Source: a virus
Lineage: Duplodnaviria; Caudoviricetes
Reading direction: 5' to 3' (one strand)
IMG/VR virus record: IMGVR_UViG_3300025885_000002
Location: 4,801 to 68,800 of that record
Length of the DNA: 64,000 nucleotides
The translations under genes were made by a program, and so were the position numbers. Numbering within the stretch: position 1 is the stretch's first letter; every line of letters starts with the position of its first letter. The notes beneath the pieces were generated by a model. It saw only the letters and a program-made list of their open reading frames with translations. It was not told the DNA's origin and ran no database searches. This document shows, in pieces, positions 1 to 64,000 of the stretch.

Positions 1-530
1 TACGTGGCATTCTTCAGCAGGATCGCGTCGGGAGTTTGTGGAAGCCCCTTGATTGATCGCCTTTCCTTGATTGCCTGCTTGAAAACTGATTCTGTGCTCT
101 GCCGGTGAGAGTGTCCGGTTGCGTGAAGATCATCAACGTGTCCCGGGAATACGTTGACGTGCCCGCAGTTGTTGCACTTGTGGACTCTCGCAATTCCCCG
201 GTGCTGTTGACTGAAGACCCTTCGGCCCCGAGTGTAGTTTGGGAACTGGATGCCCTCGATGATGTTCTTACACTCGCACCGTTCGTCATCGGGCTTCGGT
301 AAAGCTTCTCGAATCTCTTTGATTTCCTGTGCGAGCCCCGCGAGTTCAGGATGTCCGACAACGAGCTCGTATGCCTGATGAAGTTTCCCGAGAACGATCA
401 GGGCTTCTGCAGCCCACTTTCGCGGATGATACTCAACGCTCTCGTACTCAAGATTGGCCAGATAGTGTGCGGCTTCCACTTCGGCGCGAGCAAGAATCTT
501 GTCATCTGTGGTGTCAAAGTCGCGTCTCAT
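1..530 (-). CDS. Hypothetical protein, runs off the window edge (MRRDFDTTDDKILARAE...), with CxC and CxxC motifs
   Basis: Translated by hand and absent from the ORF track. ATG at 530 overlaps the TGA of 527..709 (ATGA); frame is open to base 1. Confidence 0.75.
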   Translation of the reverse strand, partial: MRRDFDTTDDKILARAEVEAAHYLANLEYESVEYHPRKWAAEALIVLGKLHQAYELVVGHPELAGLAQEIKEIREALPKPDDERCECKNIIEGIQFPNYTRGRRVFSQQHRGIARVHKCNNCGHVNVFPGHVDDLHATGHSHRQSTESVFKQAIKERRSIKGLPQTPDAILLKNAT

Positions 531-709
531 TTTTTCTTGCGGTCCTTCACGCGGTCAGCCAGGCTCTTGTACGGAAGACCTTTGTGTTTGGTCGAAGCAA
601 ACTCCTTTAGCTGCTTCTCCGACATATCGGTCTTGGTCGGCTCACCCGCCCGCTTCCTCGCAAGCTCCGCGCCCATGAATTCTTGCTGTGCGATCGACTT
701 GGCTGGCAT
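527..709 (-). CDS. Small basic DUF3008-like protein
   Basis: MPAKSxAQQ...MSEKQLKEFASTKHKGLP matches the DUF3008 pattern; ends YKSLADRVKDRKKK. Confidence 0.75.
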   Translation of the reverse strand: MPAKSIAQQEFMGAELARKRAGEPTKTDMSEKQLKEFASTKHKGLPYKSLADRVKDRKKK

Positions 710-957
710 CAGGCTACCTTCTTCTTTGTCTTCACTCGGTCGGCAAGAGACTTGTACTTCGGTTTGCCGCCGTTCAGCCTTTCCTTTACGTAGGCCAGCG
801 CCCCATCGACGGATTCGAAGACGCTATCTTTGGGCGGTTCCCACAGTGAGGAAACACAGCAAGAATCGCCCTTGCTCTTCTTCGTCTCTTCGGGCTTCTC
901 CCTGCAAGAGACAACGTAGCCATTCTCTGCACATTTGATCTCGATTGATTCAACCAT
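709..957 (-). CDS. Small hypothetical protein ending YKSLADRVKTKKKVA
   Basis: Coupled to its neighbours in the late operon; shares its C-terminal motif with 527..709. Confidence 0.75.
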   Translation of the reverse strand: MVESIEIKCAENGYVVSCREKPEETKKSKGDSCCVSSLWEPPKDSVFESVDGALAYVKERLNGGKPKYKSLADRVKTKKKVA

Positions 958-1518
958 CTAAGCCACCTCCTGTGCTTGATCCTCGATTTCCCCCCGCAGT
1001 CCCCGAAGAGTACGCGCCGCGCCGATCTCGATGATGTCCTGATCCAAATTCAAGGCAGCCAGTTCCGCTATCACCGGGATACGACTTGCGACAATGGTCA
1101 CGGTCGCGTTAGGCGGCGCGTCACCGTTCTCATCTCGCACTAGATAAGCATTGCCGCGCAGGGTCGAGCGATACAGACCCGCTACGCCCGGTAGATCGAT
1201 GTCACGGGAATTCTCGTAGAACTCAATCGGCACCACTCCGTTGGCGACCGGATAGGTCACATACGCGGTTTTGAGTGAAACGAACCAGAGATCCGCGAAT
1301 GCGCCAGCGGTCAGATCGACGGCGCCGCTCGTCAGAGTGCCGGAATAGGTCTTCTCAAGTATCGCGCGCCGACCGGACCTGTAGACGCGTCCAGCTAATT
1401 CGCTCAGCGCTTCTGGAAGGCCAAGCTCAATCGAGGAACGTAAAGCTGGAGAGACGGAATCGGGCTTGCCGCCACTGATGACCTCGAATACGTGGAGTGA
1501 ATAATCAGATGCGTTCAT
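958..1518 (-). CDS. Putative virion structural / head-tail joining protein
   Basis: 186 aa, ATGA overlap with the upstream gene, located in the post-capsid structural cluster; function inferred from position only. Confidence 0.6.
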   Translation of the reverse strand: MNASDYSLHVFEVISGGKPDSVSPALRSSIELGLPEALSELAGRVYRSGRRAILEKTYSGTLTSGAVDLTAGAFADLWFVSLKTAYVTYPVANGVVPIEFYENSRDIDLPGVAGLYRSTLRGNAYLVRDENGDAPPNATVTIVASRIPVIAELAALNLDQDIIEIGAARTLRGLRGEIEDQAQEVA

Positions 1519-2129
1519 TGTTCAGAGGCCTGGAACGGCGGAGGTATCTGTCCGGCAGTCATAGCCTGACGATCAAGTGCGTACTGTCGAGCGTATTCTG
1601 ATTGCGTGGCCGGATCCTCGCCCTCGGGGCTGGCGATCAAGGAGAGCACGCCGCGAATGATCGCTCCTTCCGTGTAATCCGGCCCCTGAAGCACGACACC
1701 GCGCGTCACCGTACAACTCTTGACTGTTGCGTTTGAACTTCCATTGTGGGCCAGTACAAACCCGTCCGCGTTGTAGTGAGGAGTTAGGCTGGTCACGCCC
1801 TGAGCGAGTAGGTCCCGTTCGTTCTCAATCTGATCAAGAGGGGCGGGAGTCGCCAGTTTGCCACCTATTATCACCGCGTCAATAGGCCCCGTGTGCGCCG
1901 GCAGATTCGCGCCGTGAGCTACCGAGGTAGACTGCTGGAAGTCTACGCGATTGGCCCAGGTTGGATTCTTTAGCCCATCCTCAATCAGCTGGAGGTCTAT
2001 TGTAATCGCGAGGTCATCAATCTGAGCCAGAAATAGCCGTGATCCGGCATCGGGAATGCCGTTGTACGAATCGGACGCGTTCACCGCCGCCGTAACCGCC
2101 TTCTCTACGCGAGCAAGGTTGGCTGCCAT
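1515..2129 (-). CDS. Putative virion structural / head-tail joining protein
   Basis: 204 aa, abuts its neighbours; position downstream of the capsid gene. Confidence 0.6.
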   Translation of the reverse strand: MAANLARVEKAVTAAVNASDSYNGIPDAGSRLFLAQIDDLAITIDLQLIEDGLKNPTWANRVDFQQSTSVAHGANLPAHTGPIDAVIIGGKLATPAPLDQIENERDLLAQGVTSLTPHYNADGFVLAHNGSSNATVKSCTVTRGVVLQGPDYTEGAIIRGVLSLIASPEGEDPATQSEYARQYALDRQAMTAGQIPPPFQASEQ

Positions 2130-2846
2130 TTAGAACCATCCCTCATCTTCGCGCTCCCATCCGAACGCGCTCCGGCTATTACTGTCGGGAGTCATCTGGA
2201 ACCGCTGGTGTTGAAACAACTCCTCAAGCTGGCCGTCTTTTCGAGTCAGCTGATTTAGAATCCGTTCATAGGTCGTGTCATCGTGGCCGGTGTCCGGCAG
2301 ACAGGCCAGCGCGGTCTTGATGCACAGGCGATGGTTGAATTGACCGCGCAGGGGCAGAGGGAGATTGTCGAATGCCAGCACATACGCTTCAGGCTCGTAG
2401 TAAATTCGCAACATTGTTGCCTGAGTCTGCACCGGCTGAATCGCCATCGTTGGCAGCCCGTTCAGGGTAAAAAACGAAACGACGAGTTGACCGGAGCTTG
2501 AGGTATTCGGACTTATGCCAGTCTGGTAGATGTCCCGGTTCTGAATCCCGGCAATTGTCACCTCGTCCGGCACAAACAATGGGTCCGAACCGCCATCCCA
2601 GGTTTCAACGAGAAAGGGGCGACCCCAGTCACTTCGGCTGATTCGAAACTCGGCAGTATTCGCATCAATCGGCTGCTCGAAGCGCTTGAATGACTCTTCG
2701 TCGCGCGTGATGTTCAACTCGGCCCAAATCGTGTTGACCTCGTCGTTCATCTTCGTGACGATGGTCGCGTTGTTTGGCGATGAAGGCCCAGGACGACCGA
2801 TGTACTCCCGGACCTTCATCACTGATTGACGGGTAGTGATCGGCAT
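2130..2846 (-). CDS. Putative head-to-tail adaptor (podovirus tail-tubular-A / gp4-like)
   Basis: 238 aa; helical N-terminus, beta-rich middle (TMLRIYYEPE) and helical C-terminus are typical of adaptor proteins; syntenic position. Confidence 0.55.
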   Translation of the reverse strand: MPITTRQSVMKVREYIGRPGPSSPNNATIVTKMNDEVNTIWAELNITRDEESFKRFEQPIDANTAEFRISRSDWGRPFLVETWDGGSDPLFVPDEVTIAGIQNRDIYQTGISPNTSSSGQLVVSFFTLNGLPTMAIQPVQTQATMLRIYYEPEAYVLAFDNLPLPLRGQFNHRLCIKTALACLPDTGHDDTTYERILNQLTRKDGQLEELFQHQRFQMTPDSNSRSAFGWEREDEGWF

Positions 2847-2847
2847 C

Positions 2848-3888
2848 TTACTTGCGATTCTTCATCTGATCCTGACGCTGTTCGAGCCGGCTCTTCTGTG
2901 CGACGGACTCAAGGCTTCCTTGCGCGTCCGGCTCCGGAGATTCGAAAGGCTCGCGGCACTGCGGACAGAACTTCGGTTTCTGACCCTGCGGCCCAAGGTT
3001 CGTTGTCGCTCCGCACGACTCACACCAGAGAGTCGGCGCCGCAGTCTGGCCTTCCATTTTCACGATAACCGGCTGAGGCTCGAGTGCTCGATTCAACGCC
3101 GCGTCAACGGGGAGCCGGCCGGTCAGGTATTGGTAGTACTGGCCGAGAGGATCGTAATGAGCGCCCTTCGCTGCCCCCCGATGAACACGCGCATCTTCAG
3201 TCACCAAGAAGGCCTCTGCGGCCTGTTTGGCGTTGCGGTAAGCCTGCTGAATGGTCGGGATCGCCTGAATGTACAAGGCCTGCAACTCCGGTCCGTACTC
3301 ATTCGCAAACTCTGGCTTCTTGATGTCCCGGATCCCCGCATCTGTGAGTTCTTTGTAGACCGCCAGCGCGCCCTCTTTCTTGAGTCGCGCCTGTAGCTCC
3401 GATTTGTCCTCGATGTACTCAGGGGTGAACACGAATGGACGAAGCAGCCTGCTGAGGAGATACGGCTTCACCGTAAACTCAGACAATCCTTCGAACACGT
3501 CGAAGAAGGTCAGCCCGTCTTCTTTGTAAGTTTGCAACAGATAGCGCTTGTTATCGCCGGGCGAAGTCGGAACAGCGGTCAGTTTCTCTTCGCTTCCGTC
3601 CACATTCCGGGTGTAGACTCCGTCACCCTTCCCGTTGGCTACCTCTACATCAATCAGAATTTCGTCTTTCTTCACACAGTAAAGAATTCCTGGCTGAATC
3701 GCGTCAACCAGCTTGCTTGATCCATCGCGCTGCCCTTCAAAACAGCGCACCCAGTTGGACTGCAGCTGATAGCAGGGAGTCGCTACGGTCAGACAGTAGA
3801 ACGGGCCAGTCCTGCCAAGTTCCGCGTTGGCCAGGGATCGGACGCCTGCCCTCCACGCGGGTTGATTGATCGTCTGCTCTGCTTGCAT
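2848..3888 (-). CDS. Hypothetical protein with C-terminal zinc ribbon
   Basis: 346 aa; WCESCG...KFCPQC near the C-terminus. Confidence 0.75.
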   Translation of the reverse strand: MQAEQTINQPAWRAGVRSLANAELGRTGPFYCLTVATPCYQLQSNWVRCFEGQRDGSSKLVDAIQPGILYCVKKDEILIDVEVANGKGDGVYTRNVDGSEEKLTAVPTSPGDNKRYLLQTYKEDGLTFFDVFEGLSEFTVKPYLLSRLLRPFVFTPEYIEDKSELQARLKKEGALAVYKELTDAGIRDIKKPEFANEYGPELQALYIQAIPTIQQAYRNAKQAAEAFLVTEDARVHRGAAKGAHYDPLGQYYQYLTGRLPVDAALNRALEPQPVIVKMEGQTAAPTLWCESCGATTNLGPQGQKPKFCPQCREPFESPEPDAQGSLESVAQKSRLEQRQDQMKNRK

Positions 3889-4739
3889 TAGTTCTCCTTG
3901 TAGTTTGACGGAACCGACACGAACGGCATCTCAAAGAGCCGCGTGCGGTCCGATTTGAAAATGTTGCGGAGTCGCAAGAATCTCGCGGCCTTCTCTCTCT
4001 GCGCGCCATCTTGGATCTGATCGAGCCGTGCCTGCGTGCGAGCTTCGACGACAGAGAGCGGCGCCAGTTCGCCCTCGAGGAATCGTACCGGCTCGCGTTC
4101 CTTCTCTCGCCACATCGCAGCCAGGTAATCAAGATCTATCTGCGCCGGATCACGGTACTCGTGGTAGCACTTTGTCTTGGTCTGGACCGCCCGAACACAA
4201 CAGCCACCTGTCGGATCCGAGATGATGATATGCGCGACTTTAGACCATTGTCCGGGACCCATATCTGGCGGCCCGAACCGTAAGACCTCTCCGGTCTCTG
4301 GGTCTCTCGCTGTTATATCTTCTGCGTAGGTCTCGGCATCACGTTTCGTGTGTGACCGCCACTGATGAACGAACCAGCGAGGGATCCCGATCTCATCGTC
4401 CCGTGTTGTTCGTTCGACCAGCACCCCTTCAGGAATACCCTCAGGCGGTCTGGGGGTGGGCGGATAGAGTGCGTTACCGTGGGGGAGATGGACTACCCAG
4501 CCGGCGTGCATCGTTCGAACCGAGTAGCGATGCTGAAGCATTCCAGATCCATCGAAGGCTGGGCTGCCAGGATAGCGGTCGGCTTCACGCATCGACTGCC
4601 CCCAGAAGAGTTTCAACCGAGGGTATTCGCCGAAGACAAGTCCCGCGATTTGAATCAGCTGCTCCTGAAACCAGCGCGCGAGTTCGGGATTTGGCGGAGG
4701 ACTATTCGACGTTGGAGGCCAAGACTTGAACGACATCAC
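3888..4739 (-). CDS. Hypothetical phage protein
   Basis: 283 aa, stop/start coupled on both sides. Confidence 0.75.
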   Translation of the reverse strand: MMSFKSWPPTSNSPPPNPELARWFQEQLIQIAGLVFGEYPRLKLFWGQSMREADRYPGSPAFDGSGMLQHRYSVRTMHAGWVVHLPHGNALYPPTPRPPEGIPEGVLVERTTRDDEIGIPRWFVHQWRSHTKRDAETYAEDITARDPETGEVLRFGPPDMGPGQWSKVAHIIISDPTGGCCVRAVQTKTKCYHEYRDPAQIDLDYLAAMWREKEREPVRFLEGELAPLSVVEARTQARLDQIQDGAQREKAARFLRLRNIFKSDRTRLFEMPFVSVPSNYKEN

Positions 4740-4933
4740 TTACCCTTCGAGAACTTCTCGGCGAGCTGCGCCTTCTTCCCAAACATCCCGGCCTTCGCCG
4801 CCTCGCGTTTGTCCTCTGGAATCGGCTCGCCTTCCGGAGTTCCGGTCTTTCGGTGCAAACCTCCCTTTTGGAAGTTAGTTTTCTTGCCCTTCTTTTTGAC
4901 CCGGTCGCCCAAGTTGCTTTGGTAGTTGGCCAT
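4736..4933 (-). CDS. Small Lys/Gly-rich basic protein
   Basis: 65 aa, GGLHRKTGTPEGEPIP...GKKAQLAEKF, a pattern seen in small basic phage head-region proteins; N-terminal NLGDRVKKK. Confidence 0.7.
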   Translation of the reverse strand: MANYQSNLGDRVKKKGKKTNFQKGGLHRKTGTPEGEPIPEDKREAAKAGMFGKKAQLAEKFSKGK

Positions 4934-4996
4934 GATTTGCCTTTGAGGGAAGCCTTTGGGCCATCGTTCTAGACCGACAGCCCCAAGGGTAAATTG

Positions 4997-5812
4997 TCAG
5001 CTCGTAGGAGCGATGAACTGACGGTAGAACACCGTAATGCGGACTTGGCCCGCGCCAGGAGTACCGTTCGCTGTGACACGAACCTTTGCGGCTGCGGCCT
5101 GAGTTGGCCCCGCCGCCGTCGTTGTGATGTTCCCGTTCATCGCATCAATGCCGACGATACGAGTGCCGAGCGCAGCAGCAGCGGCGGCCGCCGCCGTGAA
5201 GCGAGTTGCCGTGGTCGGATCGCCCAAGCCAAACGCTGTGGCCGTGGTGATCGCCACGGTGACGATCGCCTCAACAGCGTCGATGATCGCGCCAGCTGGC
5301 AGCAGGTTGCCGGTGGTGTCTGTCGTGGCACCGCCCGTGCTCAACGTCAGGAGCTCGGTGTTGAATCCGTAGACCGCCTGAGCACCGTTCGAGCCAGTGA
5401 TGGTCATCTGAGTGGAGGTTACGTTTCCACTCGTTGAGGTCGACACCGCCACCCCCGCAGCCTGGAACAGAATTCCAAACAACGAGAAGGTGAAGACGGG
5501 AGTCGCCGAGCCGCCAACGGTTGCCACGGCCCGAAGAAACGGCATCGGAGCCCGCGAGGCCGCGAGGACCTGATTGCCGGTCGAGGCGGTGCCCTGCGTA
5601 AACGTCGCCAGAGTAGACCACGGACCGGTTTCCGTTGGACCATCCTGGATGACGACATCAAGTGTTGGATTCGTGCCCCCTTGGGCGGTCCAATCCAATT
5701 GGAACACAGCGGAGTTCTCGTTCATCGTGGCGAATACCGGAGAGGTCGTTGTGCCACGCGAAGCGGAGGAGAACATCTGATGTACGACTGGGTGCGCAAT
5801 TGCTTTAGTCAT
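4997..5812 (-). CDS. Putative capsid decoration / cement protein
   Basis: Directly downstream of the capsid gene; Thr/Ala/Gly-rich with two beta-sandwich-like segments. Confidence 0.55.
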   Translation of the reverse strand: MTKAIAHPVVHQMFSSASRGTTTSPVFATMNENSAVFQLDWTAQGGTNPTLDVVIQDGPTETGPWSTLATFTQGTASTGNQVLAASRAPMPFLRAVATVGGSATPVFTFSLFGILFQAAGVAVSTSTSGNVTSTQMTITGSNGAQAVYGFNTELLTLSTGGATTDTTGNLLPAGAIIDAVEAIVTVAITTATAFGLGDPTTATRFTAAAAAAAALGTRIVGIDAMNGNITTTAAGPTQAAAAKVRVTANGTPGAGQVRITVFYRQFIAPTS

Positions 5813-5831
5813 TACTCTTGTCCTCCTTTCC

Positions 5832-7103
5832 TTAGAATGCCAACTGAGCCAACGGCTGATCCGTGGTTCCGCTGTTGTTAATTCTCCAGTGAGCGAGAGG
5901 CAGAGGCGTTCCGATATCGAATCGGGCTCCTACCCATCCTTCCACTGCGTCTACGCGCTGACCGCCCGAGGTTCCGACTCCGAGCCAGAGGTACTGTTCA
6001 CCCACCTTCAGTGGACCGAAGTCCTCGAGCTCGTACTTATGAATCTCGTTGAAGTCCACCCCCCAAACTATGTTGGGTTGGATGACCGGATAGTCTTCCC
6101 ACTCGTTACCGGCGGGCCCGTGATGGACGTTGCCGAAATCGAGCTTCATCGTCCCACCGGATCCATTCCGGTTGAACCGGCTTAGTTCGTGACCCTGCTC
6201 CTCGTACTTCACCTTCACCCCAGGAGCCGACACGATCGTTGTCCGATCAGCCATCTTGTGACGGAATTTCAGCAAGGCTCTCACCTTGTTGAACAGCGCC
6301 ACTGTTGGATCCGCGTTCTTCGCGTCGAACGTCACTGATCGAAGACCGGGATAAGTCGCTCGAGACTGTCCCTCGATCATCCCCGAGCCGTTGTTGATCA
6401 GCGCATCGAAACCGTGAGGATAGCGGTTGAATGATCCGGAGAAACACACGCGATCGCCCTGTGCCACCGCGGCAGACAGCGAGTCAACCGTCACCGTCTG
6501 GGTCGACGGATCAGGATCGCCGCTGACTATCGAGGTCGTCGGGGTCGCGCGATATGCCTGGCCAACGGGGTCATAGAACGACAGCCCCGCATTGGCAAGC
6601 ACCTTGATGTTGCCGAACATATTCCCGCCGGCAGACGTCGACTCGCAGGTAAACTGAGTCCCTGAGTCTCGAGACTTGACCCGGGCAATTTCGCCGGTGC
6701 CGTCCAGCGGGATCGCGTCGTTGATCTTGGCTCGAGCTGAATCGAGCGCCGCTTCCATTTCGAACGACAGCAAATTGACCAGCGAATCCTCGTCGCCCTT
6801 GCAGTTTGCGATCGCAAGACGTGAGACTCGATAGCCCGAGAAAAGAGAGGTTGGATAGACTTTGAGTTCGACGAACTCCGAACGGCCGGCGGTCGGCAGA
6901 GTCCCAGACTCCCCGATTGCGCCGAACGAGGCATTACGTCGCACCCGGGAGGGAATGCGTACGCCGCGCGCGTTCGTGCGTTTGCCCTTTCCGTTCGAGA
7001 TCCGATTGTAGAGGTCCTGTACTTCAAGAAACATATCTCGAACTTCTGGTTCGATACGTTCCTTGATCACCGCCTCAGCGTAGGTTACTTGTGTCTCAGC
7101 CAT
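5832..7103 (-). CDS. Major capsid protein (HK97 fold inferred)
   Basis: 423 aa after the scaffold; GVRIPSRV (E-loop-like), LINNGSG..EGQSRATYP and terminal GTPLPLAHWRINN are consistent with podovirus-like coat proteins. Confidence 0.85.
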   Translation of the reverse strand: MAETQVTYAEAVIKERIEPEVRDMFLEVQDLYNRISNGKGKRTNARGVRIPSRVRRNASFGAIGESGTLPTAGRSEFVELKVYPTSLFSGYRVSRLAIANCKGDEDSLVNLLSFEMEAALDSARAKINDAIPLDGTGEIARVKSRDSGTQFTCESTSAGGNMFGNIKVLANAGLSFYDPVGQAYRATPTTSIVSGDPDPSTQTVTVDSLSAAVAQGDRVCFSGSFNRYPHGFDALINNGSGMIEGQSRATYPGLRSVTFDAKNADPTVALFNKVRALLKFRHKMADRTTIVSAPGVKVKYEEQGHELSRFNRNGSGGTMKLDFGNVHHGPAGNEWEDYPVIQPNIVWGVDFNEIHKYELEDFGPLKVGEQYLWLGVGTSGGQRVDAVEGWVGARFDIGTPLPLAHWRINNSGTTDQPLAQLAF

Positions 7104-7132
7104 GTGTGTGCCTCAATGGCGCGACTCCGAAA

Positions 7133-8500
7133 TTACGCGCTTCCGCGTGCTCTGACCCGTTCAGCGAGACTCATTCCCTGCCGAGATCCTGGTTGCGTCG
7201 GCTGGCGAGTGGCGCCGGATGGATTGGTGCCGCCTGGAATCTGTATCCGGGTGCGCTGCGATTGCGCGACCTGGCTCTTGGCTCTGATCAGTTCCTCATA
7301 CGGCTTCAGTTGAGCCTGAGCGATCTGAGTCACTACGGTCTTGTGGTGACCGTAGATTTTCTTTAGATCGCGAGAGGCGAGCTGCTTTGCGGTTTCCGGG
7401 TTCCCTGGTTGCTTGAACCATTTGCGTGCGTTGTCTCGGGCGGCTGAATACGAGCCGTCTCGGGCAAGCGCCGCGTCAACCAGATCCTTGATCTGACCAG
7501 GAAGATGCGCAAAGTCCTTATGAACTGAACCGTCTGGGTTTCTCGGCAGAGACTTCATAGCCGTGTCGAGCAATTGTTGGCGATCCGCAGTGATCATCCC
7601 GTCGAACTGTGCCACCCGTCCGTTGGCTTGAATCTCTTCCTGCTGTTTGGTGACTCCTGTGTGTGCCTGACTGAGCTTGGTGATCTCAGCCTGCATACGC
7701 GAGACTTGAGATGCAGTGCTTCCCAAGGTTCCCAAATAAGCAATCAGGTCTTTGTCAGCCTCTGGGTCGAGTCCAAACTTATCGACAAGCTGCTGCGGGT
7801 TAAGTGTTGCTGCCTGCTGGCCGTTGTCAGTGGATCCTTGACTAAGCGTGCCATTTTGGTGGGCTTCGACCAGAGCTGCAAATCCTGCTCGATCGAGACC
7901 GAATTGCTTCTCTATGAAGATCGGCATCCAATAGTCGGCTATCGCTTCTGCTGCAGCCTGAGGAATGATGCTGGGATTCGCAGTGATTTTCTCCGGATGC
8001 ATATGCGACCGGATCACGTCATTGACCATCGAATCGTAATACGCCGGATGGTTGGTTGCGATGTCATCCCAGAACTCTTTGGCCTTACCCTGCGCCGCGA
8101 AATCTTCAGCTGGAACGATCGGGCGGAACATCACACCCTGAGCCGCTTCCAGCTGGCTCTCGAGCTCAGTCACCTGCGCTGTAAGAGATTTGTTCGTCTT
8201 CAACGCAGTCTTCGCAAGGCCTCGCAGATGCCCAACCAGGCCAGTCTGCGGTACATCCTTCAGCTGCTCCTCAAGTTCCTTGTCTTCTTCTGACTTTTCG
8301 GACAGAGCCGCGGCGGGGTCGGCTTCTTTACTCGCCTCGTCGTCGGTGGGTTCACCTTCCGGGCCGGCTTCTGGCTGGCCACCAAGATCCTCCCACTCAC
8401 CTGGTTGCTCTTCGTCAGTAATGAACTCTTCGGCCGGCTGAGACTCAGCACCAGAGTTCTTCTCGGCGGAATTCGCACCGAGATCAGTTTCTTCGTCCAT
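7133..8500 (-). CDS. Scaffolding protein
   Basis: Highly acidic N-terminus, helical/coiled-coil body, short basic C-terminal tip, immediately upstream of the capsid gene. Confidence 0.75.
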   Translation of the reverse strand: MDEETDLGANSAEKNSGAESQPAEEFITDEEQPGEWEDLGGQPEAGPEGEPTDDEASKEADPAAALSEKSEEDKELEEQLKDVPQTGLVGHLRGLAKTALKTNKSLTAQVTELESQLEAAQGVMFRPIVPAEDFAAQGKAKEFWDDIATNHPAYYDSMVNDVIRSHMHPEKITANPSIIPQAAAEAIADYWMPIFIEKQFGLDRAGFAALVEAHQNGTLSQGSTDNGQQAATLNPQQLVDKFGLDPEADKDLIAYLGTLGSTASQVSRMQAEITKLSQAHTGVTKQQEEIQANGRVAQFDGMITADRQQLLDTAMKSLPRNPDGSVHKDFAHLPGQIKDLVDAALARDGSYSAARDNARKWFKQPGNPETAKQLASRDLKKIYGHHKTVVTQIAQAQLKPYEELIRAKSQVAQSQRTRIQIPGGTNPSGATRQPTQPGSRQGMSLAERVRARGSA

Positions 8501-8542
8501 TGTTACTCTCCTTGGATTGGTCTTAGGAAAATGCCTTTTGGC

Positions 8543-8926
8543 TTAATCATCACCCACTATCGGAATGATTGTCCTTGCGGCCGTCTGATTGACCGGCGCG
8601 CCGCCAGATGTGTTCGCGGACAGGATCTTGAAATGTCGGACACCTCGGAAAAGGCTCCGCAGGTCGTTTCTAAAGCAAACATGCTTTGAGGCGGTGACGA
8701 CCACCTTCACTCGAACCCCGGCGTCGTCGTACAAATCGTTAAACGTGGTATCTCCGCCAACCGTCTCCTCTGCGCCGAGAGCGCACTGGAAAGAAATGTC
8801 AGCGGCATCCCACCCACTCGGCATCACAAGCCCGACAAGAAACTTGCCGTGCAGGTCAACTATGGTGCTTGTCGCAGTGTTGATCGCGATTGTGGCGGTC
8901 TGGCCGCGTTGAATGCTGTTGTTCAC
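8543..8926 (-). CDS. Putative minor head / decoration protein
   Basis: 127 aa, beta-rich (LVGLVMPSGWDAADISFQ); located in the head module. Confidence 0.55.
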   Translation of the reverse strand: MNNSIQRGQTATIAINTATSTIVDLHGKFLVGLVMPSGWDAADISFQCALGAEETVGGDTTFNDLYDDAGVRVKVVVTASKHVCFRNDLRSLFRGVRHFKILSANTSGGAPVNQTAARTIIPIVGDD

Positions 8927-9555
8927 TTCACCGCCTCCTCAATCGCCTTTGCGGTCTCCGTCCCGATTCCGTCAATGTCGATCAGGGTTCCAGCCTCGAT
9001 GCGCTTGCGGACTTTCCCGAACGTCTTCACGCCAGCCGCTTCGAGTTTGGCCTTACCCGGGAATCCATCAGGAAGATGCTCCGCATTCTCGTGCGTTGAT
9101 GCGTGTAGATCTGGCTTCGCGGTGACTGGAGGCGGCGACTCTTGCACGTCCGCATTCTGCTCGCTCACAACCGGAGCCTCCTTCGAGACGTCGACAACCG
9201 GCTCGGGCGCCTTAACCGGAGGAATGCGAGATGTCTCCGCGGCGGCCAGTTCTGCGTGCGGGTTGGGATACTCGCCTTCCTCGACGTAGAACAACCCGCG
9301 AGGTCCAATGTACTCGTCATTCGGTCCCCACCAGACTTGATTGCGCCAGTCCTTCGGAAGATGGACCAGGCACGGACTCCCAGGCGGCGCCGATACAGGC
9401 ACTACCTCGACGGCATCCTTCGCGACGCTGTCAACCGTCTGATCGCGTAGGATGTGAATCTCAACGGCGTTGGGCTCGCCCGTTAAAGTGAAACGGTGGA
9501 CGATCGCCGGATTCGTTCTCCTGTCTTTGAACACCCAAATGGATTGTCTACCCAT
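8923..9555 (-). CDS. Protein with C-terminal helix-hairpin-helix DNA-binding motif
   Basis: Ends KLEAAGVKT...LIDIDGIGTETAKAI (HhH consensus) after a Pro/Glu-rich linker. Confidence 0.7.
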   Translation of the reverse strand: MGRQSIWVFKDRRTNPAIVHRFTLTGEPNAVEIHILRDQTVDSVAKDAVEVVPVSAPPGSPCLVHLPKDWRNQVWWGPNDEYIGPRGLFYVEEGEYPNPHAELAAAETSRIPPVKAPEPVVDVSKEAPVVSEQNADVQESPPPVTAKPDLHASTHENAEHLPDGFPGKAKLEAAGVKTFGKVRKRIEAGTLIDIDGIGTETAKAIEEAVK

Positions 9556-9799
9556 GGCTACTCTCCTCTACTGTCTGAATTCTGTGGCAAGCGTCTTGCA
9601 GTTGGCGCAATGCGGCAGCGCGCCTCGCTTTGCGAGCGGCCTTGCTCGGTGGCAGACCTCGCTTCGCTTGGCGAATCACGCGAAGTTCGCCTCGGCTGCC
9701 GATGGAGTACTCAGAGCCGTTGCGGAATCGGACCAGATCGCCCGGCTTGACTGGGCGGGGCACGCCGTTTTCGTCTTTGACCTTAATCGTCTTGTTCAC
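9548..9799 (-). CDS. Small basic hypothetical protein
   Basis: 83 aa, ATGA overlap with the portal stop codon. Confidence 0.65.
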   Translation of the reverse strand: MNKTIKVKDENGVPRPVKPGDLVRFRNGSEYSIGSRGELRVIRQAKRGLPPSKAARKARRAAALRQLQDACHRIQTVEESSHG

Positions 9800-12408
9800 T
9801 GGTTTGTGGCCGCCTTCTTTTGGTCCGATTTGATAACGACCAGGTCGCGCTCGTGAGACATCCGTCTGTCTTCGCGCTCCATATCGTGAGTGCGATCCTC
9901 AGCCCGTTGCCCTGATTCCTTGTTCGCTTGTTGATCCTGCTGCCCCTGCTGGAGCGCCAGCATTGGCCCCTGTGCTTGAAGCGCAAGCATTTGTTTTCGT
10001 CCAGCTTCGGCAGCTCCGGCCTGCTCGTGCTCTTGAAGTCTGAGGTGTACGGCTTCATTTACCGTTGGATCTACGCGCCTGGCCTCATCTCCCTTGAGCC
10101 AGTTGACATAGAACGCATAGTGAACTTCGTGGGCATCGACGGCTGAATCAATCGGAACCATCTGACACAGCAATTCGGCCGCATTGGGAGGAGCAGGAGG
10201 AGCCATCACCGGCTGTCCCGTCGGACCACCTAAGCCCCCCAGCTGCTGCATACCCGGCGGCGCTATTTGATCGGGAGACATTCCCGGCTGAGGCACTCCC
10301 TGTGCGCTCATCAGATCCGGAGCTATCTGCTGGGCAAGCTCCGCAACCATCCCGGCCATCTGCTGTGCCTGAGGTGCGAGCCTCTTCATGTCTTCGATTC
10401 GACGGCGCGCGTTCTGGACGTCCAGAGTAAAATCATCCAGCTGCATATCCACGCCGCCAACATCGAGAATGTACTGTCGCCACTTCGCGGGCGCCTGCGG
10501 ATTCAAGACCATCCCACCGCCGACATCGAGTGCCCACATCAGATTCGCTCTACGTCTCGCGTCGTCCTTTGGCGCATAGGAGCCCTTACCAAAACTTAGA
10601 TCGATGTCACCATCGAGATCCGCGCCCTTCAGGTACTTGCCGGCCAGATCCCCGGCCTGTCCATTGATCGGTATCCAGCGTTCTTCGGTTGCGTTCTGGC
10701 GAAACAACTCAATCCCAATCAGGTGCAGCCGCTTATATGCATAAGCGCGCAGGGCAAACTCAGGCAGGCGCTGGGTCTGAGCATTCGAGTTGATCAGCTC
10801 CATCCCGCCCTTGGTCTCTGCGCCGCCGGTCACATCGCTACTTGGATCACCTATCATCGTCCCGGTAGCGGCTAGGCACTGCTGCATTTCTCCGTCAGCG
10901 GTGCTCATCATCGCCATGACCGACTGATCCAAAGGAACCGGATCAGCTACGTGATGGAGATTGGAGAGAGGAATCTTGTAATCCAGCCCCTTGATATGGC
11001 CGATATAGCCAGGCTGTCCGGTGAAGTCGCCTTCCTTGATTGGATCGCGTGTCCACTGAGGGCGCGCTGCGTTGTGCTTCCAGGCACCTACGGCATACGA
11101 TCGAGACTCGTTGTACTCCTGGGCCGGCCTGATGATGTCTTCGGAGCCATCGCCGTCTGTTCGGTTGGGAATGTGCTTGTCTTTGAGCTGGACCCAATGC
11201 TCCGGAAACGTATCGCTCCAGATGTCCAGAACGTCGCGGCCGCCAAAGAGTACATACATCCCCTTGGGGTGCATTTCGCCTAACTGCGTGTTCGCGGGAA
11301 TGCTACTGCCGTCCATCAAAGGTACGTCGGCTGGTAACACTTCTTCGCCGTACAGTTCAGGCTGAAACCAGAATTGCCGAATCAGAGTCCGTTTTGCGCT
11401 CGAGGATCGCCAACGCCCACCAAATGACCCGCCCGTGTTCCCCGTGCCAGCCTCGAGTAAATCCGCTCCGCTCCGATCATAGGTGCCCGTGGAATCGTTG
11501 TTGACTGGAACCTTCCACTGCGGAAAGAGCTTTTGAAGTATTTCAACCCTCATGCGGCGTTGACGTTCACACCAGAGCCCGAGTTCGAACCGCGGCGCCG
11601 TGCGATCGTAATTCACCTGTAAGCTCGGCACCACATCAATGCGAAAGTCCCCCGCGCGCTTCTTTCCGACTACCCCAAACGTCGGCAGCGTCATCGGTGG
11701 AATCTGATCCTCACTGAGCGCCTGAGAACCGCACCCTGGACAACCCCCAGCTTGGGCAACATCCTGCTCGTCTCCAGAATCGCCACATCGAAGACAGGTA
11801 AAGACGGAGCCGCCCGGCATATAGTCGGTCTGGGTGACCCCGAGTTCATCGACCATTGGGCCAGCCTTTACGTCCCAGTAGCCGTAGAAGAAGACCTGTC
11901 CAAAGAACCGCTTCTGCTTGTCTTCATCGGTGATGAATTCTTCGGTGAAAATGGACTGCTCGTGATAGTCGACGATTGCCCGGGCTGATAGAGCGGCGAG
12001 TTCAGATCGATCATCATCTCTCGTCGCGATCGCCCTAAGATCAATGCGGGACTGAAAGGTCTGAGCCGTAACAGCATCGCAATATCTCCTGATCTTGTTA
12101 TGCGGATACCAGGCCGAGGCCTTCCCAGTCTTCTTCTTGTCCCCCATTGCATACCCGGGCCTGCTCATCCATGCGCCCGAGGTTGGGTGGAAGTCGCCGT
12201 AGTCACCCTCGTACATCTTCTGCATTCTCACGCCACGACGGTGGAGCCTGATCACCCGCTCCCTATCTTCAGACTCGAGTCGTTCGGCGAGAGAGCGCAG
12301 GAGATCCAGTAGTGGACGGGAAGGCTCTAAGGTGCGGGAGTTCTCGAAAGTAGCGCTTGGGGTAGCTGATCCCGGTTCGTGACCGAAGACCAGCGGGGAT
12401 GTGCTCAT
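9796..12408 (-). CDS. Portal protein (P22-like, with long Gln/Pro-rich C-terminal extension)
   Basis: 870 aa between terminase and scaffold; HNKIRRYCDAV, late helical barrel-like region, AVDAHEVHY...WLK motif; contains CxxC-CxxC insertion. Confidence 0.85.
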   Translation of the reverse strand: MSTSPLVFGHEPGSATPSATFENSRTLEPSRPLLDLLRSLAERLESEDRERVIRLHRRGVRMQKMYEGDYGDFHPTSGAWMSRPGYAMGDKKKTGKASAWYPHNKIRRYCDAVTAQTFQSRIDLRAIATRDDDRSELAALSARAIVDYHEQSIFTEEFITDEDKQKRFFGQVFFYGYWDVKAGPMVDELGVTQTDYMPGGSVFTCLRCGDSGDEQDVAQAGGCPGCGSQALSEDQIPPMTLPTFGVVGKKRAGDFRIDVVPSLQVNYDRTAPRFELGLWCERQRRMRVEILQKLFPQWKVPVNNDSTGTYDRSGADLLEAGTGNTGGSFGGRWRSSSAKRTLIRQFWFQPELYGEEVLPADVPLMDGSSIPANTQLGEMHPKGMYVLFGGRDVLDIWSDTFPEHWVQLKDKHIPNRTDGDGSEDIIRPAQEYNESRSYAVGAWKHNAARPQWTRDPIKEGDFTGQPGYIGHIKGLDYKIPLSNLHHVADPVPLDQSVMAMMSTADGEMQQCLAATGTMIGDPSSDVTGGAETKGGMELINSNAQTQRLPEFALRAYAYKRLHLIGIELFRQNATEERWIPINGQAGDLAGKYLKGADLDGDIDLSFGKGSYAPKDDARRRANLMWALDVGGGMVLNPQAPAKWRQYILDVGGVDMQLDDFTLDVQNARRRIEDMKRLAPQAQQMAGMVAELAQQIAPDLMSAQGVPQPGMSPDQIAPPGMQQLGGLGGPTGQPVMAPPAPPNAAELLCQMVPIDSAVDAHEVHYAFYVNWLKGDEARRVDPTVNEAVHLRLQEHEQAGAAEAGRKQMLALQAQGPMLALQQGQQDQQANKESGQRAEDRTHDMEREDRRMSHERDLVVIKSDQKKAATNQ

Positions 12409-12797
12409 TAAGCGTAGCTCAGGGAGCTGGATCTGTGCTGGAACCGCTCCCGCCCTAGATCACGCAGGCGGAGGTTGACTATCTGCATGTCTATCACGCG
12501 ATTGTTCAAAAGGAGCTGACCAGCACGGATACCTTCGCGGGTCAAACTTTCCTCGCAGTGTCCAACGACCTCGGCGGATAAGGCCTGCGCGATCGTCGCT
12601 AGAATCTGAGACGGAGCTGGCAGCGAGAACGAGGCTTCCAGTGAGACCATTTGTAAGTCGAGATCCTTAGTGCTGCGGCCTTCCCATAGCACTGATCCTG
12701 TAAGTGAGAGTTGATAACCGAGCCGCTTACATACCGGCATCAGTTTACGGATAACCGGAAGCGCCTCGTCTAGTGTCCACGGATCGCGGTTGCTCAA
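12408..12797 (-). CDS. Minimal Pol-beta-superfamily nucleotidyltransferase
   Basis: LTGSV...KDLDL (GS plus DxD) and a distal third Asp in RVIDM. Confidence 0.7.
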   Translation of the reverse strand: MSNRDPWTLDEALPVIRKLMPVCKRLGYQLSLTGSVLWEGRSTKDLDLQMVSLEASFSLPAPSQILATIAQALSAEVVGHCEESLTREGIRAGQLLLNNRVIDMQIVNLRLRDLGRERFQHRSSSLSYA

Positions 12798-13192
12798 CTT
12801 GGTGGCCCCTCCCTTTCCGTCGATGAATACCGCGCCGACAAGGCCGCAAGCCGCTTGTCAGCAGCGTCCAGCAACTCCCTTGCCCCCGGTGAGCCTGTTT
12901 CTACCAACTCGACCAGTTCCAGATACTCATCCTCGTTCTCTACAGCGCGGTCAATGATGCGCTGATTCTCAGCCAGGATTTCATTCTCTCGCCAAGCATC
13001 AGAGTCGTCGGGGACGTTAGGATCAACCTTGACCGCAGGCCTGTCAGGCTCAGAAAAAACCGGAGATTCGCCGCGGCCACGAACGATCGCATCTATCAGC
13101 TTGGCATTCTGCTCTCGCTGGTAGAGGATCTCAGCTTCGCGGTCGAAGAGTGCTGCCGTTTTGGGGAAGAGTAGGCGTTGCCAGAAAGTCAT
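12794..13192 (-). CDS. Hypothetical protein
   Basis: 132 aa, overlaps the NTase start, begins just downstream of the tRNA. Confidence 0.65.
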   Translation of the reverse strand: MTFWQRLLFPKTAALFDREAEILYQREQNAKLIDAIVRGRGESPVFSEPDRPAVKVDPNVPDDSDAWRENEILAENQRIIDRAVENEDEYLELVELVETGSPGARELLDAADKRLAALSARYSSTEREGPPS

Positions 13193-13199
13193 AAAGGGG

Positions 13200-13276
13200 T
13201 GGGCGCAGCGACGGGAGTCGAACCCGCTATCCCTTGGTTATGAGCCAAGGATGATTTTCCGTTTCACTCCGCTGCA
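13200..13276 (-). tRNA. tRNA with CAT anticodon (Met/fMet/Ile2 unresolved), CCA encoded
   Basis: Hand-folded cloverleaf: acceptor TGCAGCG/CGCTGCG, D stem GTGA/TCAT, anticodon stem CTTGG/CCAAG with loop CTCATAA, T arm GCGGG-TTCGACT-CCCGT, 3' CCCA. Confidence 0.85.
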
Positions 13277-13282
13277 ACTTCT

Positions 13283-13669
13283 CTACGCCTGAAACGCGAA
13301 CGATCCTGAGGTTGTACTCGCGACCGTATCGGGAGCGGTCAATGCCGCTACTGCAGCCAGCAGGTTCGGTATCCGCGACCCCGAGGACTGGCCCGAGGCT
13401 GTCGCCACCATCGCATTGGTGATAGCCGCAACGTTCGAGTCGGCCGCCCGGTCCAGCACTTTGAGCGCTTGGCGGATGATGTTCTCCGTCTCCGCATTCA
13501 CCGCCGGCGGAACGTGAGCGACGATCGCCGCCCGCATCTGTGCGTAGGTCGTGATGCTGGCCATATCCGTCTCAGTAAGACAGCCGTAGTCACGTAGGTG
13601 ATTCAGCCAATTGACGGCCTGTTTGGCATACGTTGTTTCGTCGGAATACGTTAGAGTTTGATCTGGCAT
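13283..13669 (-). CDS. Hypothetical protein (Ala-rich, possibly virion-associated)
   Basis: 128 aa between terL and the tRNA; AGGAG SD upstream. Confidence 0.7.
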   Translation of the reverse strand: MPDQTLTYSDETTYAKQAVNWLNHLRDYGCLTETDMASITTYAQMRAAIVAHVPPAVNAETENIIRQALKVLDRAADSNVAAITNAMVATASGQSSGSRIPNLLAAVAALTAPDTVASTTSGSFAFQA

Positions 13670-13677
13670 AAGTCCTC

Positions 13678-15690
13678 CTAGTAATCTTGCGTTAGGTAGT
13701 GCCCGGTTCGGCCGGCCTCGTCGAGCTCTCGCTCTCGATTGATCAGGCTGGTTTGAATGATCGACGCGATCCGTTCCTCGGAAACATCATTGCGGCTTGC
13801 CCTCTGCAGTTGAGCATCAAGCCTCCGCTCCCACTTCAACAGCAGTCGCTCTTCGGCGGTCAGCGGCTTAATAAGCGGCACTCGATCCCCAGCAAGAGCC
13901 CGGTCACAGTCGACCATGTCATCGTCCCGCTTCGGGGCATCTTTCTTTGCGTCGCCCTGAGCGGTGTCCGGCTTCCGATAGTTGGGGTACTCAAAACGCG
14001 TTCTCGCCTGTCCGCGTTCATCGGTAGCCGGCGTCGCCTTCAGTTCACCGGTGGCCTCGTCGACATAGAGTTCGCCCTGTCCGTCGGCGACAATGAAGAA
14101 TGCGCCAGTGGGACAACCTCGGAGCCGCTGGCCCTCATCGGGATGCCCGATCGGATATCGACGGAAGGGGTGCGCCAGGGACTCGTCGATTTTCAGGATG
14201 TTCTGCATATGCAGAATGCCTTCTCGGGCTTGCGACGTGTCCACTGATTGAAAGTACAGTGGATCCCGACCTGTTTCTGGTAGATCAACGGCATAGCCCC
14301 TGATGATCTCTGGCCGTTCGTGGCTTGCCCTGCGCAAGAGCACCCGATCGCCTTCGCTCCATCGCTGCTCGACGTCCTGAATTGCCTTCCCAACCTGAAC
14401 GGCAGATGGGCCCACTCGATCGTCAGCCTCTACTGCCGGGAATCGCGGCCAGCACATCTCGCGATAGAAAAATAGCCACTTGGATAAAGGCATTCCCTCA
14501 GAGGGCTGCCACACCCAGCGATTCGCACATGGATGCTTTGGGTTGTTCCCCCAGTCCTGAGCCATCGCGATGTCGCCAGTTCCAGGAAGTTTAGGCTTTC
14601 CACTGGCATCAAAGAGATCCCACTCAATTGCGTGCTTCTGCTGCGCGAAGAATCTCACAAACTCAGACCAGGTGATGATGTGAAAAACCTCATCCCACAT
14701 GGGATAGACGGCATCCGGGTAAGCCTTATCGGTGTTGTGCTGATACTCACGCTCCCACTTGTCCATCCCGACGATATTGAGCGTACCCTCGCAAGCAGGG
14801 AGCGGCATCCCGCCCCAAGTTGGGACTCCCTTCTCGATCACCCAATAGTTGTCGACCCGCTTGTAAGCCGGCTTTCTGACTGCAGGAATCGGACCGATCA
14901 CTTTGCGATCTGAAAGCACGTCGGTCTTTCGAGTGAGGATGCGATTCAGGACCGAGTCCCGATGGATTACGTTCTGATCGAAGATCACTACGCAGTCAGA
15001 CGAGCGCGTGCCGAATACCGACGCGGCCAAAGCGTCAGCCAACGTATCGACCATCCCGGGACTATCGTGCTCGTCGTCGATGTCCGTAACCCAGATGAAG
15101 TCCGGCCGATACTCTTCGTGTCCGACTCCGCGCTGTGCCGCCATCAGGCTGAAGTTCTGAAGTGTCCACCCCTCATCCGTGGTTAACTGTGTCCGGTTCC
15201 AAGCCGCCTGGATGTGTCGATTCCCCACCTCGTGCACCTGAGGTTTGGCCATCCTCGGGTAGTAGAGTCCCACGTTCGACGCAAGAAGCATCGCGTTGAC
15301 TCGCTTGATGTGAGTGTCGCCTTGCCCGTCGGTCCGAGTAATCACCAGGCCGAACTTGCGCCGACCCATGGCACCCAACGCCACGGCCAGGCCAGCGGCT
15401 GAGGTTGACTTGTTTCCAGCGCGATTGACAATCCAGAGACACGCAGGAGGCGAAGGCAAAACGCCGCGCTGAATCGACCAGCCCCAGCCAAAGAACTCAT
15501 CGTGATGCTGGGCGAATTGCTCATTGCTCGCTGAGCGAAAGTGCTTTGGAAGGAGCTCGGAGAGCCATAGCCGGTAGTTCGATTCGAGCTCTGGAAGAGA
15601 GTAGCGACGACCCATGCCCGCGTTGTACGCAGCGCCAATCATTCTCGCCTCGTGTTCCCAATCGGGATTGAGATTAGCCGATCTTTCCAA
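13678..15690 (-). CDS. terL: Terminase large subunit
   Basis: Variant Walker A NRAGNKST, Walker B FIWVTDIDD, RNase H-like AQDWG ... DDMVD; follows terS. Confidence 0.9.
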   Translation of the reverse strand: MERSANLNPDWEHEARMIGAAYNAGMGRRYSLPELESNYRLWLSELLPKHFRSASNEQFAQHHDEFFGWGWSIQRGVLPSPPACLWIVNRAGNKSTSAAGLAVALGAMGRRKFGLVITRTDGQGDTHIKRVNAMLLASNVGLYYPRMAKPQVHEVGNRHIQAAWNRTQLTTDEGWTLQNFSLMAAQRGVGHEEYRPDFIWVTDIDDEHDSPGMVDTLADALAASVFGTRSSDCVVIFDQNVIHRDSVLNRILTRKTDVLSDRKVIGPIPAVRKPAYKRVDNYWVIEKGVPTWGGMPLPACEGTLNIVGMDKWEREYQHNTDKAYPDAVYPMWDEVFHIITWSEFVRFFAQQKHAIEWDLFDASGKPKLPGTGDIAMAQDWGNNPKHPCANRWVWQPSEGMPLSKWLFFYREMCWPRFPAVEADDRVGPSAVQVGKAIQDVEQRWSEGDRVLLRRASHERPEIIRGYAVDLPETGRDPLYFQSVDTSQAREGILHMQNILKIDESLAHPFRRYPIGHPDEGQRLRGCPTGAFFIVADGQGELYVDEATGELKATPATDERGQARTRFEYPNYRKPDTAQGDAKKDAPKRDDDMVDCDRALAGDRVPLIKPLTAEERLLLKWERRLDAQLQRASRNDVSEERIASIIQTSLINRERELDEAGRTGHYLTQDY

Positions 15691-16345
15691 GCTCTTTGAC
15701 CTCGGGAATATGTGGCGCCAGATACTCTCTCGCCTGCTCCTCGTTGGCGCCGGTTCGCTCCATAAACTGCTTCACCGCAGCGTCGATCCGAGCCTGCTCG
15801 TCGTTAGGATTCATCGCCGGCTGTTTCTCGATTCCCATAATCCGCGAGAGCTGGACGCCGGCTTTGAACGAATCGTGCAGTTCGACTTCGGTGACTTCGA
15901 CTGGCTGCTCGACCTCGCCCGTGCGCTCCACATAGCGCCGCGTTCTAATTTTCTTGATCAAGTGGCCAAGCTTTCGGTCCCTTAGCGTGGCGACGTCAAG
16001 GTGACCGCCCTCGGTTAGGATCTCAGTCACGTCGGCGCGAAGATGCGAAGTTAGCACTCCGATCACTTCGTTCGGCGTAAGCGATAACGCGTCCTCAAGC
16101 CGCGCCTGGATACGTTCCCGCACTTGGCGAGTCCGGATCAGCCTGTGGGCATACACTCCCAACGCGTTGTCGTCTCCCGCGAAACCGGCCATCCGGGCCG
16201 CTTCTGTGCCGTTGCCCTTTGCGTCGCCGAGTAGGAAGCGCCAGAACAGCTCGACCTTCAGACTTTCCTCGGGCGCGGGTTTCGCACCATTGCCGTTGTC
16301 GTTGCCGTTTTTTCGCCCATTGGTTTTGCCGTTTTTTGCGCTCAT
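15674..16345 (-). CDS. terS: Terminase small subunit
   Basis: GNGTEAARMAGF...AHRLI HTH motif typical of TerS; ELHD motif; overlaps the terL start. Confidence 0.88.
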   Translation of the reverse strand: MSAKNGKTNGRKNGNDNGNGAKPAPEESLKVELFWRFLLGDAKGNGTEAARMAGFAGDDNALGVYAHRLIRTRQVRERIQARLEDALSLTPNEVIGVLTSHLRADVTEILTEGGHLDVATLRDRKLGHLIKKIRTRRYVERTGEVEQPVEVTEVELHDSFKAGVQLSRIMGIEKQPAMNPNDEQARIDAAVKQFMERTGANEEQAREYLAPHIPEVKELGKIG

Positions 16346-16671
16346 AGGTCCGGTTGGAAAGTAGCGAGACTCATAATCCGCAGCCAGAGAAAGTGCACTA
16401 CGCGCAGTGCGTATTCGTCTGCATTCGGAGGCGTGACAACCTCGAATCGAAGGCCGTCAGTGACGGGAAAAGCCCTCAGCCACTTACACACCCGGCCGAC
16501 GTTGGACTTCGACACCCGGATAAGCTCCAGATCGCGATAAAGCACGAAGTTACCGACAGATACGGTGTGGGGCGCTCCGTTCGGAAGGACTACTGAAAAG
16601 TGTTTTTGGGAATGCAGTGGCATCAATTGCGCCGGCCCGACGCGGAAACGGTTGCGTGTTGAAAGCGTCAC
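16342..16671 (-). CDS. Hypothetical protein, first gene of the presumed late operon
   Basis: GTG start, ATGA overlap with terS. Confidence 0.55.
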   Translation of the reverse strand: MTLSTRNRFRVGPAQLMPLHSQKHFSVVLPNGAPHTVSVGNFVLYRDLELIRVSKSNVGRVCKWLRAFPVTDGLRFEVVTPPNADEYALRVVHFLWLRIMSLATFQPDL

Positions 16672-16682
16672 GAACCGTGGCG

Positions 16683-16712
16683 ATGATAGAACAGCAGCCC
16701 GGTTAATTGCAA
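16683..16712 (-). promoter_or_regulatory. Putative late promoter
   Basis: Minus strand TTGCAA-18 nt-TATCAT just upstream of the packaging operon. Confidence 0.5.
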
Positions 16713-16719
16713 GGAAAAT

Positions 16720-16743
16720 TTAGGGGTGCCATTGGGGGTGCCA
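16720..16743 (-). repeat. Tandem direct repeat TGGCACCCC x2 with 12-bp period, upstream of the -35
   Basis: ggggtgcca at 16723-16731 and 16735-16743. Confidence 0.75.
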
Positions 16744-16777
16744 GTCTTGAACTTAGGTTTTCTTACAGGCAAAGCGC

Positions 16778-16930
16778 TCACCTCAAGCACCATCTCGCGA
16801 TCGCGCGCGCAAGTTCAAAAACACCCCGCAGAGTAATCACCGATACTGCTGTAGAAATAAAAATCAGGAGCGGGCAGCCGCATCCTCGGCGAAGTACGCT
16901 GCCCGACGTCTCGGGGATGTCGTCGTTCAC
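16778..16930 (-). CDS. Small membrane peptide (50 aa)
   Basis: GTGA overlap with the upstream stop; hydrophobic LLIFISTAVSVITL segment. Confidence 0.45.
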   Translation of the reverse strand: MNDDIPETSGSVLRRGCGCPLLIFISTAVSVITLRGVFELARAIARWCLR

Positions 16931-17091
16931 TGCACCCACACAATCCTCGTCGCCTTCCTCAGCCGCACGAGTCTCGATTCGCAACTCGGACACCAACCGG
17001 TGAGGCTCGCCAGATCCGCAGTCGCGATCGTGTAGGGCGTTCCACAACCGCGGCAGCGAAGCGTGAGTTTGAGTGGGCGACGGATTCGCAT
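16927..17091 (-). CDS. C4 zinc-finger protein (54 aa), candidate late-gene activator
   Basis: CRGC...CPSC; ATG one base after the upstream TAA; the ORF-track start at 17256 is probably too long. Confidence 0.6.
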   Translation of the reverse strand: MRIRRPLKLTLRCRGCGTPYTIATADLASLTGWCPSCESRLVRLRKATRIVWVQ

Positions 17092-17092
17092 T

Positions 17093-17263
17093 TTAGTCTG
17101 CAGCTCCTGGCTCGATTCCGAAGGGCGAATTATCGAGGGCGCTCTGTTCGTCCTCACGGGCCTCGTCTTCCTCTGCGCATCGAGCGATCCAGTCCTGGCA
17201 TACAGGACAATTCGCGACGCGGTGAATGTCGTCGGAGTCGTAAACGTGATTCTCACTGCTCAT
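17093..17263 (-). CDS. Small acidic CxxC protein (56 aa, MSSENHVYDSDD...)
   Basis: Translated by hand; strong AGGAGG SD; below the ORF-track length cut-off. Confidence 0.6.
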   Translation of the reverse strand: MSSENHVYDSDDIHRVANCPVCQDWIARCAEEDEAREDEQSALDNSPFGIEPGAAD

Positions 17264-17603
17264 ACAATTCCTCCTGCTGCGGCTCGAATTCGTCCGGGAT
17301 ATTCAAGCCCAGTACCCCGTCTGTTTTCGCTCGCACTTCGGAGTAGTGCCCGGGATCGAACGCACACTCGAGCGCCCAATGATTCTTTGGCCGGCGATCG
17401 AAGACTCTTACACTCGTCACCGGGTTACAGACCGGACAGCGTTCGGTCAGCACCACGAATAGGCCGTCTTTGTGCTCGCTCACCAGGTCCTTCAACTCAG
17501 GCTTCATTCCGCGAGGGCCCATCACTCGCCCGTCTTTTACTCGAAGCTCCACGCCGTGACGCTGCAGATGAGCCAGGATCGAATGCATCTCGGTTGTTTC
17601 CAT
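17253..17603 (-). CDS. Primase-associated small protein (TubC N-terminal docking-like plus CxxC)
   Basis: ILAHLQRHGVELRVKDGRV...ELKDLVSEHKDGL pattern; TGATG coupling to the primase-helicase. Confidence 0.6.
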   Translation of the reverse strand: METTEMHSILAHLQRHGVELRVKDGRVMGPRGMKPELKDLVSEHKDGLFVVLTERCPVCNPVTSVRVFDRRPKNHWALECAFDPGHYSEVRAKTDGVLGLNIPDEFEPQQEELYEQ

Positions 17604-19432
17604 CAAGCCTCCTCGTAATCGTCGGCGCTGGCTTCTCGAACCAGCGGGAATGCATAAGAGCCAGCCTCGGCCAGGTATTGCTGCGACTCTCGATCGAACC
17701 AGAGAGACGCGCTCCCTTCCCACTCTCCCTCACGGGTCTTGTCGCACTTGAACAGAGCGTCGGGTTGTTCGAAAAGCTTGAAATGCGGAGTCTCGCCGGC
17801 GTGTTGCGCACGCTCCATCGCGGCCTCTTTCTGCTTGTTCCGCCACACGACATACACGTTGTGTCCGAGGTCGGTGATCGATGCCGAGCCCCTCACGTCG
17901 AGGCGTCCGCCGGCTTCGTTGTCGTTCTGCTTTTTGCGGCTGTGAGCAACCAGATGAACTCCTACCGCGTGAGTGGTAGCGTACTCCGCGAGTTGATCGA
18001 CGAACTCTTTCTGGGCGTTGTAGTCCTCTTCGGGAATCCCGCAGCGCAACAGGCTGTCGACGACAAACTGACTGACCCCGTAGCGGCGCCGCGCGTAGTC
18101 GAACACCTGAAGCAATCGGCTGGTCTTTGCGCTGCCGACCAGATCGAAAATCCAGATCTTCCCGTCGTACCAGCGGTGAGTCGTTCTGATCAGCGCAACG
18201 TCTGGCGTACGCTTTCCAGTTGCCTGCCTGGTCGCGCGCTTGAGCAGGATCGCGGGTTTGATTTCCAGTGAGGCGATGAGACAGCGCTCACCTTGGGCCG
18301 CTCCCCAGAGCAGAACTTGGTTCAGGAGCGTGGTCTTTCCGTGATCGCTGAATCCGGTCCAGATGCTCAGTTCCGCGCGCCTGAACCGAATCAGCTCATC
18401 GAGCTTTTGCCAGGGAGACTTGAACCCGATCGGTTCGTTGTTGGGCGGGTAGAACTGCTCGATCACCTCTTCGACGTAGGAACTTGCACGCCGCAGTTCC
18501 TCCGGATCGGTGGTCTCCGCGGCTTCTAGGAAACCGCGCATCTGCTCCTCAGTGTAGCCCTTGGTCCGGCATTCGTTGGCGTCTTTGTGCGGTAGTTTCA
18601 CGACGTGACAGCGATGCCGACCGAGTCGTTCAACCAGCTCAGGAACCGCCTTCTGTCCGTGCTCGTCCATATCCAGGCTGATATAAATCGCTTCGAAGCG
18701 TTCGAGATGATCGAACTCGTTTTCGATCCACGTATGACCCTTGGCACCGTTCGGAAGCGACATCGCCGCAATCCCGCAAGAGTGCCAGGACATCGCATCG
18801 ATCTCGCCTTCGGTTAGAACAAAACTGCGATCGTTGTCCCCGATGGATTGCCAGCCCCACAGAAGCATTTCGCAGCCCGGTTCAAAGCGCGAAGCTTTCT
18901 TGGTGCCGTCCTCGTTCCGAGCGATCGGAGAGTACTTCACGTTGAGCAATTCGCCGCTGCGCTTAAAGGGGAAAACCATCACCGGTCCGCTTGCGTCGGA
19001 GGTCTCGCCCACCTGGTAGGCCGCAATCGTATCCGGCTCGATCCATCGATGCTCGATCAGGTACTCCTTGACGCTCGTAGGCTTTCGCACTTTGGGCTTT
19101 TCCGGCCTCCGGTACGACTTAGCCTTTGACCCGTGAAACGTCGGAGTTGCGGCGATGCCCAGGTAGTCTTTGATCTGGCCCAGGGCGCTGACGAAATCCA
19201 CTCCGCGCTTGATCGTCCAGAGCTCGATGAGGTCCCCGTGTTGACCCGTAGCGTAGTCAGCCCAGCGACCGGCCTTCTCGCCGCTGATGTGAATCGCGAG
19301 GCTCTGCCCCTTATCTCCCTCGACGTTGCCGGCCTTCCAGTAGCCGCCGACTTTCTTGCCCTCGGGTAGGAGCATTCGAGAGATTTCCTCAGCTCGCCAC
19401 GACATAGCCCTGCTGATTTCCCCAGCGTCCAT
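17603..19432 (-). CDS. T7 gp4 / Twinkle-like primase-helicase
   Basis: Toprim motifs LTEGEIDAMS and ISLDMDEHG; Walker A TGFSDHGKTT; FVVDSL; LVAHSRK; DVRGSASI. Confidence 0.92.
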   Translation of the reverse strand: MDAGEISRAMSWRAEEISRMLLPEGKKVGGYWKAGNVEGDKGQSLAIHISGEKAGRWADYATGQHGDLIELWTIKRGVDFVSALGQIKDYLGIAATPTFHGSKAKSYRRPEKPKVRKPTSVKEYLIEHRWIEPDTIAAYQVGETSDASGPVMVFPFKRSGELLNVKYSPIARNEDGTKKASRFEPGCEMLLWGWQSIGDNDRSFVLTEGEIDAMSWHSCGIAAMSLPNGAKGHTWIENEFDHLERFEAIYISLDMDEHGQKAVPELVERLGRHRCHVVKLPHKDANECRTKGYTEEQMRGFLEAAETTDPEELRRASSYVEEVIEQFYPPNNEPIGFKSPWQKLDELIRFRRAELSIWTGFSDHGKTTLLNQVLLWGAAQGERCLIASLEIKPAILLKRATRQATGKRTPDVALIRTTHRWYDGKIWIFDLVGSAKTSRLLQVFDYARRRYGVSQFVVDSLLRCGIPEEDYNAQKEFVDQLAEYATTHAVGVHLVAHSRKKQNDNEAGGRLDVRGSASITDLGHNVYVVWRNKQKEAAMERAQHAGETPHFKLFEQPDALFKCDKTREGEWEGSASLWFDRESQQYLAEAGSYAFPLVREASADDYEEA

Positions 19433-20094
19433 CAGATCGCTCCCTTGAACTGCGGCAGGTCTCGCCAGTCCTGCACGCCGTCGGTTTCATTCGACTGGAG
19501 GAAGCTTTCGATTTGGCTATCCTGCTCCCCGCTGCGATGGATCGTCACGGCAAAAGCTTCGTGGTTTCTGACCCGTGGCTGGGTCCGTGCGAAGGCGAGG
19601 CATTCTTCGTAGGAAAACTTCGAAAAACCAGCGAGCGCAGCGCCGCTGCTGCTACTGCTATTTTCTTTCAGTAAACTACCTACTTCAGATACTAATACTT
19701 TATCTAGCTTCTGGGGTAGCATGCCCGGGGCACTGCTTGGAGCATTGCTTGGCGTGTGCCCGTGCCGTGCTTGTGCTGCCGTCCTTGCCCGGTCAGAGCG
19801 CTTCTGATGGGCCTTGACTTGATCCTCGTATATCTCCGCAAGTCGTTTATTTCTTAAGTATCGCTGGCCCTTGATCGTAACCGTCGTGAATTTCTCCCGA
19901 ACTTGCGACGTCATCGGTCCGCGACACACATTTCGGAGATATTTTTTGTCATCTTTTATTGCTTGAAAATCACCAGATTTCCATTGGGCGATCAATGCTT
20001 GGAGATATGCTCCAAGCTCTCCTTGGAGCATGCCCACAGTACCCCCCAACCAGTCGTCGACGAAGAATGGAAACCAGGTCAGATCGTTGGCCAT
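19432..20094 (-). CDS. DUF1376 / YdaU-family replication initiator
   Basis: WFPFFVDDWLGGT..L...ELGAY..L...W signature; low-complexity linker and small C-terminal domain. Confidence 0.8.
   Translation of the reverse strand: MANDLTWFPFFVDDWLGGTVGMLQGELGAYLQALIAQWKSGDFQAIKDDKKYLRNVCRGPMTSQVREKFTTVTIKGQRYLRNKRLAEIYEDQVKAHQKRSDRARTAAQARHGHTPSNAPSSAPGMLPQKLDKVLVSEVGSLLKENSSSSSGAALAGFSKFSYEECLAFARTQPRVRNHEAFAVTIHRSGEQDSQIESFLQSNETDGVQDWRDLPQFKGAI
19654..19774. other. Putative replication origin inside the initiator gene
   Basis: Iteron-like GCACTGCTTGG (19730), GCATTGCTTGG (19742) and GCCGTGCTTGT (19764) beside an AT-rich tract 19654-19710; same layout as lambda ori within O. Confidence 0.55.
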
Positions 20095-20705
20095 CAGTCG
20101 CCTCCTTTCGCGGAAAGGGCAGGCTCAGGACTGAGCATCTCTGCGCCCCGCGGAAATCGATAGGAGGCGGCCTCCGATAATGCAGCGCCCACCCGGCCGT
20201 AGGTATCCCCGCTGGGCGGCTTCTCACTTGGACAATCATCCGGACAGCCAGCGAGAGGACCATACCCACCGTCGCTGAAATACCAGATCCCGGTCGGGCA
20301 TTTACGGCAGTCACCAATCAGCACCGGTGAGATATCCGGCTGCATATAAGGGAACCAAATGCGGTAGGAGCTGAAGCCTGGATTGCCCTGAAAGATGAGC
20401 GCTCGAGCGCCTGACAAATCCTGCAGCCCTCGTATTAGCCGGAAAGCCTCCGGCGTCGGCGGAGGATCAGTTGCGGGCCGAGGCTTGATTTCGATGAAGT
20501 GACCCCACTCTGGAATCCAGAAATCCGGCAGATACCACGTTCCGTTGATATCATACCCCTCGCACTCGTACTGATAGGCCACGCCGAGCGAGTGAAAAAA
20601 CACTGCCCAGCGGGCCTCAGTGGTCGAGCGAAAGAGGATCCCGTTGTAGGACCGCGGGATCGGAGGAATGTCGTTTCGAGCGTTTGATTTTATCGGCGCC
20701 GGCAT
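20094..20705 (-). CDS. PD-(D/E)XK family nuclease
   Basis: FRSTTEARWAVFF...YLPDFW...FIEIKP. Confidence 0.8.
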   Translation of the reverse strand: MPAPIKSNARNDIPPIPRSYNGILFRSTTEARWAVFFHSLGVAYQYECEGYDINGTWYLPDFWIPEWGHFIEIKPRPATDPPPTPEAFRLIRGLQDLSGARALIFQGNPGFSSYRIWFPYMQPDISPVLIGDCRKCPTGIWYFSDGGYGPLAGCPDDCPSEKPPSGDTYGRVGAALSEAASYRFPRGAEMLSPEPALSAKGGD

Positions 20706-20860
20706 AGAAAAGGACCCCCCACCGTGAATCTCCCCTGTGTGCGCAACTGTCTAGGAAGCGCTTCGGGTGGAGACCCACGAATGGAGGGTCCTTCACTATC
20801 GGTATTCGATTGTTCGCACACAGGGCTTTCAGTGAAAGACCCCAAGACGCTTCCTAGACA
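20706..20860 (-). ncRNA. Structured 5' leader with three crossing helices (candidate cis-regulatory RNA)
   Basis: 13-bp and 11-bp perfect helices plus a 17-bp helix with G-U pairs; begins about 6 nt after a perfect -10. Confidence 0.65.
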
Positions 20861-20866
20861 TCGCGG

Positions 20867-20896
20867 ATTATACCCCACCCCTGCCGCTTGCTTCAA
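20867..20896 (-). promoter_or_regulatory. Sigma70-type promoter for the nuclease/replication operon
   Basis: TTGAAG (20896-20891)-18 nt-TATAAT (20872-20867). Confidence 0.7.
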
Positions 20897-20911
20897 GACC
20901 CACCCCTTTCT

Positions 20912-21415
20912 CTACTCGTCGTCTTCTCCCTCGCCTCCCTCTTCGGCCGCCGCGGTTGGCTGAGTCAATTCGGGCTCATCCTTGCGCTCGCGAGTCTTCA
21001 CGACCGGATTGTTGTCGATGAAGCACTCCATCACCTTCCCGTCGGGGCCGGGGTAGACGAAGCTGTCGAGCCCCACGGAGTTCATATAGGCATCGAGCAT
21101 TTTCTTCTTCTCGGTTTCCTTGTTGGACATCTCGACGCGCTTGTACTTCGCCTTGTCGTATTGCTGCGCGTGATAGGTCAACTCAGCAAGCTGCTTCGAC
21201 GTCAGCTTTGGTGGTGCCGGCAGTTCCATACCTGGAAGCCGCTGCGCTGCGAGATCGCCGCCTTCGGTCGACTCGTCATTCGGCGGACCCTGTTCAACCT
21301 GCCTTCCGTCCTTCGGGACGAGCCGGGGCTTTGATCGGCCCTCTTGCGCGGCCAATTCATCCGCGGACATCTCAAACTCGTCGTCGGAATCCTTCTCTTT
21401 TGCTGCTTTGCTCAT
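20912..21415 (-). CDS. Acidic hypothetical protein
   Basis: 167 aa, AGGAG SD, acidic termini. Confidence 0.75.
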   Translation of the reverse strand: MSKAAKEKDSDDEFEMSADELAAQEGRSKPRLVPKDGRQVEQGPPNDESTEGGDLAAQRLPGMELPAPPKLTSKQLAELTYHAQQYDKAKYKRVEMSNKETEKKKMLDAYMNSVGLDSFVYPGPDGKVMECFIDNNPVVKTRERKDEPELTQPTAAAEEGGEGEDDE

Positions 21416-21433
21416 CTTTCGTTCCTCCTATTA

Positions 21434-21622
21434 TCACGATTGCGATACAGCCTCCACTTCCTTGCAAATCCACCGTTTATTACCAATCATCAGGTCTTGA
21501 TGGTAGTCGTACTCCTGACCCTCGGTGTAGCGGTGCGTCTTTCCGCAGCGACAATCGTACTCGGCCTCCACTAGCTGCACGTGAACTATCGTCTTTGTGA
21601 TAATCGCGCCTTGTGGATGCAT
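21434..21622 (-). CDS. Small zinc-ribbon-like protein
   Basis: 62 aa, CRCG...WIC. Confidence 0.55.
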   Translation of the reverse strand: MHPQGAIITKTIVHVQLVEAEYDCRCGKTHRYTEGQEYDYHQDLMIGNKRWICKEVEAVSQS

Positions 21623-21624
21623 TC

Positions 21625-24333
21625 TTAGTCTCCAGCTGCCACCGCCGCCTCTGCAATCGTGTCCTCTTCGTCAATCTCGCCGAGGTCAAACAGGCTCGGC
21701 ATCGCAATCTCTTGCTCGGCCGCCGCGCAGTAGGCGGCGCCGTCAATGAAGTAGGGGTGACTGAGCTCGATCCCTATCCCGCGTCTTCTGAGCTTGATCG
21801 CTCGGTAAGGCACGCTCATAAGGCCGGCGAAAGGATCAAGGACGGTCTCCCCGGGCATCGTGTACTGAGTGATTGCCCGGTCGCAGAGGTCGAATTGCAT
21901 CGGGCAAAGATGCATCTGTTTACCCTTGGCACTCTGGGCACTGTTGAGCGTCAGCATTCGCGTAATATCGGTCCAGACCTCTGGGGACCAGGACTGAGGC
22001 TGGAGCAGCATAAAGGTCACCGGAAGCCGACCACTGCCCTTGCAGCCACATTCGCATCTACCCTGGCCGGCCGTGTGGATGTGGGAGCATTGAGGACAGG
22101 TCTCGAGGGTCTCCCCAAGGCGAACGTGATGCTCGAAATCGTAAACATTCTCAAGAGAGTGGCGCCGGAAAAGTTTGAAGATCGCGTGATGCGGAAGCTG
22201 GTGCAGCTCCTCTGGAGTCAGAAGCCGATCGCCACTCGATCGACTGAAACCGTGTGCATCGATTTGCCACCTAGTGCGGGAATATCGAGTCTTCATCTTC
22301 ACGACCGGCAAATCCGCATAGGCGTTGGAATCATCGGAGGGAGGCTTGCGGAAGAGGAGCAGGTATTCAGGCATCCCGACGCCCATCTTCGAGCCGTCCT
22401 TGCACTGCTCTGTCCAGCCGAGGCGATAGGTCTGGTTGTTTTCGCGCACTACGTCAGTGACGATCGTCTTCATCCCTAGGTAGGCAAACCCGTGCTTCGT
22501 GTAGTGCTGAATGCAGTCGACGTGGAAGGGATAGACCGTTTGGAATCCGAGACCGTTGACGCCACCGGGCACGATCCGGTCTTTGACGTGAATCGCAGCC
22601 AGTCGCCCGGGCTGAAGTACTCTGAACAGATTCGGCGTCAGGAAGTCCATCTGCTCAAAGAAGTGCGGGTTGTCATCGGAGTGCCCAAAGTCCGCGTAGT
22701 TTGGCGAGTACTCGTACTGAGTTGAAAAGGGTATCGAGGTCAGGATCAGGTGGACGCTGTTCGACTCCATATTCTTCGTCTCGAGAACAGAGTCGTTATT
22801 GATCAACGTGTGGTTCGGGCCCTTGATCTCTACTCGCTCGACGCCGAAGCCGCGGGTCAGCTCGCGCATCATCGCTTCGTGTGACAGACCGTACTCGCGA
22901 ATGATCTCTGTCATCGTCCGGGTCATCTCATCGTGCTGGACCCACTTGCGCTGCAGGGATTGGAGCACTGAGCGCTCGCTCTCCGCGTAGACGATGTGAA
23001 TCTCTACTGGACAGGCCTGTAGGTATCGCCGGATCCGATGGCAGGCCTGGATGAAATCATTGAACTTAAAGCCGATGCCGACGAAGATTGCCTTGTGGCA
23101 GTAATACTGGAAGTTGCAGCCAGATCCGACGAGAACGGGTTTGCCGGCGAGATATTGAATGCGACCATGGCTGAAGTCGATCACGGCCCGCTCGCGTTCG
23201 TCGAGGTCCTGTGTCCCGTAAACCGAAACGGCCGATGGCACAGCCTTCTCGATCGCTTGCCGCTCAGCTTCCAAATCGTGCCAGAGTAGAAAGTGATCGT
23301 CGGGACTCTCGGCCAGGATCTCTTTCATCTTCTCAACGCGCTGAGGCAACGTGTCGCGTTTCTCTCGAGCTGCCTCTACAACTCCGTGAGTGGCATCGCG
23401 AAACATCCTGTGCTGGCCGTCCGGGTCGGGCTGCGCGGTTGTGTGGTCAACCTTCACTTCGTGATAGACGACCTTCAGTTCAGGAAGCTCGTAGCCGGTG
23501 GCGTCGTATCCAAGATCTGCCGGCGACTGTAGGAAGAGTGCCCAGGTCGAAACCCACAACCAGAACTCCCGCTCTTTATGTGGGTGAATTGTCAGATGAT
23601 CAGCTTTGGTGGAGTCGCGCTTGAAGAAACGAGTCTTCGCGGCCGACACGTCGGAGATCTCGAGGAATGCGGCATAAGCCAATAGCTCTATGTAATCGTT
23701 TGGGCTGGGAGTAGCAGTTGCGACGAAACGATACTTGAGCTTCTGGTTGCCTTCGAACAGGCGCATAAACTCGCGGAAGGTCTTCGTACCGCCGAAGCCT
23801 CGGAGGCAGCTCGCCTCATCAAGGCTGATGACGTCGAACAGGTTGACGTCGAGGCGGCCATCCCTGATGGATTCGTAGTTGGTAAGAAAAATGTCAACGC
23901 CATCGGCCGCCAGAACTTCCTCGGTGAACCGGACGAAACGCGGAGGTAGTTCCCAGCCGAGGAGCTCGATCGCATCGTGCTTGAACTCCTGGCGCACCCC
24001 GAGGGGCGTCACGATCAGCGAACGGCCCTTACCAAGATGCTTGAGAACCAGCCGGCAGATCTCGAGCTGCTGAACGCTCTTGCCCAGGCCGAAGGCTTCG
24101 AAGAGAGCGCGCTGTCCCCCGCGGAGCGCCCACCTTACGCCGTCCCTCTGGTGAGGCTTGAGAATCGGATTAATGTCTTCGTCGGAGACAGCAAAGCCAG
24201 ACTCGTGCTCCAAGTTGATCTTGTTACGCAAGAACTCCTGGTAGTCGTCAGTCGCAATCTTCTTCTGGCGTTTGTTGTCTCGCCTCAAGCTAATCTCCGC
24301 TTCCCTTTCTCGAGATACCTCATCGCGAACCAA
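21625..24333 (-). CDS. SNF2-like helicase fused to a beta-class N4/N6 DNA methyltransferase
   Basis: LFEAFGLGKS, SLDEAS, ATATPSPN, QACHRIRR helicase motifs, then ILTSIPF (motif IV variant) and VLDPFAG (motif I). Confidence 0.88.
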   Translation of the reverse strand: MVRDEVSREREAEISLRRDNKRQKKIATDDYQEFLRNKINLEHESGFAVSDEDINPILKPHQRDGVRWALRGGQRALFEAFGLGKSVQQLEICRLVLKHLGKGRSLIVTPLGVRQEFKHDAIELLGWELPPRFVRFTEEVLAADGVDIFLTNYESIRDGRLDVNLFDVISLDEASCLRGFGGTKTFREFMRLFEGNQKLKYRFVATATPSPNDYIELLAYAAFLEISDVSAAKTRFFKRDSTKADHLTIHPHKEREFWLWVSTWALFLQSPADLGYDATGYELPELKVVYHEVKVDHTTAQPDPDGQHRMFRDATHGVVEAAREKRDTLPQRVEKMKEILAESPDDHFLLWHDLEAERQAIEKAVPSAVSVYGTQDLDERERAVIDFSHGRIQYLAGKPVLVGSGCNFQYYCHKAIFVGIGFKFNDFIQACHRIRRYLQACPVEIHIVYAESERSVLQSLQRKWVQHDEMTRTMTEIIREYGLSHEAMMRELTRGFGVERVEIKGPNHTLINNDSVLETKNMESNSVHLILTSIPFSTQYEYSPNYADFGHSDDNPHFFEQMDFLTPNLFRVLQPGRLAAIHVKDRIVPGGVNGLGFQTVYPFHVDCIQHYTKHGFAYLGMKTIVTDVVRENNQTYRLGWTEQCKDGSKMGVGMPEYLLLFRKPPSDDSNAYADLPVVKMKTRYSRTRWQIDAHGFSRSSGDRLLTPEELHQLPHHAIFKLFRRHSLENVYDFEHHVRLGETLETCPQCSHIHTAGQGRCECGCKGSGRLPVTFMLLQPQSWSPEVWTDITRMLTLNSAQSAKGKQMHLCPMQFDLCDRAITQYTMPGETVLDPFAGLMSVPYRAIKLRRRGIGIELSHPYFIDGAAYCAAAEQEIAMPSLFDLGEIDEEDTIAEAAVAAGD

Positions 24334-24587
24334 TGACTGCTGACTGAGCCCACAATGGTGCAGGCCGTGTAGAACACTCCTAGACCGATCGCTTTGCCGA
24401 CGTCCGCTGTCTTGATCGCGTCGACGATGGAGCCGATCAGAATGAACTGCGAGACGAACCAGACGCCGTTGGAGAACACGGCGGCCAGCGCGTGATAGCC
24501 GAGGCTGCCGCTGTTGCGCGCGCGACTCACAAGGGTAAAGCTAAAGTTCTGGCCGATGAGGAGGACGGCCCAGAGTGCCCACGTCAT
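24285..24587 (-). CDS. Small multi-pass membrane protein
   Basis: Start re-called at 24587 (ATGA overlap with thyX); three hydrophobic segments. Confidence 0.7.
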   Translation of the reverse strand: MTWALWAVLLIGQNFSFTLVSRARNSGSLGYHALAAVFSNGVWFVSQFILIGSIVDAIKTADVGKAIGLGVFYTACTIVGSVSSHWFAMRYLEKGKRRLA

Positions 24588-25282
24588 GCGGATGCCTCCC
24601 CGCTGAAGAGAGCCCACGTCCTTGGAAACTCCGTTGCGATTATCGAACCGACCGCGTTCGCGAATTGGCGGATCTCCCACTGAGCGTCGGGATGCGTTCG
24701 CAGGGTAAGGAAGGCAAGCCAGTTCCGTAGGTTTGCCGACGCCCTCATCCGCGAATACCGGCCTACCGGGAGGATGATCCGCGCGAGTTCTTTGGGAATG
24801 CCAGCAGTCAGTCCAAATTCGTAGAGCTGCTGAAGCGTGTAGTATGCCCACTCAACTTTTGCAAGCCATCGCATCGCACTTTCATCCCCAGATGGCTCGA
24901 CCATTCCCTCTGCTTGCCGGTTCCCTTTCTGAGTCATGAAGCAGCGCTCCTCGGTGGGCACGTAGTTCAGATCCGGCAGAGGAGCGTACCGGGCACTCAT
25001 CTCGTTGTAGCTTTGGGTCCGATGCCTGTGCCACTCGCGGAAGACGAAGATCGGGGCCTGGACTTCGATCACCATCCCGGCAAACTCGAACGGGGTCGAG
25101 TGCCGGTTTGAGTACATAAACCTCAGCAGCTTCTCGTCCTGCTCCCAGCCGCGAAAGCTACCTTGCGTACTCTGACGGGCCGCTTCAATGATCCCGGCTT
25201 CTGGAAGGTTGGCATCTCCCTGGCCCCAACTTTCGATGTGGCGAATGTAGCCGTGATCGAGAACCTCAATCTGGTTTTGCAT
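24584..25282 (-). CDS. thyX: Flavin-dependent thymidylate synthase
   Basis: HSTPFE, REWHRHRTQSYNEMSARY ThyX signature, ANLRNW..FL..R; start re-called at MQNQIEV. Confidence 0.95.
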   Translation of the reverse strand: MQNQIEVLDHGYIRHIESWGQGDANLPEAGIIEAARQSTQGSFRGWEQDEKLLRFMYSNRHSTPFEFAGMVIEVQAPIFVFREWHRHRTQSYNEMSARYAPLPDLNYVPTEERCFMTQKGNRQAEGMVEPSGDESAMRWLAKVEWAYYTLQQLYEFGLTAGIPKELARIILPVGRYSRMRASANLRNWLAFLTLRTHPDAQWEIRQFANAVGSIIATEFPRTWALFSGEASA

Positions 25283-25505
25283 TTTGTTCCTCGATTGCTT
25301 GGCGTAAGTACACGCAGAGATCGAGCGCCTCCTGATAGGCATCGACCAGCGCGTTCCGTCCGTTATGGGCCTGCAGCGGAGTGCCGTACTTGGCGATCCC
25401 GACCTTGTTCCGCTGCTGCATATCCTCAATGACAAGCTCCCAGATCGGGCGACTGTCGTTGGGTACCGGGTCCGCTTCAGGACTGCTGAGGCTCCTACCT
25501 TCCAT
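25266..25505 (-). CDS. Small all-alpha NTP-pyrophosphatase-like (MazG-like) protein
   Basis: RNKVGIAKYGTPL...DAYQEALDLCVYL pattern; beside thyX. Confidence 0.55.
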   Translation of the reverse strand: MEGRSLSSPEADPVPNDSRPIWELVIEDMQQRNKVGIAKYGTPLQAHNGRNALVDAYQEALDLCVYLRQAIEEQNAKPD

Positions 25506-25758
25506 AGAGCTCCTTCCTCACCCTCAATTCGACTCCCCTCATCGCCCATCGTTCTTGCGCGGGAATCTCATAAGGCGGCGCCGGTCCCATGTTGAAGAGC
25601 AGCGAGCGCGCCTGGCGGATTTGATTGAGCAGCGGCCGATTGAAGCTCTCGCTGGGGCTGCCGGCGGAATCACCGCGGAGCTGCGGGTCCGTTCGTTTGC
25701 GATGTGCCTGCACGGCGAGGCGCGCAAGCTGTCTTGCTGTTGGTGTCTTCAGTGTCAT
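25495..25758 (-). CDS. Hypothetical protein
   Basis: 87 aa, coupled in the early operon. Confidence 0.55.
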   Translation of the reverse strand: MTLKTPTARQLARLAVQAHRKRTDPQLRGDSAGSPSESFNRPLLNQIRQARSLLFNMGPAPPYEIPAQERWAMRGVELRVRKELYGR

Positions 25759-26021
25759 TTGGTAGTCACCTCGCTCATTTCCTCCATCGCGATCTGAAAG
25801 CCTGCCGGTGGTAGAAACCAGAGCGATGCTTGGAATCGCGCCTCAGCTTCGCCGGTTCCCCTCAGGTCGCATGCTTCACCGATCGCCTGCTGCTCGGTCC
25901 CTCTTAATCGCCTACGCAGATGAAAAGCCTTACCCGTCCATTCTTCCCACTCACCCGCAAGGGGATTCCCCACTCCTTCCAGTGCCCGGTGAACTACGCC
26001 TCTCAATATCCGACTAGGCAC
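25755..26021 (-). CDS. Hypothetical protein
   Basis: 88 aa, coupled in the early operon. Confidence 0.55.
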   Translation of the reverse strand: MPSRILRGVVHRALEGVGNPLAGEWEEWTGKAFHLRRRLRGTEQQAIGEACDLRGTGEAEARFQASLWFLPPAGFQIAMEEMSEVTTK

Positions 26022-26081
26022 TTCGAGTAACCCGCCTGATGCGCTCGCGTGCCAGACCGGCCCGCCGTAACCTTCCTCGAT

Positions 26082-26213
26082 TCACTCATAGCCAGAGTTC
26101 ACCGTGATGATCAGACTGCAGCCCTCGTCGCTCAGGTGATGGAAGTTGGGGTTCATCGTCTCAAAGGCGAATCGACAGTGATTCTCAATCGCGATGCGTT
26201 GCTGCCTGTTCAT
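26082..26213 (-). CDS. Small hypothetical protein (43 aa)
   Basis: ATGA overlap with the 26210 stop. Confidence 0.45.
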   Translation of the reverse strand: MNRQQRIAIENHCRFAFETMNPNFHHLSDEGCSLIITVNSGYE

Positions 26214-26422
26214 CTTGCGCCCTCCACGGCGATCGTTCTTCTCGCCGGCACACATCGGAGACCAACCTTCTTCCATTGCCGCCTTCCGCGCTCAGTGCTG
26301 ATCTGGGAAGCCCAACAGTCGTGTCGATTGCTCGCAAAGCTTTGCACCTGTACGGTGCCGTCCGGCCACTGGAGAACGTATCCGAACTTAAGGACTCTCC
26401 CGTCGCGATTGAACTCTTTCAT
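26210..26422 (-). CDS. Hypothetical protein
   Basis: 70 aa, overlaps on both sides. Confidence 0.6.
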   Translation of the reverse strand: MKEFNRDGRVLKFGYVLQWPDGTVQVQSFASNRHDCWASQISTERGRRQWKKVGLRCVPARRTIAVEGAR

Positions 26423-26598
26423 CTTGCGACCTCCGGAAAGAACGAACTCAGCACGCGCTCAAAGTTGTCAGGCTGGTCCATATCAAAGCGCCCGGTTTCT
26501 TCGGCGTTACAGGCGACCACCCCGCAGTAGCAATCGAACGTGCCGCAGTCGATGCACCACGTTGGCGGATCGGAATGCTGTAGGCGATGCTCTTTCAC
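26419..26598 (-). CDS. Cys-rich small protein (59 aa)
   Basis: Translated by hand: WCIDCGTFDCYCGVVAC; GTGA/ATGA overlaps on both sides. Confidence 0.6.
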   Translation of the reverse strand: MKEHRLQHSDPPTWCIDCGTFDCYCGVVACNAEETGRFDMDQPDNFERVLSSFFPEVAR

Positions 26599-27095
26599 TT
26601 TGAAGCCTCCGGTCCGAAGCAGTGATCGGGGACGTCAAAAAATCCCTGTCTGCCCACATAGGGGATCGGCCTCTTGAATGCGACAGGATTCTGGAAGACC
26701 CATCCAAAACGACCGGGATAGAAGTCGCCGAGCTGTCTCTCTGTCCACTCAAACAGTTCCTTGGGAGCCTCCAGCAAGGGCCAGTGGGGAGCGTCCAGCA
26801 AATCGGGCGCAATAGACTCGGTCGGCCGACAATCGACAAGATCCACCGTTCCTACGATCGCCCCGAATGGAAGGACATCGCGCAACCTATCGGGACCGCC
26901 CCACAGGATGTCGAAGAAAACGCCAATCCACGCCCCGTCGTTCTCGAAGTCGGAGAACTCTCGTGCAACCTTCCGCTTCGCCGCGTGGATCGCAAGCGGG
27001 CCGCGGTAGCCGGTCGACCAATGCCGTGTTTCGATCTTCTTCGAGCCGAGCGCGACGGCTGACGCCCAGGGCTGCCAGAGTGAAATAGCTCTCAT
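26595..27095 (-). CDS. ASCH domain protein
   Basis: MRAISLWQPWASAVALGSKKIETRHWSTGYRGPLAIHAAK is a canonical ASCH N-terminus. Confidence 0.9.
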   Translation of the reverse strand: MRAISLWQPWASAVALGSKKIETRHWSTGYRGPLAIHAAKRKVAREFSDFENDGAWIGVFFDILWGGPDRLRDVLPFGAIVGTVDLVDCRPTESIAPDLLDAPHWPLLEAPKELFEWTERQLGDFYPGRFGWVFQNPVAFKRPIPYVGRQGFFDVPDHCFGPEASK

Positions 27096-27499
27096 TAGAA
27101 CAGCTCCTCGGTGTATCTGAACCCCTGAAACCCGCGCCTCTTCACTGGCTCGGCAGGCCAGACAACCGGACCGGTTAGTACCGCGAGCCATTTCGGATGT
27201 CGCGTCGTGTCATCCCAACAATGCAGGCCGCCGATTGAGTCGCCACGCTCCCAACTGGCGATGTTTGCGCGGACTCGGATCTCTCCACCGACCAGGATGT
27301 AGCAATGCAGGACTTCAACGATTGGCTTCTGGTCGAAGGCGATGAGGACATATTTGCCCTCTTCTCCGCGCTCCATCTCTTTGAAGGCTCGCATCATTCG
27401 CCGATACGCTCGGGCTTTAGCCTTCTCCGCGTCGTCGCCAGTTCCACCGGCGCCGTAGTACGGAAGAGTGCGGATGATTCCCGTGGGTCGCTCCTTCAT
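27095..27499 (-). CDS. Possible PUA/ASCH-like fold protein
   Basis: Ends PVKRRGFQGFRY, resembling the ASCH-type terminal GxQGFF motif of its neighbour. Confidence 0.5.
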   Translation of the reverse strand: MKERPTGIIRTLPYYGAGGTGDDAEKAKARAYRRMMRAFKEMERGEEGKYVLIAFDQKPIVEVLHCYILVGGEIRVRANIASWERGDSIGGLHCWDDTTRHPKWLAVLTGPVVWPAEPVKRRGFQGFRYTEELF

Positions 27500-28188
27500 A
27501 TCGTCAAATGCTCCTCGTTAAGCCACCACGTAATCAGGAAGGACAGCCGCCGCTCGGTGTAGGAATGTGAGCCGCGATAGACGATCTGGCCGATCACCAT
27601 GGGGTCGACCTTAGCCGCGCGCGCCGGCAGCACGCCGATCTCATCGAAGATGTTCAGCGCGAGCGCCTTGCCGACATCATCAAGAACGGTGATCTTCGCG
27701 AACTTCAGAGGGAAGTCGACCTCTTGGAAAGCGTCAGCCCAGTAATACGTGGTCGTCTTCTCGTCGATCACTTCCTTTTGACTCACGATTACTGGCTCAT
27801 TTGAGACGTTGCGACCCTTCCCAAGCTGCGGGGCCTCGGAACGCTGGAGGCGCCTATCGTGGCGATGAATGCTGCAGTCTTGTTTCGGCTCCTCTTTTTC
27901 AGTCCTGATCGCGAACACATCAATCGGGAAGTTCGGCACGATCACATAGCCAGCCTCGATCGCGGCCTTCATCTTTTCGTAGAACTGGCACTTGCGCCGA
28001 GCCAGGCGGCAGGCAGTTGTCAGCCCTGAAGTCTTCCATCTTTCGCGCTGTGCGAGGGCGAGGTTTTGCTGGAAGTCAGCGAGTTGCTGATCGGCCTCGT
28101 GGATCTTGTTATCTACCCAGGCGACGAGCTGCGACTGCGCGGCCTCCATCTCCTGCGGATTGCGTGCGATGACGATTAGGTCGTTCAT
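27496..28188 (-). CDS. Hypothetical phage protein with N-terminal coiled coil
   Basis: 230 aa, coupled. Confidence 0.75.
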   Translation of the reverse strand: MNDLIVIARNPQEMEAAQSQLVAWVDNKIHEADQQLADFQQNLALAQRERWKTSGLTTACRLARRKCQFYEKMKAAIEAGYVIVPNFPIDVFAIRTEKEEPKQDCSIHRHDRRLQRSEAPQLGKGRNVSNEPVIVSQKEVIDEKTTTYYWADAFQEVDFPLKFAKITVLDDVGKALALNIFDEIGVLPARAAKVDPMVIGQIVYRGSHSYTERRLSFLITWWLNEEHLTI

Positions 28189-28379
28189 ACAGTCCCTCCA
28201 TCGAGCGGCTTCATTGGCTCAACCAGCGTCTCGGTTCTACCTTCGGGTCCCGGGTCATAGAAGCACTGTTCGCGCACGCTCCAGCCCGCTGCTGGCCGAA
28301 ACGTGATGCCGGTCTGTGCTGCGCCCCGGCTTATGGTCAACGTGCCCTCCGGGATTTGGATCGTTTCGTCGTAGTTCAT
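28185..28379 (-). CDS. Hypothetical protein (64 aa)
   Basis: Start re-called at MNYDETI via ATGA overlap. Confidence 0.55.
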   Translation of the reverse strand: MNYDETIQIPEGTLTISRGAAQTGITFRPAAGWSVREQCFYDPGPEGRTETLVEPMKPLDGGTV

Positions 28380-28510
28380 CGTCGTTCTCTGCGATCCTGT
28401 CGCCACCGAATGAACCACGCGAGGCAGAGGAAGAAGGCCGCAACGAAGAGCGCGATCGCGACTCCCGATCTCTCGTGGTTGTCCAGCCAGATCATCCAGT
28501 CGCGAATCAC
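28376..28510 (-). CDS. Single-pass membrane peptide (44 aa)
   Basis: Translated by hand: GVAIALFVAAFFLCLAWFIRWR; overlaps on both sides. Confidence 0.55.
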   Translation of the reverse strand: MIRDWMIWLDNHERSGVAIALFVAAFFLCLAWFIRWRQDRRERR

Positions 28511-28896
28511 TGTCCGTTCTCCTGAGTGGCTTTGAGAGCCTGCACGTAGGCACTCAGAAGCGCGTCACAGGGTTCGGCTGCGCTCGCATCGAGTCCCTGC
28601 GTTGGATACGTCTTACTGTAAAAGACGCGGGCATCATGCCAAGCGCACGGCTCTTCGTTCTCAGTTTCCGTTTCATCGCTGCGTAGCCTGTAGTGCCACC
28701 CTCGGGCGCGGACTGCTTCGATAAGGGCCAGCAATAGGACCGCCCTGTCGTGATAGTCGCCCATATCGACAACTGCACCGAGAGCAACGAATCGGAACTC
28801 AGGCAGTAGATACGGCGCGGCCTCTCGCCACACCTCGCACTCCCCCTGCGCTAACTCAGCCCACCGCTTCAGTAGCTCTTCTCGCTGTTCGCTCAT
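28507..28896 (-). CDS. Hypothetical protein
   Basis: 129 aa, GAGGA SD. Confidence 0.65.
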   Translation of the reverse strand: MSEQREELLKRWAELAQGECEVWREAAPYLLPEFRFVALGAVVDMGDYHDRAVLLLALIEAVRARGWHYRLRSDETETENEEPCAWHDARVFYSKTYPTQGLDASAAEPCDALLSAYVQALKATQENGQ

Positions 28897-28982
28897 AGGT
28901 TCCTCAGTCCCCGTCTCTCCGAGGCGTCAAGCCTGGTCCTACCTGCGGCAACTAGATTCCCGATGGAATCACGCCCGACTAC

Positions 28983-29276
28983 CTATGGGGCCGCTGACCA
29001 TCGCCCCCGGCTTTCAGTGGAAGGGGCTTTCTCCTGCGTGCTTATCAACTCAACAGGCCGTCCCCCTCTGTCTAACAATGCCGTGCTTGTCGAATGCCGC
29101 CTCGCGAGCTCCTCATCAATCGCCTGAGCGAACACCACAGCGGCTTCACGCTCCTCGGGACCTCGTTCACCACCGCCGACGCTCTTTGTCAGCAACTCCG
29201 TGCGCAGCGCGAGAAGCTTTTCCTCCGGACGGTCGGCGATGTGTTCGCGGAATTGGTCGAGTAGCCCTTTGCTCAT
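28983..29276 (-). CDS. Hypothetical protein
   Basis: 97 aa, ATGA overlap. Confidence 0.55.
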   Translation of the reverse strand: MSKGLLDQFREHIADRPEEKLLALRTELLTKSVGGGERGPEEREAAVVFAQAIDEELARRHSTSTALLDRGGRPVELISTQEKAPSTESRGRWSAAP

Positions 29277-29494
29277 AGCGCATCGACTCGGCAGATCCGC
29301 TCAACGGACGTAACTGTAAGCCTCGTGGCGTCGGGCTCCAGCTTCTTCAGTACCGCCTTTGCTTTTCGAAGCGCCGACTCCGCTGATCCATTAGCAACGA
29401 CGTTCTTCGTGTCGTTGCGCCAGATGCCAACCTCCAGAAACTTGTAGGAAATCTTGTACAGATGTCTTTCGGCCATGAGTGTTCTCCGTTCCAA
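29273..29494 (-). CDS. Hypothetical protein
   Basis: 73 aa, coupled to rusA. Confidence 0.6.
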   Translation of the reverse strand: MERRTLMAERHLYKISYKFLEVGIWRNDTKNVVANGSAESALRKAKAVLKKLEPDATRLTVTSVERICRVDAL

Positions 29495-29495
29495 A

Positions 29496-30128
29496 TCAAT
29501 AATCGACGTCGTTCTCGACGTAGTCCGCTCGCGCGCCTCGTCGCTTCTCCGGCATCACCGGATCAGGCGGCGCGGTCGCTTCCATCTCTTCCTCGAGCAG
29601 CTCCGGCCGTAGCTGATCCGCACGATCCAGAGTCCACGCCCAGATCCAGGTGCGCTCGCCCAGGCCAGAGTGATAGCGCCGGCGGATTCTCAGGTCGCAG
29701 ATTCGAGCATCGTTGCAGAACCAGCCGGCAATCTCCGCGGCATCGTCAATAGCGCGTGCGATCTTGTCGAGATCCTTGCCTACCGCGGGCAGCTTTGGTG
29801 CCGTCGGTTTCAGCTCCCCGTCTTTGCGGAAGTGGGCCATCGGCCGCGAGACGTAGATCAGCATATGAACAGCGATCGGCCTATCGAGCGGGCGTTCCGG
29901 GCGCACCCGACGCATCGCTTTGATCAGCTCCTGTCGCCAGGACTTCAGCTCCGCGCTGTTGTCATCGACGATGATCACGCGTTTTAGTTTCGGGTTGAAA
30001 AATCCTTTCTTGCTGCCCTGTGTTTGGGCCGGGCCCCACACGCACGCGCTACCAAACCAAGAGGGCTTTTCTTCGTCCTCGATCGGTCTGACCGGGGCGA
30101 TGTCTTCTTCGAATAGAGTTGCGGTCAT
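29496..30128 (-). CDS. rusA: RusA-like Holliday junction resolvase
   Basis: QGSKK...WR...KDLDKIARAIDDA...NDARI...RRRY pattern. Confidence 0.85.
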   Translation of the reverse strand: MTATLFEEDIAPVRPIEDEEKPSWFGSACVWGPAQTQGSKKGFFNPKLKRVIIVDDNSAELKSWRQELIKAMRRVRPERPLDRPIAVHMLIYVSRPMAHFRKDGELKPTAPKLPAVGKDLDKIARAIDDAAEIAGWFCNDARICDLRIRRRYHSGLGERTWIWAWTLDRADQLRPELLEEEMEATAPPDPVMPEKRRGARADYVENDVDY

Positions 30129-30133
30129 AGCTC

Positions 30134-30361
30134 CTACCTCTCAGCTGGCTCTGACGCGTTGTCGGTATTGATCAGCTCTCCCGTCTCGGCGAAGCGCTTT
30201 AGGATCGGCCAGAGTTCAGCGGCGAGTGCTCGATTGAGCGCCGTGGGACGGCGAATAAAAAGGATCCTGCCAGTCAAGATGACCTCGGAGTCCTCGCCGT
30301 CGACGTCCTTGAACCGAACTGCCTGGTCGCCGTTGAGGGTGTTAATCGTTAAAGCTTCCAT
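30134..30361 (-). CDS. Hypothetical protein
   Basis: 75 aa, GAGGTGAG SD. Confidence 0.6.
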   Translation of the reverse strand: MEALTINTLNGDQAVRFKDVDGEDSEVILTGRILFIRRPTALNRALAAELWPILKRFAETGELINTDNASEPAER

Positions 30362-30443
30362 CTCTCACCTCTCAAGGGAGCCGCGCCCCTGCGACACGGC
30401 TCCCGTTCTGCGTGCCCGTCTGCCCAGGTGACAGGCAAGATCG

Positions 30444-31472
30444 TTAGATCGAATTCAGAGTGTCGATGAATCCCGACAACTTCTCGACCGGGATCTCCTT
30501 CACGGTCGCGACGCCGAGTGCCTGCAGAGCAGCACGCGTCTTCCCGACCTTCCCCTGAGTCTTGCTGTTCTTGTCGTAGAGTGCCTGAGCCTCGCCTCTC
30601 AGATCGTCCTCGGCGACCATCCCCCCGTCGCCCGCGGGCTCTTCGGTTGCATCTTTTGGTTCCTCAGGTGAGGGCGAAGAATCGACAACGGGTTCGGTCT
30701 CGGCGGGAGTCTCCGGAGCGGCAGTCTTGGCCTCGGAGGTCTTAGCTTCCCGTTTGGCTCGAAGCTGATCTGCCAACGAAGATGACTTCTCGCCGTTGTT
30801 TGACTGGGGCTCTTCCTGAAATCCGTAGCCGTCAGTCCCCTGAGTGAGGTCGATAATCGGACCGTCTTCGAGATCCTCGCTCGCAGGGAGTCCCATCGAG
30901 AGTTCCGGAGCGTACACGTCCACGAACCACGAGCCCGCGCGGTACATAAACATCTTGAGGGGCATGGTCTTCCACTTAGATCCGCTCTTATTTACCCAGC
31001 CCTCGTCGTTCGCCAGCTTCCAGGTGATCCAAGGTCCGTCAAGGCGCTCCTGGGTCAGTTTTTCGATCGCCCACGCGCGACATCCCCACTCGGGAGTATT
31101 CGGCTCGCCCTTCCATTCATATCGGATTTTTGAAAAGCCACCGTTCTGATTGAACGTGGCAATCTTGAAGGTCGCAGACCATCCCGGTTTGCCCTGGACG
31201 ATGTAAAGGTTCTGCATCACCATCAAAGGGTCGGCCCTCAGTCGTTCGGCCATGTTCAGAGCAATGAGGCAGTTGGCCAGCTTGCCCTTATAGATCACTG
31301 GGACCAAGTCGCTGTCAGCAAGCACCCCGGCAACTCTCTGAAGCAAGGCAAAGTTCTCTCCGCTGCTAAAGTCCATCGCCGTGGCCTTGTCGCCAATCTT
31401 CGGTTCTCTCTTCTTTTCAATCGCCTTGTCCTCTGGCGCGGTCTTTTCTTCGTTCTGTGAGCTCATATTCAC
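30444..31472 (-). CDS. recT: RecT-family single-strand annealing protein
   Basis: SDLVP..YKGKLANCLIAL.MA..L..DPLMVMQNLYIVQGKP...GWVNK.GSKWKTMP..M..YRA. Confidence 0.85.
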   Translation of the reverse strand: MNMSSQNEEKTAPEDKAIEKKREPKIGDKATAMDFSSGENFALLQRVAGVLADSDLVPVIYKGKLANCLIALNMAERLRADPLMVMQNLYIVQGKPGWSATFKIATFNQNGGFSKIRYEWKGEPNTPEWGCRAWAIEKLTQERLDGPWITWKLANDEGWVNKSGSKWKTMPLKMFMYRAGSWFVDVYAPELSMGLPASEDLEDGPIIDLTQGTDGYGFQEEPQSNNGEKSSSLADQLRAKREAKTSEAKTAAPETPAETEPVVDSSPSPEEPKDATEEPAGDGGMVAEDDLRGEAQALYDKNSKTQGKVGKTRAALQALGVATVKEIPVEKLSGFIDTLNSI

Positions 31473-32449
31473 TGTCTCCTTTTTCCAGCTTTCGCTTTGG
31501 CCTTCCTGAGCACTCGGTGCGTCGGCTGACTGACCAGTTCCGCGTAGAGTTCAGGCGCCTTATACTGCAAGATGTCGAGGTCAATCTGTCGCGCTCCGTT
31601 CTGCGACAGGTATGTAATGGTTTCGCCGGAAGGCAAGCGGCCGGCCTCGGCGTCTCCGAGCATCGCGAGCACTGCCTGCTTTCGCTCATCCACGGTCGAT
31701 GTCCAATGCTTCGCCTCTCGCTTTGCGGCCTCGAGATCCGCCCAGGCTTCTCCCGCCTCATCTCCCAGGCTGATGATCGAATTTGGTTCGCGCCTGATGC
31801 TCTTCAGCGTCTCAAGGTGAGGAGTCACATCCTCGGGCATCACATCTCTGCGAACGTGGTCGAGGAAGTCGAAGCCCGCATACCGCAGCTCCTCAATCAG
31901 AGTGTCATCACGCTCAACGCGGAAGGTTTTGAAGACGAACCGACCGAAACTAGCGAGCCACACAGGAACAATTCCGTAGCGGCAGCGGGGGCCACAGTGG
32001 AGGATCTCCCACTGAACCTGCACAACGACGTGAAGGGGAACCTCGGTATACGCGCTGGAAGAGGGGTCGTTAGAAGTCTTCGCCTCGACGGGTGCCTCGA
32101 TAACGTCGAGGCAGCGCTCGAATCCTTCTTCGTCCGGTTCGCAAACCTCCGTCAAGATCGCGGCGTCCAGGTTCGCGCAGAAGCCACGTCCGTCTTCGCC
32201 GACCTCACTGAAGAGCTGGATGTCGCGTACAAGCTGGACCTCGTTCTCACGCTCGTACATATCCAGCACGTAGCCCTCGAGCGCGATGCCTCGATTGGCG
32301 TCCGTGCTGGTCCCGTTTCCATCCAGCCGCTGAGTAGCATAGAGAAACGCATCGCTGATGTTCTCACGAGGGTGAACTCCGATGATCTTACTGATCATCG
32401 AACTCCCCACGTAGAGATGATGCGTTTGTCTTTGAGCCTCAGTCAGCAT
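31469..32449 (-). CDS. YqaJ / lambda-exonuclease-like recombination exonuclease
   Basis: VGSSMI..I.G, RG.ALE, ANLDA, VEAKT, QVQWE; paired with RecT. Confidence 0.85.
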   Translation of the reverse strand: MLTEAQRQTHHLYVGSSMISKIIGVHPRENISDAFLYATQRLDGNGTSTDANRGIALEGYVLDMYERENEVQLVRDIQLFSEVGEDGRGFCANLDAAILTEVCEPDEEGFERCLDVIEAPVEAKTSNDPSSSAYTEVPLHVVVQVQWEILHCGPRCRYGIVPVWLASFGRFVFKTFRVERDDTLIEELRYAGFDFLDHVRRDVMPEDVTPHLETLKSIRREPNSIISLGDEAGEAWADLEAAKREAKHWTSTVDERKQAVLAMLGDAEAGRLPSGETITYLSQNGARQIDLDILQYKAPELYAELVSQPTHRVLRKAKAKAGKRRQ

Positions 32450-32636
32450 TTAAGAAATCCCTCTCCCACCGCTCCATCACTTCGTCGTTCACTTCCTGAA
32501 CCGCCTGATAAGCCCGCCGTCCAGCCTCCCAGGCCTCGTAGTAGGCCGCTGTCTCCCAATCAATCTCGCGTCTGTCGCGCGGGTCAGGCTCGCGCTCATC
32601 GGGTCGCGGCCGGGATTCGATCCAACTCAGCGGCAT
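32439..32636 (-). CDS. Hypothetical protein
   Basis: 65 aa, coupled. Confidence 0.55.
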   Translation of the reverse strand: MPLSWIESRPRPDEREPDPRDRREIDWETAAYYEAWEAGRRAYQAVQEVNDEVMERWERDFLNAD

Positions 32637-32642
32637 CGCTTC

Positions 32643-32939
32643 TCACTTCGCCAACTCATCAAGCAGAGGCGCCTGCGTCTCAACCGCCTCTGCGATGCCG
32701 CGCATAAACGCAACCGCTTTGTCCAACTCCGCGCGTAGTTCTCCGACTCTCTTAGCGCGCAGATAGAGATCTGAAATCGATACTGTCTTACCTAAAGCCA
32801 AGGGATCGGCAGGGCCTCCGATGGCCAAAGCCCCGTTGCCTCGTGCGCACCAAGCGGAATGGAACCCAAGAATCTGAGAAACTTCCTGCTCGGTCGCCGA
32901 CAGCAGTATTCCTTCTTCGGTCTTTCCAATGATCTTCAT
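32643..32939 (-). CDS. Hypothetical protein
   Basis: 98 aa, GAGGA SD. Confidence 0.65.
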   Translation of the reverse strand: MKIIGKTEEGILLSATEQEVSQILGFHSAWCARGNGALAIGGPADPLALGKTVSISDLYLRAKRVGELRAELDKAVAFMRGIAEAVETQAPLLDELAK

Positions 32940-33030
32940 CGCATCCTCTCAATCGCTCCCCTCCCAGGCTGATAGGCGGCCAGCCAAACCATAGGACGTG
33001 CAACCTATCGCCGGGGAAGGGGAGACATCT

Positions 33031-34638
33031 CTACGCCGTAAGGCGCGGCAGAAACTCATCGAACGGGACCATATGCATCGGATCCCCTTCGAACGTCGTG
33101 ACCTCGACAATCGCCCTGATACCGTGCTTCAAAAAGGTTTCGTGGTTCGAGATCACCCACTCGCGCTGCAGCTCCGCAAGTACGGCCTTCGGTAGTGCCA
33201 TCGTGCCTCCAGCGTTGTGTGCGGCGTGAATAGGCAGTATCCAATCCCACTGTTGGCCAACGCTGCGTCTATGGAACGGCTCCCACTTGCCCTTCTCGTT
33301 CTTGACCTCAAGCACACCTTCATTGACTCGCGCACCGGGAATCCCCAAGCGGTTGAACTGTTCGGCAAGTCGAGCAGGAAGATCGTTGGCAAGCTTCTTG
33401 ATGTCCGCCTCTCGGGCAGCAAAGGTCTTGCGCTCTAATTCGGCGGCTTCTGCGACTTCCAGCTTCTTGCGGTATTCGGCAGTCTCGCGGGCGAGCTCGA
33501 GCGCGGACTTTGCGATGGTGACTCGGCCAGCAGCCTTCTCGACCTCGGCCATGGTCGCCCCGACGATCGGAGTCTCGAGTATCGCGTTTCGACGATCCCA
33601 AGACTCGGCAGCGCGCCGGGCTTCGGTAGCGTCCTTCCTGCGCTGGTCGAGTACGACCTTAGTCGAGGTTGCCTTCGCGCGGGCAGCGGACAGTTTCTTT
33701 TCAAGTTCCAGGATCTCGGCAGTAATCAGCCCGTGCTCTTCCTCGGCCACTTCTACCAGCGCGTCAGCTTCGAAGACGTCAGGGCGATCGCCAAGGGTCT
33801 GCTCAATCTCGGCCCGCTCTCGCTCGCGCTGTGCCCTCTGGCTGGCCTCACCCTGCACCTGGCGATGGTCGCCCACCGCATTCCTGTACTCTTCCTCTGC
33901 CTCATCCAAACTCAACTCCGATAGCTGAACCGGCTTCTGAGGATTCGCCACCGTGTAGCGCGCCTCAGCATTCGCGGCCTTGTCGCGGTAATCGCGCTTC
34001 AGCTTATGGAGATACCCACCCGTTCCCTTGATCAGCACGTCAACCGCAGCAACTGGATCAAGCTGCTTGAGGGCGTCGATCCCGCCAGGGTAGTTGACAT
34101 CAACATAGTCATAAGCTTCAGCGTCGAATCGCGGCGTGTCTTCCTCGCTCTGTGCTGGATGCGTGAGGAAATATTCGATCATTTCGTCAGTAGTCTCCGC
34201 GCGCACCAGCTTCATTACGTGCTTCAGCCGCCACTCTTCAGCGGTGGCCGGGTCCAGCTTGCCAGGATCGACTACTAGCGCCGCGGTATTGATCGAACCC
34301 AGGGTGATGCGCGGCTGCTCGCCCTTTGGCCGCTTGTACTCATACACAAGGGCATCGTCCACGATCAGCTTCGCCACCTGCTCCCCGTCAGTGACGGACA
34401 CCGGAATTCCGCCTCCGTTCGCATTGGCTATAAACGTCTGAAACGTGCTCTTTCCGACGCCGTTCCCCCCACAGAGAAAGTTCAGACCGGGCCATAACAG
34501 GTCTTCAAATTCACGGTTTGGACCTACGTTTTCCACTCGGATCTTCTTGGCGGTCTTCGCGGGATCCTCTTCGCGGACCTTCGCAAGCTTCAGCTCGCCG
34601 CCGTTGCTGCTCTTTGGTTTGGTTACTCTTGTTGCCAT
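33031..34638 (-). CDS. Rad50/SMC-like coiled-coil ATPase
   Basis: IRVENVGP, Walker A CGGNGVGKST, long coiled coil, C-terminal RSVGQQ signature-like motif; Walker B not recognisable. Confidence 0.75.
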   Translation of the reverse strand: MATRVTKPKSSNGGELKLAKVREEDPAKTAKKIRVENVGPNREFEDLLWPGLNFLCGGNGVGKSTFQTFIANANGGGIPVSVTDGEQVAKLIVDDALVYEYKRPKGEQPRITLGSINTAALVVDPGKLDPATAEEWRLKHVMKLVRAETTDEMIEYFLTHPAQSEEDTPRFDAEAYDYVDVNYPGGIDALKQLDPVAAVDVLIKGTGGYLHKLKRDYRDKAANAEARYTVANPQKPVQLSELSLDEAEEEYRNAVGDHRQVQGEASQRAQRERERAEIEQTLGDRPDVFEADALVEVAEEEHGLITAEILELEKKLSAARAKATSTKVVLDQRRKDATEARRAAESWDRRNAILETPIVGATMAEVEKAAGRVTIAKSALELARETAEYRKKLEVAEAAELERKTFAAREADIKKLANDLPARLAEQFNRLGIPGARVNEGVLEVKNEKGKWEPFHRRSVGQQWDWILPIHAAHNAGGTMALPKAVLAELQREWVISNHETFLKHGIRAIVEVTTFEGDPMHMVPFDEFLPRLTA

Positions 34639-34856
34639 CGCTCTCTCCTTCTCGAAACCAAGGACCGCCGCCTATAGGTTCCTCCCGCGCTTCTGCGGGA
34701 GGGGTGAGTTCGTCGGGCGGCGGCCCTGACTTATCCCCCGACCTTCCGGCATTTCGCGAGAAGGCCGGGGTTCTTGCGCGTTAAGTGCTTCAGTCCTCGG
34801 GGAGTGTAATTTTGGCTCTTGGGCCGCACCCGCCTGTCGCACTACTGCGCGCAATT

Positions 34857-35180
34857 TCAATCTCGATCTCCGATCAGTTCGCCCGTCCGGCCGTACGGCA
34901 TCAGAGCGCTTTCACCGCTCCGCGCCGAGCAGTACAGGCACCGGCCCTCAGCGTCCCACTTGCACTTGTGAGACCCGCCCTCGATGATGACGCGCGTCTG
35001 CTGTGCGTAACCCGCGATTCGCTCGACTTGTCGATCAACCTGAGTGCTCATCGTCTCTTTCTCGGCGGTCCGAACCGCTTCTCCGACCAGATCGTCAGCC
35101 CTACAGCCAACGCCAGGAGCGCGATCGTCGCGAGAGCCTTGAGAATGACTTCCAGCGTGGTCATAATCCCGGGTCCGCAT
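34857..35180 (-). CDS. Hypothetical protein with Cys cluster
   Basis: 107 aa, HKCKW...CLYCS. Confidence 0.5.
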   Translation of the reverse strand: MRTRDYDHAGSHSQGSRDDRAPGVGCRADDLVGEAVRTAEKETMSTQVDRQVERIAGYAQQTRVIIEGGSHKCKWDAEGRCLYCSARSGESALMPYGRTGELIGDRD

Positions 35181-35433
35181 CCGAGTGGCTCATATACTCG
35201 GCAATGTCGTCGTCTGCTCCAGCTGGCGGATCATTGCTGACAACTTGAATCTCCCACTCAGGAGCAGCGCCACCGCCGTCTGAATACCGGCCCGTCAGTG
35301 AAAGCGCCTCTCGGATGTCATCTGCCACGATCGGTTCCTGATCGAATTCGTTCTCGAACAGGAAGTCATCAAGTGAACAGGTCAGACCAACGTTCTCGCC
35401 CTGCGTGATTTGTATCGTTGGGTTGTAAGTCAT
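35161..35433 (-). CDS. Acidic hypothetical protein
   Basis: 90 aa, AGGAG SD. Confidence 0.65.
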   Translation of the reverse strand: MTYNPTIQITQGENVGLTCSLDDFLFENEFDQEPIVADDIREALSLTGRYSDGGGAAPEWEIQVVSNDPPAGADDDIAEYMSHSDADPGL

Positions 35434-35437
35434 AAAC

Positions 35438-35590
35438 TCAGCTCCTCTCGCTTACCCTTTCCTGCCTCTCAATCTCGACCGCCGCCGCCTCTGTGAAGTA
35501 GCAGCCCTTCGCGTTGCGATGCGCCCACAACCAGCCTGAATACCGCGTGCGACCGTAGACCCAACCTCGCTCTTCAAGAAACTCTTTCAT
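35438..35590 (-). CDS. Small hypothetical protein (50 aa, MKEFLEERGW...)
   Basis: Translated by hand; fills an operon gap; GAGGG SD. Confidence 0.5.
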   Translation of the reverse strand: MKEFLEERGWVYGRTRYSGWLWAHRNAKGCYFTEAAAVEIERQERVSERS

Positions 35591-35666
35591 CGGTCCCTCA
35601 GAACCCCTCCCGCCGGCGCACTATCACGCGGAGCTCTCGAACTTCACCGGCGAGAGGGATATGTCA

Positions 35667-35927
35667 CTACCTCACCGCATAGAGCGGAGACTGTGCGCTC
35701 TCCTCGAGCACGACCTTGCACTCACCTGTGCATTCACCCTTCAACGTCAACACCTCAACGTGGCGAGCAACCTGAGCGCGTACCCAAAGGGTCTTGCGCT
35801 TGCCCTGGTGAACCGTGCGAAGGCATTTCGTGCCGTATCCGCCCGTGTAGAGCGTTTCGCACTTACCTTCCAGTCCGAGCATCTCGATGACTTCGTCCTT
35901 GGTGCAGAATCTGTGGTCGGCGTTCAT
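35667..35927 (-). CDS. Hypothetical protein
   Basis: 86 aa in the early leftward operon. Confidence 0.6.
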   Translation of the reverse strand: MNADHRFCTKDEVIEMLGLEGKCETLYTGGYGTKCLRTVHQGKRKTLWVRAQVARHVEVLTLKGECTGECKVVLEESAQSPLYAVR

Positions 35928-35939
35928 CGTGAGTACCTC

Positions 35940-36221
35940 CTACCGCAACGTCTCGGCCGTGCTGTAAATCACCGCCGCCACTTCAACGTCACGCTCTTCG
36001 ACTCCGACAACCTCGAGCGCCTCACGCACGCTGTTGTACTCGCGGAAGTCCGCCCAGGCCTGCCGCAGATCGCGTTCCAGCTTGCGCTGTCGGGCATCAT
36101 CGCGGACAACCCGCTCAGCTAGCTCCGGCCGCATCCCGTTCGCAATCAACCTCTGACTCTGTGCGGCCACCTGGTTGACGTTTGCGATGCCTCGCTCAAG
36201 TTCTTGTAGAAAACTGGTCAC
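35940..36221 (-). CDS. Hypothetical protein
   Basis: 93 aa, GTGA overlap. Confidence 0.6.
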   Translation of the reverse strand: MTSFLQELERGIANVNQVAAQSQRLIANGMRPELAERVVRDDARQRKLERDLRQAWADFREYNSVREALEVVGVEERDVEVAAVIYSTAETLR

Positions 36222-36451
36222 GCTGTCACCTCTTTGGTCTGATTGTCACCGGTTTGCCCTTCGGGTTTTTCAACCAAAGGGAGGTATCCTGAGGCCCAGC
36301 GCAGGATGTAAAAAATCGCATCCTCGTGGCGTTGATAACCTCTGGATGTCGTAAAGGCGGTGACATAACTATGAACATCTCCCGGCGCTTTCACGCGCCC
36401 CGTTCCAATCCGCAGGGACCGTTCTCGCTTCTGACTTTGGGGATTCGTCAC
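36218..36451 (-). CDS. Hypothetical protein
   Basis: 77 aa. Confidence 0.55.
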   Translation of the reverse strand: MTNPQSQKRERSLRIGTGRVKAPGDVHSYVTAFTTSRGYQRHEDAIFYILRWASGYLPLVEKPEGQTGDNQTKEVTA

Positions 36452-36494
36452 GTTCCACTCTCACTCTCAGTCACCCCAGGTTCGATCTGTAGAA

Positions 36495-36671
36495 TTACGC
36501 CGCCGATCGCAAGGCGGCCTGTGCTGCAGCCTCTTTCGCCACTGAAGCCGGAACAAACAACGTCCCGTACCCGTCACACCTTCCGCAGCGGCACTCCTGG
36601 TGATTCGTATCCATTCCCTTGCCGCTACCGTCGCAGTCCCGACAGGTCACCGCCACCATTAATTCGTTCAT
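36495..36671 (-). CDS. DnaJ-type CxxCxGxG zinc-finger miniprotein
   Basis: CRDCDGSG...CGRCDGYG; start re-called at MNELMVAV. Confidence 0.65.
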   Translation of the reverse strand: MNELMVAVTCRDCDGSGKGMDTNHQECRCGRCDGYGTLFVPASVAKEAAAQAALRSAA

Positions 36672-36754
36672 CGTTTTGCTTCTTTCAGCCGGGCCCCGGC
36701 GGCTCGAAGTCGAGGCCCGGCGTCGCGCGGGAGAGATATGAGAACCCGCGCTAC

Positions 36755-37120
36755 TCAGAAGCCGGCGAATGCGTCGCCGACAAAGGGCTTTGGTTTCGGC
36801 ACCGGGCACAGCAGGGAGATCGCCTCCATATGCTTGCAGGGCTCGCCGAGATAGGACTTGCGATTGATCCAGTCGCCACAGCTGCAGGAGTATGGCGTTA
36901 CCACGTAGCTCTTCGTCCCGTCAGCAGAGTCGACCGTGAAGACATCGCCGTCGCGCCTGGCCGTAGCCGCGATCGCGGCCAGCTGCTCGTCCGTGGGTTG
37001 GTTGGCAGCCCGACGTATCCGCTCCAACGAAGGCGTCTTGACAGCCTCCAGTGCGCGGCCCGTGCGGATCGTCTCCCGGGCGAGGTCAGCAGCTTTCTGC
37101 TTGGAGATTCGGGCGCTCAT
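36755..37120 (-). CDS. SWIM zinc-finger protein
   Basis: YVV...CSCGDW...PCKHM. Confidence 0.8.
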   Translation of the reverse strand: MSARISKQKAADLARETIRTGRALEAVKTPSLERIRRAANQPTDEQLAAIAATARRDGDVFTVDSADGTKSYVVTPYSCSCGDWINRKSYLGEPCKHMEAISLLCPVPKPKPFVGDAFAGF

Positions 37121-37306
37121 TTAGACCGCCTCCCTCAGATCGTCAGCTTTGGATTCTTCGGGGATCAGGCCGTACCGCTCCTCGAGGATCCGTACCAGCT
37201 GAGCCTGCCTGCTTCGCCGATCCTTTACGGCCTCCGCGCGAAGCGCCTCCTCGACGGGCGCAGGGACCTTAATCAACATCGAAACAACTCGCTCTTCGTT
37301 TTCCAT
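37121..37306 (-). CDS. Arc-like ribbon-helix-helix regulator (Cro-equivalent position)
   Basis: MLIKVPAPVEEALRAEAVKDRRSRQAQLVRILEE. Confidence 0.8.
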   Translation of the reverse strand: MENEERVVSMLIKVPAPVEEALRAEAVKDRRSRQAQLVRILEERYGLIPEESKADDLREAV

Positions 37307-37349
37307 CGCGAATCCTTTTCCCGTAGAAATCTATCCAAAAGACAACGCG

Positions 37350-37378
37350 AATATATACTCGATATATACCAATGTCAA
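37350..37378 (-). promoter_or_regulatory. Early leftward promoter
   Basis: TTGACA (37378-37373)-17 nt-TATATT (37355-37350). Confidence 0.8.
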
Positions 37379-37460
37379 GAGAAAAGTTATAGAATTATAT
37401 ATCTTTCTTGCAACTTCCCGTTGTGAAAGAGGATACGGATGAATATAGCTTGTATATATC
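37350..37460. repeat. Candidate operators, GATATATAC-like x4
   Basis: AATATATAC 37350 and GATATATAC 37361 on plus; TTATATATC 37395 and GTATATATC 37452 inverted; they overlap the leftward promoter. Confidence 0.6.
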
Positions 37461-37488
37461 CGCGAGATATGTTATTGAGGGTGCGAGT

Positions 37489-37845
37489 ATGGCAAAAGAG
37501 CCAGTTGGAAAGCTAATAAAGCTCTCGGAGGCTACTTGGAACGCCCTCGCCGCCGATGCTGAGCGCTGTAAGCGTAGTTCAACCAAGCAGTTAGAGGCGA
37601 TCCTGACTGCCTACTACGGGCTGGACAATGTCGAACTGAGCGAGGTTGCGGCTATTAGGGAGACCGTAAGTCCGTACTTGGCAAAGGCTGAGCAGTCGGG
37701 AGGTGGAAAGGATCCGCGGAAAGGCCGGGCGTTCCTCGAACGCGTGCTCCAGCAGATGGCAGAAGAAGAATCGCCTGAGGAAGTGGCGGAAGCGGAGGGA
37801 TCCGAAGATACACAGAAAAGGAACCGTAAGACGGGCAACGGCTAA
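37489..37845 (+). CDS. Ribbon-helix-helix repressor candidate (CI-equivalent position)
   Basis: KLIKLSEATWNALAADAERCKRSSTKQLEAIL; divergent from the Arc-like gene; no S24 peptidase domain. Confidence 0.75.
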   Translation: MAKEPVGKLIKLSEATWNALAADAERCKRSSTKQLEAILTAYYGLDNVELSEVAAIRETVSPYLAKAEQSGGGKDPRKGRAFLERVLQQMAEEESPEEVAEAEGSEDTQKRNRKTGNG

Positions 37846-37962
37846 CAGGCGGTGCTATGGAGGCACGCTGGTAGCGTTGGCGCACTAAGGCAGGGTTGAG
37901 GCAGGCACACGTCCACTAACTAACCAGCTCTTCGGGGATGGAGGGCTCGGTCCTAACGTTGA

Positions 37963-38241
37963 TCAGGCACGGAAGCGCAGTCGCATCCAAACCAATAGGA
38001 GCGTGATGGCCACCACCATCAGACCCTTACTCTCTAGGCTATCTATCGTCTTGGGTCGTTCTGTAACTAAGCCTATACCCGGTGCTTCGCCATCATCGCA
38101 GAGGCAAGGGCCGCCTACGAAACAAGGCGAGCAGTAATCAGAGCGATTGCCGACTAATACATGCCCGGCCTGAGCGGGCGCCGTCGCGAGTGGAAGAGCG
38201 AAGAGGCCGCAAATGCAAACCACGAAAAGCACTCGTTTCAT
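37963..38241 (-). CDS. Secreted Cys-rich peptide precursor with C-terminal TM/basic anchor
   Basis: Signal peptide ending AQA; mature GHVLVGNRSDYCSPCFVGGPCLCDDGE; C-terminal GLMVVAITLLLVWMRLRFRA; GAGGTG SD. Confidence 0.7.
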   Translation of the reverse strand: MKRVLFVVCICGLFALPLATAPAQAGHVLVGNRSDYCSPCFVGGPCLCDDGEAPGIGLVTERPKTIDSLESKGLMVVAITLLLVWMRLRFRA

Positions 38242-39178
38242 ATCTCACCTCGTTGCTGCCGAGATAAAGCAGCGGATCCGGTCGCTGACGCTAAGAGCAG
38301 AACAGGCTCGAAGCGTCCGCAACTTTGTTGAAGTCGGTTCGATAGCTCACAGTTTGCGAGAACTTCCTCTCCCGCGGGAACTGGAAGGCATCGCGTCGTA
38401 TTACCAGGCCTGTGCCGACAGAGGCGACAACGGAGGACCTGAAATCCTTGCTGCATTAACTGAATCGCCCCTGCCGAATCTGCGCGCGCGTGCGCACCTG
38501 GCGCTTGGGACGAATGCGCTTACCGTCGCCGACCTCTCGCTTGCCGGCAGCTACTATAAGAGAGCACGCGCGGAATTCGTTCGGTGCTGCACGCCGGACT
38601 TGATTGGCGTTCTACATCTATCCCAGATGGAGGCCGTTGTGACTGCCCAGTCGGGAGATCATTCCCGGGCATTGAACGATCTTCAAGGACTCTGGGGCCT
38701 TGCGCGAGTAGTAATGCGCTCTCTACCGCCAGTAGGTTATGGCGTGATGAACTCGATTGCAACCGAGTTGGGTGCCAACGGACAACGGGAGTTTGCTTTG
38801 GCTCTCATTACGACCGTGACGGCATCTCCGTTCGTCCGGATCTATCCAGAATGGCTGGATACTCGAGACGAGATCGCTCAATCGGATAGAGATCGACGCT
38901 ATTTTCCAGGAGGGGAGGCGGAGCCAGACACAAGTCAGGTGTTCGAGCTCGCGGGGTATTACGAACGACGTGCAAGGGAGCGAGAGCAGGAGATCGACAG
39001 TATTCGGAGCCAAATAATCGCGTCGGTTGCCAAAGAGAAGAACCTAGACCCGAAGTCAGGTAAGGAAATTCTTGGCATCATCAAGAGAGCCGGGAGTGGC
39101 CGGGTTGTGGACCTCGAGGCCGCGAGGTCGTTCCTCGCTAACCTAGCAACGAAGAATCGTCGGCAATCGGAAGGATAG
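38213..39178 (+). CDS. TPR-like helical repeat protein
   Basis: Helical repeats (ARAHLALG..A...AGSYY..A; A.V.AQSGDH..AL..L; MNSIATELG..G..E.A), SPFVRIYPEWLDTR; GAGG SD. Confidence 0.7.
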   Translation: MQTTKSTRFISHLVAAEIKQRIRSLTLRAEQARSVRNFVEVGSIAHSLRELPLPRELEGIASYYQACADRGDNGGPEILAALTESPLPNLRARAHLALGTNALTVADLSLAGSYYKRARAEFVRCCTPDLIGVLHLSQMEAVVTAQSGDHSRALNDLQGLWGLARVVMRSLPPVGYGVMNSIATELGANGQREFALALITTVTASPFVRIYPEWLDTRDEIAQSDRDRRYFPGGEAEPDTSQVFELAGYYERRAREREQEIDSIRSQIIASVAKEKNLDPKSGKEILGIIKRAGSGRVVDLEAARSFLANLATKNRRQSEG

Positions 39179-39250
39179 GTTCTAACGGAGGTGGGGCATG
39201 AACCCGTGGGAGATCCTGAGATTCGGACGGAGCTCGCCAGCGGAAACCTA

Positions 39251-39598
39251 ATGAACAAGAACCAACGCATAGCCCTCCTTGCTAGTGTCTTTGTCGTCGT
39301 CACAATGCTGATCTTCCCGCCATGGACAGGATCCGCCTTTCCCGACGGCGCAAAGCGTAGCGACACAGTACCGCGGGTAGAGCGGTTCGCGGGCTATTAT
39401 TTTATTCTAACGCCCCCAATGCCTGCCGACGTGAACCGCTTCAATAGCCTGTTCGGTCAGTCAATCTCGTGGGGCGATGCGGATCAATTACAGCGCCGGG
39501 CCATCGAATACCGGCTCGACACGGCGAGGCTCTATGCTCAGTGGGCATGTGTGGTTCTCGTGGCGACCGGACTTATCCTGTTCTTCAAGACGCAATGA
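39251..39598 (+). CDS. Two-TM membrane protein (accessory)
   Basis: N- and C-terminal hydrophobic helices with FPPW after TM1. Confidence 0.7.
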   Translation: MNKNQRIALLASVFVVVTMLIFPPWTGSAFPDGAKRSDTVPRVERFAGYYFILTPPMPADVNRFNSLFGQSISWGDADQLQRRAIEYRLDTARLYAQWACVVLVATGLILFFKTQ

Positions 39599-40131
39599 AA
39601 CAAGAGCACATAGGCAGAGCCATCCTCAGAAGTCTGCGAACCTCGCTAATCGTGGTTGCAGTCGTTGGCGCGCTCGGCTGGATAGCCATCGACTGGTGCT
39701 GGAAGAACGTCAAGATCACAAAGGATACGCGTTACGCGAAAGGGACAATCACGGGAATGACGCTGGATTCCGCCGAAGACGATCGAGGCCGGGGCGGGTA
39801 CTTTTACATCGTCCGATACGAATTCCGAACGCCGTCGGGTGACGTTTACGACGGCACGGATACCGAGCCCGACAGCACCTCTCTTGAAGTTGGCGGCCCA
39901 ATCGAGGTCGAATATTCGCATTCTGATCCGGCCACCAACCGCGAGCGAGCCGAGCCAAGAAGCGCCTTCTTCGCGTGGGCCTACCTCATTGTCGCGATTG
40001 GACTGCTCGCGTGGGCCCTGGTCCATCTCGCGCGAGATTTTCTCAAGGATGTCGCGCAAATTAAGTGGAAGGTCGACTTTGAAAGGCGGATGGAGGAGCG
40101 TCTCCAGAGTGAGAGCGAGCCCCCCTCCTGA
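39595..40131 (+). CDS. DUF3592-like membrane protein
   Basis: TM-GTIT...YYIVRYEF...G..Y...VGGPIEVEY...P-TM architecture; ATGA overlap. Confidence 0.75.
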   Translation: MKQEHIGRAILRSLRTSLIVVAVVGALGWIAIDWCWKNVKITKDTRYAKGTITGMTLDSAEDDRGRGGYFYIVRYEFRTPSGDVYDGTDTEPDSTSLEVGGPIEVEYSHSDPATNRERAEPRSAFFAWAYLIVAIGLLAWALVHLARDFLKDVAQIKWKVDFERRMEERLQSESEPPS

Positions 40132-40204
40132 AGCTCACCAAAGAAGCGGAGAAGAAGGCAAAGAAGTAGCCCGCGGCGAACCCGAAGCGAGAGCAAGGAG
40201 GAGA

Positions 40205-40441
40205 ATGAATCTACCGCCGAATGCAAACGTAGCGACTGAAATATGTCAATGGTGCAAAGGATCAGGAAAAGACCGAGACCAGGAGTATTGCAACGCCTGC
40301 GGCGGGGTTGGCAGCGTTGTAATCGTTCAGCCGAGCAGGAAATGCGCAAACTGTTCAGGAACCGGAATTGATCAGAACTCTACACTGGACAGCTGTCGAT
40401 GCGCTCTGTGCCATGGGGCGGGCTGGGCTCACAAAGTGTAG
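40205..40441 (+). CDS. Stand-alone DnaJ-type cysteine-rich domain (four CxxCxGxG repeats)
   Basis: CQWCKGSG, CNACGGVG, CANCSGTG, CALCHGAG. Confidence 0.8.
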   Translation: MNLPPNANVATEICQWCKGSGKDRDQEYCNACGGVGSVVIVQPSRKCANCSGTGIDQNSTLDSCRCALCHGAGWAHKV

Positions 40442-40760
40442 GAGCCTCCTCGGCCTCGACCGCCATAGGGGCCAGCATTAAGGCAACATGGCCAAACCCA
40501 ACGCGAGATGCCTTCAGAACCGTGACAGCAATCTCCGCCGCAGCGGTCTGATCGGCGATGCTAAACCCTGATGACTCGCAGTGCTCCAATATGCGATGCG
40601 CCAGAAATAGATGAGAGCGTATTCGCATCTCGGCCGGCTCGGATAGGGGAGGCGTTGGCTCGTTAATCATAGGTCCAATTATACAGGCGATGTCAATGGG
40701 GAGCCTGACTCCTCGCGGCGAGCCTTGGAGATGCAAGTTGGGAAAAGGAGGAACGTGACT

Positions 40761-40934
40761 ATGACGGAAGACGAAGTGTTAGCGATCCTAAGAAAAGAGA
40801 TTAAGGAGATCGCAAAAGCGGCAGCTATCAAGGAGGGCTCGATGAACTACGCAGAAGGGAAAGGCGCCACAAGTCCTAAGACTCTCGACGCGATAGTTAG
40901 GGCAGTTGAAGAACGAGAGCGATCGAAACCGTAA
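40761..40934 (+). CDS. Small hypothetical protein (57 aa)
   Basis: AAGGAGG SD. Confidence 0.6.
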   Translation: MTEDEVLAILRKEIKEIAKAAAIKEGSMNYAEGKGATSPKTLDAIVRAVEERERSKP

Positions 40935-41177
40935 ATGGAACGGGCCGAACTATCCATCGACGGAGACACCGCCTTTGCGCTCCTCGGCGAGGACTTGCAG
41001 GTCGGCGAAGCTGAATACGTGGTGATTGATGACGCCTTCCGCGCGAGCCACCCAGGTCTCTCACAACGCGAGCTCGAGTGGGCGGCCGGCAAAGAAGCAT
41101 TCGAGAAGCTGAAGGCTCGACTCGGTCGACCGCTTTCGTTCGTCTGGCGATCGCCAGCAGAAAGAAGGACCTGGTGA
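40935..41177 (+). CDS. Hypothetical protein
   Basis: 80 aa abutting the previous stop. Confidence 0.6.
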   Translation: MERAELSIDGDTAFALLGEDLQVGEAEYVVIDDAFRASHPGLSQRELEWAAGKEAFEKLKARLGRPLSFVWRSPAERRTW

Positions 41178-41438
41178 GGGAGAGCTATTCAGTAGGAGAA
41201 CCGCCGCCGTCGACGAAGCCCCGGTGAAAGCAGCGCAAGCTTCTTGTCCCGATCGCTGTCTTCGGCAAAGCGCCACTTGATCTTGTATTGCTCGTAGATC
41301 TCTTCTTCCCAGTGGTCATCGTCGCCGATTTGGACAACGGGCGAGCCGGCAAGCTGGTTGGCAAGGTATACCAAAGCGAATACCGCATCTTCAGCGCGGT
41401 CGTTGAGTAGCTCGATTTCGACGAGGAGTTTATCGGCC

Positions 41439-42056
41439 ATGATTAAGATCTCTTTAACCAGCTTCATTGATGTTGTCACGAGCTCTGGTTCGCCGAAGCT
41501 AACGAAGATCCTAGAGCTGAAAAACCGTGGCGACTATCATCCGGTGATGGACTATTGGGGACCCCTGCGCGAACACATCGTGAAATACCACAAAGTAGGC
41601 GAAGGCGACAAGCGCTACCTCGACGGTCTGATCCCAACCCTCGATAAGCCGAGCAAGCAAGCCAACTGCCGGAACCTGATCACGAACTATAAGCGTTTTC
41701 TTGGACGAAAAGCCATTGAAACACTTGTCCCGCCGACCGCCACCTGGCGATATGAGAGTTTGGCCGTCAGGATTAATCCTGAAGTCTACCTCTCGATGGA
41801 CGGCGTCCGGCATATTATTAAGCTCTATTTCAAAGCAAGACCGCTATCGGTTTCACAGGTCGGACTCATCCACCTGTTGATGACGATGACCCTCTCTCAG
41901 AAGCTGGAAGCTCCTGTCACCTATACTGTTTACGACGCTCATCACAACCGGCCCTACTCAACGACCAACTCGAGCAATAGGCTCCTGCCGCTGCTATACG
42001 GCGAAGCCGACGGATTAATCAGCACTTGGAACAGGCTTCCCGAACCTCCCGAATAA
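41439..42056 (+). CDS. Conserved-looking hypothetical protein co-transcribed with the integrase
   Basis: 205 aa, GAGGAG SD, 2 nt before the int start. Confidence 0.75.
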   Translation: MIKISLTSFIDVVTSSGSPKLTKILELKNRGDYHPVMDYWGPLREHIVKYHKVGEGDKRYLDGLIPTLDKPSKQANCRNLITNYKRFLGRKAIETLVPPTATWRYESLAVRINPEVYLSMDGVRHIIKLYFKARPLSVSQVGLIHLLMTMTLSQKLEAPVTYTVYDAHHNRPYSTTNSSNRLLPLLYGEADGLISTWNRLPEPPE

Positions 42057-42058
42057 AC

Positions 42059-43273
42059 ATGGCTCAAGTCGAAAAGCGCAAAAAGGGATTCTACCGCATC
42101 ACGGTCTGGCTTCCTCGTACACCAGGAAGTAGCAAGCGCAATTACGAGCGCGAGTACTTCAAGGGAAAGCTGGAGGACGCCAAAACTCGCGGCCGCGAGA
42201 TGGAGGAGGAGTGCAAATCAGGCATCGTGCAGCGATCGCGCTCGATGACGGTCGATCAGTTCCTCGACCAGTGGCTGAAGATTGCAGTGAAGCCGCGCGT
42301 GGCCGCCAGGACCCACAATGACTACGAGACGCTTCTCAAGCGATATGTTCGACCTCAACTCGGGGAGTTGAAGCTGTCGGCGCTCGAGCCTCTTCAGATT
42401 CAGCAAGTTTATACTTCGATGCAGGAGAAGAAGCTTTCTCCTCGGACAGTACGATATGTCCACACTGTTTTGAACGACGCATTGAAGCAGGCGATCCGTT
42501 GGCGAATTCTGAAGTACAATCCCGCGGAAGGCGCCGACCTGCCAAAACGAAAGCGGACCGTCATACACCCTCTGACCGAGGAACAAGTGCCGATCTTCCT
42601 AGAGGCCGCAAAGCAGGGTGAATACTACTGCCTGTTTCTCGTGGCCCTCACAACAGGGATGCGGCCAGAGGAATACCTCGCGCTGGCTTGGCCAAACATT
42701 GACTTCAAGGCGCGGACAGTGAGGGTGTCGAGAGCTCTCGTCTGGGAGAGGAAAGGAAAGGGCTGGAGCTTTGGTGAACCAAAGACCCAGAAAGGGAGAC
42801 GGACTATCCCGCTGCCGGCTGAGACCGTCCAGGCGCTCCTCGATCACCAGCGCGAGCAAAAGAAAATCAGATTCAAGGCTGGGACAAAATGGAAAGATTA
42901 TGACTTGGTTTTTACTACGTCCGAAGGCGGCCCGATTGACCCTGACAATTTAGCCTCTCGGCATTTCAAGCCTGCGATCATACTGGCGGAGCTCCCGACA
43001 ACGACAAGATTGTACGATTGTCGACACTCATGGGTAACTCTCTCACTGGCGGCTGGCGTATCTCCGAAGACGGTGAGTGAGTGGGCTGGCCACGCCTCTG
43101 TAGCCTTTACACTGGACACCTATGCGCACCTCATACCCTCAATGGAACGCGCCGGCGCCGCCCAGATCCAGAAGATGTTCACGGCGATTTTGAAGCCCCA
43201 AAAGAGCACCTCCAAGACTGTTGGCACCCCTTTGAGAACCCCTAAAGAGAGGGGACGAGCTGGAAGTAGTTGA
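42059..43273 (+). CDS. int: Tyrosine integrase
   Basis: N-terminal arm-binding-like region, SAM-like domain, TGMRPEE, KT, LYDCRHS, WAGH, TLDTYAH. Confidence 0.95.
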   Translation: MAQVEKRKKGFYRITVWLPRTPGSSKRNYEREYFKGKLEDAKTRGREMEEECKSGIVQRSRSMTVDQFLDQWLKIAVKPRVAARTHNDYETLLKRYVRPQLGELKLSALEPLQIQQVYTSMQEKKLSPRTVRYVHTVLNDALKQAIRWRILKYNPAEGADLPKRKRTVIHPLTEEQVPIFLEAAKQGEYYCLFLVALTTGMRPEEYLALAWPNIDFKARTVRVSRALVWERKGKGWSFGEPKTQKGRRTIPLPAETVQALLDHQREQKKIRFKAGTKWKDYDLVFTTSEGGPIDPDNLASRHFKPAIILAELPTTTRLYDCRHSWVTLSLAAGVSPKTVSEWAGHASVAFTLDTYAHLIPSMERAGAAQIQKMFTAILKPQKSTSKTVGTPLRTPKERGRAGSS

Positions 43274-43471
43274 AATTGAAGGGCGAGCACCGGGGCTTGA
43301 ACCCGGGACCTCCTGATCCACAGTCTCCTTTGTGGCAGTGCCCTATAGTAGCGTCAAGCGTCGGCAGCCCGTGAAGACCCGAGATAGCCGAGCATTGCAA
43401 GCCCGGTCATCCCTCAATAGTTGAGGCATACCCAGATAGCCCGAATGCGCCTGCACCCCTATCAGCACCCC
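43222..43471 (+). repeat. Arm-type site candidates flanking the att core
   Basis: GCACCCC/GAACCCC at 43224/43236 and GCACCCC/GCACCCC at 43453/43465, both with 12-bp period; AGATAGCC at 43382 and 43434; palindrome CCTCAA-TAG-TTGAGG at 43412. Confidence 0.6.
43281..43325 (-). other. attP core = 3' half of tRNA-His(GTG)
   Basis: Minus strand GACTGTGGATCAGGAGGTCCCGGGTTCAAGCCCCGGTGCTCGCCC (anticodon loop, T arm, acceptor 3' strand); no 5' half; 7 nt after the int stop. Confidence 0.85.
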
Positions 43472-43546
43472 ATGAGACCGGCAATGCAAATCGCCATGTC
43501 CTTAACAGTCGACAGGTACTTTTCCACGCCACTCTATTCTTGTAAG

Positions 43547-43804
43547 TCAGCGTGTGCGCTTTCTGGATTTGGGCTTAACATCGTCGAGGCTGGCTGTGGG
43601 ATCTAGTGTCTCGGCGATCGGAGACTCGTTCTTCACCAGTTCGATCTCGCTTAAGCAATCCGCCTTGCTGTTATGGGCTGATGATGACTCTGCGACGGCC
43701 TCCCCGCTGGGCCCTCTGAAGCGCCACCGGTATTGCTTCTGTCGGTCTTTATAAACTTCAAACCTAGCGACTGGCTTTTGTTGTGGATGTTCCGACTTTG
43801 CCAT
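43547..43804 (-). CDS. YegP / DUF1508 family protein
   Basis: RFEVYKD...YRWRF....GEAVAESS..H.SKADC...IELVK. Confidence 0.85.
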   Translation of the reverse strand: MAKSEHPQQKPVARFEVYKDRQKQYRWRFRGPSGEAVAESSSAHNSKADCLSEIELVKNESPIAETLDPTASLDDVKPKSRKRTR

Positions 43805-43821
43805 TCCCACGACGTACAGTA

Positions 43822-44046
43822 TCACGAAACGGTATCGACAGCATTGCGCTCTTCCAAATCTGTCCTCTGTCTTTTGCCGATCTCAAATCCCGCGAGGTAG
43901 GCAGCGAACGCCGCGTCGGAGAGAAACCACTCGCGGGTATAGTGGACGTCGTCCTGGTGGCGCCCGGCGCTGAGACCGGCCGTGAAGCTCCCGCGCTGGT
44001 CCTGGTGCTCGGGGGGAATGGGCGTGGCTGGATAGCTTCTGCGCAT
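43822..44046 (-). CDS. Hypothetical protein
   Basis: 74 aa upstream of the YegP-like gene. Confidence 0.5.
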   Translation of the reverse strand: MRRSYPATPIPPEHQDQRGSFTAGLSAGRHQDDVHYTREWFLSDAAFAAYLAGFEIGKRQRTDLEERNAVDTVS

Positions 44047-44282
44047 CTCGACTGAAAGCGTATTTCACGATGCGAAAATGATCGGCTGCGCTTGCTCCGC
44101 GCGGACGGGTAGAGTATAAGCAGCTTGTTCGAGAATGGAAAGAGTGACAAAACAACAGAGGCCATGAGCGGCAACTCACGGCCTCGCTGCTACTATTCCA
44201 TTATTCCTAAATCCTGCTTGCACGCTGCTGACGACGGTGTGTGCTGGCGGCTCGCTATTTGTATATCACGCGAGGTGGACTA

Positions 44283-45089
44283 ATGGCAAGAATCACGGTG
44301 ACGATACAGGGCTCTCCGCAGGATAATGGACGCGTTCGCTTGTCAGACTTTATCAAGCAGCTTGAAGCCGTAAAATCCTCTCTCAGGCAAACTGAGCGTC
44401 TCGTCGCTGAGCACGCCGACCCTGCACTCCACTATCACATAGTGGAGCTCACATATTCGAGTCCGGCGACGGTTGTCATTGAGCCAGTAGCCATTTCCCC
44501 GCAGGCCGTTGGTCTGGGTGCTAAGACAGTCAAGCAATATGTCACCAATTTACGCCAAGTGGCCCGTGGCCGCCGGCCCACCCATGCTGATCTGCCCGCG
44601 CTCCAGTCCTATCAAAGCCTGACCTCGATGCTCAAGCAACATGTCGGGAAGGTCACGATCAAGGATGCTCGGACGAAGCCGGTTGTTATTGATAACAAGT
44701 TCACCAGCAGGATAGCGAAGATCATCGGGCCCGACGAGTTAGCAGAGGGCTCGATGTGTGGCACTTTGGAGTGGCTGAACATTCATCGCAACATAAACTG
44801 CTTTCATATCTACCCGACGGTTGGCCCTGATAGGATTGACTGTTATTTCGGGAGTGACCTCAAGCCGCAGGTGATTTCCGCTGTGGATAAGTATGTCGAG
44901 GTATCCGGAACACTTCGATATAAGCATCTAGAAAAGTTTGCTTACGCGATGAACGTGTCGCGAATCGAGCCGTTGCCACCGGAGAGTGAATTGCCAACGC
45001 TCTTTGATCTTAGGGGGATCGCGCCGAATGCTACAGGCGATCTCTCGGCCGCGGATTTTGTTCGAACATTGCGAGATGAAAGCCGATAA
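44283..45089 (+). CDS. PIN-associated partner protein (N-terminal alpha/beta domain plus C-terminal OB-like domain)
   Basis: 268 aa, GAGGTGG SD, overlaps the PIN start by 14 nt; C-terminal GS..G.LE.LN.H...F.I...VEV.G pattern. Confidence 0.7.
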   Translation: MARITVTIQGSPQDNGRVRLSDFIKQLEAVKSSLRQTERLVAEHADPALHYHIVELTYSSPATVVIEPVAISPQAVGLGAKTVKQYVTNLRQVARGRRPTHADLPALQSYQSLTSMLKQHVGKVTIKDARTKPVVIDNKFTSRIAKIIGPDELAEGSMCGTLEWLNIHRNINCFHIYPTVGPDRIDCYFGSDLKPQVISAVDKYVEVSGTLRYKHLEKFAYAMNVSRIEPLPPESELPTLFDLRGIAPNATGDLSAADFVRTLRDESR

Positions 45090-45654
45090 GGAAATAGTCT
45101 ATTGGGACGCGTGCATTTTCTTGGCGTGGCTCTCGGATGAGTCTTGCGATCCGGGTGTAATGGAAGGGATCGAGGATACCGTCCGTCGCGTAAACGACAA
45201 CGAGGTCGTTTTGGTTACTTCGATTATGACTCAGACTGAGGTATTGGAATCGAGGATGACACCCGAGGCCCAGGCTAAGTTCGAGAATGTCTTTAAGCGG
45301 AAAAATGTCGTTTGGATCAATCACGATACGCGAGTCGGAAGGCTGAGCCATGATATTCGAAGCTACTACGATCAGCGCGCGATCAAGATATCATCTCCTG
45401 ACAGCGTTCACCTTGCGAGTGCATTGCTTTACGATGTAGATGTTTTCTACACCCTCGATGGTAGCGGTAAAAAGAAACGCGGGCATCTGTTACCCCTGGA
45501 CGGCAATGTTGCTGGACGCAAACTAAAAATCGCCAAGCCGTATAAGAGTCAATTGAGCTTGAAACTGGTCCCGATGGACCCTCCGCCAGCCGCTCCGGTC
45601 GAGACCAAAGATCCTCCGGCTACGAAAGAGAGAAAGAAGGGTAAGACTCGATAA
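45076..45654 (+). CDS. PIN-domain (VapC-like) nuclease
   Basis: VYWDACIFL, TSIMTQTEV, PDSVHLASA, FYTLDG acidic catalytic set. Confidence 0.88.
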   Translation: MKADKEIVYWDACIFLAWLSDESCDPGVMEGIEDTVRRVNDNEVVLVTSIMTQTEVLESRMTPEAQAKFENVFKRKNVVWINHDTRVGRLSHDIRSYYDQRAIKISSPDSVHLASALLYDVDVFYTLDGSGKKKRGHLLPLDGNVAGRKLKIAKPYKSQLSLKLVPMDPPPAAPVETKDPPATKERKKGKTR

Positions 45655-45690
45655 TACCGCGGGACCGATCGGAAGGGAGCTCTGCTGCCA

Positions 45691-45861
45691 ATGACGGAAG
45701 AGGAAGCGCGCGTGCTGCAGAAGTGGAAGCGGAGGGCGAAGGCGTTCAAAGACGCTTATCACGAGGCGGAAAATAGAGCGCTCGATCTGGAGCTCGAGCT
45801 CGCACTGAAGACGCAGTCGCTGGAGACCAGAATCGTCGAGCTCGAGGCGAAGCGGAATTGA
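45691..45861 (+). CDS. Small coiled-coil protein (56 aa)
   Basis: Translated by hand: MTEEEARVLQKWKRR...; AAGGGAG SD. Confidence 0.55.
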   Translation: MTEEEARVLQKWKRRAKAFKDAYHEAENRALDLELELALKTQSLETRIVELEAKRN

Positions 45862-45885
45862 AAAAGGGGAGGCTCTCACCTCCCC
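45862..45885 (-). terminator. Intrinsic terminator ending the leftward late transcript
   Basis: GGGGAGG-6 nt-CCTCCCC stem followed by a T-tract on the minus strand; lies between convergent genes. Confidence 0.75.
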
Positions 45886-45932
45886 GCGTTCTCACACAGA
45901 GAACCCCCGTTTTGCGTAGCGGTATTATCTGC

Positions 45933-45989
45933 CTACCTTCCGCCTTGCGTGACAGCTCTCTGAGCTCCGCCTTTCTTTGCAGTTGCCAT
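45933..45989 (-). CDS. 18-aa sORF MATAKKGGAQRAVTQGGR
   Basis: Strong AAAGGAG SD; last ORF before the terminator. Confidence 0.35.
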   Translation of the reverse strand: MATAKKGGAQRAVTQGGR

Positions 45990-46113
45990 AGTGGGTACTT
46001 CTCCTTTCAACAAAATGCGGCCGACAATCCCGGGCCGAGCGGGAATCTGTTAGCCCTTCTTCTTATCGAGTTTGTGCTGTTGCGTTCTCCTGTGTGTGGG
46101 TAGGGTTAACCGA

Positions 46114-46395
46114 TTACGCGAATGGTCCCGGCTCGTCTTCTTCGACCGGATAGGCCAGCACCAAAATATCCCTGACCGGCTCAAGGTAAGGCCGGAGCTT
46201 GCCTCCGCCGTATTTGGTCAACAGAGATGCTATGAGCGGAGCCAGCATCGGCAAGAAGAGATTTTTGAACAACGTTAGGACAGCACTTGAGGTTCCCGGT
46301 GCCGCCGCTGTTATCTTCGGGGCCAGCTTTGCCAGCTTCGGTTCAGCCCTCGCCGCGGCCGCTTCAATCGACGCATGTACTTGATGCTTGCTCAT
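46114..46395 (-). CDS. Small protein with amphipathic/hydrophobic helix
   Basis: 93 aa, AGGAGG SD. Confidence 0.65.
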   Translation of the reverse strand: MSKHQVHASIEAAAARAEPKLAKLAPKITAAAPGTSSAVLTLFKNLFLPMLAPLIASLLTKYGGGKLRPYLEPVRDILVLAYPVEEDEPGPFA

Positions 46396-46706
46396 TTAGA
46401 TCCTCCTAGTTTCTCTATTAGTTGCTCCAGCCTTGCCACTCTTCCCTGGATAGCCTCTGCAAAGCCCCCGCTGTGCGCCTGATCGAGTGCGCTCATTTCC
46501 TTCAACGTTTCTTGAAAGTCGCCCAGGGTGTCCAGGATCTCCGGCATTAGGCTGTCCGAGCCCACATATTGAGAGAACTCCGCGACCATCGCCCCGTCTT
46601 TACTCTCCAGCGGATCACCGCGGGGACGTTGGTGCATCTCGACGGGGATAGGACGATCAGCCGAATGCTTCCTGATCGTCAACGTAATCGGCTTGCCTTT
46701 ACTCAA
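46392..46706 (-). CDS. Hypothetical protein with C-terminal coiled coil
   Basis: 104 aa, overlaps on both sides. Confidence 0.6.
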   Translation of the reverse strand: MSKGKPITLTIRKHSADRPIPVEMHQRPRGDPLESKDGAMVAEFSQYVGSDSLMPEILDTLGDFQETLKEMSALDQAHSGGFAEAIQGRVARLEQLIEKLGGSK

Positions 46707-46930
46707 AACTCTCTCCTGTTGATTGCATTGAATACAGCCTTCACCCGCGCCTGTCGTGCGAGAAAGATGCGGCGTCGCTCCCGGCGCTCACGTCGCCTCT
46801 GTAGCCAGTCAGTGAAGCGAGAGGGTAGATCGGTTAGCAGATTCCAGAGGCTTTCCTTGGCGATCGCCAGAGACGCCACGAGCCACATCCCGATTAGCCC
46901 AAGAATGATGTAGAGGATTACTTCAGCCAT
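46703..46930 (-). CDS. Single-pass membrane protein with Arg-rich tail
   Basis: N-terminal TM, RRRERRERRR. Confidence 0.65.
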   Translation of the reverse strand: MAEVILYIILGLIGMWLVASLAIAKESLWNLLTDLPSRFTDWLQRRRERRERRRIFLARQARVKAVFNAINRREF

Positions 46931-46933
46931 ACA

Positions 46934-47323
46934 TTAGGGCTTAGGCTCGACGGGCGTTACCGTGACATTTACTTCCTGTCCCACCGGATGCTCCAGCACA
47001 TCCTTGATTGCTTCCTCTGCCACCTGTGTGCGCTTCCCGTACTTACTCAGGCTTACAGCAAGCCAGCCGAGAGTCGCCTCAACGTTGTCGTAGAAGCCCC
47101 AGAATGAGCTTTCCGGTTTGATCCATATCGCCAGCCCGTCTCTCCCCCAATGTAACGCCACGCGAGAAAGAGACGCCGCAAATGAGGCCCACACGATCCA
47201 ATCAATCACACGTTCTACATCTATGGTCATTTGTTCCTTGTTCGATGTTGGGAAAATTACCGGGCCGTAGAGAGCGACCCGGATTGGCATACCTTGAAAA
47301 TAAGTTGCGAACTTGTCACGCAA
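46934..47323 (-). CDS. Membrane protein, holin-like
   Basis: Hydrophobic helices with a charged C-terminus; true start may be MTIDVERV. Confidence 0.5.
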   Translation of the reverse strand: MRDKFATYFQGMPIRVALYGPVIFPTSNKEQMTIDVERVIDWIVWASFAASLSRVALHWGRDGLAIWIKPESSFWGFYDNVEATLGWLAVSLSKYGKRTQVAEEAIKDVLEHPVGQEVNVTVTPVEPKP

Positions 47324-47370
47324 TCAGCGTGCTCACCAGCCGAACTTTGGCTCGGTTTATGATGACTGGA

Positions 47371-47661
47371 TTAAGGGGAACAGTTGGAGACCGGCCGACC
47401 GTCATTGATAAGTCTTGAGACCGGCTTGTCGCAGGGATTCGAAGTCGGCTTGACGTGTCCGAGCGCGAGCTCCACGGCCTCCGAGATGGCTCGCAAGTCG
47501 TCGGCAGTCGAAGCGTTGCTGTCGCGCCTGTCGGCGACATCAGCAGCGAGGATTACCTTGATGATCTTGCCGTTGTGCTGGATCTCAACCTGCCGAGTTG
47601 GCACCGTGGTCTGGCCGAACGCGCCGACATAGATGACGAGTAGAATCAGAAAGTGTTTCAT
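47371..47661 (-). CDS. Secreted protein with signal peptide
   Basis: MKHFLILLVIYVGAFG-Q; no lipobox Cys. Confidence 0.65.
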   Translation of the reverse strand: MKHFLILLVIYVGAFGQTTVPTRQVEIQHNGKIIKVILAADVADRRDSNASTADDLRAISEAVELALGHVKPTSNPCDKPVSRLINDGRPVSNCSP

Positions 47662-47843
47662 GGTTCTTCCTGTGGTTGCCTTTTCTCAGGGATAGGCTCA
47701 GACGGGCCAAAGTGTTGGGCGAGGGCAGCCGCGATTTCCACCGTCTCTTCCCGTGTCAGAGTACGGTTGTCCTGCGAGAGATTCCGATACATCCGCCGCC
47801 CTGTCTCTTTTTTTATGATCAAGCAAATAGTCGCCGCGGCCAT
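47658..47843 (-). CDS. Hypothetical protein
   Basis: 61 aa, coupled. Confidence 0.5.
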   Translation of the reverse strand: MAAATICLIIKKETGRRMYRNLSQDNRTLTREETVEIAAALAQHFGPSEPIPEKRQPQEEP

Positions 47844-47850
47844 AGTTTCG

Positions 47851-48039
47851 TCAGATTCCGAAGATTACCCGCAGCCCAATCGAGAAGACCATCAGGCCGA
47901 CACCGAAACCTCTGTCCCATCCCCACGGCTCTCGAAACCAGCCGTAGAAAGTGCTGACAATCCAGAAGGCGGCTCCAGCGATGAAGAGAATCACCGATAT
48001 GTCAGGGACACCGGAAGCACCAGTAAATAGCGTTAACAT
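47851..48039 (-). CDS. Two-TM small membrane protein, holin-like
   Basis: 62 aa with two hydrophobic helices; AAGGAG SD. Confidence 0.6.
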   Translation of the reverse strand: MLTLFTGASGVPDISVILFIAGAAFWIVSTFYGWFREPWGWDRGFGVGLMVFSIGLRVIFGI

Positions 48040-48052
48040 AATGTTTCTCCTT

Positions 48053-48568
48053 TTACCTACGGACTAGGGTTAGTAGCGTAATCCCAATTGCCAGCAGGGT
48101 TCCCAGAGCCCCGATCGTGGCCAGCAAGTAGCCCCACCCAGCAGTAAGCCCACCGCTTCTACCTTGTTGAGCAGCGACGTAGGCAACGACTGGATTTAAC
48201 GTCGCCTCAAGTTCTTTGACTACACTCTTCACATCGTCTTTGGTCGCATACAACAGCCGCTCGCTGTTGATCTGTTCACGCAGTTCATTCATGCTGCGGT
48301 CTTTGTAGTCGCGAATAGTGCGGTCAAGTTCAAGTGCATCCCTGCTTGCTTGCTTCTCAATCTTGAGGGCTTTTTCCTGTTCAAGGTTGGTTTCCGCATA
48401 GCGCCGGTCACTCTCCGCGTAACGACGATCTCGCTCATCGTAGATTCGATCATAGAGAGCCGCTATTTCGCGCCTGTGCTCCTCACGTATTCTGTCCACG
48501 TCCAGGAAGTGTTGGCGAAGCGTGTCGGTCGTCCAAGACGACTCGGATCTTGCTGTTTCACCGCTCAT
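48053..48568 (-). CDS. Coiled-coil protein with C-terminal TM (holin/XhlA-like architecture)
   Basis: Charged coiled coil followed by GWGYLLATIGALGTLLAIGITLLTLVRR. Confidence 0.65.
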   Translation of the reverse strand: MSGETARSESSWTTDTLRQHFLDVDRIREEHRREIAALYDRIYDERDRRYAESDRRYAETNLEQEKALKIEKQASRDALELDRTIRDYKDRSMNELREQINSERLLYATKDDVKSVVKELEATLNPVVAYVAAQQGRSGGLTAGWGYLLATIGALGTLLAIGITLLTLVRR

Positions 48569-48621
48569 TGAAAGGTAGGCGGGGCACCGGACCAAGATCC
48601 GATGTCCCGCTTTGGCGCGGC

Positions 48622-48963
48622 CTAAGTAGTGGGCCGTTCTGGCAGGGTGTCGTCGATCGACTGAAGCTTCGCAGCGATCGCGTTGGCCTTCGCCAGCGAG
48701 TCGGTGACATCGCCGCCGGCCGCGATCTGTGCCGCGAGATCAGCAAGGTGCGCCGCGAGATCATCCCCGAGTTTGGTTATCTCGGTGGAGACCGCGTCAA
48801 GCGCTGCGTTGAGTTCTTCCTTTGTAGCCATAGTACGTTGAACCTCCTTGAGTATTTTTAGAGTGCGGGTTTGTTGGTTAACGATCCTGTCGAGCTTGCA
48901 GAGGTGTGATTGAATCTCGTCAAGTCGTTCGATTACGTGACGTAGAGTGTGCCGCTGTCTCAT
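48622..48963 (-). CDS. Coiled-coil protein with in-frame internal start at 48831
   Basis: ATGA overlap at 48963; AAGGAGG precedes MATKEELN. Confidence 0.6.
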   Translation of the reverse strand: MRQRHTLRHVIERLDEIQSHLCKLDRIVNQQTRTLKILKEVQRTMATKEELNAALDAVSTEITKLGDDLAAHLADLAAQIAAGGDVTDSLAKANAIAAKLQSIDDTLPERPTT

Positions 48964-49094
48964 TTCGGTGCCTTCTTGCGCTGTCGTGTCTTGTTCATTC
49001 GAACGATTGCCGCTGCCTTGTCGAAGGCTTCGATGTCCGGATTCCGTTTCTTTCGCCGCTTGCGCTTGTCGCGTTTGCGACCTCGGTTCTTCAT
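48960..49094 (-). CDS. Highly basic 44-aa peptide
   Basis: Translated by hand: MKNRGRKRDKRKRRKKRNPDIEAF...; abuts both neighbours. Confidence 0.5.
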   Translation of the reverse strand: MKNRGRKRDKRKRRKKRNPDIEAFDKAAAIVRMNKTRQRKKAPK

Positions 49095-49097
49095 CGG

Positions 49098-49472
49098 TTA
49101 GTGGGCAAGGCTTAGCTGGTATTTGCCCAAGAGGTGGGTTGCCGAGAATACCGACGCGGGCGCAGTTTCCGTGAATGCAGCAAGAGCGTTGATCACGCTC
49201 GCCTCGTCGGTGAGCAGCGCCCCGTTGATTTTGTTCACGACGTCCCCGGCGTTGATGCCCAGGGTGCCCAGGAGGTCTGGCGTGTGGATCTTCAATCCTT
49301 GCCCGGAAATCAGCTTCCCGCTGAACCACGAGGCCTTGTCGCCACTGTCGATCAAGAAGGCGTAGTAGCAGGTATCCTGAGCTTGTTCGTCGCAGCTAGT
49401 CTGTTGTGACGTTCCGCCGCAGGCCTGAACATTGGATTCCCACTTTGTGTTGTCTGGTCCGCTGCAAGCCAT
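49098..49472 (-). CDS. Cys-rich N-terminus plus PDZ-like domain
   Basis: GLKI...LLGTLGINAGDVVNKING..L PDZ motif. Confidence 0.65.
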   Translation of the reverse strand: MACSGPDNTKWESNVQACGGTSQQTSCDEQAQDTCYYAFLIDSGDKASWFSGKLISGQGLKIHTPDLLGTLGINAGDVVNKINGALLTDEASVINALAAFTETAPASVFSATHLLGKYQLSLAH

Positions 49473-50236
49473 TAGTCTGGCCTCCTCATTTCTGGGATAT
49501 TGGGCGCGCGCATTGACGAATAGAGGGGAAGCGTCGGCCTTGCGATCATCTCGTCGTCTCGGTTTCGCGCCCCCGGTCCGGGGCCCGGATTTTTTGGAGC
49601 AGGGATCGCCTTTGGCTTCCCCTTCGTACCGCCCTTCGTGGGCACCGTTGTTGGCTTCAAGAGAAGATCCTTCAACTCGGCGATATCCTTTTTCAGTCCC
49701 TCAATTTCCTGTTTCGCTGTCGTCTCGCTTTTCGCCAGTTCCTTATCGACGGGCGTAGGCGTGCGATTGATGTAGACGTTGAAGACCACTGAGAGGAGCA
49801 GCACGAGGGCCCCGCTAATGAGCGGGATCTTCAAACGGAACCAGGTCCCGTCGCGCTTGTCGGTCTTCTTTTCTTCCTTCTCGCGCTGGATCTCGGCTTC
49901 CCGTTCGGCACGCGCTGTCTGCATATGCTCAAGCGTTTGCTCCATACGATCGATGCGCCCGTCCATCTCGTACAGCCCCGGTGCGCCGTTGCCCTCTTTG
50001 ACGTGCTGGAGAGCCAGTCCAAACTCTCGGTGCAAATTGTCGAAGAGCCGCCGCAGCTCCCCGAGCAACTCGGCTTTCTGATTCGCCAGGTCGAGGCGCG
50101 ATGCGAAGCTATCGGTGAGGGCCATCATCAGGCGGTCTTCTCGCTCTTTTTGATCCATCTCGGACTCCCCCAGGTATTCCGCGATCATCGGTCGGAGGTC
50201 GGCAAATACCGACTCTGCAACTGCGCAATGTGTCAT
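49472..50236 (-). CDS. Coiled-coil / TM / coiled-coil membrane protein
   Basis: TM IPLISGALVLLLSVVFNVYI; start re-called at the second ATG by GGAGG spacing. Confidence 0.7.
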   Translation of the reverse strand: MTHCAVAESVFADLRPMIAEYLGESEMDQKEREDRLMMALTDSFASRLDLANQKAELLGELRRLFDNLHREFGLALQHVKEGNGAPGLYEMDGRIDRMEQTLEHMQTARAEREAEIQREKEEKKTDKRDGTWFRLKIPLISGALVLLLSVVFNVYINRTPTPVDKELAKSETTAKQEIEGLKKDIAELKDLLLKPTTVPTKGGTKGKPKAIPAPKNPGPGPGARNRDDEMIARPTLPLYSSMRAPNIPEMRRPD

Positions 50237-50241
50237 TGGTT

Positions 50242-50441
50242 CCATTCCTCCTGCGCCTAAGTTCGTGGTGTGGAAGTCCTACCCACACACTCCGGGGACA
50301 ATTAGAGGAATGGGCGTGACTGGTGGTTGACCTGATTGAGGCGGTCGTGATTTGATCCCAGCCGTCTTTCGCCCCGTGGTCACTACACGTGGCGTCAGAT
50401 GGCCAGTCGTGGAATGCGCAAGTGTTCTGCGGCTGGTCCCC
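50242..50441 (-). promoter_or_regulatory. Structured intergenic leader with anti-SD helix
   Basis: CCATTCCTC/GAGGAATGG 9-bp pairing covers the SD; additional 6-7 bp crossing helices. Confidence 0.45.
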
Positions 50442-50449
50442 TTAAAGCT

Positions 50450-51049
50450 TTATCCGCCGGGCTTCTTACCCATACCGCCGAAGCCCAACGCCATACTGCC
50501 GGCACCTTGCGCCAAGCCGCTGAGTGCTGGAATGAGCCCGCCTTGCTGCTGTTGATAAAACTGAGATAGCCAGCCTTTGAGTGACTGGCTCAGTGCGTCG
50601 AGCTTGAGCCCCTGTTGAGCAATCTTGTTCTGCTGCCCCTGCTGGTAAGTATTCGAGAACGAAGCGTGCAGCTGTGGAATCATAGAACTCATAGCCTGCC
50701 CTTCAGAATCCCGCGCTCGCTCTTCGTTCAACTGCTGGACTCGCTGCGCAAGAATCGGATTGTCAGCACCGAACTTTGCCCCGACTCCCATTCCGGCTTC
50801 ACGCGAACCTTCACGGACACTTGTGGCGTAGGCATCTCGGATCGGCGCGAAGTAGCCAGAGAGAGTAGGATCCGAATCGTATTCGCCGCGATCGAGCGCC
50901 TTCAAACCGCGCTTCGCGCTCTTGGCCGCGTACCCGGTGTTGTTAGGGTTGATGCTGTCCGCGTACTCACCGATCTTGTCAGCTCGTTCCCCAACGCCGC
51001 CGTATGTTTTTGTTTCGGTTCCTCCGAAAAGCTTCGTCCAGATCGACAC
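50450..51049 (-). CDS. Small internal virion / ejection protein
   Basis: Gly/Ala/Gln-rich with an amphipathic Gly-rich C-terminus, downstream of the giant protein. Confidence 0.6.
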   Translation of the reverse strand: MSIWTKLFGGTETKTYGGVGERADKIGEYADSINPNNTGYAAKSAKRGLKALDRGEYDSDPTLSGYFAPIRDAYATSVREGSREAGMGVGAKFGADNPILAQRVQQLNEERARDSEGQAMSSMIPQLHASFSNTYQQGQQNKIAQQGLKLDALSQSLKGWLSQFYQQQQGGLIPALSGLAQGAGSMALGFGGMGKKPGG

Positions 51050-51059
51050 GCCTCACCTC

Positions 51060-54000
51060 CTATTGCTGCATCAGCGCTTCGCGCACAGCTCGCCCGATAG
51101 TCCGCGATGGTTTGCGCTTCTCTTGTGGCTCCGCACCCTTTGGCCCGAGCTTTTCAGGAACAGCCTTCGCCTCAGCCATCGCCTTCGTAGCTGTTCGATT
51201 CATTGCGTCAATGATTCGATCCTTTGTCGGCACGTCCGTTGCCGCGTCGCGCTGCTTCTTCAGTTCGCTCAAAACCGTTGCTGCTTTGTTCAGGACACCG
51301 TGAGCCTTCGCGTCACCCTGAGTCTGCCCCTCAGGGCTCTTCGCCTTTTGTCCAGTGAGATCAAGTTCGCGGTAGAACTGCTGCACTTCAGGAGTGCCCT
51401 TGTAGGTTCCCAGACCGAACCCGGCGAACGCAGGAGCAGCTTTCGCAACTCCGACCCATCCGTCTTCCGTGGCAGCGTCTATCAGGTCGTTTGCGATCAT
51501 TGGGACGACCATCTGGATGAGCTGGTTCTGATCCAAGAATGCCGACGCTCCCTTCTGTTGTGGCATCCCAAGAGTTACCTGCTTGCCGCGCATGTCCGTT
51601 CCGGCGATCAGATTCACGACGGCCCCAGGTACCGGCGCCAACTTCGAGCGCCCGAACTGCTTCAGGACCTCGAAGAACTTGTCATTGTCCGCCTGTGGCG
51701 CACCCACTATCGTGCTCTCAATCGCACGCCCCATTCGAAACATTTGGCGCACGAATCCACCCATCCCGCCGGTCAGATCGACATGCGTCTTTCCGAAGAC
51801 TGCCTTGCCGAAGTCCGCGTCATCGGGATCAGACGTGACTTTCGCGCCCATCGCGGCAGCCCCGCCGAATATCGCGGCGAACGCCGCCATCGATCGGAGG
51901 GCTTCAGTGGCCGCAATGCGGCGCATCACCGGGTCATAGTGGATGTATCTGAGTGGATTGTAGACATCGTTGATCAACTGCACGCGCGACACCTGGAGCC
52001 GCCCGCTGAAGAGAAGATGATTCGCAGCGTTCGCATAGGTCTTTAGATTCTTCCCAAGATTTCCTCGACCAGTTGCAGAATTCACCAGGTGAGCTGCCTG
52101 TTTGAAGAACTCCGGGTGACTCTCGAACGTGTAGCCCTTGAGTCGGCCGGCGTCTGCATACTTGCTGAACATCGAGATCCGTTGCTGATTCATTGCGAGG
52201 TTATAGGCTTGCTCTGATTTTCGAACGTGCCATAGTCTCGCAGCTATTTCGCTCTGAAACGCCTCTTCGGACGCGTACCGTGGATCCACTTCAGTTGAAA
52301 GCCCGACGGTATCCAGTCCCGCCTGGCGACCCAACTCAAAGTCAGGATGCTGCTGCAATTCTTGCTGAGCCTTCGCGAATCCCTCTCGACTGAGGCGATA
52401 TCCTTCAATCGTGCGGCCTTCACGCAGGGTCTTAATCGGGTGAGTGACCAGATAGAACAATCCCTGCCTGCCGAGTGGGGCATCGATCGATGCCTTCAGC
52501 GCGCGTGGAGCTGACTGCATTTCGTGTAAGACTCGGCCAGCCGTCGAGCGACTCAGCCGTTGGAACTCTCGCGCCTGCGCCGCACGCGCTTCAAACGATT
52601 CCCGCTCGGCTTGAGCCTTCTGAATTCGAAGACCCATTACTTGAGAGTCGGTCATTGCGCCAGCTTCGCCTTTCGTCAAACTGGCGATCTTCGCAGCTTC
52701 TCGCGCGGCACTCTTGGCATCCTCCATCCGCTGAAAGGCCTGCTTGAATATCTGCCCCTTATTCTTCTTGTTAACCAAATCTGGGAACTGCTGCTTGAGA
52801 TCGTGGTAGAACTTGGACGTTGGTAGTACTCGACTCCGCGGCGGACCGCCTGGCTTCTCCGGAAGCAGCATCCCCGTCGCAACGTGCACCAGATCCTCGA
52901 GAGTCTGCGGACTATCGGGAGCTGCAGTTGCAAGTCGCTCCTTGGCAGCTGCAGCGCTATCTCGAATCGGGGTATCCCAGAGCCTCGAAGTCCGTTCCGC
53001 CTCTCTTTGGGCACCGACGCTCTCACGGTAACCTTTCTGCTGAGCCTTGTTTGCTTCACGAGCTGTCTTACGAGCTTCCTGGAGCCTCTGGCGCGCTTCT
53101 TCGGCTTGCGAGCGAGCTTCGGCTTGTTTGGCTTCTCCAGCTGCTTTCGCGGCTTCCTGGGCCTTCTGTCTTATCGCCTTCTTTTCCTGTCGGGTCTGAG
53201 CGCGTTCCGCTTCACGGATCTTCTGACGAATCTCTTGAACCGCTTCCTGCTCTTTGAATAGCCGCTGCCGAGCCTCTTCTCCTGCTCCCTGCTGGCTTGC
53301 CTTCTCAGCTTCAGCCAGAGCCTTACGAGTCTCTCTCAGTTGAGCCCGGGCTTCCCTTGCTATCTTGGCCCGCTCTTGACGATCAGCCTCCACCGCGGCG
53401 TCTGCTGCTTCGCGCGCTGCCTTCGCCTGGTCGCGGCGTTCCCTGCGAGCCTGCCGGGTGTCGACCTTCTCGGCCTCTCTCAGGGCTCTGCGCGCCTCCC
53501 TGATTTCGCTCGCAATCTCCTGAGCGGCAGTCGACCGAGTCTTCATATCCGCCAATCGATCTATCGTGTCTGCGCGCTTCTCTTCCGAGTAGATCTCGTA
53601 TGCACGCCGGCGAATGTCTTTCAGGTACGGCTCAGCTTCAGGAACTGCGCGCAAGATGTCGGCTTCCCATGTCGGTAAATCTACCTTGCCCAAACTTGCC
53701 GCTCCGTATTCAGCGATAATCTCCGCATCGCCTGGCAGTTTCCCGCGCTCACCGACGGCGCCGATTTGTCTGGGACGCTCGACCTCACCTTTCAAATTGC
53801 CGAAGTCCAGCTTGCCCATCTTGGCGCGAAGCTTCTCGAACGCGACGTTGGACTGCCTTTTCAGCCGACCTTCATAGTTAGTCTTTTCCTTTGGCGGGGG
53901 CTGAGGTCTCTCTGCGTTCTCTATATCCTCATATCTCCCAGGTCCCTTGCCTGCAGCCTCTAAGCGCATTGCTTCAGAGAGCGAATCCCATGGATTCGGT

Positions 54001-57000
54001 GCGTCGCGATCATATGCGTTCAGGCGAGTATTCTCTCCCCAGGGACCATAGCCCGGAAGAATGAATCCTTCCTCGCGAAGATGGTCCACCATGTCCTCAA
54101 CAGACCTACCGTTTTTTGTTATCAGTCCGGTTGTAGCTCCCTCCTTGTTGGAAAAGTGCATTGCGATGTCTGACTCTGATTCGTGAATACCGCCAGCCTT
54201 GCGAATCGCTGTAAGGAGCGATACGGGCTTCCTCTTCGGGATAGCCGCAGAGGCTTCGAGAAAAGGGTCGCGGGCGCGCCGTTCGGTTTCCAACTCGGCG
54301 ACCAGACCCTCGAGATGCTTGATGCGGGCGTCAGCATCAAAGCCCTTCTCGGCGTTCGCCGTGATGCGCGTGGCCTCTTCGACTGTCAGCTCTTTCGGGC
54401 CCCACTGCCACTTCCGCTTAGCGCGTAACTCCTTCTTCAACTTCGTCGCGATGGTGAGTTGACGCTCCGGAGAAAACATTGCAACGGCCTTCACCGCATT
54501 GATTGCTTGGCCAGTGCGAGTCATCTTCTCGGCAAACTCAGAGGCGAAGTCGACGGCCTTTTGCATCAAGACCTCCGCTTCTCCCGCTCGCTTCGTGTCC
54601 CCGGCGATCTCGGCTGCCCGATCCTGCAACTCTCGAATTGCCGCGAATCCGGCGATTGTCGATTCCGCGCTTACGTTATCTCCTCGAGCGAACTCCATCG
54701 CACCGTCTACGCCCTTCTCTTTGAGAATTGCGCGACCACGTTCTTCGGCGACGCTCAACGGCTGAGGTTCGTAAGTTTTGTTTGTTCCGGGTTCGAGGCC
54801 AGCAGCGGCGAGCGTTTGAGGCAGTGCGCGCTCTTTGCTGCCTTGCGGATATTCAGGTGGGCCATCGAAGTGGCCCGACTCGTCGCGGGGTTGAAATGCA
54901 GAGTGATGCGTCTCGGCGTTCTCACTCTTCCCGCCGAGTGGAATGGTTACCATCTCTCCGTTCTTGCCGCTGAACGTAATCTCGTTGAGCTCTACCTTTC
55001 GGCCCTCCAGGTCGGTGCGGCCTGAATACTTCTCGCCAAGGCCTGGCTTCACATACGCAACAGTCACGTGAGGCTTGTACTCCGGATGAGTATCGGTATG
55101 AGGCAGCGCATCGGCAATGATCTTGTTCAGACGATGCAGGTCGGGACTGTCGACCTCGGCAATCACGGCGTCGGCTGTACCGTCTTCGACACTCTTGAAT
55201 GTGGACGTCTTACCTATCGTTGCTGTGATGGGACCTTCATCGGCGAGGATCTCTCGAACTTTCGCCGCATCTGCGGTGTGTAATCCGTACTTGACTGTGA
55301 TGTGGGGTTCGGTCTCGCGACCATCGGCAGCAAGATCCCCTGTCGGAATGGTGCGGCCGAGCGCACGTACGGCTTTCGCGTGCTCATTTGGAAGATCGAC
55401 CTGCGTTGAGCTGAACTTGTGGACGGTGCCCGGCTCTACATCTTGTGCTTGCTCGCGAGTGGTGCTTGCTCCACTTCGGCCTGCTTCTTGGGATCCGACT
55501 TCGGCGGCAGCGTTACCGTGAGCTTCCCGCCCGGCGGCAGGCTCAGGAGCCAATCCGCTAAGGGTTCTGCCGGTTGCGTCTTGTCCTGCGGTTGCCTTGT
55601 TCCGGTTGAGGCCGGCGTTTGCGGCTGCTTCGTTTTCTCCGATGCCATGATGTAGCTCTACTCCCTTAATCTCGTGGACGGTTCCATCAGGGGCTTCATA
55701 GCGCACTGTAGCATCTCTCAGGCGTGCTTGTATATTCCCTATTTTGGCCTGTAGCTCTTCCGGAGAACTTGCCTTCAACGCAAACTCATCGCCCTTGAGG
55801 TGATAGGCTCCCCCGGGATGTTCATCCGCTACTGCCTGTGCCACCGCGTGAAGAATCTCATCTCCCATCTCAGGCGCGATCTTGTCGTTCGTCCGCTTGA
55901 GTCCCACGACGTCCAGCGCCGCGTGGTGGTTCTTGATTCCAGCTTCCGCGTCTACAGCATTCGACTCATTGTAGGCCCGACGATTTGGGATGCCGGTCAG
56001 TTCGTGCGTCAACAACGCCTGCGCCCGTTCCTCCGGAGTCATCGCCTCGACTCGTTTGCGTTCCTCCGCATTTTGACGACGATCACCCTGGCGACGATCA
56101 CCTTCCGCTACTGGACGCTCAGAAGTGACGGGCGGCTGAGACTCCGTGACAAGCCCCCTTTCCGCAGGCGTAGCCCCCTGTGCCCGCGGTATCGGAGTCG
56201 TTTCAGTGGCAGGAACACCGTCAGCCGCCCGTTTTTCAAACTGAACTTCGTCCGGGCGTTGTGTCGCTGAAGTTGGCACGCTTTCTGGCGGAATCGCGGA
56301 CGGCTGCGCGCTCTCTGTCAGAGGAGCAGTACCCTGTTGTGTATCACCAGGTGCAGCCGCCCGCGCTTCCGGTTCAATAAATCGAGCCTTTGGGTTCTTG
56401 CCTGCTAAGAGCACCTCTTTAATCGAGCCGTTGTCGAACTTCACTCGGACGTGTTGCGCCTTTACCCCCCGCTGGTTTGCATCGGCGATGCCCAGCCCAA
56501 AGTCATCGTGCTCTACAATCCGGCCGGCATTCTCGTGAGCCATTTCTCGGGCGACACGCTCGCGAGCCTTTGCAACCGCCTGCTCCTCCGTTATCTTGCC
56601 GCCACCGTGGAGCGCGAAGGCGATATCGAAGATTCGCCGACCGAAGAAGGCCGTTCGCTCCTCGGGCGTTTTCGGAATGACGCTCCCGCCTTCAAGCGCT
56701 TCCGTGCCCATAGAAATTGCACTATTGGCGAGTGCTCGCCCTGCGAGTTTCGACAGGCCACCGAGAGTAGTCCTTTCAAGTGCACCGCCGGCAGCACCCA
56801 TTACAGCGGGAGCTCCCGCGCCGATAAGACCCTTTGTGATTGCTTCGCCAGCCGGATCACCTGAGCTGTAGCTCGACGCGGCTGCCTGTCCGCCCATGAG
56901 ATACGGCGCTGCTTCGGGCAGGACCGCTGAGGCTAACAGCACAGGAGCCATCCCAACGGCACCCTCGTAGATCTCTTTCCCGAGGCCGGGCTCAAGTCCG

Positions 57001-58241
57001 TGAGCGCGGAGGTTAGCGGCTTCTTTGCGTGCCCTACCTGCAACCTGGCTGAAGATATTCCCCGGCGTTTCAGCGTCTTGCTGCTGGTTGAGCGCCTTCA
57101 ATCTCGCTTGAAGGTCAGGCAGCTCGTTCTCAAGAGCATTGCGCTCGGACTCAGACCACGCCGAGCGAGGAACTTTGGCCGCGCCCAGTTCCGCTGCTTT
57201 CCCTTCCAATGCCGCGATCTGCTGCTTGAGCAACTTCTGCTCAGGAGTGTCTGTCGATAGTGCCCGGCCGATAGTGCCCAACTCCTCCGCGCCCAAGTCG
57301 ACTAGCGGCCCTTCGGTTGAATTGGCTAAACGTTGCGCCAGCGGATTCCGGATCGTGGGGTTTCCCATCACGTCCACATCAGCAACGGGATTTCCCGCCG
57401 CGTCATAGAGGCCGGGAGTCGTCCCAGGCTTAGGTAGCTTGTCGGATGTTACTCCGCCCTTGACCGCAGAGTAGCTGCCCTCTGGATACTGGCCTGTCTC
57501 CTTCGCGCGAGCCGCGGCCTGCATCGCGGGCTGATTCGTTTGCTCCTCCTCCCAAAACTTCAGCGGATCACTGCGGAAGTCCTGCGCCAGCTTCGATCGC
57601 TTAGGGCCTCGGACGCGACGACGCGGATTGAGCACTGGATCGGCGGGAGCCTGTGCAGCGGGCGCCGTACTCGGTCGCTTCTGATATGGATTCCCGAATT
57701 CATCGGCGCCGACTTCATACCCTTTCGCCTTCAGTCGATCAGCGTAGAGTTTGACCGCATCGGCGTTACCGCCTTTCTTGTAGATCTCGAATTGTCTTTC
57801 GGCCTCAGTATCTTCCTGGAATTGAGGAGCCACACTCTTAACGGGCTTATTGGACGACGCCCCTGGAGTAACCGCCGTTGAATCATCGTCAAAGGACAGG
57901 TCGTCCCACTTTGCTGTTTGCCGCGGCTTTGCGGTCGGCTTCCACGCGACGTGAAGATGATCGCCCTCATCCAGCATCTCGCTGATCTGATCACCGTAGA
58001 GGGACTCGATATGCTTGCGGGTTGCTTTCTTCTGCTCCGGCGTGCCAACCAGGTCCAAGGCGTTCCCGGTCAGATGATTCGAATGCTCCGCGCCGCCGAC
58101 CGCTTTGTTGTGCGCAGGCGTGCGAGTATAGGACGACGTGCGCATTCCGAGCCTCGTAGCTTCTCCGGCGATGTGGTCAGCTACGCCCGGAGGCTCATCG
58201 AACGTCAGATCGTCCCACTTGACTTTGGATTGAGGGGTCAT
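51060..58241 (-). CDS. Giant polyvalent internal virion / ejection protein with M15 peptidase, GGDEF-like and 2H phosphoesterase domains
   Basis: SNHLTGNALD...HLH (M15); ELTGIPNRR...D..GLK..ND...GD...KGDEF; PHITV/PHVTV; long coiled coil; position between tailspike/pilot and small ejection genes. Confidence 0.85.
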   Translation of the reverse strand: MTPQSKVKWDDLTFDEPPGVADHIAGEATRLGMRTSSYTRTPAHNKAVGGAEHSNHLTGNALDLVGTPEQKKATRKHIESLYGDQISEMLDEGDHLHVAWKPTAKPRQTAKWDDLSFDDDSTAVTPGASSNKPVKSVAPQFQEDTEAERQFEIYKKGGNADAVKLYADRLKAKGYEVGADEFGNPYQKRPSTAPAAQAPADPVLNPRRRVRGPKRSKLAQDFRSDPLKFWEEEQTNQPAMQAAARAKETGQYPEGSYSAVKGGVTSDKLPKPGTTPGLYDAAGNPVADVDVMGNPTIRNPLAQRLANSTEGPLVDLGAEELGTIGRALSTDTPEQKLLKQQIAALEGKAAELGAAKVPRSAWSESERNALENELPDLQARLKALNQQQDAETPGNIFSQVAGRARKEAANLRAHGLEPGLGKEIYEGAVGMAPVLLASAVLPEAAPYLMGGQAAASSYSSGDPAGEAITKGLIGAGAPAVMGAAGGALERTTLGGLSKLAGRALANSAISMGTEALEGGSVIPKTPEERTAFFGRRIFDIAFALHGGGKITEEQAVAKARERVAREMAHENAGRIVEHDDFGLGIADANQRGVKAQHVRVKFDNGSIKEVLLAGKNPKARFIEPEARAAAPGDTQQGTAPLTESAQPSAIPPESVPTSATQRPDEVQFEKRAADGVPATETTPIPRAQGATPAERGLVTESQPPVTSERPVAEGDRRQGDRRQNAEERKRVEAMTPEERAQALLTHELTGIPNRRAYNESNAVDAEAGIKNHHAALDVVGLKRTNDKIAPEMGDEILHAVAQAVADEHPGGAYHLKGDEFALKASSPEELQAKIGNIQARLRDATVRYEAPDGTVHEIKGVELHHGIGENEAAANAGLNRNKATAGQDATGRTLSGLAPEPAAGREAHGNAAAEVGSQEAGRSGASTTREQAQDVEPGTVHKFSSTQVDLPNEHAKAVRALGRTIPTGDLAADGRETEPHITVKYGLHTADAAKVREILADEGPITATIGKTSTFKSVEDGTADAVIAEVDSPDLHRLNKIIADALPHTDTHPEYKPHVTVAYVKPGLGEKYSGRTDLEGRKVELNEITFSGKNGEMVTIPLGGKSENAETHHSAFQPRDESGHFDGPPEYPQGSKERALPQTLAAAGLEPGTNKTYEPQPLSVAEERGRAILKEKGVDGAMEFARGDNVSAESTIAGFAAIRELQDRAAEIAGDTKRAGEAEVLMQKAVDFASEFAEKMTRTGQAINAVKAVAMFSPERQLTIATKLKKELRAKRKWQWGPKELTVEEATRITANAEKGFDADARIKHLEGLVAELETERRARDPFLEASAAIPKRKPVSLLTAIRKAGGIHESESDIAMHFSNKEGATTGLITKNGRSVEDMVDHLREEGFILPGYGPWGENTRLNAYDRDAPNPWDSLSEAMRLEAAGKGPGRYEDIENAERPQPPPKEKTNYEGRLKRQSNVAFEKLRAKMGKLDFGNLKGEVERPRQIGAVGERGKLPGDAEIIAEYGAASLGKVDLPTWEADILRAVPEAEPYLKDIRRRAYEIYSEEKRADTIDRLADMKTRSTAAQEIASEIREARRALREAEKVDTRQARRERRDQAKAAREAADAAVEADRQERAKIAREARAQLRETRKALAEAEKASQQGAGEEARQRLFKEQEAVQEIRQKIREAERAQTRQEKKAIRQKAQEAAKAAGEAKQAEARSQAEEARQRLQEARKTAREANKAQQKGYRESVGAQREAERTSRLWDTPIRDSAAAAKERLATAAPDSPQTLEDLVHVATGMLLPEKPGGPPRSRVLPTSKFYHDLKQQFPDLVNKKNKGQIFKQAFQRMEDAKSAAREAAKIASLTKGEAGAMTDSQVMGLRIQKAQAERESFEARAAQAREFQRLSRSTAGRVLHEMQSAPRALKASIDAPLGRQGLFYLVTHPIKTLREGRTIEGYRLSREGFAKAQQELQQHPDFELGRQAGLDTVGLSTEVDPRYASEEAFQSEIAARLWHVRKSEQAYNLAMNQQRISMFSKYADAGRLKGYTFESHPEFFKQAAHLVNSATGRGNLGKNLKTYANAANHLLFSGRLQVSRVQLINDVYNPLRYIHYDPVMRRIAATEALRSMAAFAAIFGGAAAMGAKVTSDPDDADFGKAVFGKTHVDLTGGMGGFVRQMFRMGRAIESTIVGAPQADNDKFFEVLKQFGRSKLAPVPGAVVNLIAGTDMRGKQVTLGMPQQKGASAFLDQNQLIQMVVPMIANDLIDAATEDGWVGVAKAAPAFAGFGLGTYKGTPEVQQFYRELDLTGQKAKSPEGQTQGDAKAHGVLNKAATVLSELKKQRDAATDVPTKDRIIDAMNRTATKAMAEAKAVPEKLGPKGAEPQEKRKPSRTIGRAVREALMQQ

Positions 58242-59614
58242 TGAATGACTTCAGTGATCGGGTCACCCTGGCTGTCGATACCTGTAACACGAACCTTCGT
58301 ACCATCTCTGCGGGTGGCGGTCTTGCCGATGCGGGGATCCTTCGAGTTTGTCACGCCAGGCTTCCCGCCCCCACCGCCAGACGTCTTCGCGCGACGTGAA
58401 CCGATCTTCTGGGGCTTCGGTGGCGGGTTGGCGTTGTCCCAGGACAGCTTCATCTTGGCGGCCTCATCGGGCTCCAGATCGCCGCGGGCAACCTGGCTGT
58501 CAATCTGAGTCAGTGCTTCTTGCTTGCGTTTGCTATGGGCAGCGGGCGTCTCGCTCCCTTCGGGAAAACCAAACACGTCCTCAGTGTCAGTGACCGCGTT
58601 GGGATCGGCCGGGACGTGCGCCGTGACACCTTCGACTGCACGTTTCGCTCCTGTCAGCTTGTTGACATACCAGACCTTTCCTTGCGCGTTGGTGATCTTG
58701 TCCCACTCGCTCGCTTCATTCTTAGGCGCGAACTGTTTCGGAGGAGGCTTTTTGCCTTCGAGCTCGGGTCGCCCCATTCGTAAGGCTTCGGCCTTGCTCG
58801 CGGGCACATTCGGATCACCGTGACTTAGCCACGTTTGATATGCCCGCTCCTCTGCGGACGTCCGCGCTGCGTTCGAGCGCTGATCGCGGTCTGCGGTGTG
58901 AGTCTCAGCTTCCTGCTTGAGCCGCTGGGCAGCGAGATCGTTGTCAACACCGATGTTGCCGATTCTCGCGTTACTCTCATTCAATCCCTGCTGAGTTTTG
59001 GCCTGCTCGATCTCATCCTGCTGTCGCTGCTGCCACAGGGGGAGATCTCTGTAATAGTGCTGCGCTCTGTGGTAGAAATCCGGATCGATCGCGCCGCCTA
59101 TTGCGCCAGCCGCAGCTCCGCCGACTCCCCCGCGCATAAATCCCATTCCTGCGGATTTCAATGCGTGCACCACGCGAGAGCCGAATCCGATCGGCTTACC
59201 GTGTTCGTGCAGGTCTGGCTCTTCCGGCCGCGGAGTAAAAGGAAACGGAGCATTCGGAGGAGCGCCCACAGTATTCGCAGGCGTAGTCGACATTCCGGCT
59301 GGAATTTCCGGCTGCGGCGTACCCTCCATTCGAACTGCAGCCAAACTTGGAGGCGCTGAATGCGAGGCGGGAGGCATTACCGATGCGTTTGGGAGATTCA
59401 ATCGATCAAGGGCTCTCGGATCGGTCGGCGCGATATTGGCATCGGGTAAAGGCGCTTGTCGAAGCCTCTCAGCTACCAGATCGGGCTGCGCGGCCACCGG
59501 TTGCGACACTGGTTGCGGCCGAACCGTTGCCTGGAGCTGATTCGGCTGTTGAGCCATGAGCATATCTTGAAGGCGCTTCTTGAGTAGATCGTCTGAAGTT
59601 GGAAGGTTGTACAT
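58238..59614 (-). CDS. Putative DNA pilot / ejection protein
   Basis: Pro/Gln-rich disordered N-terminus, GMGFMRGGVGGAAAGAIGG segment, coiled coil. Confidence 0.6.
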   Translation of the reverse strand: MYNLPTSDDLLKKRLQDMLMAQQPNQLQATVRPQPVSQPVAAQPDLVAERLRQAPLPDANIAPTDPRALDRLNLPNASVMPPASHSAPPSLAAVRMEGTPQPEIPAGMSTTPANTVGAPPNAPFPFTPRPEEPDLHEHGKPIGFGSRVVHALKSAGMGFMRGGVGGAAAGAIGGAIDPDFYHRAQHYYRDLPLWQQRQQDEIEQAKTQQGLNESNARIGNIGVDNDLAAQRLKQEAETHTADRDQRSNAARTSAEERAYQTWLSHGDPNVPASKAEALRMGRPELEGKKPPPKQFAPKNEASEWDKITNAQGKVWYVNKLTGAKRAVEGVTAHVPADPNAVTDTEDVFGFPEGSETPAAHSKRKQEALTQIDSQVARGDLEPDEAAKMKLSWDNANPPPKPQKIGSRRAKTSGGGGGKPGVTNSKDPRIGKTATRRDGTKVRVTGIDSQGDPITEVIQ

Positions 59615-59626
59615 TTGGTCCGACCG

Positions 59627-62600
59627 CTACAGGAGCGTGATTACCTGCGGACTGTTGTTAATGATTTTGTAGAAAATCTTATAGGTCGTTTCAGTGAGCG
59701 ACCCGGTTGGCGTCACTTGCACCGTGACCTTATTCGTCCCGTCGACGGCAGCCCAAGTTGCCGTCAGAGTTCCCGACGACACAGCCTTTGCATCGTTTGA
59801 GGTGTTGTTTGTGAAAGTCTTTGTATAGGTTCCCGCCTTGTTTACCACCGCGAAGGTTGTAATACCCGAGAACGCCTGATGATCGGTGCCATTCGACGCG
59901 ATGATTGTCCATTCAATTTGGCCGCCAGCCATCGTTCCGGCCGCCAGAGCAATTTCAAACAGGCTGGTTGCCGCGTCGGTCACATTCTTATCGAGCCCAA
60001 CAAACTCCCGGGCAATTCTGGTCGCAGTTTGTTTCGGCGTCGTCTCCCATCTAAGATAGGAGCCTTGGGCTGTCGAAATGGTCCACGCTTCTGAAGAGAA
60101 GCCGACCATTGCGGCACCGTTCGAAAGCGAAGCGACACTGGCACCGTTCTTCGCGCCGAACGTATAGAATGCTATACGGTGATCCGCTGCTGAAGGCACC
60201 GTGCTGTAGCCTGCTTGGATACCTGCCCCTCCACCCGCAGAGGTTGCACTTGAATTGATGATGTGAAGTTGAGCTACACCGGTATCAATGATTTCCAGCT
60301 TGCACACGCCGCCCGCCACACCGGCAACCGTTGCACCGATTCGGACCGAACCCTTACCCGCACTGTCATAGTCGGGGGCCGGATTCAGGAAGATGTCCGC
60401 GAAGATCGAGCCCGAAGATGGGGCAGCGTTCGACGTACCGCGAAGAATCAGCTGATCGTTGATAGTGGTGCCACCCACCATTGTAGGCTGGACCAGGATG
60501 GCAGGATGGCTTAACAGAACGGTCGCGCCGGCACCGTTGTCCGTCAGGGTATGCTGGCCAGCAGTGACCGACAAGGTTCGGCTCTGTGGCCACGCCAAAG
60601 TATCAGGTGTCAGCAGGAGAACCTGAGAGCTCGTGCCCGCTGCGTTTGGTACCCAACTCAACACCCCCGCAGAGGTAGACTGCAGGATCATGTTCGACAC
60701 TGGATAAGCCGGGAGGGTATAAATCGCGTTCGACGCGACAGCATCAGGAGCTTTGAATCCTATGTAGTTGACTCCATTCGCTGCCAACTCCAAAAACCGT
60801 ATTTCGTTGGTATTCCCCGCAGCCGCGCCATAGGGTTTGAGTGACAATCCCGCAGAACCTGTCACCGACCACGAACCACCAAACATCTCCTGTTGATCCG
60901 TCACTCCCCAAAACTTGTTATCCGTCGGCGTCGTGCCCACGCCGCCGTCTATTGTCGGCAAGCCCCAGAACGCCAACCCATAACCTGTTGCAGGAGCCCA
61001 GGTCGCAAGCGAGTTGTCGATGACATAGGAGTTCGCTGCCGAGGTTGCGTTGATCGAGCAGCCGTTGAAAAAGTTGTTAACCGGGAAGTTCGCCACGCCA
61101 GCAATCGGCCGCACGCGCAACCCGGTCGCCGCTTTCGCCGTCACGCCCCAGAAATAATTATGATCGCAGTAGCCGAGGGTGATCGCCGTCCCACCCGTTC
61201 CGCCGTCTCCCCGGATACCACCGCCCTTGAACTGCCACTGAGCAACAGGACCGGAATTCCCAATCCGCAAGAGGGTGATGTTATTCACCCCAACAGTGTT
61301 GATGCTGAGATCCTCGACCAGCCCGTTGAATCCCTGAACTCCGACGAACGAACCGCCGTTGAAGGTGTTCGTGTTGTAGGAGTCGATATCTACCGCGACG
61401 TTATTGTTCGGTGCAACCGCACCCGCCACGATCCCGGTGACAATGATCCGACGAAGAACCGTAAAGGCCGAGTGAACCGCTTGAATCGCTCCCGTTGCCG
61501 TACTGTTCCCATCGAGAAACAGTTCTTCGAGTCCCGCCCCGGCAATCGGACCGTTGATCTTGATCATTATCGCTGCGCCGCCGCCCCAGCGAAGCTTGAC
61601 AGCGGGACGATGACCAGTGAGATAGCTATGTCCCGAACCCACGCCGACCCACCGAACGCCGTCATAGGTTGAGACTGTGGTCGCGTTGCCGTTGCCCAGA
61701 TTGAGCGTGGAATTGAACTTGTAGGCGATAGGCGGTTGCGGAAAGTACACAACCCCCCCGCCGGCGGCCGCACAAGCATCATTCGCAGCCTGTATCGCGG
61801 CCGCGTCGTCGGTACTATTGTCGCCCACCGCGCCGTAAGCCATGACGTTGAAGACCTGGCCACCCTTGTCCCATAACCCACCGCTGAATGTCTTGAGTCC
61901 AGGAATCGTCTGCGCCGCATTGCTCAACATCCCCGAGGTCACTGACGAGGCCGCCATCAAGGGGAAGTGCAGAGTAATGGAGTTCGCCGCATAGGTGGCA
62001 TTCGGAAAGTTTCCCGTCGCGCCAAAGAGAATATCGCGATACTCGTGAGCATTCCCCGCGGAGTTGACGCTGACCACTCTATTCGCGGCGCCAAGAACAA
62101 GCCCGATGCCGCCGTTTGCCGGCGGAAGCAGTCCGGTTACTCCCGCGGTCAAATCCACTTGGGCCCAACTCGCATCCGTTCCATTACTCGAGATGTAGCG
62201 GTTCGCAGCGCCAAGAGGGAGTCTCGCGGTTACGTTCGACGAGTTGCGGAAAATCAAGTCGCCCCGGGTCGTCATCGGGTCCGCGAACCCCGCCACGGGC
62301 GCAGCGTTGATCCAGTTCGAGCCGTCCCAACTTATGACGTGGTTCAGCACGGGCGCCGAGATCGTCGTTCGCAGGGCAACCGTGCCCGTCCCACTGACCG
62401 TTGCGTAGTCGGTCAGATCGGTGACGCTCCAGACTTCCTGTCCCTGAGAAGCGGTCAGCTTACCGGCTGAGAGTCCCGCATATCCATTGGTGGCGTTCTT
62501 ATTGGCCGCGTTCTCCGGTGTGAATCCCAACGCGGCCTGCTTACTGTTGAACGTAGTCCAGTCAGCTGCTGCCAAGTACCCATTCTGACCGGCAGTCGCC

Positions 62601-63316
62601 ACGGGCATCGAGACGGTATTGCTCGCAAAGACAACTGGCGCTGTCGCGCTGATTGGCGCTTGATAATCCGTTCCTGCGACTCCAATGCTCTGGACGCCAG
62701 TCCCGGTCGTATTCTTGACCAGCCCGGTTCCGAGCGAACCCATCACCTGGGCGTTCGCAAGTCCACCAGCCGCCGTCTTCAGGAGATAGGTCGCGTTCGA
62801 AGGCGCAAAGCTTCCCCCGGACGTTAACTGAGCAACAAGCCGGGTTACTTCATCGCGGGTTGGATAGGTATCAACAGGCAGGGACGGAGAAGGGGTGTTG
62901 TACTGAATGAGATCCGACCAGGAAGCGCAGGTACCGAGGGGCGTGCATCCCGAGCCGGAGATTATCTGCGCCGGAATAGTCAGCCCATTCTGAGTGTTGG
63001 GAATTTCGTCAATCGGCGTGATCGAGTTTCCCACTACGGACACGACCCAGAAATGCAGCCGCACATTCGAGCCGCGGATTGCATCACGAGTCGACGTCAG
63101 CGTGAACAGCGGAATCGTAAGAGTGTGCTGTGTGGTGTTGACGACCAGGCTGGGGACGCGCTGAGTCCAGACTCGGTCGTTGATGTCCCCGGCCCCATGG
63201 GGAATCCCGGCGACATCAACCCAATCACGGTCCGAGAAGACCCATAGTTCGATGCCGGATGTTCGGATATCCTGCCACCCGGTAAGAACTATGCTTTGAA
63301 CGTCGATATTTGCCAT
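59627..63316 (-). CDS. Tailspike / tail fibre with pectate-lyase-like beta-helix
   Basis: VFNVMAYGAVGDNSTDDAAAIQAA...GGGVVYFP (Pectate_lyase_3-type start), Gly/Asn-rich beta-helix, fibre-like linker regions. Confidence 0.88.
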   Translation of the reverse strand: MANIDVQSIVLTGWQDIRTSGIELWVFSDRDWVDVAGIPHGAGDINDRVWTQRVPSLVVNTTQHTLTIPLFTLTSTRDAIRGSNVRLHFWVVSVVGNSITPIDEIPNTQNGLTIPAQIISGSGCTPLGTCASWSDLIQYNTPSPSLPVDTYPTRDEVTRLVAQLTSGGSFAPSNATYLLKTAAGGLANAQVMGSLGTGLVKNTTGTGVQSIGVAGTDYQAPISATAPVVFASNTVSMPVATAGQNGYLAAADWTTFNSKQAALGFTPENAANKNATNGYAGLSAGKLTASQGQEVWSVTDLTDYATVSGTGTVALRTTISAPVLNHVISWDGSNWINAAPVAGFADPMTTRGDLIFRNSSNVTARLPLGAANRYISSNGTDASWAQVDLTAGVTGLLPPANGGIGLVLGAANRVVSVNSAGNAHEYRDILFGATGNFPNATYAANSITLHFPLMAASSVTSGMLSNAAQTIPGLKTFSGGLWDKGGQVFNVMAYGAVGDNSTDDAAAIQAANDACAAAGGGVVYFPQPPIAYKFNSTLNLGNGNATTVSTYDGVRWVGVGSGHSYLTGHRPAVKLRWGGGAAIMIKINGPIAGAGLEELFLDGNSTATGAIQAVHSAFTVLRRIIVTGIVAGAVAPNNNVAVDIDSYNTNTFNGGSFVGVQGFNGLVEDLSINTVGVNNITLLRIGNSGPVAQWQFKGGGIRGDGGTGGTAITLGYCDHNYFWGVTAKAATGLRVRPIAGVANFPVNNFFNGCSINATSAANSYVIDNSLATWAPATGYGLAFWGLPTIDGGVGTTPTDNKFWGVTDQQEMFGGSWSVTGSAGLSLKPYGAAAGNTNEIRFLELAANGVNYIGFKAPDAVASNAIYTLPAYPVSNMILQSTSAGVLSWVPNAAGTSSQVLLLTPDTLAWPQSRTLSVTAGQHTLTDNGAGATVLLSHPAILVQPTMVGGTTINDQLILRGTSNAAPSSGSIFADIFLNPAPDYDSAGKGSVRIGATVAGVAGGVCKLEIIDTGVAQLHIINSSATSAGGGAGIQAGYSTVPSAADHRIAFYTFGAKNGASVASLSNGAAMVGFSSEAWTISTAQGSYLRWETTPKQTATRIAREFVGLDKNVTDAATSLFEIALAAGTMAGGQIEWTIIASNGTDHQAFSGITTFAVVNKAGTYTKTFTNNTSNDAKAVSSGTLTATWAAVDGTNKVTVQVTPTGSLTETTYKIFYKIINNSPQVITLL

Positions 63317-63323
63317 TTCGGTC

Positions 63324-63761
63324 TTATTCGATGATCAGCCACGACAAAGCGAGCAACGATGATGCGGTGATCGAAATACCGCGGAGGTCTGCGATGGGAA
63401 TTTGCGCACCCTTGATTGTCACCGACATCGCCTTCAGTTCACACCACTCTCGTTCGAATCCTTCTTGGGCTTCAGGAGTAGGAAAGGTGTAGGTGGTCTG
63501 ATCCTCACTCAGCGTCCCATACTGCTGACATAGTTTAAGCCGCGTTTCGTTGGCCGCCTCAAGTTCCTGACCGGCAGCCTTCGCGACCTTCGCCAGGATA
63601 AATGCCTGCGTTGCGGGGAGCCTTTCGGTAGTCAGCATCTGAAGGGCTCCGCTTGAGTTGAATAGCTCACCGATGGTCACTGCGATCTCGCCTTGCTTGA
63701 CCGCCTTTTTGGCCTCCTGTCGTTCGTGTGCTCGCTGTATAGAACGCACCTTGCTTGCCAT
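63324..63761 (-). CDS. Hypothetical phage protein (tail-module associated)
   Basis: 145 aa; RLKLCQQYG and ISITASSLLALSWLI pattern of small tail-module proteins. Confidence 0.7.
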   Translation of the reverse strand: MASKVRSIQRAHERQEAKKAVKQGEIAVTIGELFNSSGALQMLTTERLPATQAFILAKVAKAAGQELEAANETRLKLCQQYGTLSEDQTTYTFPTPEAQEGFEREWCELKAMSVTIKGAQIPIADLRGISITASSLLALSWLIIE

Positions 63762-63789
63762 ATTAGTTAGTAGATCTCCTTTCTCTATC

Positions 63790-64000
63790 TTAGAACTGCC
63801 CAGCGTCGAACCGGTCTTTTAGTCGCCGCGCCACATCTGCGGCGAGCAATCGGACACTCGCCGCTGCCGACTCAGCGGTGAGTCCATCGAGCGCAAGAGA
63901 TGGCCCCGTGACGGTCTCCGTCAAACCGAAGGCCCGGACGGCGGCAGATACCTTGACTTCGCTCCGCCGACTACAAGCGTCTGGGTGAACGGTGTCCAAA
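63790..64000 (-). CDS. C-terminal part of a gene entering from the right edge
   Basis: Frame open to the window end. Confidence 0.55.
   Translation of the reverse strand, partial: LDTVHPDACSRRSEVKVSAAVRAFGLTETVTGPSLALDGLTAESAAASVRLLAADVARRLKDRFDAGQF

What the first reader, a model, noticed from the sequence alone, without database searches (positions are those of the whole stretch)
20706..20896. Promoter-proximal 155-nt leader with three mutually crossing long helices (ABCABC three-knot) gating the replication operon
Seen on the minus strand, starting about 6 nt after TTGAAG-18-TATAAT. Helix B: 20860-20848 pairs with 20760-20748 (13 bp perfect). Helix A: 20825-20815 pairs with 20743-20733 (11 bp perfect). 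Helix C: 20793-20776 pairs with 20726-20710 (17 bp, two G-U pairs, one bulge; the G-U pairs work only on the sense strand). The strand order is B1-A1-C1-B2-A2-C2, so all three cross. C2 contains the G-rich SD region 5 nt before the ATG of the nuclease/initiator/primase-helicase operon and is followed by UUUU. C1 can alternatively pair with upstream GGGGUCUU. Inference: either a rare three-knot ncRNA, or a cotranscriptional hand-off switch (helices of a full turn or more would need threading to coexist) that times replication-gene expression. It could also be an RNA partner of the adjacent PD-(D/E)XK nuclease.
Basis: partly seen in the sequence, partly recalled or inferred. Interest (0 to 1): 0.8.

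Follow-up and report, generated by a model that had tools for sequence, protein, structure and literature searches.

The report
Multi-helix leader RNA before replication genes
The 155 untranslated bases between a promoter and the DNA-replication genes of an uncultured temperate soil phage can form five unusually strong, interlocking RNA helices; they most likely act as a fold-as-it-is-made switch that hides or exposes the ribosome-binding site, not as a fixed knot, and nothing about its function has been tested.

Summary
On the minus strand a TTGAAG-18-TATAAT promoter is followed by helices B (13-14 bp), A (11 bp) and C (15 bp, plus a 12-bp extension C'). Arm order is B1-A1-C1-B2-A2-C2. A fourth helix, D (14 bp), pairs C1 with upstream GGGGUCUUUCACUG.

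Shuffled leaders hold 0.012 helices this strong; the real leader holds four. C, C' and D need G-U pairs and exist only on the sense strand, so this is an RNA feature. It matches no Rfam family.

Two ordinary nested folds use four of the five helices. A 5' rod (B+D) is the best fold while the RNA is still being made. The long C/C' hairpin buries the Shine-Dalgarno run and wins once C2 is made. Only A crosses everything.

Two relatives (L008, L111) show similar logic with unrelated sequences before their replication genes.

There is no covariation: all copies are identical, and one 97.6% variant has no compensatory change. There are no RNA data.

I favour a co-transcriptional translation or termination switch. 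A coexisting pseudotrefoil is not excluded.

Earlier notes of this scan describe the same design on other phage DNA.

The parts
20867..20896 (-). Sigma-70-like promoter: TTGAAG (20896-20891), 18-nt spacer, TATAAT (20872-20867)
   Evidence: It is the only such match in the 64-kb window and scores 10/12 against consensus. It is a consensus match only; no transcript data exist.
20829..20861 (-). Predicted 5' end near A20861. A 10-codon mini-ORF (MSRKRLGVFH, stop UGA at 20831-20829) starts on that same base and covers B1 and D1.
   Evidence: Read from the sequence. The start site is inferred from the distance to the -10 box. An open frame of this length is not significant. The 97.6% variant changes its stop codon.
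20847..20860 (-). B1, the 5' arm of helix B, at the very 5' end of the predicted transcript
   Evidence: 13 perfect pairs plus one G-U; -24.0 kcal/mol proxy energy.
20830..20843 (-). D1 (GGGGUCUUUCACUG), an upstream partner for C1 that would free the SD
   Evidence: (I6). 14 bp with 3 G-U, -21.6 kcal/mol. Weak on the antisense strand.
20815..20825 (-). A1, the 5' arm of helix A. It lies in the apical loop of the D hairpin.
   Evidence: 11/11 Watson-Crick, -22.1 kcal/mol.
20769..20798 (-). C1 plus C'1, the 5' arm of the long hairpin. It holds the anti-SD-like CCCUCC. Bases 20798-20785 also serve as the 3' arm of D.
20748..20761 (-). B2, the 3' arm of helix B, in the apical part of the C/C' hairpin
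20733..20743 (-). A2, the 3' arm of helix A. It lies 4 nt after B2 and directly abuts C'2.
20709..20733 (-). C'2 plus C2, the 3' arm of the long hairpin. It holds the G-run Shine-Dalgarno (20723-20715).
   Evidence: Opening 20724-20699 costs 23.1 kcal/mol at equilibrium and 13.7 with the B+D rod enforced.
20703..20713 (-). U-rich tail UUUUCUAU followed by the AUG (20705-20703) of the first gene
   Evidence: The simple terminator scan called nothing here, so terminator function is only a possibility.
20094..20705 (-). First gene of the operon: a 203-aa PD-(D/E)XK-like nuclease. It is followed by a DUF1376 protein (19432-20094) and a primase-helicase (17603-19432).
   Evidence: The same start codon was called on the metagenome copies.

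Best explanation
This is a cis-acting, structured 5' leader of the replication-operon mRNA. It works through folds that exclude each other and form in sequence.

1. As the RNA is made, D1 captures C1, which is the anti-SD strand.
2. The transcript's 5' end (B1) then clamps onto B2. This gives a B+D rod and leaves the ribosome-binding site comparatively open.
3. The thermodynamically better fold is the long C/C' hairpin. It buries the G-run SD against CCCUCC and ends in a U-rich tail just before the AUG.
4. The first gene would then be translated mainly from young or actively remodelled transcripts. RNA polymerase might also read through the hairpin only in that state.

Helix A crosses both folds. 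I read it as an auxiliary lock or hand-off contact between the 5' part and the top of the hairpin.

Shown: the helices, their statistics, their strand bias and the in-silico folding order. Inferred: transcription from this promoter, the switch itself and its output.
For: - Five strong helices lie in 155 nt, far beyond shuffles.
- C, C' and D are lost on the antisense strand. Fold z-scores are -3.9 to -4.5 on the sense strand against -2.3 to -2.8 on the antisense strand.
- This stretch is one of the two most structured 170-nt windows on its strand.
- D and C compete for the same bases, which is the hallmark of a switch.
- B+D is a plain nested fold (-66.7 kcal/mol). It is the MFE of every prefix ending between 20750 and 20730. 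The C hairpin takes over only once C2 exists (-76).
- RBS opening costs 23.1 kcal/mol at equilibrium and 13.7 in the rod state.
- Relative L008 (primase-helicase 71% identical) has a leader of unrelated sequence in the same position. Two nested perfect 9-bp helices enclose the anti-SD arm of a 28-nt hairpin that holds the SD and is followed by UUUUGCUUU. It shows the same prefix behaviour and the same 23.2 against 10.4 kcal/mol opening costs.
- L111 has two crossing 15-bp helices in its non-coding gap. The 5' end pairs with the loop of a hairpin that is followed by a U-tract.
- Gaps before the replication module are also highly structured in L093 and L176, while most control gaps are not.
- The MS2 maturation-gene leader is an experimentally proven precedent for this logic (PMC4615214).
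Against: - There is no covariation. Five metagenome copies are identical in the leader.
- The one 97.6% variant has four leader changes, all within 20802-20831. They break one terminal pair each of A and D, and none is compensated.
- L008 and L111 are positional analogues, not demonstrable homologues. The flanking genes differ and no sequence similarity was found.
- Across 232 family loci, strong crossing helices are no more frequent on the sense strand than on the antisense strand (58 against 79).
- B and A share no bases with C/C'. Their exclusion rests on my topological and steric reasoning, not on a computation.
- The rod state still costs 13.7 kcal/mol to open at the RBS.
- Helix A has no clear role in the model.
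- The 39 kcal/mol refolding barrier is inflated, because the method forbids pseudoknotted intermediates.
Confidence: 0.5

Rival explanations
1. A fixed complex pseudoknot, the ABCABC pseudotrefoil. B, A and C/C' coexist in one compact fold that serves as a recognition or blocking structure, for example for a protein, a nuclease or RNA polymerase.
For: - The four 3' arms tile 20761-20709 with at most one shared base, so nothing in the sequence forbids coexistence.
- The duplex energies of B, A and C sum to about -76 kcal/mol before loop terms, comparable with the nested MFE.
- A2 abuts C'2 with no linker, which would allow coaxial stacking.
- The pattern does occur in known RNAs (51 in RNA STRAND; PMC3390330).
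Against: - By my own estimate the helices are 1 to 2.5 turns long. Forming C around a B-closed ring would need a kilobase-long 3' mRNA to be threaded through.
- In a fully stacked model the 7-nt and 20-nt linkers are too short or fully stretched (my geometry, not computed).
- D competes with C for C1, which a static fold does not need.
- In L008 the two 5' helices are nested, not crossing, so the triple crossing is not the conserved feature.
Confidence: 0.12
2. An RNA processing and stability element. The roughly 95-nt C/C' hairpin is an RNase III-type site whose cleavage frees the SD, and pairing of the 5' end (B) protects the transcript. This would resemble the lambda N-leader and T7 early mRNA processing (own knowledge). 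It is not exclusive with the best explanation.
For: - The hairpin is long, imperfect and specific to the sense strand, and it buries the RBS at 23 kcal/mol.
- Similar long hairpins end at the start of the first replication-module gene in L008 and L176.
- The 5' end is fully paired in helix B.
Against: - The host and its RNases are unknown, and there are no cleavage data.
- It does not explain D, or why the loop must be complementary to two separate 5' segments.
Confidence: 0.13
3. A DNA-level element: operator sites, iterons or a replication origin made of inverted repeats and GGGTCYT repeats beside the replication genes.
For: - B and A are perfect Watson-Crick repeats and so are equally strong on both strands.
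- Four of the window's 15 GGGTCYT sites lie within 20711-20901, and one overlaps the -35 box.
- The position next to the initiator and primase genes is typical of origins (own knowledge).
Against: - C, C' and D depend on G-U pairs and vanish on the other strand.
- There is no AT-rich block and no GC-skew turn here.
- Three of the four GGGTCYT copies are simply D1, C1 and C2, the RNA pairing partners.
- B1 is not itself a palindrome, as dimer operators usually are.
- Contigs show no inversion joints.
Confidence: 0.08
4. An ordinary SD-masking hairpin plus coincidental extra repeats. Only C/C' matters, and A and B have no function.
For: - A scan of about 250,000 windows would be expected to find some 13+11 bp coincidences (my arithmetic).
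- Repeats of 10 bp or more are at chance level genome-wide.
- There is no covariation.
Against: - The 13-bp and 11-bp repeats never occurred together in 20,000 shuffles.
- They fall exactly between the promoter and the AUG and target the hairpin's loop.
- L008 and L111 independently pair 5' segments with the same part of their hairpins.
Confidence: 0.12

Closest known systems
[quoted passage not shown]
   Same: An upstream complementary sequence pairs with the SD in the final fold. An earlier-forming metastable hairpin holds that sequence for a while, so only young RNA is translated. Here C1 plays the upstream sequence, D1:C1 the metastable hairpin and C1:C2 the inhibitory pairing.
   Different: There is no sequence or family relationship (Rfam gave no match). 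This is a DNA phage mRNA made from a promoter, not a replicating RNA genome. It has two extra long helices (B, A) aimed at the hairpin loop. The MS2 kinetics are proven by experiment; here they are only computed.
Terminator/antiterminator attenuators and riboswitch expression platforms (trp leader type; own knowledge and PMC4615214)
   Same: An upstream strand (D1) and a downstream strand (C2) compete for one shared strand (C1). The downstream hairpin is followed by a U-rich tail and contains the SD.
   Different: No sensing element has been identified. The leader peptide is only a 10-codon frame of no statistical weight. The hairpin is far longer than usual terminators, and the simple scan did not call it a terminator.
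IncI1 (ColIb-P9 repY/repZ) and IncB plasmid replication-gene leaders (own knowledge, not checked in a paper here)
   Same: Expression of a replication gene is controlled by a long-range pseudoknot between an upstream hairpin loop and bases beside the RBS, coupled to a short leader frame.
   Different: Those pseudoknots are short (6-8 bp), activate translation and are opposed by an antisense RNA. Here the crossing helices are 11-15 bp and no antisense RNA is evident.
Pseudotrefoil (ABCABC) pseudoknot class, genus 1 (PMC3390330)
   Same: The arm order B1-A1-C1-B2-A2-C2 is exactly this chord pattern.
   Different: Catalogued examples average 74 nt and are solved or curated structures. Here the helices are much longer and their coexistence is untested.
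Lambda N-leader and T7 early-mRNA RNase III sites (own knowledge)
   Same: A long imperfect hairpin lies in an early phage leader and includes or masks the RBS of the next gene.
   Different: No cleavage data exist, the host is unknown, and those sites lack partners for the 5' end in their loops.

Membership tests
Any Rfam 15 family (riboswitches, ribozymes including HDV-like and twister, phage leaders) | Covariance-model match at or near the gathering score | tested here: not met
   on the window and on L008. There was nothing on the sense strand. The only hits were two chance-level matches on the other strand or outside the leader.
MS2-type kinetic translational control | The SD is paired to an upstream complementary sequence in the equilibrium fold | tested here: met
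   The MFE and centroid folds pair the G-run with CCCUCC. Opening the RBS costs 23.1 kcal/mol.
MS2-type kinetic translational control | An earlier-made metastable helix sequesters that upstream sequence | tested here: met
   D1:C1 is the MFE of prefixes from 20780 onwards, and B+D of prefixes 20750-20730. This is in silico only.
MS2-type kinetic translational control | Translation comes only from nascent, non-equilibrated RNA | not testable with these tools
   This needs translation assays with delayed folding or with mutants.
Intrinsic terminator / attenuator | A GC-rich stem immediately followed by a U-tract | tested here: inconclusive
   The stem base GGACCCUCC/GGUGGGGGGUCC is followed by UUUUCUAU. 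The consensus scan found no terminator, because the loop is long and branched.
Intrinsic terminator / attenuator | The antiterminator shares bases with the terminator's 5' arm | tested here: met
   D and C both use 20794-20785.
Pseudotrefoil pseudoknot | Three helices, each crossing the other two | tested here: met
   The arm order was verified.
Pseudotrefoil pseudoknot | All three helices are present in one molecule at once | not testable with these tools
   No pseudoknot-capable folding or RNA 3D tool was on hand. My linker-length estimates suggest strain.
Conserved structured RNA family (any) | Base pairs are kept by compensatory changes in homologues | tested here: not met
   Only identical copies and one variant without compensatory changes were found. 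No homologous leader turned up in about 250 related loci or in pattern scans.

The most novel reading that the evidence does not exclude
The leader is one instance of a widespread, uncatalogued class of 'self-clamping' promoter-proximal phage leader RNAs. In this class the transcript's own 5' end, sometimes with a second 5' segment, base-pairs with the loop of a terminator or SD-sequestering hairpin in front of the replication genes. This builds a true interlocked fold, or a topological lock, that decides read-through and translation. The sequences differ from phage to phage but the logic is kept.
Probability: 0.25. Interest if true: 0.75.

Novelty: new variant of a known kind. Interest (0 to 1): 0.5.

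Why it matters
Replication genes of temperate phages must be switched on at the right moment. If this leader times or gates them purely through the order in which its helices form, it would extend the MS2-type folding-kinetics control to DNA phages.

Together with L008, L111 and the earlier scan notes, it would also point to a recurrent RNA design that sequence-based catalogues miss, because only the logic is conserved and not the sequence. If the three helices really coexist, it would be an unusually long-stemmed natural pseudotrefoil and would bear on the question of RNA threading.

As it stands, this is a well-supported structural observation with an untested function.

Tried and rejected
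Searches for relatives of the leader:
- blastn of the region against 50,697 phage records: no match.
- The 203-aa nuclease has no relative above about 50% identity.
- The closest primase-helicase relatives were fetched one by one. Only L008 carries a comparable leader. L009, L010 and L175 are too short. L091 and L092 have no strongly structured gap.
- Family scans of viral, metagenome and genome collections gave nothing closer than 48% identity.
- Exact-pattern scans for the B2-A2 block and for C1 found nothing. The 12 hits for the L008 block were chance matches.
- blastn and nhmmer of four leaders against all held loci: no homologues.

Expression and variation:
- Sequencing runs: no RNA holder is listed.
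- Laying four DNA runs gave one 97.6% variant and no inversion joints.

Ideas tested and dropped:
- Origin of replication: no GC-skew turn.
- Invertible segment flanked by B: all contigs have one orientation.
- HDV-like or group I ribozyme, considered because of the a-b-a'-b' order: no Rfam hit, and only 4 nt lie between B2 and A2.
- General enrichment of crossing helices upstream of this primase-helicase family: none, 58 sense against 79 antisense.

Limits of what was done:
- The findpath barrier of 39 kcal/mol is not usable, because pseudoknotted intermediates are forbidden by the method.
- No covariance model was built. With a single distinct sequence it could not add evidence.

Full report
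**Setting.** The window is part of a 68.8-kb IMG/VR virus record with direct terminal repeats. The phage is found in rhizosphere and soil metagenomes. The finding lies in a 206-nt gap on the minus strand. Upstream is a 167-aa gene (20912-21415). Downstream is an operon of a 203-aa PD-(D/E)XK-like nuclease (20094-20705), a DUF1376 'primosomal' protein and a 609-aa primase-helicase. Earlier notes on this genome place a lysis-lysogeny switch near 37-38 kb. I did not check that.

**Observation.**
- TTGAAG-18-TATAAT lies at 20896-20867. It is the only such match in the window.
- B pairs 20860-20848 with 20760-20748, 13/13, or 14 bp with one G-U.
- A pairs 20825-20815 with 20743-20733, 11/11.
- C pairs 20794-20780 with 20723-20709 (15 bp, 4 G-U). 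C' extends it, 20780-20769 with 20733-20722.
- A further helix, D, pairs 20843-20830 with 20798-20785 (14 bp, 3 G-U).
- The G-run SD (20723-20715) sits in C2, 9 nt before the AUG at 20705.

**Is it more than chance?**
- In 20,000 dinucleotide shuffles of the leader, a perfect repeat of 13 bp or more arose 3 times and one of 11 bp or more 43 times. The two never arose together.
- Uninterrupted helices at or below -21.5 kcal/mol number four, against 0.012 expected. Helices at or below -18 number five, against 0.064.
- The leader is one of the two most structured 170-nt windows on its strand.
- It is the only place in the genome where two crossing helices are both below -21 kcal/mol.
- On the other side, perfect repeats of 10 bp or more are at chance frequency genome-wide. 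A very large scan will also meet coincidences. The conclusion therefore rests on the combination of features, not on B and A alone.

**RNA or DNA?** On the antisense strand only B and A survive; C, C' and D collapse. The sense strand folds better in absolute energy and in z-score. There is no GC-skew turn here. The local cluster of GGGTCYT motifs (4 of the window's 15) is mostly D1, C1 and C2 themselves. This points to an RNA-level element on the transcribed strand.

**Knot or switch?** Two plain nested folds use four of the five helices.
- Fold I is a rod in which B encloses the D hairpin (-66.7 kcal/mol). Fold II is the long C/C' hairpin that buries the SD (-76.0).
- Folding growing prefixes gives D once C1 is made, then B+D for 3' ends between 20750 and 20730. 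The C hairpin appears only after C2 exists.
- Opening the ribosome-binding region costs 23.1 kcal/mol at equilibrium and 13.7 with the rod in place.
- D and C share bases, which is the classic mark of a switch. B and A share no bases with C/C'. The 3' arms B2, A2, C'2 and C2 tile 20761-20709 end to end.
- Coexistence as a pseudotrefoil is therefore not excluded by sequence. It is not excluded by simple energy sums either (B+A+C duplex energies total about -76 kcal/mol).
- My argument against coexistence is topological. The helices span 1 to 2.5 turns, and the 3' end carries kilobases of mRNA that would have to be threaded. The 7-nt and 20-nt linkers would also be strained. This is reasoning, not a computation.
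- Helix A crosses both nested folds, and its role is open.

**Relatives.**
- The five other metagenome copies are identical in the leader.
- A landfill contig at 97.6% identity has four leader changes: 20802, 20813, 20825 and 20831. All lie in or at the edge of the D apical loop. Two break terminal pairs of A and D, and none is compensated. There is therefore no covariation evidence either way.
- The nearest other phage, L008 (primase-helicase 71% identical), shares only the DUF1376 N-terminus and the primase-helicase.
- L008 nevertheless has a 209-nt gap before its replication module with two perfect 9-bp helices (2196-2204/2293-2301 and 2214-2222/2280-2288). These enclose the 5' arm of a 28-nt helix (2237-2264/2304-2331) whose 3' arm holds the SD and is followed by UUUUGCUUU.
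- L008 matches the window on sense-strand bias, prefix behaviour and RBS opening cost (23.2 against 10.4 kcal/mol). Its two 5' helices are nested rather than crossing. The shared feature is therefore '5' segments pair with the loop side of an SD-hiding hairpin', not the triple crossing.
- L111 (43%) has, in a non-coding gap 1 kb before its primase-helicase, two crossing 15-bp helices. Its 5' end pairs with the loop of a hairpin that is followed by a U-tract.
- L176 and L093 also have strongly structured gaps there.
- Across 232 family loci there is no general excess of crossing helices on the sense strand. The design is sporadic.

**Known things.**
- No Rfam family matches.
- The working logic is closest to the MS2 maturation-gene leader. 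There a metastable hairpin delays an SD-masking long-distance pairing (PMC4615214). It also resembles terminator/antiterminator attenuators.
- The ABCABC pattern is the 'pseudotrefoil', present in 51 RNA STRAND entries (PMC3390330).
- Earlier notes of this scan describe the same design on other phage DNA: leaders whose 5' end pairs with a terminator loop, or crossing helices before replication genes. I treated these as leads. They prompted the family scan that found L111 and the look at the 10-codon frame starting at the predicted start site.

**Verdict.** This is a real, statistically exceptional, sense-strand RNA structure in the leader of the replication operon. It is most likely a sequential-folding translation or attenuation switch (about 0.5). 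A coexisting pseudotrefoil, an RNase III or stability element, a DNA-level element and partial coincidence are the rivals. Function, transcript ends and structure in solution are all untested.

Noticed in passing
window 20480-20670 (minus strand, inside the nuclease gene): The first roughly 200 nt of the coding region are as structured as the leader: z = -4.8 on the sense strand against -2.5 on the antisense strand. This is the top-ranked 170-nt window on this strand. The first 392 nt of the transcript give z = -6.0.
   Followed up: partly
window 20898-20998: Contigs from other soil and landfill phages match only this stretch, which covers the acidic C-terminus of the 167-aa gene up to the -35 box. 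They then diverge exactly at 20898/20899. This is a mosaic joint at the promoter edge, and one such contig runs straight into another gene with no leader.
   Followed up: partly
L111 4076-4235: A non-coding gap before a replication module holds two crossing 15-bp helices (4079-4093/4177-4191 and 4155-4169/4207-4221). A T-run follows the second helix, and a weak promoter-like TTGCAA-17-TATGTT lies just upstream.
   Followed up: partly
L176 1-150: A hairpin of about 135 nt (z = -5.6) has a 3' arm that pairs with the start codon of the first gene of a replication module. The contig starts inside the leader, so any 5' partners are unseen.
   Followed up: no
window 20711-20901: Four of the window's 15 GGGTCYT sites cluster here, along with a GGGTCTC. 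They are spaced about 59-66 nt apart, and one overlaps the -35 box. Three are explained as RNA pairing partners. The one at the promoter is not.
   Followed up: partly
window 32251-32450: This stretch ranks among the most structured windows on both strands (z about -3.3 and -3.6). It could be a bidirectional terminator or a DNA palindrome.
   Followed up: no
window 13203-13276 (minus strand): A phage-encoded tRNA is the only Rfam match in the window.
   Followed up: no

Follow-up and report, generated by a model that had tools for sequence, protein, structure and literature searches.

The described systems that come closest to the gene pair considered here are the RRNPP regulators (PlcR-PapR, NprR-NprX, PrgX and Rgg-SHP), which likewise consist of a cytoplasmic TPR-type protein encoded beside a small exported protein. 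RRNPP receptors carry an N-terminal HTH in PlcR, PrgX, NprR, AimR and Rgg, and a 3-helix bundle in Rap. In the arbitrium system of Bacillus phages, the HTH-bearing AimR is matched with AimP, a propeptide of 40-50 aa that gives rise to a free hexapeptide, and the aimX target lies downstream; Rap-Phr is found in the phages phi3T and phi105. On a conjugative plasmid, the RappLS20-RcopLS20-Phr*pLS20 system employs a TPR anti-repressor that acts on an XRE repressor (PMC7430634). Descriptions of RRNPP systems come only from Bacillota and the elements they carry (PMC10075063, PMC9765709).

The pair belongs to a complete 68.8-kb temperate soil phage, and the analysis covered 64,000 nucleotides of it (positions 4,801 to 68,800 of IMG/VR record IMGVR_UViG_3300025885_000002), here called the window (Table 1). 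A sequence-only reading had proposed that a secreted peptide precursor and a TPR-like receptor overlap head to head next to the lysogeny switch, and its coordinates, strands and lengths for the two reading frames (92 aa on the minus and 321 aa on the plus strand), as well as the 29-nt overlap, proved correct. It had also placed the pair immediately downstream of the repressor, and the pair indeed begins 118 nt past the stop of a ribbon-helix-helix (RHH) gene at the CI position, which runs in the same direction as the TPR gene and the integrase. The CI-position protein has no Pfam match and one weak PHROG match of unknown function (E 0.018), and in the related locus L001 the called start of its counterpart is the homologous Met. 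The RHH protein at the Cro position matches a FitA-like RHH family (E 0.001) and an Arc-like repressor PHROG (E 0.03), both below the cut-offs, and a promoter-like TTGACA-17-TATATT sequence lies by its gene at 37378-37350. The integrase gene closes the plus-strand lysogeny block, inside which the pair sits. Between the repressor stop and the small-gene stop there is neither an intrinsic terminator nor an unusually stable structure (z-scores 0.6-0.9), and a promoter scan found a sigma-70-like site for neither gene of the pair.

Table 1. The gene pair, its translation signals and neighbouring lysogeny genes, in window coordinates
Feature	Position	Strand	Remarks
Cro-position RHH gene	37121..37306	-	61 aa; heads leftward early operon
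CI-position ribbon-helix-helix (RHH) gene	37489..37845	+	118 aa, counted from conserved MAKEP start
Small exported protein gene (export predicted)	37963..38241	-	92 aa
SD-like GAAGAGG of TPR gene	38200..38206	+	6 nt before ATG
TPR protein gene (product predicted cytoplasmic)	38213..39178	+	321 aa
SD-like GAGGTGA of small gene	38245..38251	-	complement strand; 3 nt before start
Tyrosine integrase	42026..43273	+	Phage_integrase 4e-18, phrog_1 2.6e-72

The coding regions overlap over 38213..38241, with both start codons inside, and the ATG of one gene reads CAT on the strand of the other. The SD sequences that had been claimed for both genes are present as SD-like GAGGTGA, which falls in codons 11-13 of the TPR gene, and GAAGAGG, which falls in the signal-peptide-coding part of the small gene. 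Each SD and start codon is embedded in the coding region of the opposite gene, and this reciprocal embedding is conserved; the region of the small-gene SD, CTCACCTC on the complement, is invariant or nearly so in four phage-type loci, chromosomal loci carry GGAGGA at that position, and CT.CC is conserved in them on the small-gene strand, corresponding to GG.AG on the TPR strand. Among chromosomal homologues the commonest overlap length is 35 nt, against 29 nt in the phage, and the geometry is kept in 37 loci whose sequences diverge down to about 25% identity. Because each gene contains the translation-initiation region of its partner, the two mRNAs have to be complementary at their 5' ends, which suggests that the genes are probably expressed in a mutually antagonistic way, with antisense control of one by the other.

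Such an arrangement is reminiscent of excludons, for example Listeria mogR/fli with its divergent genes and overlapping 5' transcripts, and of type I toxin-antitoxin systems, in that the genes are divergent, their 5' mRNA regions are complementary and the ribosome-binding sites fall in the duplex-forming part. Unlike those systems, both partners here code for protein and the overlap includes both start codons, and it forms a fixed 35-nt register family-wide (29 nt in the phage). The pair might be a toggle at the RNA level, in which the mRNAs silence each other and the proteins need not touch; production of the small membrane protein might do harm. The enclosure of both SDs and start codons in the complementary segment, with its geometry kept in 37 loci, is what such a toggle would look like, but two loci (L040 and L046) keep both genes without the overlap, and the small protein carries an export signal and a predicted periplasmic His/Cys motif under purifying selection. 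Type I toxins are not known to have either feature. We regard the toggle as very unlikely.

The small reading frame is more than a product of chance, judging from its conservation in frame in relatives at 70-74%, 45% and 37% identity, from an omega (dN/dS) of about 0.24 between the phage copy and L001 outside the overlap (pN 0.226, pS 0.585), and from the recurrence of the arrangement in 37 of 44 loci. Both members of the pair are real genes under purifying selection. The sequence-only reading had staked itself on their co-occurrence in homologous loci, and the small gene adjoins a relative of the TPR gene in 39 of the 44 loci examined. Thirty-seven of these linked pairs are divergent and overlapping, while the small gene of L040 and L046 lies downstream in the same direction; the relocated copies argue for a link at the protein level and not through antisense only.

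The family comprises at least 820 clusters at 50% identity. Within one order of Blastocatellia (Acidobacteriota), 52 of 58 genomes carry it, at 1-24 copies per genome; the genomes sampled from elsewhere yielded no member. All cellular relatives are in Acidobacteriota, which fits the diderm host that had been suspected. The major head protein of the phage was not found in the 58 genomes, and the host assignment therefore comes from the distribution of the TPR family only. A scan of viral contigs returned no relatives, and metagenome contigs added only L050 and a duplicate of L001. Literature searches yielded no description of this TPR/small-protein family which, as far as we could find, is a large, lineage-specific, unannotated and undescribed one.

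The larger protein, earlier described as TPR-like, is a TPR protein on the basis of an all-helical model, its fold matches and the Pfam matches of its family (TPR_12 in 22 and TPR_2 in 15 of 42 members). The AF2 models (pLDDT 76, and pLDDT 81 with a core near 97) are all-helical; the phage protein has a TPR-like core at about residues 10-225, a low-confidence linker at 226-252 and three C-terminal helices. PlcR (2qfc_A) is the top PDB match of both independent AlphaFold models, with Z 18.3 (rmsd 3.4, 215 aligned) and Z 18.7. Both fold lists also contain generic TPR proteins within 1-2 Z of PlcR, and with so small a gap the fold by itself does not point to signalling. Also listed are AimR (Z 15.4 and 14.0), Rap (Z 14-15) and NprR, together with the TPR anti-repressors RappLS20 and GmaR. 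Fold matching needed VIA-align, as Foldseek against the PDB gave weak generic TPR matches only (best E 2.7e-3). Structural neighbours in the ESM Atlas include fused HTH_3+TPR regulators.

In sequence searches the phage TPR protein itself has no Pfam match and no family match in NCBIfam or PHROGs, and the family profile finds consensus TPR proteins among PDB sequences at 1.7e-22 and NprR only at E 0.01, so that no placement within RRNPP is apparent at this level. HTH families at E <= 0.01 are absent from all 42 family members, and domain searches recognise no effector or DNA-binding domain in the TPR protein. The earlier proposal of an RRNPP-like receptor is supported by the fold, with PlcR as best PDB match and AimR, Rap and NprR in the lists, and not by a DNA-binding domain or by a sequence match beyond NprR at E 0.01. 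The searches also gave weak TPR-chaperone-like matches (HrpB1_HrpK, SctY). PADLOC defence models do not match the phage pair; a chromosomal TPR protein and an HTH protein gave generic weak TPR, capH and control-protein matches (E 0.003-0.01).

By inspection, the small protein opens with the basic n-region MKR, continues with a hydrophobic core and has an A-Q-A site in front of G-H, a pattern of n-region, h-region and AxA from which we infer heuristically that it is exported. Behind the signal-peptide-like N-terminus come an A-G-H motif and four Cys (positions 37, 40, 46 and 48); a variable linker then leads to a short hydrophobic anchor, and the protein closes with a fixed tail. All of 37 homologues have AG[HR] and 35 of 37 the Cys motif, whereas the hypervariable part is the linker that joins the Cys motif to the anchor; a D-F-G-x-G motif is conserved directly before the anchor, and lengths range from 86 to 117 aa. 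The tail, W-x-R-hydrophobic-R-A at the C-terminus (W-M-R-L-R-F-R-A in the phage copy), is constant in length and sequence across paralogues, with R at -4 and at -2 in 27 of 32 homologues each and W at -6 in 24 of 32. We considered a lipoprotein and discarded the idea, since the signal-region Cys is not strictly conserved and its presence is accounted for by the start codon of the TPR gene on the opposite strand.

The tail had been likened to a CTERM sorting signal. Its build is that of PEP-CTERM, GlyGly-CTERM and LPXTG signals, namely a short motif, a short hydrophobic stretch and basic residues at the extreme C-terminus, and this part of the comparison stands; four small proteins tested against NCBIfam, including its CTERM sorting-signal models, gave no match at E <= 1. 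PHROGs, PADLOC and NCBIfam have no family for the small protein. Unlike those signals, moreover, whole-protein profile matches in five genomes lie almost all beside TPR genes, and no cognate sorting enzyme was identified.

A third component of the cassette is a gene for a DNA-binding protein. An HTH_3 (XRE-HTH) gene is convergent with the pair in 20 of 41 loci, its 3' end abutting or overlapping that of its neighbour, and is found in about half of the chromosomal cassettes; the other half have no DNA-binding gene within about 1.2-1.5 kb. By eye, the length of the TPR protein shows no clear pattern as a predictor of the HTH partner. No maturase or sorting-enzyme gene recurs in the neighbourhoods examined. 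The phage-type copies form a separate short clade, which a branch with 100% SH-aLRT support separates from the rest, and all six contexts seen are lysogeny modules of phages or integrase elements, where the pair follows an RHH or XRE CI-like gene or lies beside an integrase. The suspected link to phage immunity regions is thereby borne out for this clade. In the phage-type locus L002, a homologue of the HTH_3 partner (35% identity, E 2e-10) occupies the CI position upstream of the pair.

The interval between repressor and integrase is a typical site of lysogenic-conversion genes, and the pair could be a moron-like accessory module of the envelope that has nothing to do with the switch, with the TPR protein as a dedicated cytoplasmic chaperone, targeting or maturation factor for a small protein that acts in the cell envelope, for example in superinfection exclusion or the handling of metals or redox, or that is sorted to the surface. 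This would suit the position of the pair among small membrane-protein genes between repressor and integrase (39191-40131), the three-part look of the tail, the half of chromosomal cassettes that come without a regulator gene and the weak TPR-chaperone-like matches (HrpB1_HrpK, SctY). We nevertheless consider it rather unlikely, given that no known sorting-signal model was matched, that the near-confinement of the small-protein profile matches to the family does not imply a general sorting system, that the recurrent neighbour is a DNA-binding protein instead of a maturase or sorting enzyme, and that in phage-type loci the pair always abuts a repressor or an integrase.

How, then, does the cassette compare with the peptide-sensing systems? 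It shares with RRNPP the best structural match of both models (PlcR) and the multi-paralogue family, but no HTH is fused to its TPR protein, and about half of the loci carry a separate XRE gene. The propeptides of RRNPP systems are shorter than 86-117 aa and the C-terminal part is the free mature signal; the small protein, by contrast, has a Cys/His motif and ends in a C-terminal anchor with W-x-R-x-R-A. The cassette genes are also divergent with overlapping starts, reside in Acidobacteriota and not in Bacillota, and have no significant sequence similarity to RRNPP. With RappLS20 and phage Rap-Phr the phage pair has in common a TPR protein without a DNA-binding domain, a mobile element, and adjacent genes for a repressor and a small exported protein, and Rap structures appear in the fold lists, yet with Z of only 14-15, without sequence similarity, and with a peptide gene that differs in orientation and in the nature of its product. 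The likeness to arbitrium lies in a phage-encoded TPR protein that is accompanied by a small exported protein next to the region of lysogeny control, and in the presence of AimR among the fold matches; the small protein is of another type, AimR is matched by fold only, and phage family and host phylum differ. No aimX-like element was recognised at the phage locus.

Under true quorum sensing of the RRNPP or arbitrium kind, the small protein would be a secreted pro-peptide, cut from its anchor and trimmed; a short diffusible peptide, most likely from the variable linker, would be imported again and bind in the TPR groove, so that phage or cell density sets lysis or lysogeny. We hold this to be unlikely. 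The hypervariable linker and the conserved D-F-G-x-G before the anchor, which could be a cleavage site, are in keeping with it, as are the adjacency of the TPR gene to one for a small exported protein, the best fold matches (PlcR, AimR, Rap, NprR), the paralogue expansion (1-24 per genome) with a mobile-element clade as in Rap-Phr, and the co-directional downstream small gene of L040 and L046, as in rap-phr. A peptide in a diderm host, however, would have to cross two membranes each way, the precursor is 86-117 aa long with a C-terminal anchor, and all paralogues share the best-conserved parts (His/Cys motif and tail), the reverse of what one would look for in a private signal. Sequence does not place the TPR protein in RRNPP (NprR E 0.01), an aimX-like target was not identified, and no RRNPP system has been described beyond Bacillota and their elements (PMC10075063, PMC9765709).

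Our preferred reading, to which we give a little less than an even chance, is that the pair is the phage version of an envelope-to-repressor signalling cassette of the Blastocatellia order. The small protein would be exported and display its conserved His/Cys motif in the periplasm, while the short C-terminal anchor would hold it in the inner membrane with the fixed tail W-x-R-hydrophobic-R-A-COOH facing the cytoplasm. The cytoplasmic TPR protein would sense its state, most simply by docking on this tail or on a proteolytically released fragment, and relay it to the DNA-binding repressor encoded alongside. This repressor would be an XRE-HTH protein in some phages and roughly half of the chromosomal cassettes; in this phage it would be the RHH CI-like protein. 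TPR domains are known to bind C-terminal peptides, as in Hop and PEX5. The TPR protein may serve as an anti-repressor or co-repressor, in the manner of RappLS20 on its repressor, and through such action on the adjacent repressor the phage cassette would bias the maintenance of lysogeny or induction in response to an envelope, redox or peptide cue. Several points speak against this reading: no more than some 4-5 residues of the small protein would be exposed to the cytoplasm, half of the chromosomal cassettes lack a nearby regulator gene, the TPR protein has no recognisable effector or DNA-binding domain, and generic TPR proteins come within 1-2 Z of PlcR. As the phage repressor is of the RHH type and the chromosomal one of the XRE type, a conserved TPR-repressor interface is not obvious. 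A diffusible arbitrium-like peptide is possible, and it is less well supported than the envelope-to-repressor cassette. The interpretation given in the sequence-only reading is partly supported. Neither the large host family nor the DNA-binding third component was part of its picture.

With a TPR protein, a small exported protein encoded next to it and a repressor, the cassette has the parts list of RRNPP and arbitrium but is built differently, and it sits in a hard-to-culture diderm soil phylum from which temperate phages and integrative elements have captured it at their lysogeny modules. It may represent a new signalling class of diderms and their temperate phages, though we think it doubtful, in which a tail-anchored, exported His/Cys mini-protein or a peptide cut from it is read by an RRNPP-like TPR protein in control of a separate repressor, the two genes being locked in a conserved reciprocal antisense overlap. 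If the signal were diffusible, this would be the first arbitrium/RRNPP-type communication outside Bacillota, in the choice between lysis and lysogeny of an Acidobacteriota phage. Even without communication between cells, the cassette is a good candidate for a new envelope-to-transcription relay and a new input to lysis-lysogeny decisions, and the reciprocal embedding of ribosome-binding sites and start codons is by itself an unusual dual-coding and regulatory arrangement.

The sequencing runs that contain the stretch are rhizosphere and soil metagenomes only, none of them on record as RNA. Other small membrane-protein genes, with a DUF3592 match, occupy 39191-40131 between the repressor and the integrase, and the phage integrase is 44% identical to the one that adjoins the pair in L050.

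The sequence-only reading had proposed a 92-aa minus-strand ORF overlapping the 5' end of a 321-aa plus-strand TPR-like ORF by 29 nt, each with its own SD sequence and both lying downstream of the repressor. All of this is borne out: an SD-like sequence stands 5' of each start, and the pair begins 118 nt past the CI-position gene. Neither protein matches a Pfam, PHROG, NCBIfam or PADLOC family, and a word-indexed search yielded no more than three relatives for the large protein and a single one for the small. Every relative locus with fetchable DNA carries the small ORF on the other strand, its 5' end overlapping that of the large gene, at L001 (71% identity), L047 (about 44%), L002 (36-40%) and L050 (37%). 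Between the window and L001, outside the overlap, the small gene has a pS of 0.585 and a pN of 0.226 (omega about 0.24) and the large gene an omega of 0.15; both are protein-coding genes under purifying selection.

The virus is a temperate phage, with a record of 68.8 kb that bears direct terminal repeats and of which the window covers 64 kb. A near-consensus, leftward promoter-like site precedes the Cro-position gene. The ORFs directly 3' of the TPR gene could be lysogenic-conversion genes or additional parts of the module. From the stop of the repressor gene to that of the small gene, the spacer is well conserved in L001 (3020-3137) and partly so in L047, and holds GGCAGGCACAC together with a hairpin-like element, CTCTTCGGGGATGGAG; in the window it folds no better than shuffles and contains no T-run.

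Features of the window and of related loci (positions of the window unless a locus is named)
Feature	Position	Strand	Remarks
tRNA-Met gene	13200-13276	-	CAT anticodon; amid late genes
First leftward-operon gene past Cro-position gene	36755-37120	-	weak SWIM zinc-finger match (E 0.0015); homologue kept in L001 (2064-2330)
Cro-position gene, 61 aa	37121-37306	-	weak RHH and Arc-like matches
CI-position gene	37489-37845	+	divergent from Cro-position gene
Repressor-stop to small-gene-stop spacer	37846-37962		
Small gene, 92 aa	37963-38241	-	
TPR gene, 321 aa	38213-39178	+	
Two membrane-protein-like ORFs	39191-40131	+	second ORF: DUF3592 match, E 1.6e-4, below cut-off
Small ORF of lysogeny block	40160-40441	+	DnaJ CXXCXGXG zinc-finger domain match, E 1.8e-6, below Pfam cut-off
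Tyrosine integrase	42026-43273	+	
ORF of 2393 aa	51060-58241	-	
Primase/helicase, helicase, RecT-like, RecE-like, major head protein		-	
Small gene, L040	1006-1335	-	between TPR and HTH genes, TPR strand; no 5' overlap
Small gene, L046	1007-1324	-	between TPR and HTH genes, TPR strand; no 5' overlap
XRE-HTH gene, L004	9436-9858	-	convergent with TPR gene
XRE-HTH gene, L024	2674-3165	-	convergent with TPR gene

The overlap follows a conserved design, which emerges when 31 chromosomal loci are aligned on the start of the small gene. Its start codon, usually GTG, is preceded by a conserved GGAGGA at -12 to -7; T-G-C-A-T at +30 to +34 is the complement of the ATG-CA (Met-Gln) opening the TPR gene and thus defines a 35-nt overlap, and CT.CC near +42 is the complement of the TPR-gene SD. 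These three conserved features place the SD and start codon of each gene inside the coding region of its partner, and the embedded signals account for four otherwise unexplained conserved features: the signal peptide retains 'Cys-Ile/Met' and 'Leu-Pro', and the disordered N-terminus of the TPR protein 'Met-Gln' and 'Ser-Ser'. In the phage clade the design is the same, with an overlap of 29-32 nt, and across the four phage-type loci the SD complement shows no or almost no variation. Owing to the reciprocal embedding, the 5' ends of any mRNAs that carry both ribosome-binding sites are complementary to each other, and we infer that this may produce mutual repression.

The two genes also co-occur in homologous loci: the small gene is divergent from and overlaps the TPR gene in 37 of 44 loci and lies downstream of it on the same strand in two (L040 and L046), while in the remainder it has decayed (L039 has a frameshift, L045 remnants) or was not found, counts that rest on flanks of 1.2-1.5 kb and on the analyst's choice of start codons. 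These two same-strand chromosomal cassettes are natural experiments in which the protein link is uncoupled from the antisense link; by retaining both genes in the absence of an overlap, they argue against a rival explanation, that the pair is a toggle acting purely at the RNA level. In five genomes, a small-protein profile detected 3-19 copies per genome, nearly all adjoining TPR genes, so the protein is dedicated to the cassette.

Inspection of the small protein shows an N-terminus that resembles a signal peptide and ends in A-Q-A followed by G-H, as well as four cysteines, a short hydrophobic stretch towards the C-terminus and a basic tail. Conservation is concentrated in the signal region, the His/Cys block (P-F-x-x-V-A-x-A-G-H-T-x-x-G-x-W-C-x-C-G-x-P-G-C-x-C-D-P-G-E), the start of the anchor and the tail. 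AG[HR] is present in all 37 small proteins and the Cys motif in 35; D-F-G-x-G-A-L opens the hydrophobic stretch of about 14 residues, and the tail, fixed in length, reads W(-6) x R(-4) hydrophobic R(-2) A(-1), each arginine occurring in 27 of 32 proteins. The segment of 25-35 residues between Cys block and anchor is hypervariable. An envelope-accessory role of the pair is a further rival reading.

A third component is frequent. Of 41 loci, 20 have an XRE-family gene (134-206 aa, HTH_3 above the Pfam cut-off) that converges on the TPR gene, its 3' end overlapping that of the TPR gene by 4-11 nt or lying within about 50 nt. Among these genes (L004, L024 and 18 more loci) a 3' overlap of exactly 4, 9 or 11 nt is common, so that many cassettes are overlapped at both ends, by the small gene at the 5' end and by the HTH gene at the 3' end. 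Other XRE genes occupy the convergent position in L014 and L045. In the phage-type locus L002 a homologue of the XRE partner (E 2e-10, with 35% identity across 93 residues) occupies the CI position upstream of the pair and faces a Cro-like HTH gene, and the contig of the family member P0013 has the same order (HNH, HTH_3, TPR gene). The upstream gene is of the RHH type in the window and L001, and probably in L047; in L050 the pair has as its immediate neighbour an integrase that shares 44% identity with the window's. Short TPR proteins (280-333 aa) from phage-type contexts are separated from 67 chromosomal members by a branch with 100% SH-aLRT support, in a quick IQ-TREE analysis with a midpoint root for drawing only and with context established for six of the 11 short proteins.

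Models of the phage TPR protein (4-sequence alignment, pLDDT 76) and of the chromosomal member P0018 (71 sequences, pLDDT 81, TPR core about 97) are both predicted helical-repeat proteins. Compared by VIA-align with 48,161 PDB representatives, both match PlcR best (2qfc_A; Z 18.3, rmsd 3.4, 215 aligned for the phage model; Z 18.7, rmsd 5.1, 238 aligned for P0018). Among their other matches, AimR scores 15.4 and 14.0 and Rap phi105 14.4 and 15.0 for the phage model and P0018, respectively. NprR (14.1) is listed for the phage model only, Rap pLS20 (14.4) and the GmaR anti-repressor (12.8) for P0018 only. Since scores of 16-17.8 are reached by APC subunits, MalT domain III and other TPR proteins, and helical repeats commonly reach about 13-14 by VIA-align's own warning, the fold is RRNPP-compatible and non-diagnostic. 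In sequence-profile comparisons, consensus TPR proteins give strong matches and NprR reaches no better than E 0.01; fused HTH_3+TPR regulators are among the ESM Atlas structural neighbours.

RRNPP systems are described as characteristic of Bacillota and of the elements of these bacteria (PMC10075063, PMC9765709), and RappLS20 is a peptide-controlled TPR anti-repressor (PMC7430634). The cassette shares their logic and fold class, but its TPR protein lacks a fused effector domain and shows no significant sequence similarity to RRNPP families, its small protein is of a different kind, and its genes are divergent and overlapping. A literature search found no description of it, and there is a real chance that it is more distant from RRNPP systems than a variant of them.

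The analysis shows a compact, mobile-element-compatible cassette of three parts: a putative exported His/Cys protein, a cytoplasmic TPR protein and, frequently, a DNA-binding repressor. Its most economical reading is a relay from envelope or peptide to repressor, with the TPR protein as the would-be adaptor. TPR domains are classical binders of C-terminal peptides, and no invariant part of the small protein other than the tail could face the cytoplasm; for both reasons we favour a TPR protein that would dock on this fixed tail or on a proteolytic fragment. An arbitrium-like version with a diffusible peptide as signal is less likely and must account for the anchor, the diderm envelope and the absence of paralogue-specific conserved signals.

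The family is large. A profile search over 1.84 billion representative proteins yielded at least 820 clusters with E <= 1e-3, 521 of them with E <= 1e-10, sharing a domain of about 200 residues (query positions 25-225); among 42 sampled members, 22 match Pfam TPR_12 and none an HTH family. Relatives occur in two named MAGs, a Blastocatellia bacterium and 'Chloracidobacterium sp. UBA7656', and 52 of 58 genomes of their GTDB order have matches (1-24 copies each). Matches in a phylum-wide sample (2 of 301 genomes) and a class-wide sample (34 of 151) all come from that order, so the expansion is lineage-specific, within a single order of Blastocatellia; assignment of the phage host to it is indirect. 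Some members are long (P0009, of 1321 aa, P0016, P0019, P0020 and P0101), either carrying the TPR domain in 2-4 copies or bearing it C-terminally within a larger protein.

What the first reader, a model, noticed from the sequence alone, without database searches (positions are those of the whole stretch)
51060..58241. Presumed ejected giant protein combining a wall peptidase, a cyclic-dinucleotide cyclase and a cyclic-nucleotide phosphodiesterase
Seen: one 2393-aa ORF carries an M15 (DD-peptidase-fold) Zn peptidase at about 57939-58185 (SNHLTGNALD...HLH), a GGDEF-like domain at about 55596-56100 and, about 60 aa later, a 2H phosphoesterase at about 54930-55421. It sits between the tailspike/pilot genes and a small ejection-type gene. 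Established: podoviral ejection proteins enter the cell with the DNA, and polyvalent phage proteins deliver enzymes before transcription. Inference: an injected 'write and erase' second-messenger module that destroys defence signals while making its own dinucleotide at the moment of entry. I do not know of an experimentally characterised case of this tandem pairing.
Basis: partly seen in the sequence, partly recalled or inferred. Interest (0 to 1): 0.9.

Follow-up and report, generated by a model that had tools for sequence, protein, structure and literature searches.

The report
Giant phage polyvalent protein, cyclase plus phosphodiesterase
One 2,393-residue gene of an uncultured temperate phage joins a cell-wall peptidase, a c-di-GMP-synthase-like domain and an Acb1-like phosphodiesterase to a conserved cysteine-free carrier; it is a new example of the "polyvalent" proteins, described in 2017, that phages are thought to inject with their DNA.

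Summary
ORF 51060-58241 (minus strand) is real. It carries a Peptidase_M15 domain (residues 36-98), a GGDEF-fold domain (about 709-907, signature KGDEF, no I-site) and, 25 residues later, a 2H phosphoesterase with an intact HxT/HxT tetrad (about 932-1110) whose nearest solved relatives are Acb1 anti-CBASS enzymes.

The gene closes the virion module of a 68.8-kb phage genome with terminal repeats, next to a tailspike gene. Its last ~1,280 residues are a carrier shared with other giant phage proteins that bear Aravind-type polyvalent domains. The protein has no cysteine, like nearly all of its relatives.

The class, and the presence of GGDEF and 2H domains in it, were described by Iyer et al. 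2017. This scan has also met GGDEF-bearing polyvalent proteins in at least 47 other genomes. So this is a new member of a known kind.

- **New here:** the GGDEF belongs to a large clade found mostly in giant proteins. When that clade's GGDEF and a 2H domain share a protein, they are neighbours in 12 of 13 cases, in both orders.
- **Relevant published fact:** T4 Acb1 does not cleave c-di-GMP.
- **Untested:** injection, both enzyme activities and any "write and erase" coupling.

The parts
51060..58241 (-). Whole gene: 2393-aa polyvalent protein (P0001)
   Evidence: Open frame. ATGA overlap with the upstream gene; SD plus GTG of the next gene after its TAG. No cysteine.
57948..58136 (-). N-terminal Zn peptidase, Peptidase_M15_3 (residues 36-98), with the H-x6-D ... 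H-x-H motif
   Evidence: Pfam 39.9 bits against a cutoff of 23.2. PHROG endolysin/peptidase hits. The motif is visible in the translation. P0003 shares this domain at 50% identity.
56907..56972 (-). Weakly hydrophobic Gly/Ala-rich segment (residues about 424-445)
   Evidence: Kyte-Doolittle maximum 1.49 over 19 residues, below the usual transmembrane threshold. Its role is unknown.
55521..56117 (-). GGDEF-fold cyclase-like domain (residues 709-907): conserved [ED]RR...MTPEE N-terminal helices, KGDEF signature, no RxxD I-site
   Evidence: Pfam GGDEF 27.5 bits. Family-HMM envelope 709-907. AF2 pLDDT 89.9, with Foldseek matches to GGDEF cyclases only. D777, K782, N785, D794 and G817-D818-E819-F820 are kept.
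54912..55448 (-). 2H phosphoesterase, Acb1-like (residues 932-1110): HxT at H980/T982 and H1058/T1060
   Evidence: Pfam 2_5_RNA_ligase2 57.5 bits and Acb1 31.6 bits. Best PDB sequence matches are Acb1 entries 9q2g, 9q2y and 7t26. The invariant H/T tetrad appears in alignment A4.
53562..54911 (-). First part of the conserved carrier (residues about 1110-1560)
   Evidence: 34-38% identity to P0003-P0008 and 75-79% to P0002. No family match.
53022..53561 (-). Highly charged E/K/R/A/Q-rich stretch, probably helical (residues about 1561-1740)
   Evidence: 70-85% E/K/R/A/Q in 60-residue windows.
51063..53021 (-). C-terminal conserved helical module, LPD38-like (residues 1741-2393)
   Evidence: 35-80% identity to P0002-P0008 and 25-31% to many others. 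Alignment A3 has invariant D, Q, E, R and GRG positions. AF2 pLDDT 77.8. BFVD matches to 'large polyvalent protein associated domain (38)' proteins. ESM Atlas neighbours include an LPD38 cluster.
58238..59614 (-). Upstream 458-aa gene, translationally coupled, cysteine-free, no family match
59627..63316 (-). Tailspike (1229 aa), pectate-lyase-type
   Evidence: PHROG tail spike families and Pfam PF12708.
50450..51049 (-). Downstream 199-aa gene with its own SD, no family match

Best explanation
This is a phage-type polyvalent protein: a large cysteine-free carrier (residues about 1110-2393, ending in an LPD38-like module) with three enzymes attached at the front.

**Shown by sequence and fold**
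- An intact LAS-type M15 zinc peptidase at the N-terminus.
- A GGDEF-fold domain that keeps the metal-binding, guanine-contacting and GDEF residues and lacks the feedback I-site.
- A 2H phosphoesterase with a complete HxT/HxT tetrad, closest to Acb1.

**Inferred**
- Copies are packed into the virion and released into the cell with the DNA. The peptidase helps to cross the wall.
- In the cytoplasm the 2H domain cleaves adenine-containing cyclic oligonucleotide alarm signals of CBASS-type defences. The unregulated cyclase makes c-di-GMP, which Acb1-type enzymes do not cut.
- The two nucleotide enzymes are independent cargo modules that are often inherited as a neighbouring pair. They are not an obligate couple.
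For: **Class**
- Homologues of 1316-4188 aa share the carrier. They carry SLT, ART-PolyVal, InPase, ddrB-ParB, LPD38, RelA_SpoT, Zeta-toxin or SNF2-methylase domains instead of, or besides, ours.
- P0003 is M15 plus carrier only.
- P0004 sits next to a pectate-lyase tailspike and an S74 fibre gene.
- The C-terminal model matches LPD38-type proteins in BFVD.

**Virion module**
- TerS, major capsid protein, tail-fibre and tailspike genes lie on the same strand, and the giant gene follows the tailspike.

**Translocation signature**
- There are 0 Cys in 2393 aa against 0.88% in the phage's other ORFs.
- There are 97 Cys in 425,651 residues of 198 related giant proteins.
- Stand-alone 2H relatives have 0.58% Cys.

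**Cyclase**
- 2024 representative clusters match at E<=1e-3, and the best 150 are mostly giant proteins.
- D777, N785 and G817-D818-E819 are invariant in 156 sequences and F820 is kept in 151. The first motif position is S, K or G.
- 31 of 150 relatives carry an inorganic pyrophosphatase domain, usually adjacent, which fits a PPi-releasing reaction.
- The fold is confirmed.
- An active cyclase (T. maritima, 4urs) has Ala where ours has V779.

**Phosphodiesterase**
- The best PDB matches are Acb1.
- Iyer et al. predicted this role for polyvalent 2H domains.
Against: - No experiment exists on this protein or on any close relative. Packaging, ejection and both activities are inferences.
- The phage is far from cultured phages, so its tail type is unknown.
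- Our GGDEF copy sits on a long branch (1.82 against a median of 0.48).
- It departs from the family consensus at D779V, G789A, R885A, G890T and R895S, and it has a unique 7-residue insert. It may be a weak or altered enzyme.
- Lys at the first G of the motif has not, to my knowledge, been tested biochemically.
- The Acb1 assignment is only modestly better than other 2H families: 30.6 bits against 24.2 for a plant CPDase.
- The adenine-contacting Glu and the lid of Acb1 were not checked.
- No other endolysin was recognised in the late genes scanned, so a lysis role for M15 is not excluded.
Confidence: 0.55

Rival explanations
1. The GGDEF domain does not work as a cyclase here. It is a nucleotide-binding regulator of the neighbouring phosphodiesterase, like the degenerate GGDEF that binds GTP and switches on the adjacent EAL domain in Caulobacter PdeA (from my own knowledge). 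The eraser would then become active only in a GTP-rich cytoplasm.
For: - GGDEF and 2H are adjacent in 12 of 13 proteins that hold both, in either order.
- Our copy is among the more diverged members and lacks two conserved Arg of the C-terminal tail.
- At the same place, the nearest relative P0002 has a GGDEF-like domain so divergent that K782 and F820 equivalents are lost.
Against: - The catalytic residues are invariant across the clade.
- 95% of the closest relatives have no 2H partner.
- 21% of them have an adjacent pyrophosphatase, and four have tandem GGDEF copies. Both features point to catalysis.
Confidence: 0.15
2. The two domains form a two-step pathway. The cyclase makes a dinucleotide, and the 2H enzyme opens it to a linear product with a 2',3'-cyclic or 3'-phosphate end. 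The effect is either a distinct phage signal or a drain on the GTP pool.
For: - Adjacency is far above chance: 12 of 13 against 1.67 expected.
- Adjacency appears in separate branches of the GGDEF tree.
- Acb1 chemistry yields such ends.
- InPase occupies the same neighbouring position in other members, and it would likewise pull the reaction forward.
Against: - T4 Acb1 does not cleave c-di-GMP.
- Our 2H is 57-64% identical to 2H domains of giant proteins without GGDEF and 63% to stand-alone ones. It is only 36-55% identical to those next to a GGDEF, so it is not a specialised partner version.
- The zero overlap between the InPase and 2H sets is not significant at these numbers (about 1.6 expected).
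Confidence: 0.08
3. The 2H domain acts on RNA rather than on cyclic oligonucleotide signals. It would be an RNase, or an enzyme that heals 2',3'-cyclic phosphate ends. This is one of the two options offered by Iyer et al.
For: - The generic 2H family scores higher than Acb1 (57.5 against 31.6 bits).
- LigT-like and CPDase structures score close behind Acb1.
- The 2017 paper proposed an RNase role, based on the fusions to MuF and portal domains.
Against: - The nearest solved relatives by sequence are all Acb1.
- Many stand-alone relatives carry the Acb1 Pfam family.
- No RNA ligase partner is present.
Confidence: 0.15
4. The protein is not injected. It is a tape measure or other purely structural tail protein, or a late cytoplasmic protein whose M15 domain serves lysis.
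For: - It is long, with helical and charged stretches.
- No endolysin was recognised elsewhere in the late block.
- The tail type is unknown.
Against: - The gene follows the tailspike instead of sitting between tail chaperones and distal tail genes.
- It carries three globular enzymes.
- Its relatives swap cargo on a fixed carrier.
- Near-total cysteine avoidance is specific to these giants, not to the capsid, portal or tailspike proteins of the same phage.
Confidence: 0.07

Closest known systems
Phage-type polyvalent proteins (Iyer, Burroughs, Anand, de Souza, Aravind 2017, J Bacteriol, PMC5512222)
   Same: - Several unrelated enzymes sit in one giant polypeptide encoded among virion genes.
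- A muralytic domain is present.
- 2H and GGDEF are both on that paper's domain list, and 2H, InPase and LPD38 are listed as phage-specific.
- Our homologues carry ART-PolyVal, InPase, ddrB-ParB and LPD38.
   Different: - The muralytic domain is M15. I did not find M15 or VanY mentioned in the paper.
- No zincin processing peptidase was detected.
- The paper calls GGDEF 'not very widespread' in these proteins, whereas the clade found here has 600 representative clusters at E<=1e-10.
- I found no statement there on GGDEF-2H adjacency or on cysteine avoidance. Its figures and supplements could not be read.
Acb1 anti-CBASS phosphodiesterase (T4 gp57B, Erwinia phage FBB1; Hobbs et al. 2022, PMC9117128; PDB 7t26, 9q2g)
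   Same: - 2H fold family with the HxT/HxT tetrad.
- Best PDB sequence matches.
- Passes the Pfam Acb1 cutoff as an isolated domain.
   Different: - It is embedded in a 2393-aa protein instead of being a free protein of about 150 aa expressed after entry.
- Sequence identity is low (profile E-value 2.6e-6).
- The substrate-contact residues (Y12, W74, F107, E141, W147 of FBB1) and the lid were not mapped.
- Activity is unknown.
Diguanylate cyclases with a GGDEF domain (PleD, WspR, T. maritima TM1788; PF00990)
   Same: - Same fold.
   Different: - The first Gly of the motif is Lys. The clade uses S, K or G there.
- The Arg before the motif is His.
- There is no RxxD I-site and no sensory partner domain.
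- The clade has its own N-terminal [ED]RR...MTPEE helices and a C-terminal R/G-rich tail.
- It lives in giant phage proteins.
P1 DarB and Bcep22 gp75 / JC1 DarB-like virion-associated giant proteins
   Same: They are giant phage-encoded enzymes. P1 DarA and DarB are described as virion-associated proteins that protect the incoming DNA, and the DarB-like gene of JC1 fills about a third of its virion morphogenesis module (PMC9144972).
   Different: - No sequence match to our protein in the phage collection.
- Their cargo is a methylase plus helicase acting on DNA, not nucleotide-signal enzymes.
T7-like internal virion protein gp16 and other podophage ejection proteins (review PMC8954989)
   Same: - An N-terminal wall-degrading domain is followed by a large helical body.
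- The gene lies beside the tail genes.
- There is a weak structural match of the C-terminal module to the 'internal virion protein' of Synechococcus phage S-CBP3 (E 2.9e-3, TM 0.33/0.27).
   Different: - The match is weak and there is no sequence homology.
- T7 gp16 carries a transglycosylase and no nucleotide enzymes.

Membership tests
Phage-type polyvalent proteins (Iyer et al. 2017) | Two or more domains of unrelated biochemical activity in one polypeptide | tested here: met
   M15 peptidase, GGDEF and 2H each pass Pfam cutoffs as isolated segments.
Phage-type polyvalent proteins (Iyer et al. 2017) | Encoded by a phage or prophage among virion or late genes | tested here: met
   The record is a 68.8-kb virus genome with terminal repeats. 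TerS, major capsid protein, fibre and tailspike genes lie on the same strand. Relative P0004 lies beside tailspike and fibre genes.
Phage-type polyvalent proteins (Iyer et al. 2017) | Homology to recognised polyvalent proteins or LPD domains | tested here: met
   Proteins sharing the carrier hold ART-PolyVal, InPase and SLT. BFVD matches are to LPD38 proteins. The Pfam LPD38 model itself did not match our sequence.
Phage-type polyvalent proteins (Iyer et al. 2017) | Packaged in the virion and delivered with the DNA | not testable with these tools
   Only indirect signs are available: gene position, an N-terminal wall enzyme and cysteine avoidance.
GGDEF diguanylate cyclases (PF00990) | Pfam model above the gathering score | tested here: met
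   27.5 bits against 23.8 on residues 700-900. Not reported on the full-length protein at E<=1.
GGDEF diguanylate cyclases (PF00990) | GGDEF fold | tested here: met
   AF2 pLDDT 89.9. The top 40 or more PDB matches are all GGDEF domains, probability 1.00.
GGDEF diguanylate cyclases (PF00990) | GG[DE]EF signature with both acidic residues | tested here: inconclusive
   The motif is KGDEF. G817, D818, E819 and F820 are present, but the first Gly is Lys, as in 45 of 156 clade members. The activity of this variant is unknown.
GGDEF diguanylate cyclases (PF00990) | Metal-binding Asp and guanine-contacting Asn/Asp (PleD D327, N335, D344) | tested here: met
   D777, N785 and D794 align with these positions. 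D794 argues for GTP rather than ATP.
GGDEF diguanylate cyclases (PF00990) | Synthesis of c-di-GMP | not testable with these tools
   Needs an enzyme assay.
Acb1 anti-CBASS phosphodiesterases (PF23474) | 2H fold with the HxT/HxT catalytic tetrad | tested here: met
   H980/T982 and H1058/T1060 are invariant in alignment A4. 2H Pfam families match.
Acb1 anti-CBASS phosphodiesterases (PF23474) | Pfam Acb1 model above the gathering score | tested here: inconclusive
   31.6 bits against 27 for the isolated domain, but 24.4 bits in the full protein. Other 2H families score close behind in the PDB search.
Acb1 anti-CBASS phosphodiesterases (PF23474) | Aromatic stacking residues, adenine-contacting Glu and C-terminal lid | not tested
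The HMMER alignments cover only the region of the two HxT motifs.
Acb1 anti-CBASS phosphodiesterases (PF23474) | Cleavage of 3'3'-cGAMP and related signals | not testable with these tools
   Needs an enzyme assay.
Peptidase M15 / LAS zinc peptidases | H-x6-D and H-x-H zinc and catalytic motifs | tested here: met
   HLTGNALD and HLH are in the translation. Pfam Peptidase_M15_3 scores 39.9 bits.
Tape measure proteins | Gene placed between tail chaperone genes and distal tail genes; mostly extended helix without globular enzymes in the body | tested here: not met
   The gene follows the tailspike. Three globular enzyme domains are present.

The most novel reading that the evidence does not exclude
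The GGDEF-2H neighbour pair is a functional unit that rewrites the host's cyclic-dinucleotide pool at the moment of entry. An Acb1-like eraser removes adenine-containing alarm nucleotides. An unregulated cyclase beside it supplies a dinucleotide that the eraser cannot cut.

That dinucleotide could redirect host physiology. It could also keep guard systems quiet, namely those that watch the nucleotide pool as Panoptes does. Over-expressed Acb1 can set off Panoptes (PMC12657218).

Recurrent adjacency in both orders and in several GGDEF lineages would then reflect selection for the pair.
Probability: 0.2. Interest if true: 0.75.

Novelty: new member of a known kind. Interest (0 to 1): 0.4.

Why it matters
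If packaging and both activities were shown, this would be a direct example of a phage delivering a counter-defence phosphodiesterase, and a second-messenger synthase, before any phage gene is expressed. That timing matters against abortive-infection systems that fire early.

Three wider points come out of the comparison and can be tested with a roughly 400-residue fragment in laboratory strains:
- There is a large, mostly giant-protein GGDEF clade without a feedback site, often next to a pyrophosphatase.
- GGDEF and Acb1-like 2H domains are neighbours in 12 of the 13 proteins found here that hold both.
- These carriers almost completely lack cysteine.

The class itself, and the presence of both domain types in it, are already in the literature. 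The finding therefore refines a known picture rather than opening a new one.

Tried and rejected
- **Nucleotide search:** megablast of the gene against 50,697 phage records gave no match.
- **Protein search of phages:** tblastn found only the 2H domain in scattered phages, plus one weak C-terminal match.
- **Placing the phage:** the major capsid protein and the putative portal have no close cultured relatives, so tail morphology could not be assigned.
- **Mixed alignment:** alignment A1, made for a two-domain fold, put the GGDEF-only sequences onto the 2H region and was discarded. The domains were then treated separately.
- **C-terminal module against solved structures:** Foldseek gave nothing below E 0.3. 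VIA-align gave only generic helical bundles on residues 541-630 of the model.
- **Relatives of P0002's divergent domain:** the search found only one, P0298, which has no 2H.
- **2H near a family GGDEF in genomes:** tblastn for a 2H domain within 4 kb of the GGDEF match found none in any of the 80 loci kept from 185,579 species genomes.
- **+1-frame ORF:** a 70-aa ORF over the GGDEF/2H linker (55436-55648) looked like an overprinted gene reported elsewhere in this scan. It is low-complexity and has no conserved counterpart (E above 3).
- **Tape-measure reading:** rejected on gene position and domain content.
- **Supplements of the 2017 paper:** not held, so its full architecture list could not be checked for a GGDEF-2H pair.
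Full report
**The object.** The window is bases 4801-68800 of a 68.8-kb virus record with direct terminal repeats, rated complete. On the minus strand a small terminase subunit, a major capsid protein, a tail-fibre-like protein and a 1229-aa pectate-lyase-type tailspike precede the gene in question. An integrase and recombination and replication genes show a temperate phage. ORF 51060-58241 is open for 2393 codons. Its ATG overlaps the stop of the preceding 458-aa gene (ATGA), and the next gene follows after a Shine-Dalgarno sequence. It is therefore part of a tight late operon. The phage has no close cultured relative.

**The three domains.** Scanned as separate segments, all three pass Pfam's curated cutoffs:
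- Peptidase_M15_3, residues 36-98
- GGDEF, residues about 747-845
- 2_5_RNA_ligase2 and Acb1, residues about 975-1065

On the full-length protein only M15 and the generic 2H family pass, Acb1 is just below its cutoff, and GGDEF is not listed. The M15 domain shows the H-x6-D and H-x-H zinc motifs.

An AlphaFold2 model of residues 715-900, built on 19 relatives, has pLDDT 89.9. In the PDB it matches only GGDEF domains of diguanylate cyclases.

The 2H domain has both HxT motifs (H980/T982 and H1058/T1060), which are invariant among 33 relatives. Its best solved relatives by sequence are Acb1 proteins (9q2g, 9q2y, 7t26). A plant cyclic phosphodiesterase and LigT-like proteins score only a little lower.

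**What kind of protein it is.** A search for proteins of similar length found 48 relatives. Local comparison shows that residues about 1110-2393 form a conserved carrier:
- 75-80% identical to P0002
- 35-49% identical to P0003-P0008
- 25-31% identical to a dozen others

The N-terminal part is exchangeable. P0003 is the same M15 domain plus the carrier alone. P0004 carries SLT, InPase and ART-PolyVal, and lies beside a tailspike and a fibre gene on a 61-kb contig. P0018 has an N-terminal SLT, then GGDEF, 2H and ddrB-ParB, and ends in LPD38.

The model of our last 653 residues (pLDDT 77.8) matches predicted structures annotated 'large polyvalent protein associated domain (38)' in BFVD. It matches a cyanopodovirus 'internal virion protein' weakly, and nothing in the PDB. 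ESM Atlas neighbours are viral, and one cluster is LPD38.

These are the polyvalent proteins of Iyer et al. 2017 (PMC5512222). That paper lists 2H, InPase and LPD38 as phage-specific domains of the class. It names GGDEF among the nucleotide-signal domains. It proposes that the 2H domains act as RNases or degrade nucleotides made by defence systems.

**Evidence bearing on delivery.** Nothing here shows packaging. The indirect signs are:
- the gene's place at the end of the virion module;
- a wall-degrading domain at the N-terminus, as in relatives that have SLT there;
- cysteine avoidance.

The protein has no Cys in 2393 residues, against 0.88% in 18 other ORFs of the same phage, including the major capsid protein, the putative portal and the tailspike (chance about 7e-10). 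The 198 related giant proteins collected here hold 97 Cys in 425,651 residues, and 115 of the 135 that reach 1500 residues have none. Stand-alone relatives of the 2H domain have 0.58%. This fits a protein that must pass unfolded through the tail and the periplasm. The scan has noted the same trait in many other genomes, and I did not find it in the 2017 paper.

Experimental precedent for virion-carried giant enzymes is P1 DarB. JC1 and Bcep22 encode a DarB-like giant protein in their virion morphogenesis module (PMC9144972). An ejectosome protein that blocks a CBASS effector has also been reported (bioRxiv 10.1101/2025.07.23.666291).

**The cyclase-like domain.** A full HMMER search of residues 715-900 against 1.84 billion representatives gave 2024 matches at E<=1e-3 and 600 at E<=1e-10. 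The best 150 have a median length of 1734 residues, and 66 exceed 2000. This is a distinct clade that lives mostly in giant proteins.

In an alignment of 156 members:
- D777, N785, G817, D818 and E819 are invariant, and F820 is kept in 151.
- K782, R755 and K882 are nearly invariant.
- The position before GDEF is S (85), K (45) or G (18).
- No RxxD I-site is present.
- The clade has its own conserved N-terminal [ED]RR...MTPEE helices and an Arg/Gly-rich tail.

D794 corresponds to the guanine-contacting Asp of PleD, which argues for GTP.

Our copy keeps 88.6% of 45 conserved columns, the 26th lowest of 155. It departs at V779, A789, A885, T890 and S895, has a unique seven-residue insert, and sits on a long branch. 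The active T. maritima cyclase has Ala at the position of V779, so that change is not disqualifying.

Thirty-one of the 150 relatives carry the polyvalent inorganic pyrophosphatase domain, usually next to the GGDEF (22 of 31 within 80 residues, 3.97 expected). Four have two GGDEF copies in tandem. Both features fit a working, dimerising, PPi-releasing enzyme. I rate activity of the clade as likely, and of this copy as probable but less sure.

**The pairing with 2H.** Only 8 of the 150 closest GGDEF relatives carry a 2H domain, and four more cases came from the first search. In 12 of these 13 proteins, ours included, the two domains lie within 80 residues of each other. Random placement would give 1.67. 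Six cases have each order.

On a quick maximum-likelihood tree the 2H-linked GGDEFs are scattered, with ten changes of state. Strongly supported branches force at least two origins for each order, but many forks are weak.

Our 2H domain is closest to 2H domains of giant proteins without GGDEF (57-81%) and to stand-alone proteins (63%). It is not closest to those beside a GGDEF (36-55%).

P0002 is 81-87% identical across the 2H domain. At the place of our GGDEF it has a sequence that no Pfam or clade model detects. A profile comparison aligns that sequence motif by motif with the GGDEF clade, but only weakly (hhalign probability 29%, E 6e-4). Its one relative, P0298, has the same domain without a 2H.

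None of the 80 genome loci kept for this GGDEF search, the best of them in Acidobacteriota MAGs, has a 2H within 4 kb.

So the pair is uncommon and not obligate, but when both are present they travel as neighbours. That may mean functional coupling or simply cassette inheritance.

**Mechanism.** [quoted passage not shown] A guanine-specific cyclase next to an Acb1-like enzyme would therefore not be undone by it.

My best reading is that these are independent cargo enzymes on an injected carrier. One removes adenine-containing alarm nucleotides. The other raises c-di-GMP without feedback control.

The rivals are:
- a GTP-sensing, non-catalytic GGDEF that controls the phosphodiesterase;
- a two-step pathway;
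- an RNA-directed 2H;
- a non-injected structural or lysis protein.

A more speculative link is to guard systems that watch the nucleotide pool. Over-expressed Acb1 can set off Panoptes (PMC12657218), and a phage cyclase could in principle compensate.

**Novelty and score.** The class, both domain types within it and the counter-signal role of 2H were published in 2017, and Acb1 chemistry in 2022. This scan has already recorded GGDEF-bearing polyvalent proteins in at least 47 genomes and Acb1-like 2H cassettes in several. I found no experimental study of a virion-delivered GGDEF.

The specific M15 + GGDEF + 2H combination is a new member.

Noticed in passing
window 51060-58241; relatives P0002-P0199: There is no cysteine in 2393 residues, against 0.88% in the phage's other ORFs. 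The 198 related giant proteins hold only 97 Cys in 425,651 residues, and 115 of the 135 that reach 1500 aa have none. Stand-alone 2H relatives have 0.58%.
   Followed up: yes
relatives P0050-P0199 (GGDEF clade): 31 of 150 carry the polyvalent inorganic pyrophosphatase domain PF18823, mostly directly next to the GGDEF on either side. None of these also has a 2H.
   Followed up: yes
P0050, P0054, P0056, P0074: These four have two copies of the clade's GGDEF domain in tandem in one protein. That could supply the dimer a diguanylate cyclase needs.
   Followed up: partly
L004:1-1110 (P0002 residues 120-259): The closest relative has, upstream of its 2H domain, a sequence that aligns motif by motif with the GGDEF clade but very weakly (hhalign probability 29%, E 6e-4). 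The Lys and Phe equivalents are lost. This looks like a swapped or decayed cyclase-like module.
   Followed up: partly
window 52244-58048, minus strand: All six same-strand alternative-frame ORFs of 60 aa or more inside the giant gene are in the +1 frame. The one over the GGDEF/2H linker (55436-55648, 70 aa) is low-complexity and has no conserved counterpart.
   Followed up: partly
window 46392-51049, minus strand: None of the seven late ORFs scanned downstream of the giant gene (104-257 aa) matches an endolysin, holin or spanin family. The M15 domain is the only muralytic function recognised among the ORFs scanned.
   Followed up: no
L005-L019: The best genome matches covering the whole clade-type GGDEF, including its N-terminal extension, lie on long contigs of Acidobacteriota (Terriglobia, Terriglobales) MAGs and one Chromatiales MAG. 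Together with 57-58% G+C, this hints at a soil acidobacterial host range for the family.
   Followed up: no
window 53022-53561 (residues 1561-1740): A 180-residue stretch is 70-85% E/K/R/A/Q, probably a long charged helix. It lies between the two conserved parts of the carrier.
   Followed up: no
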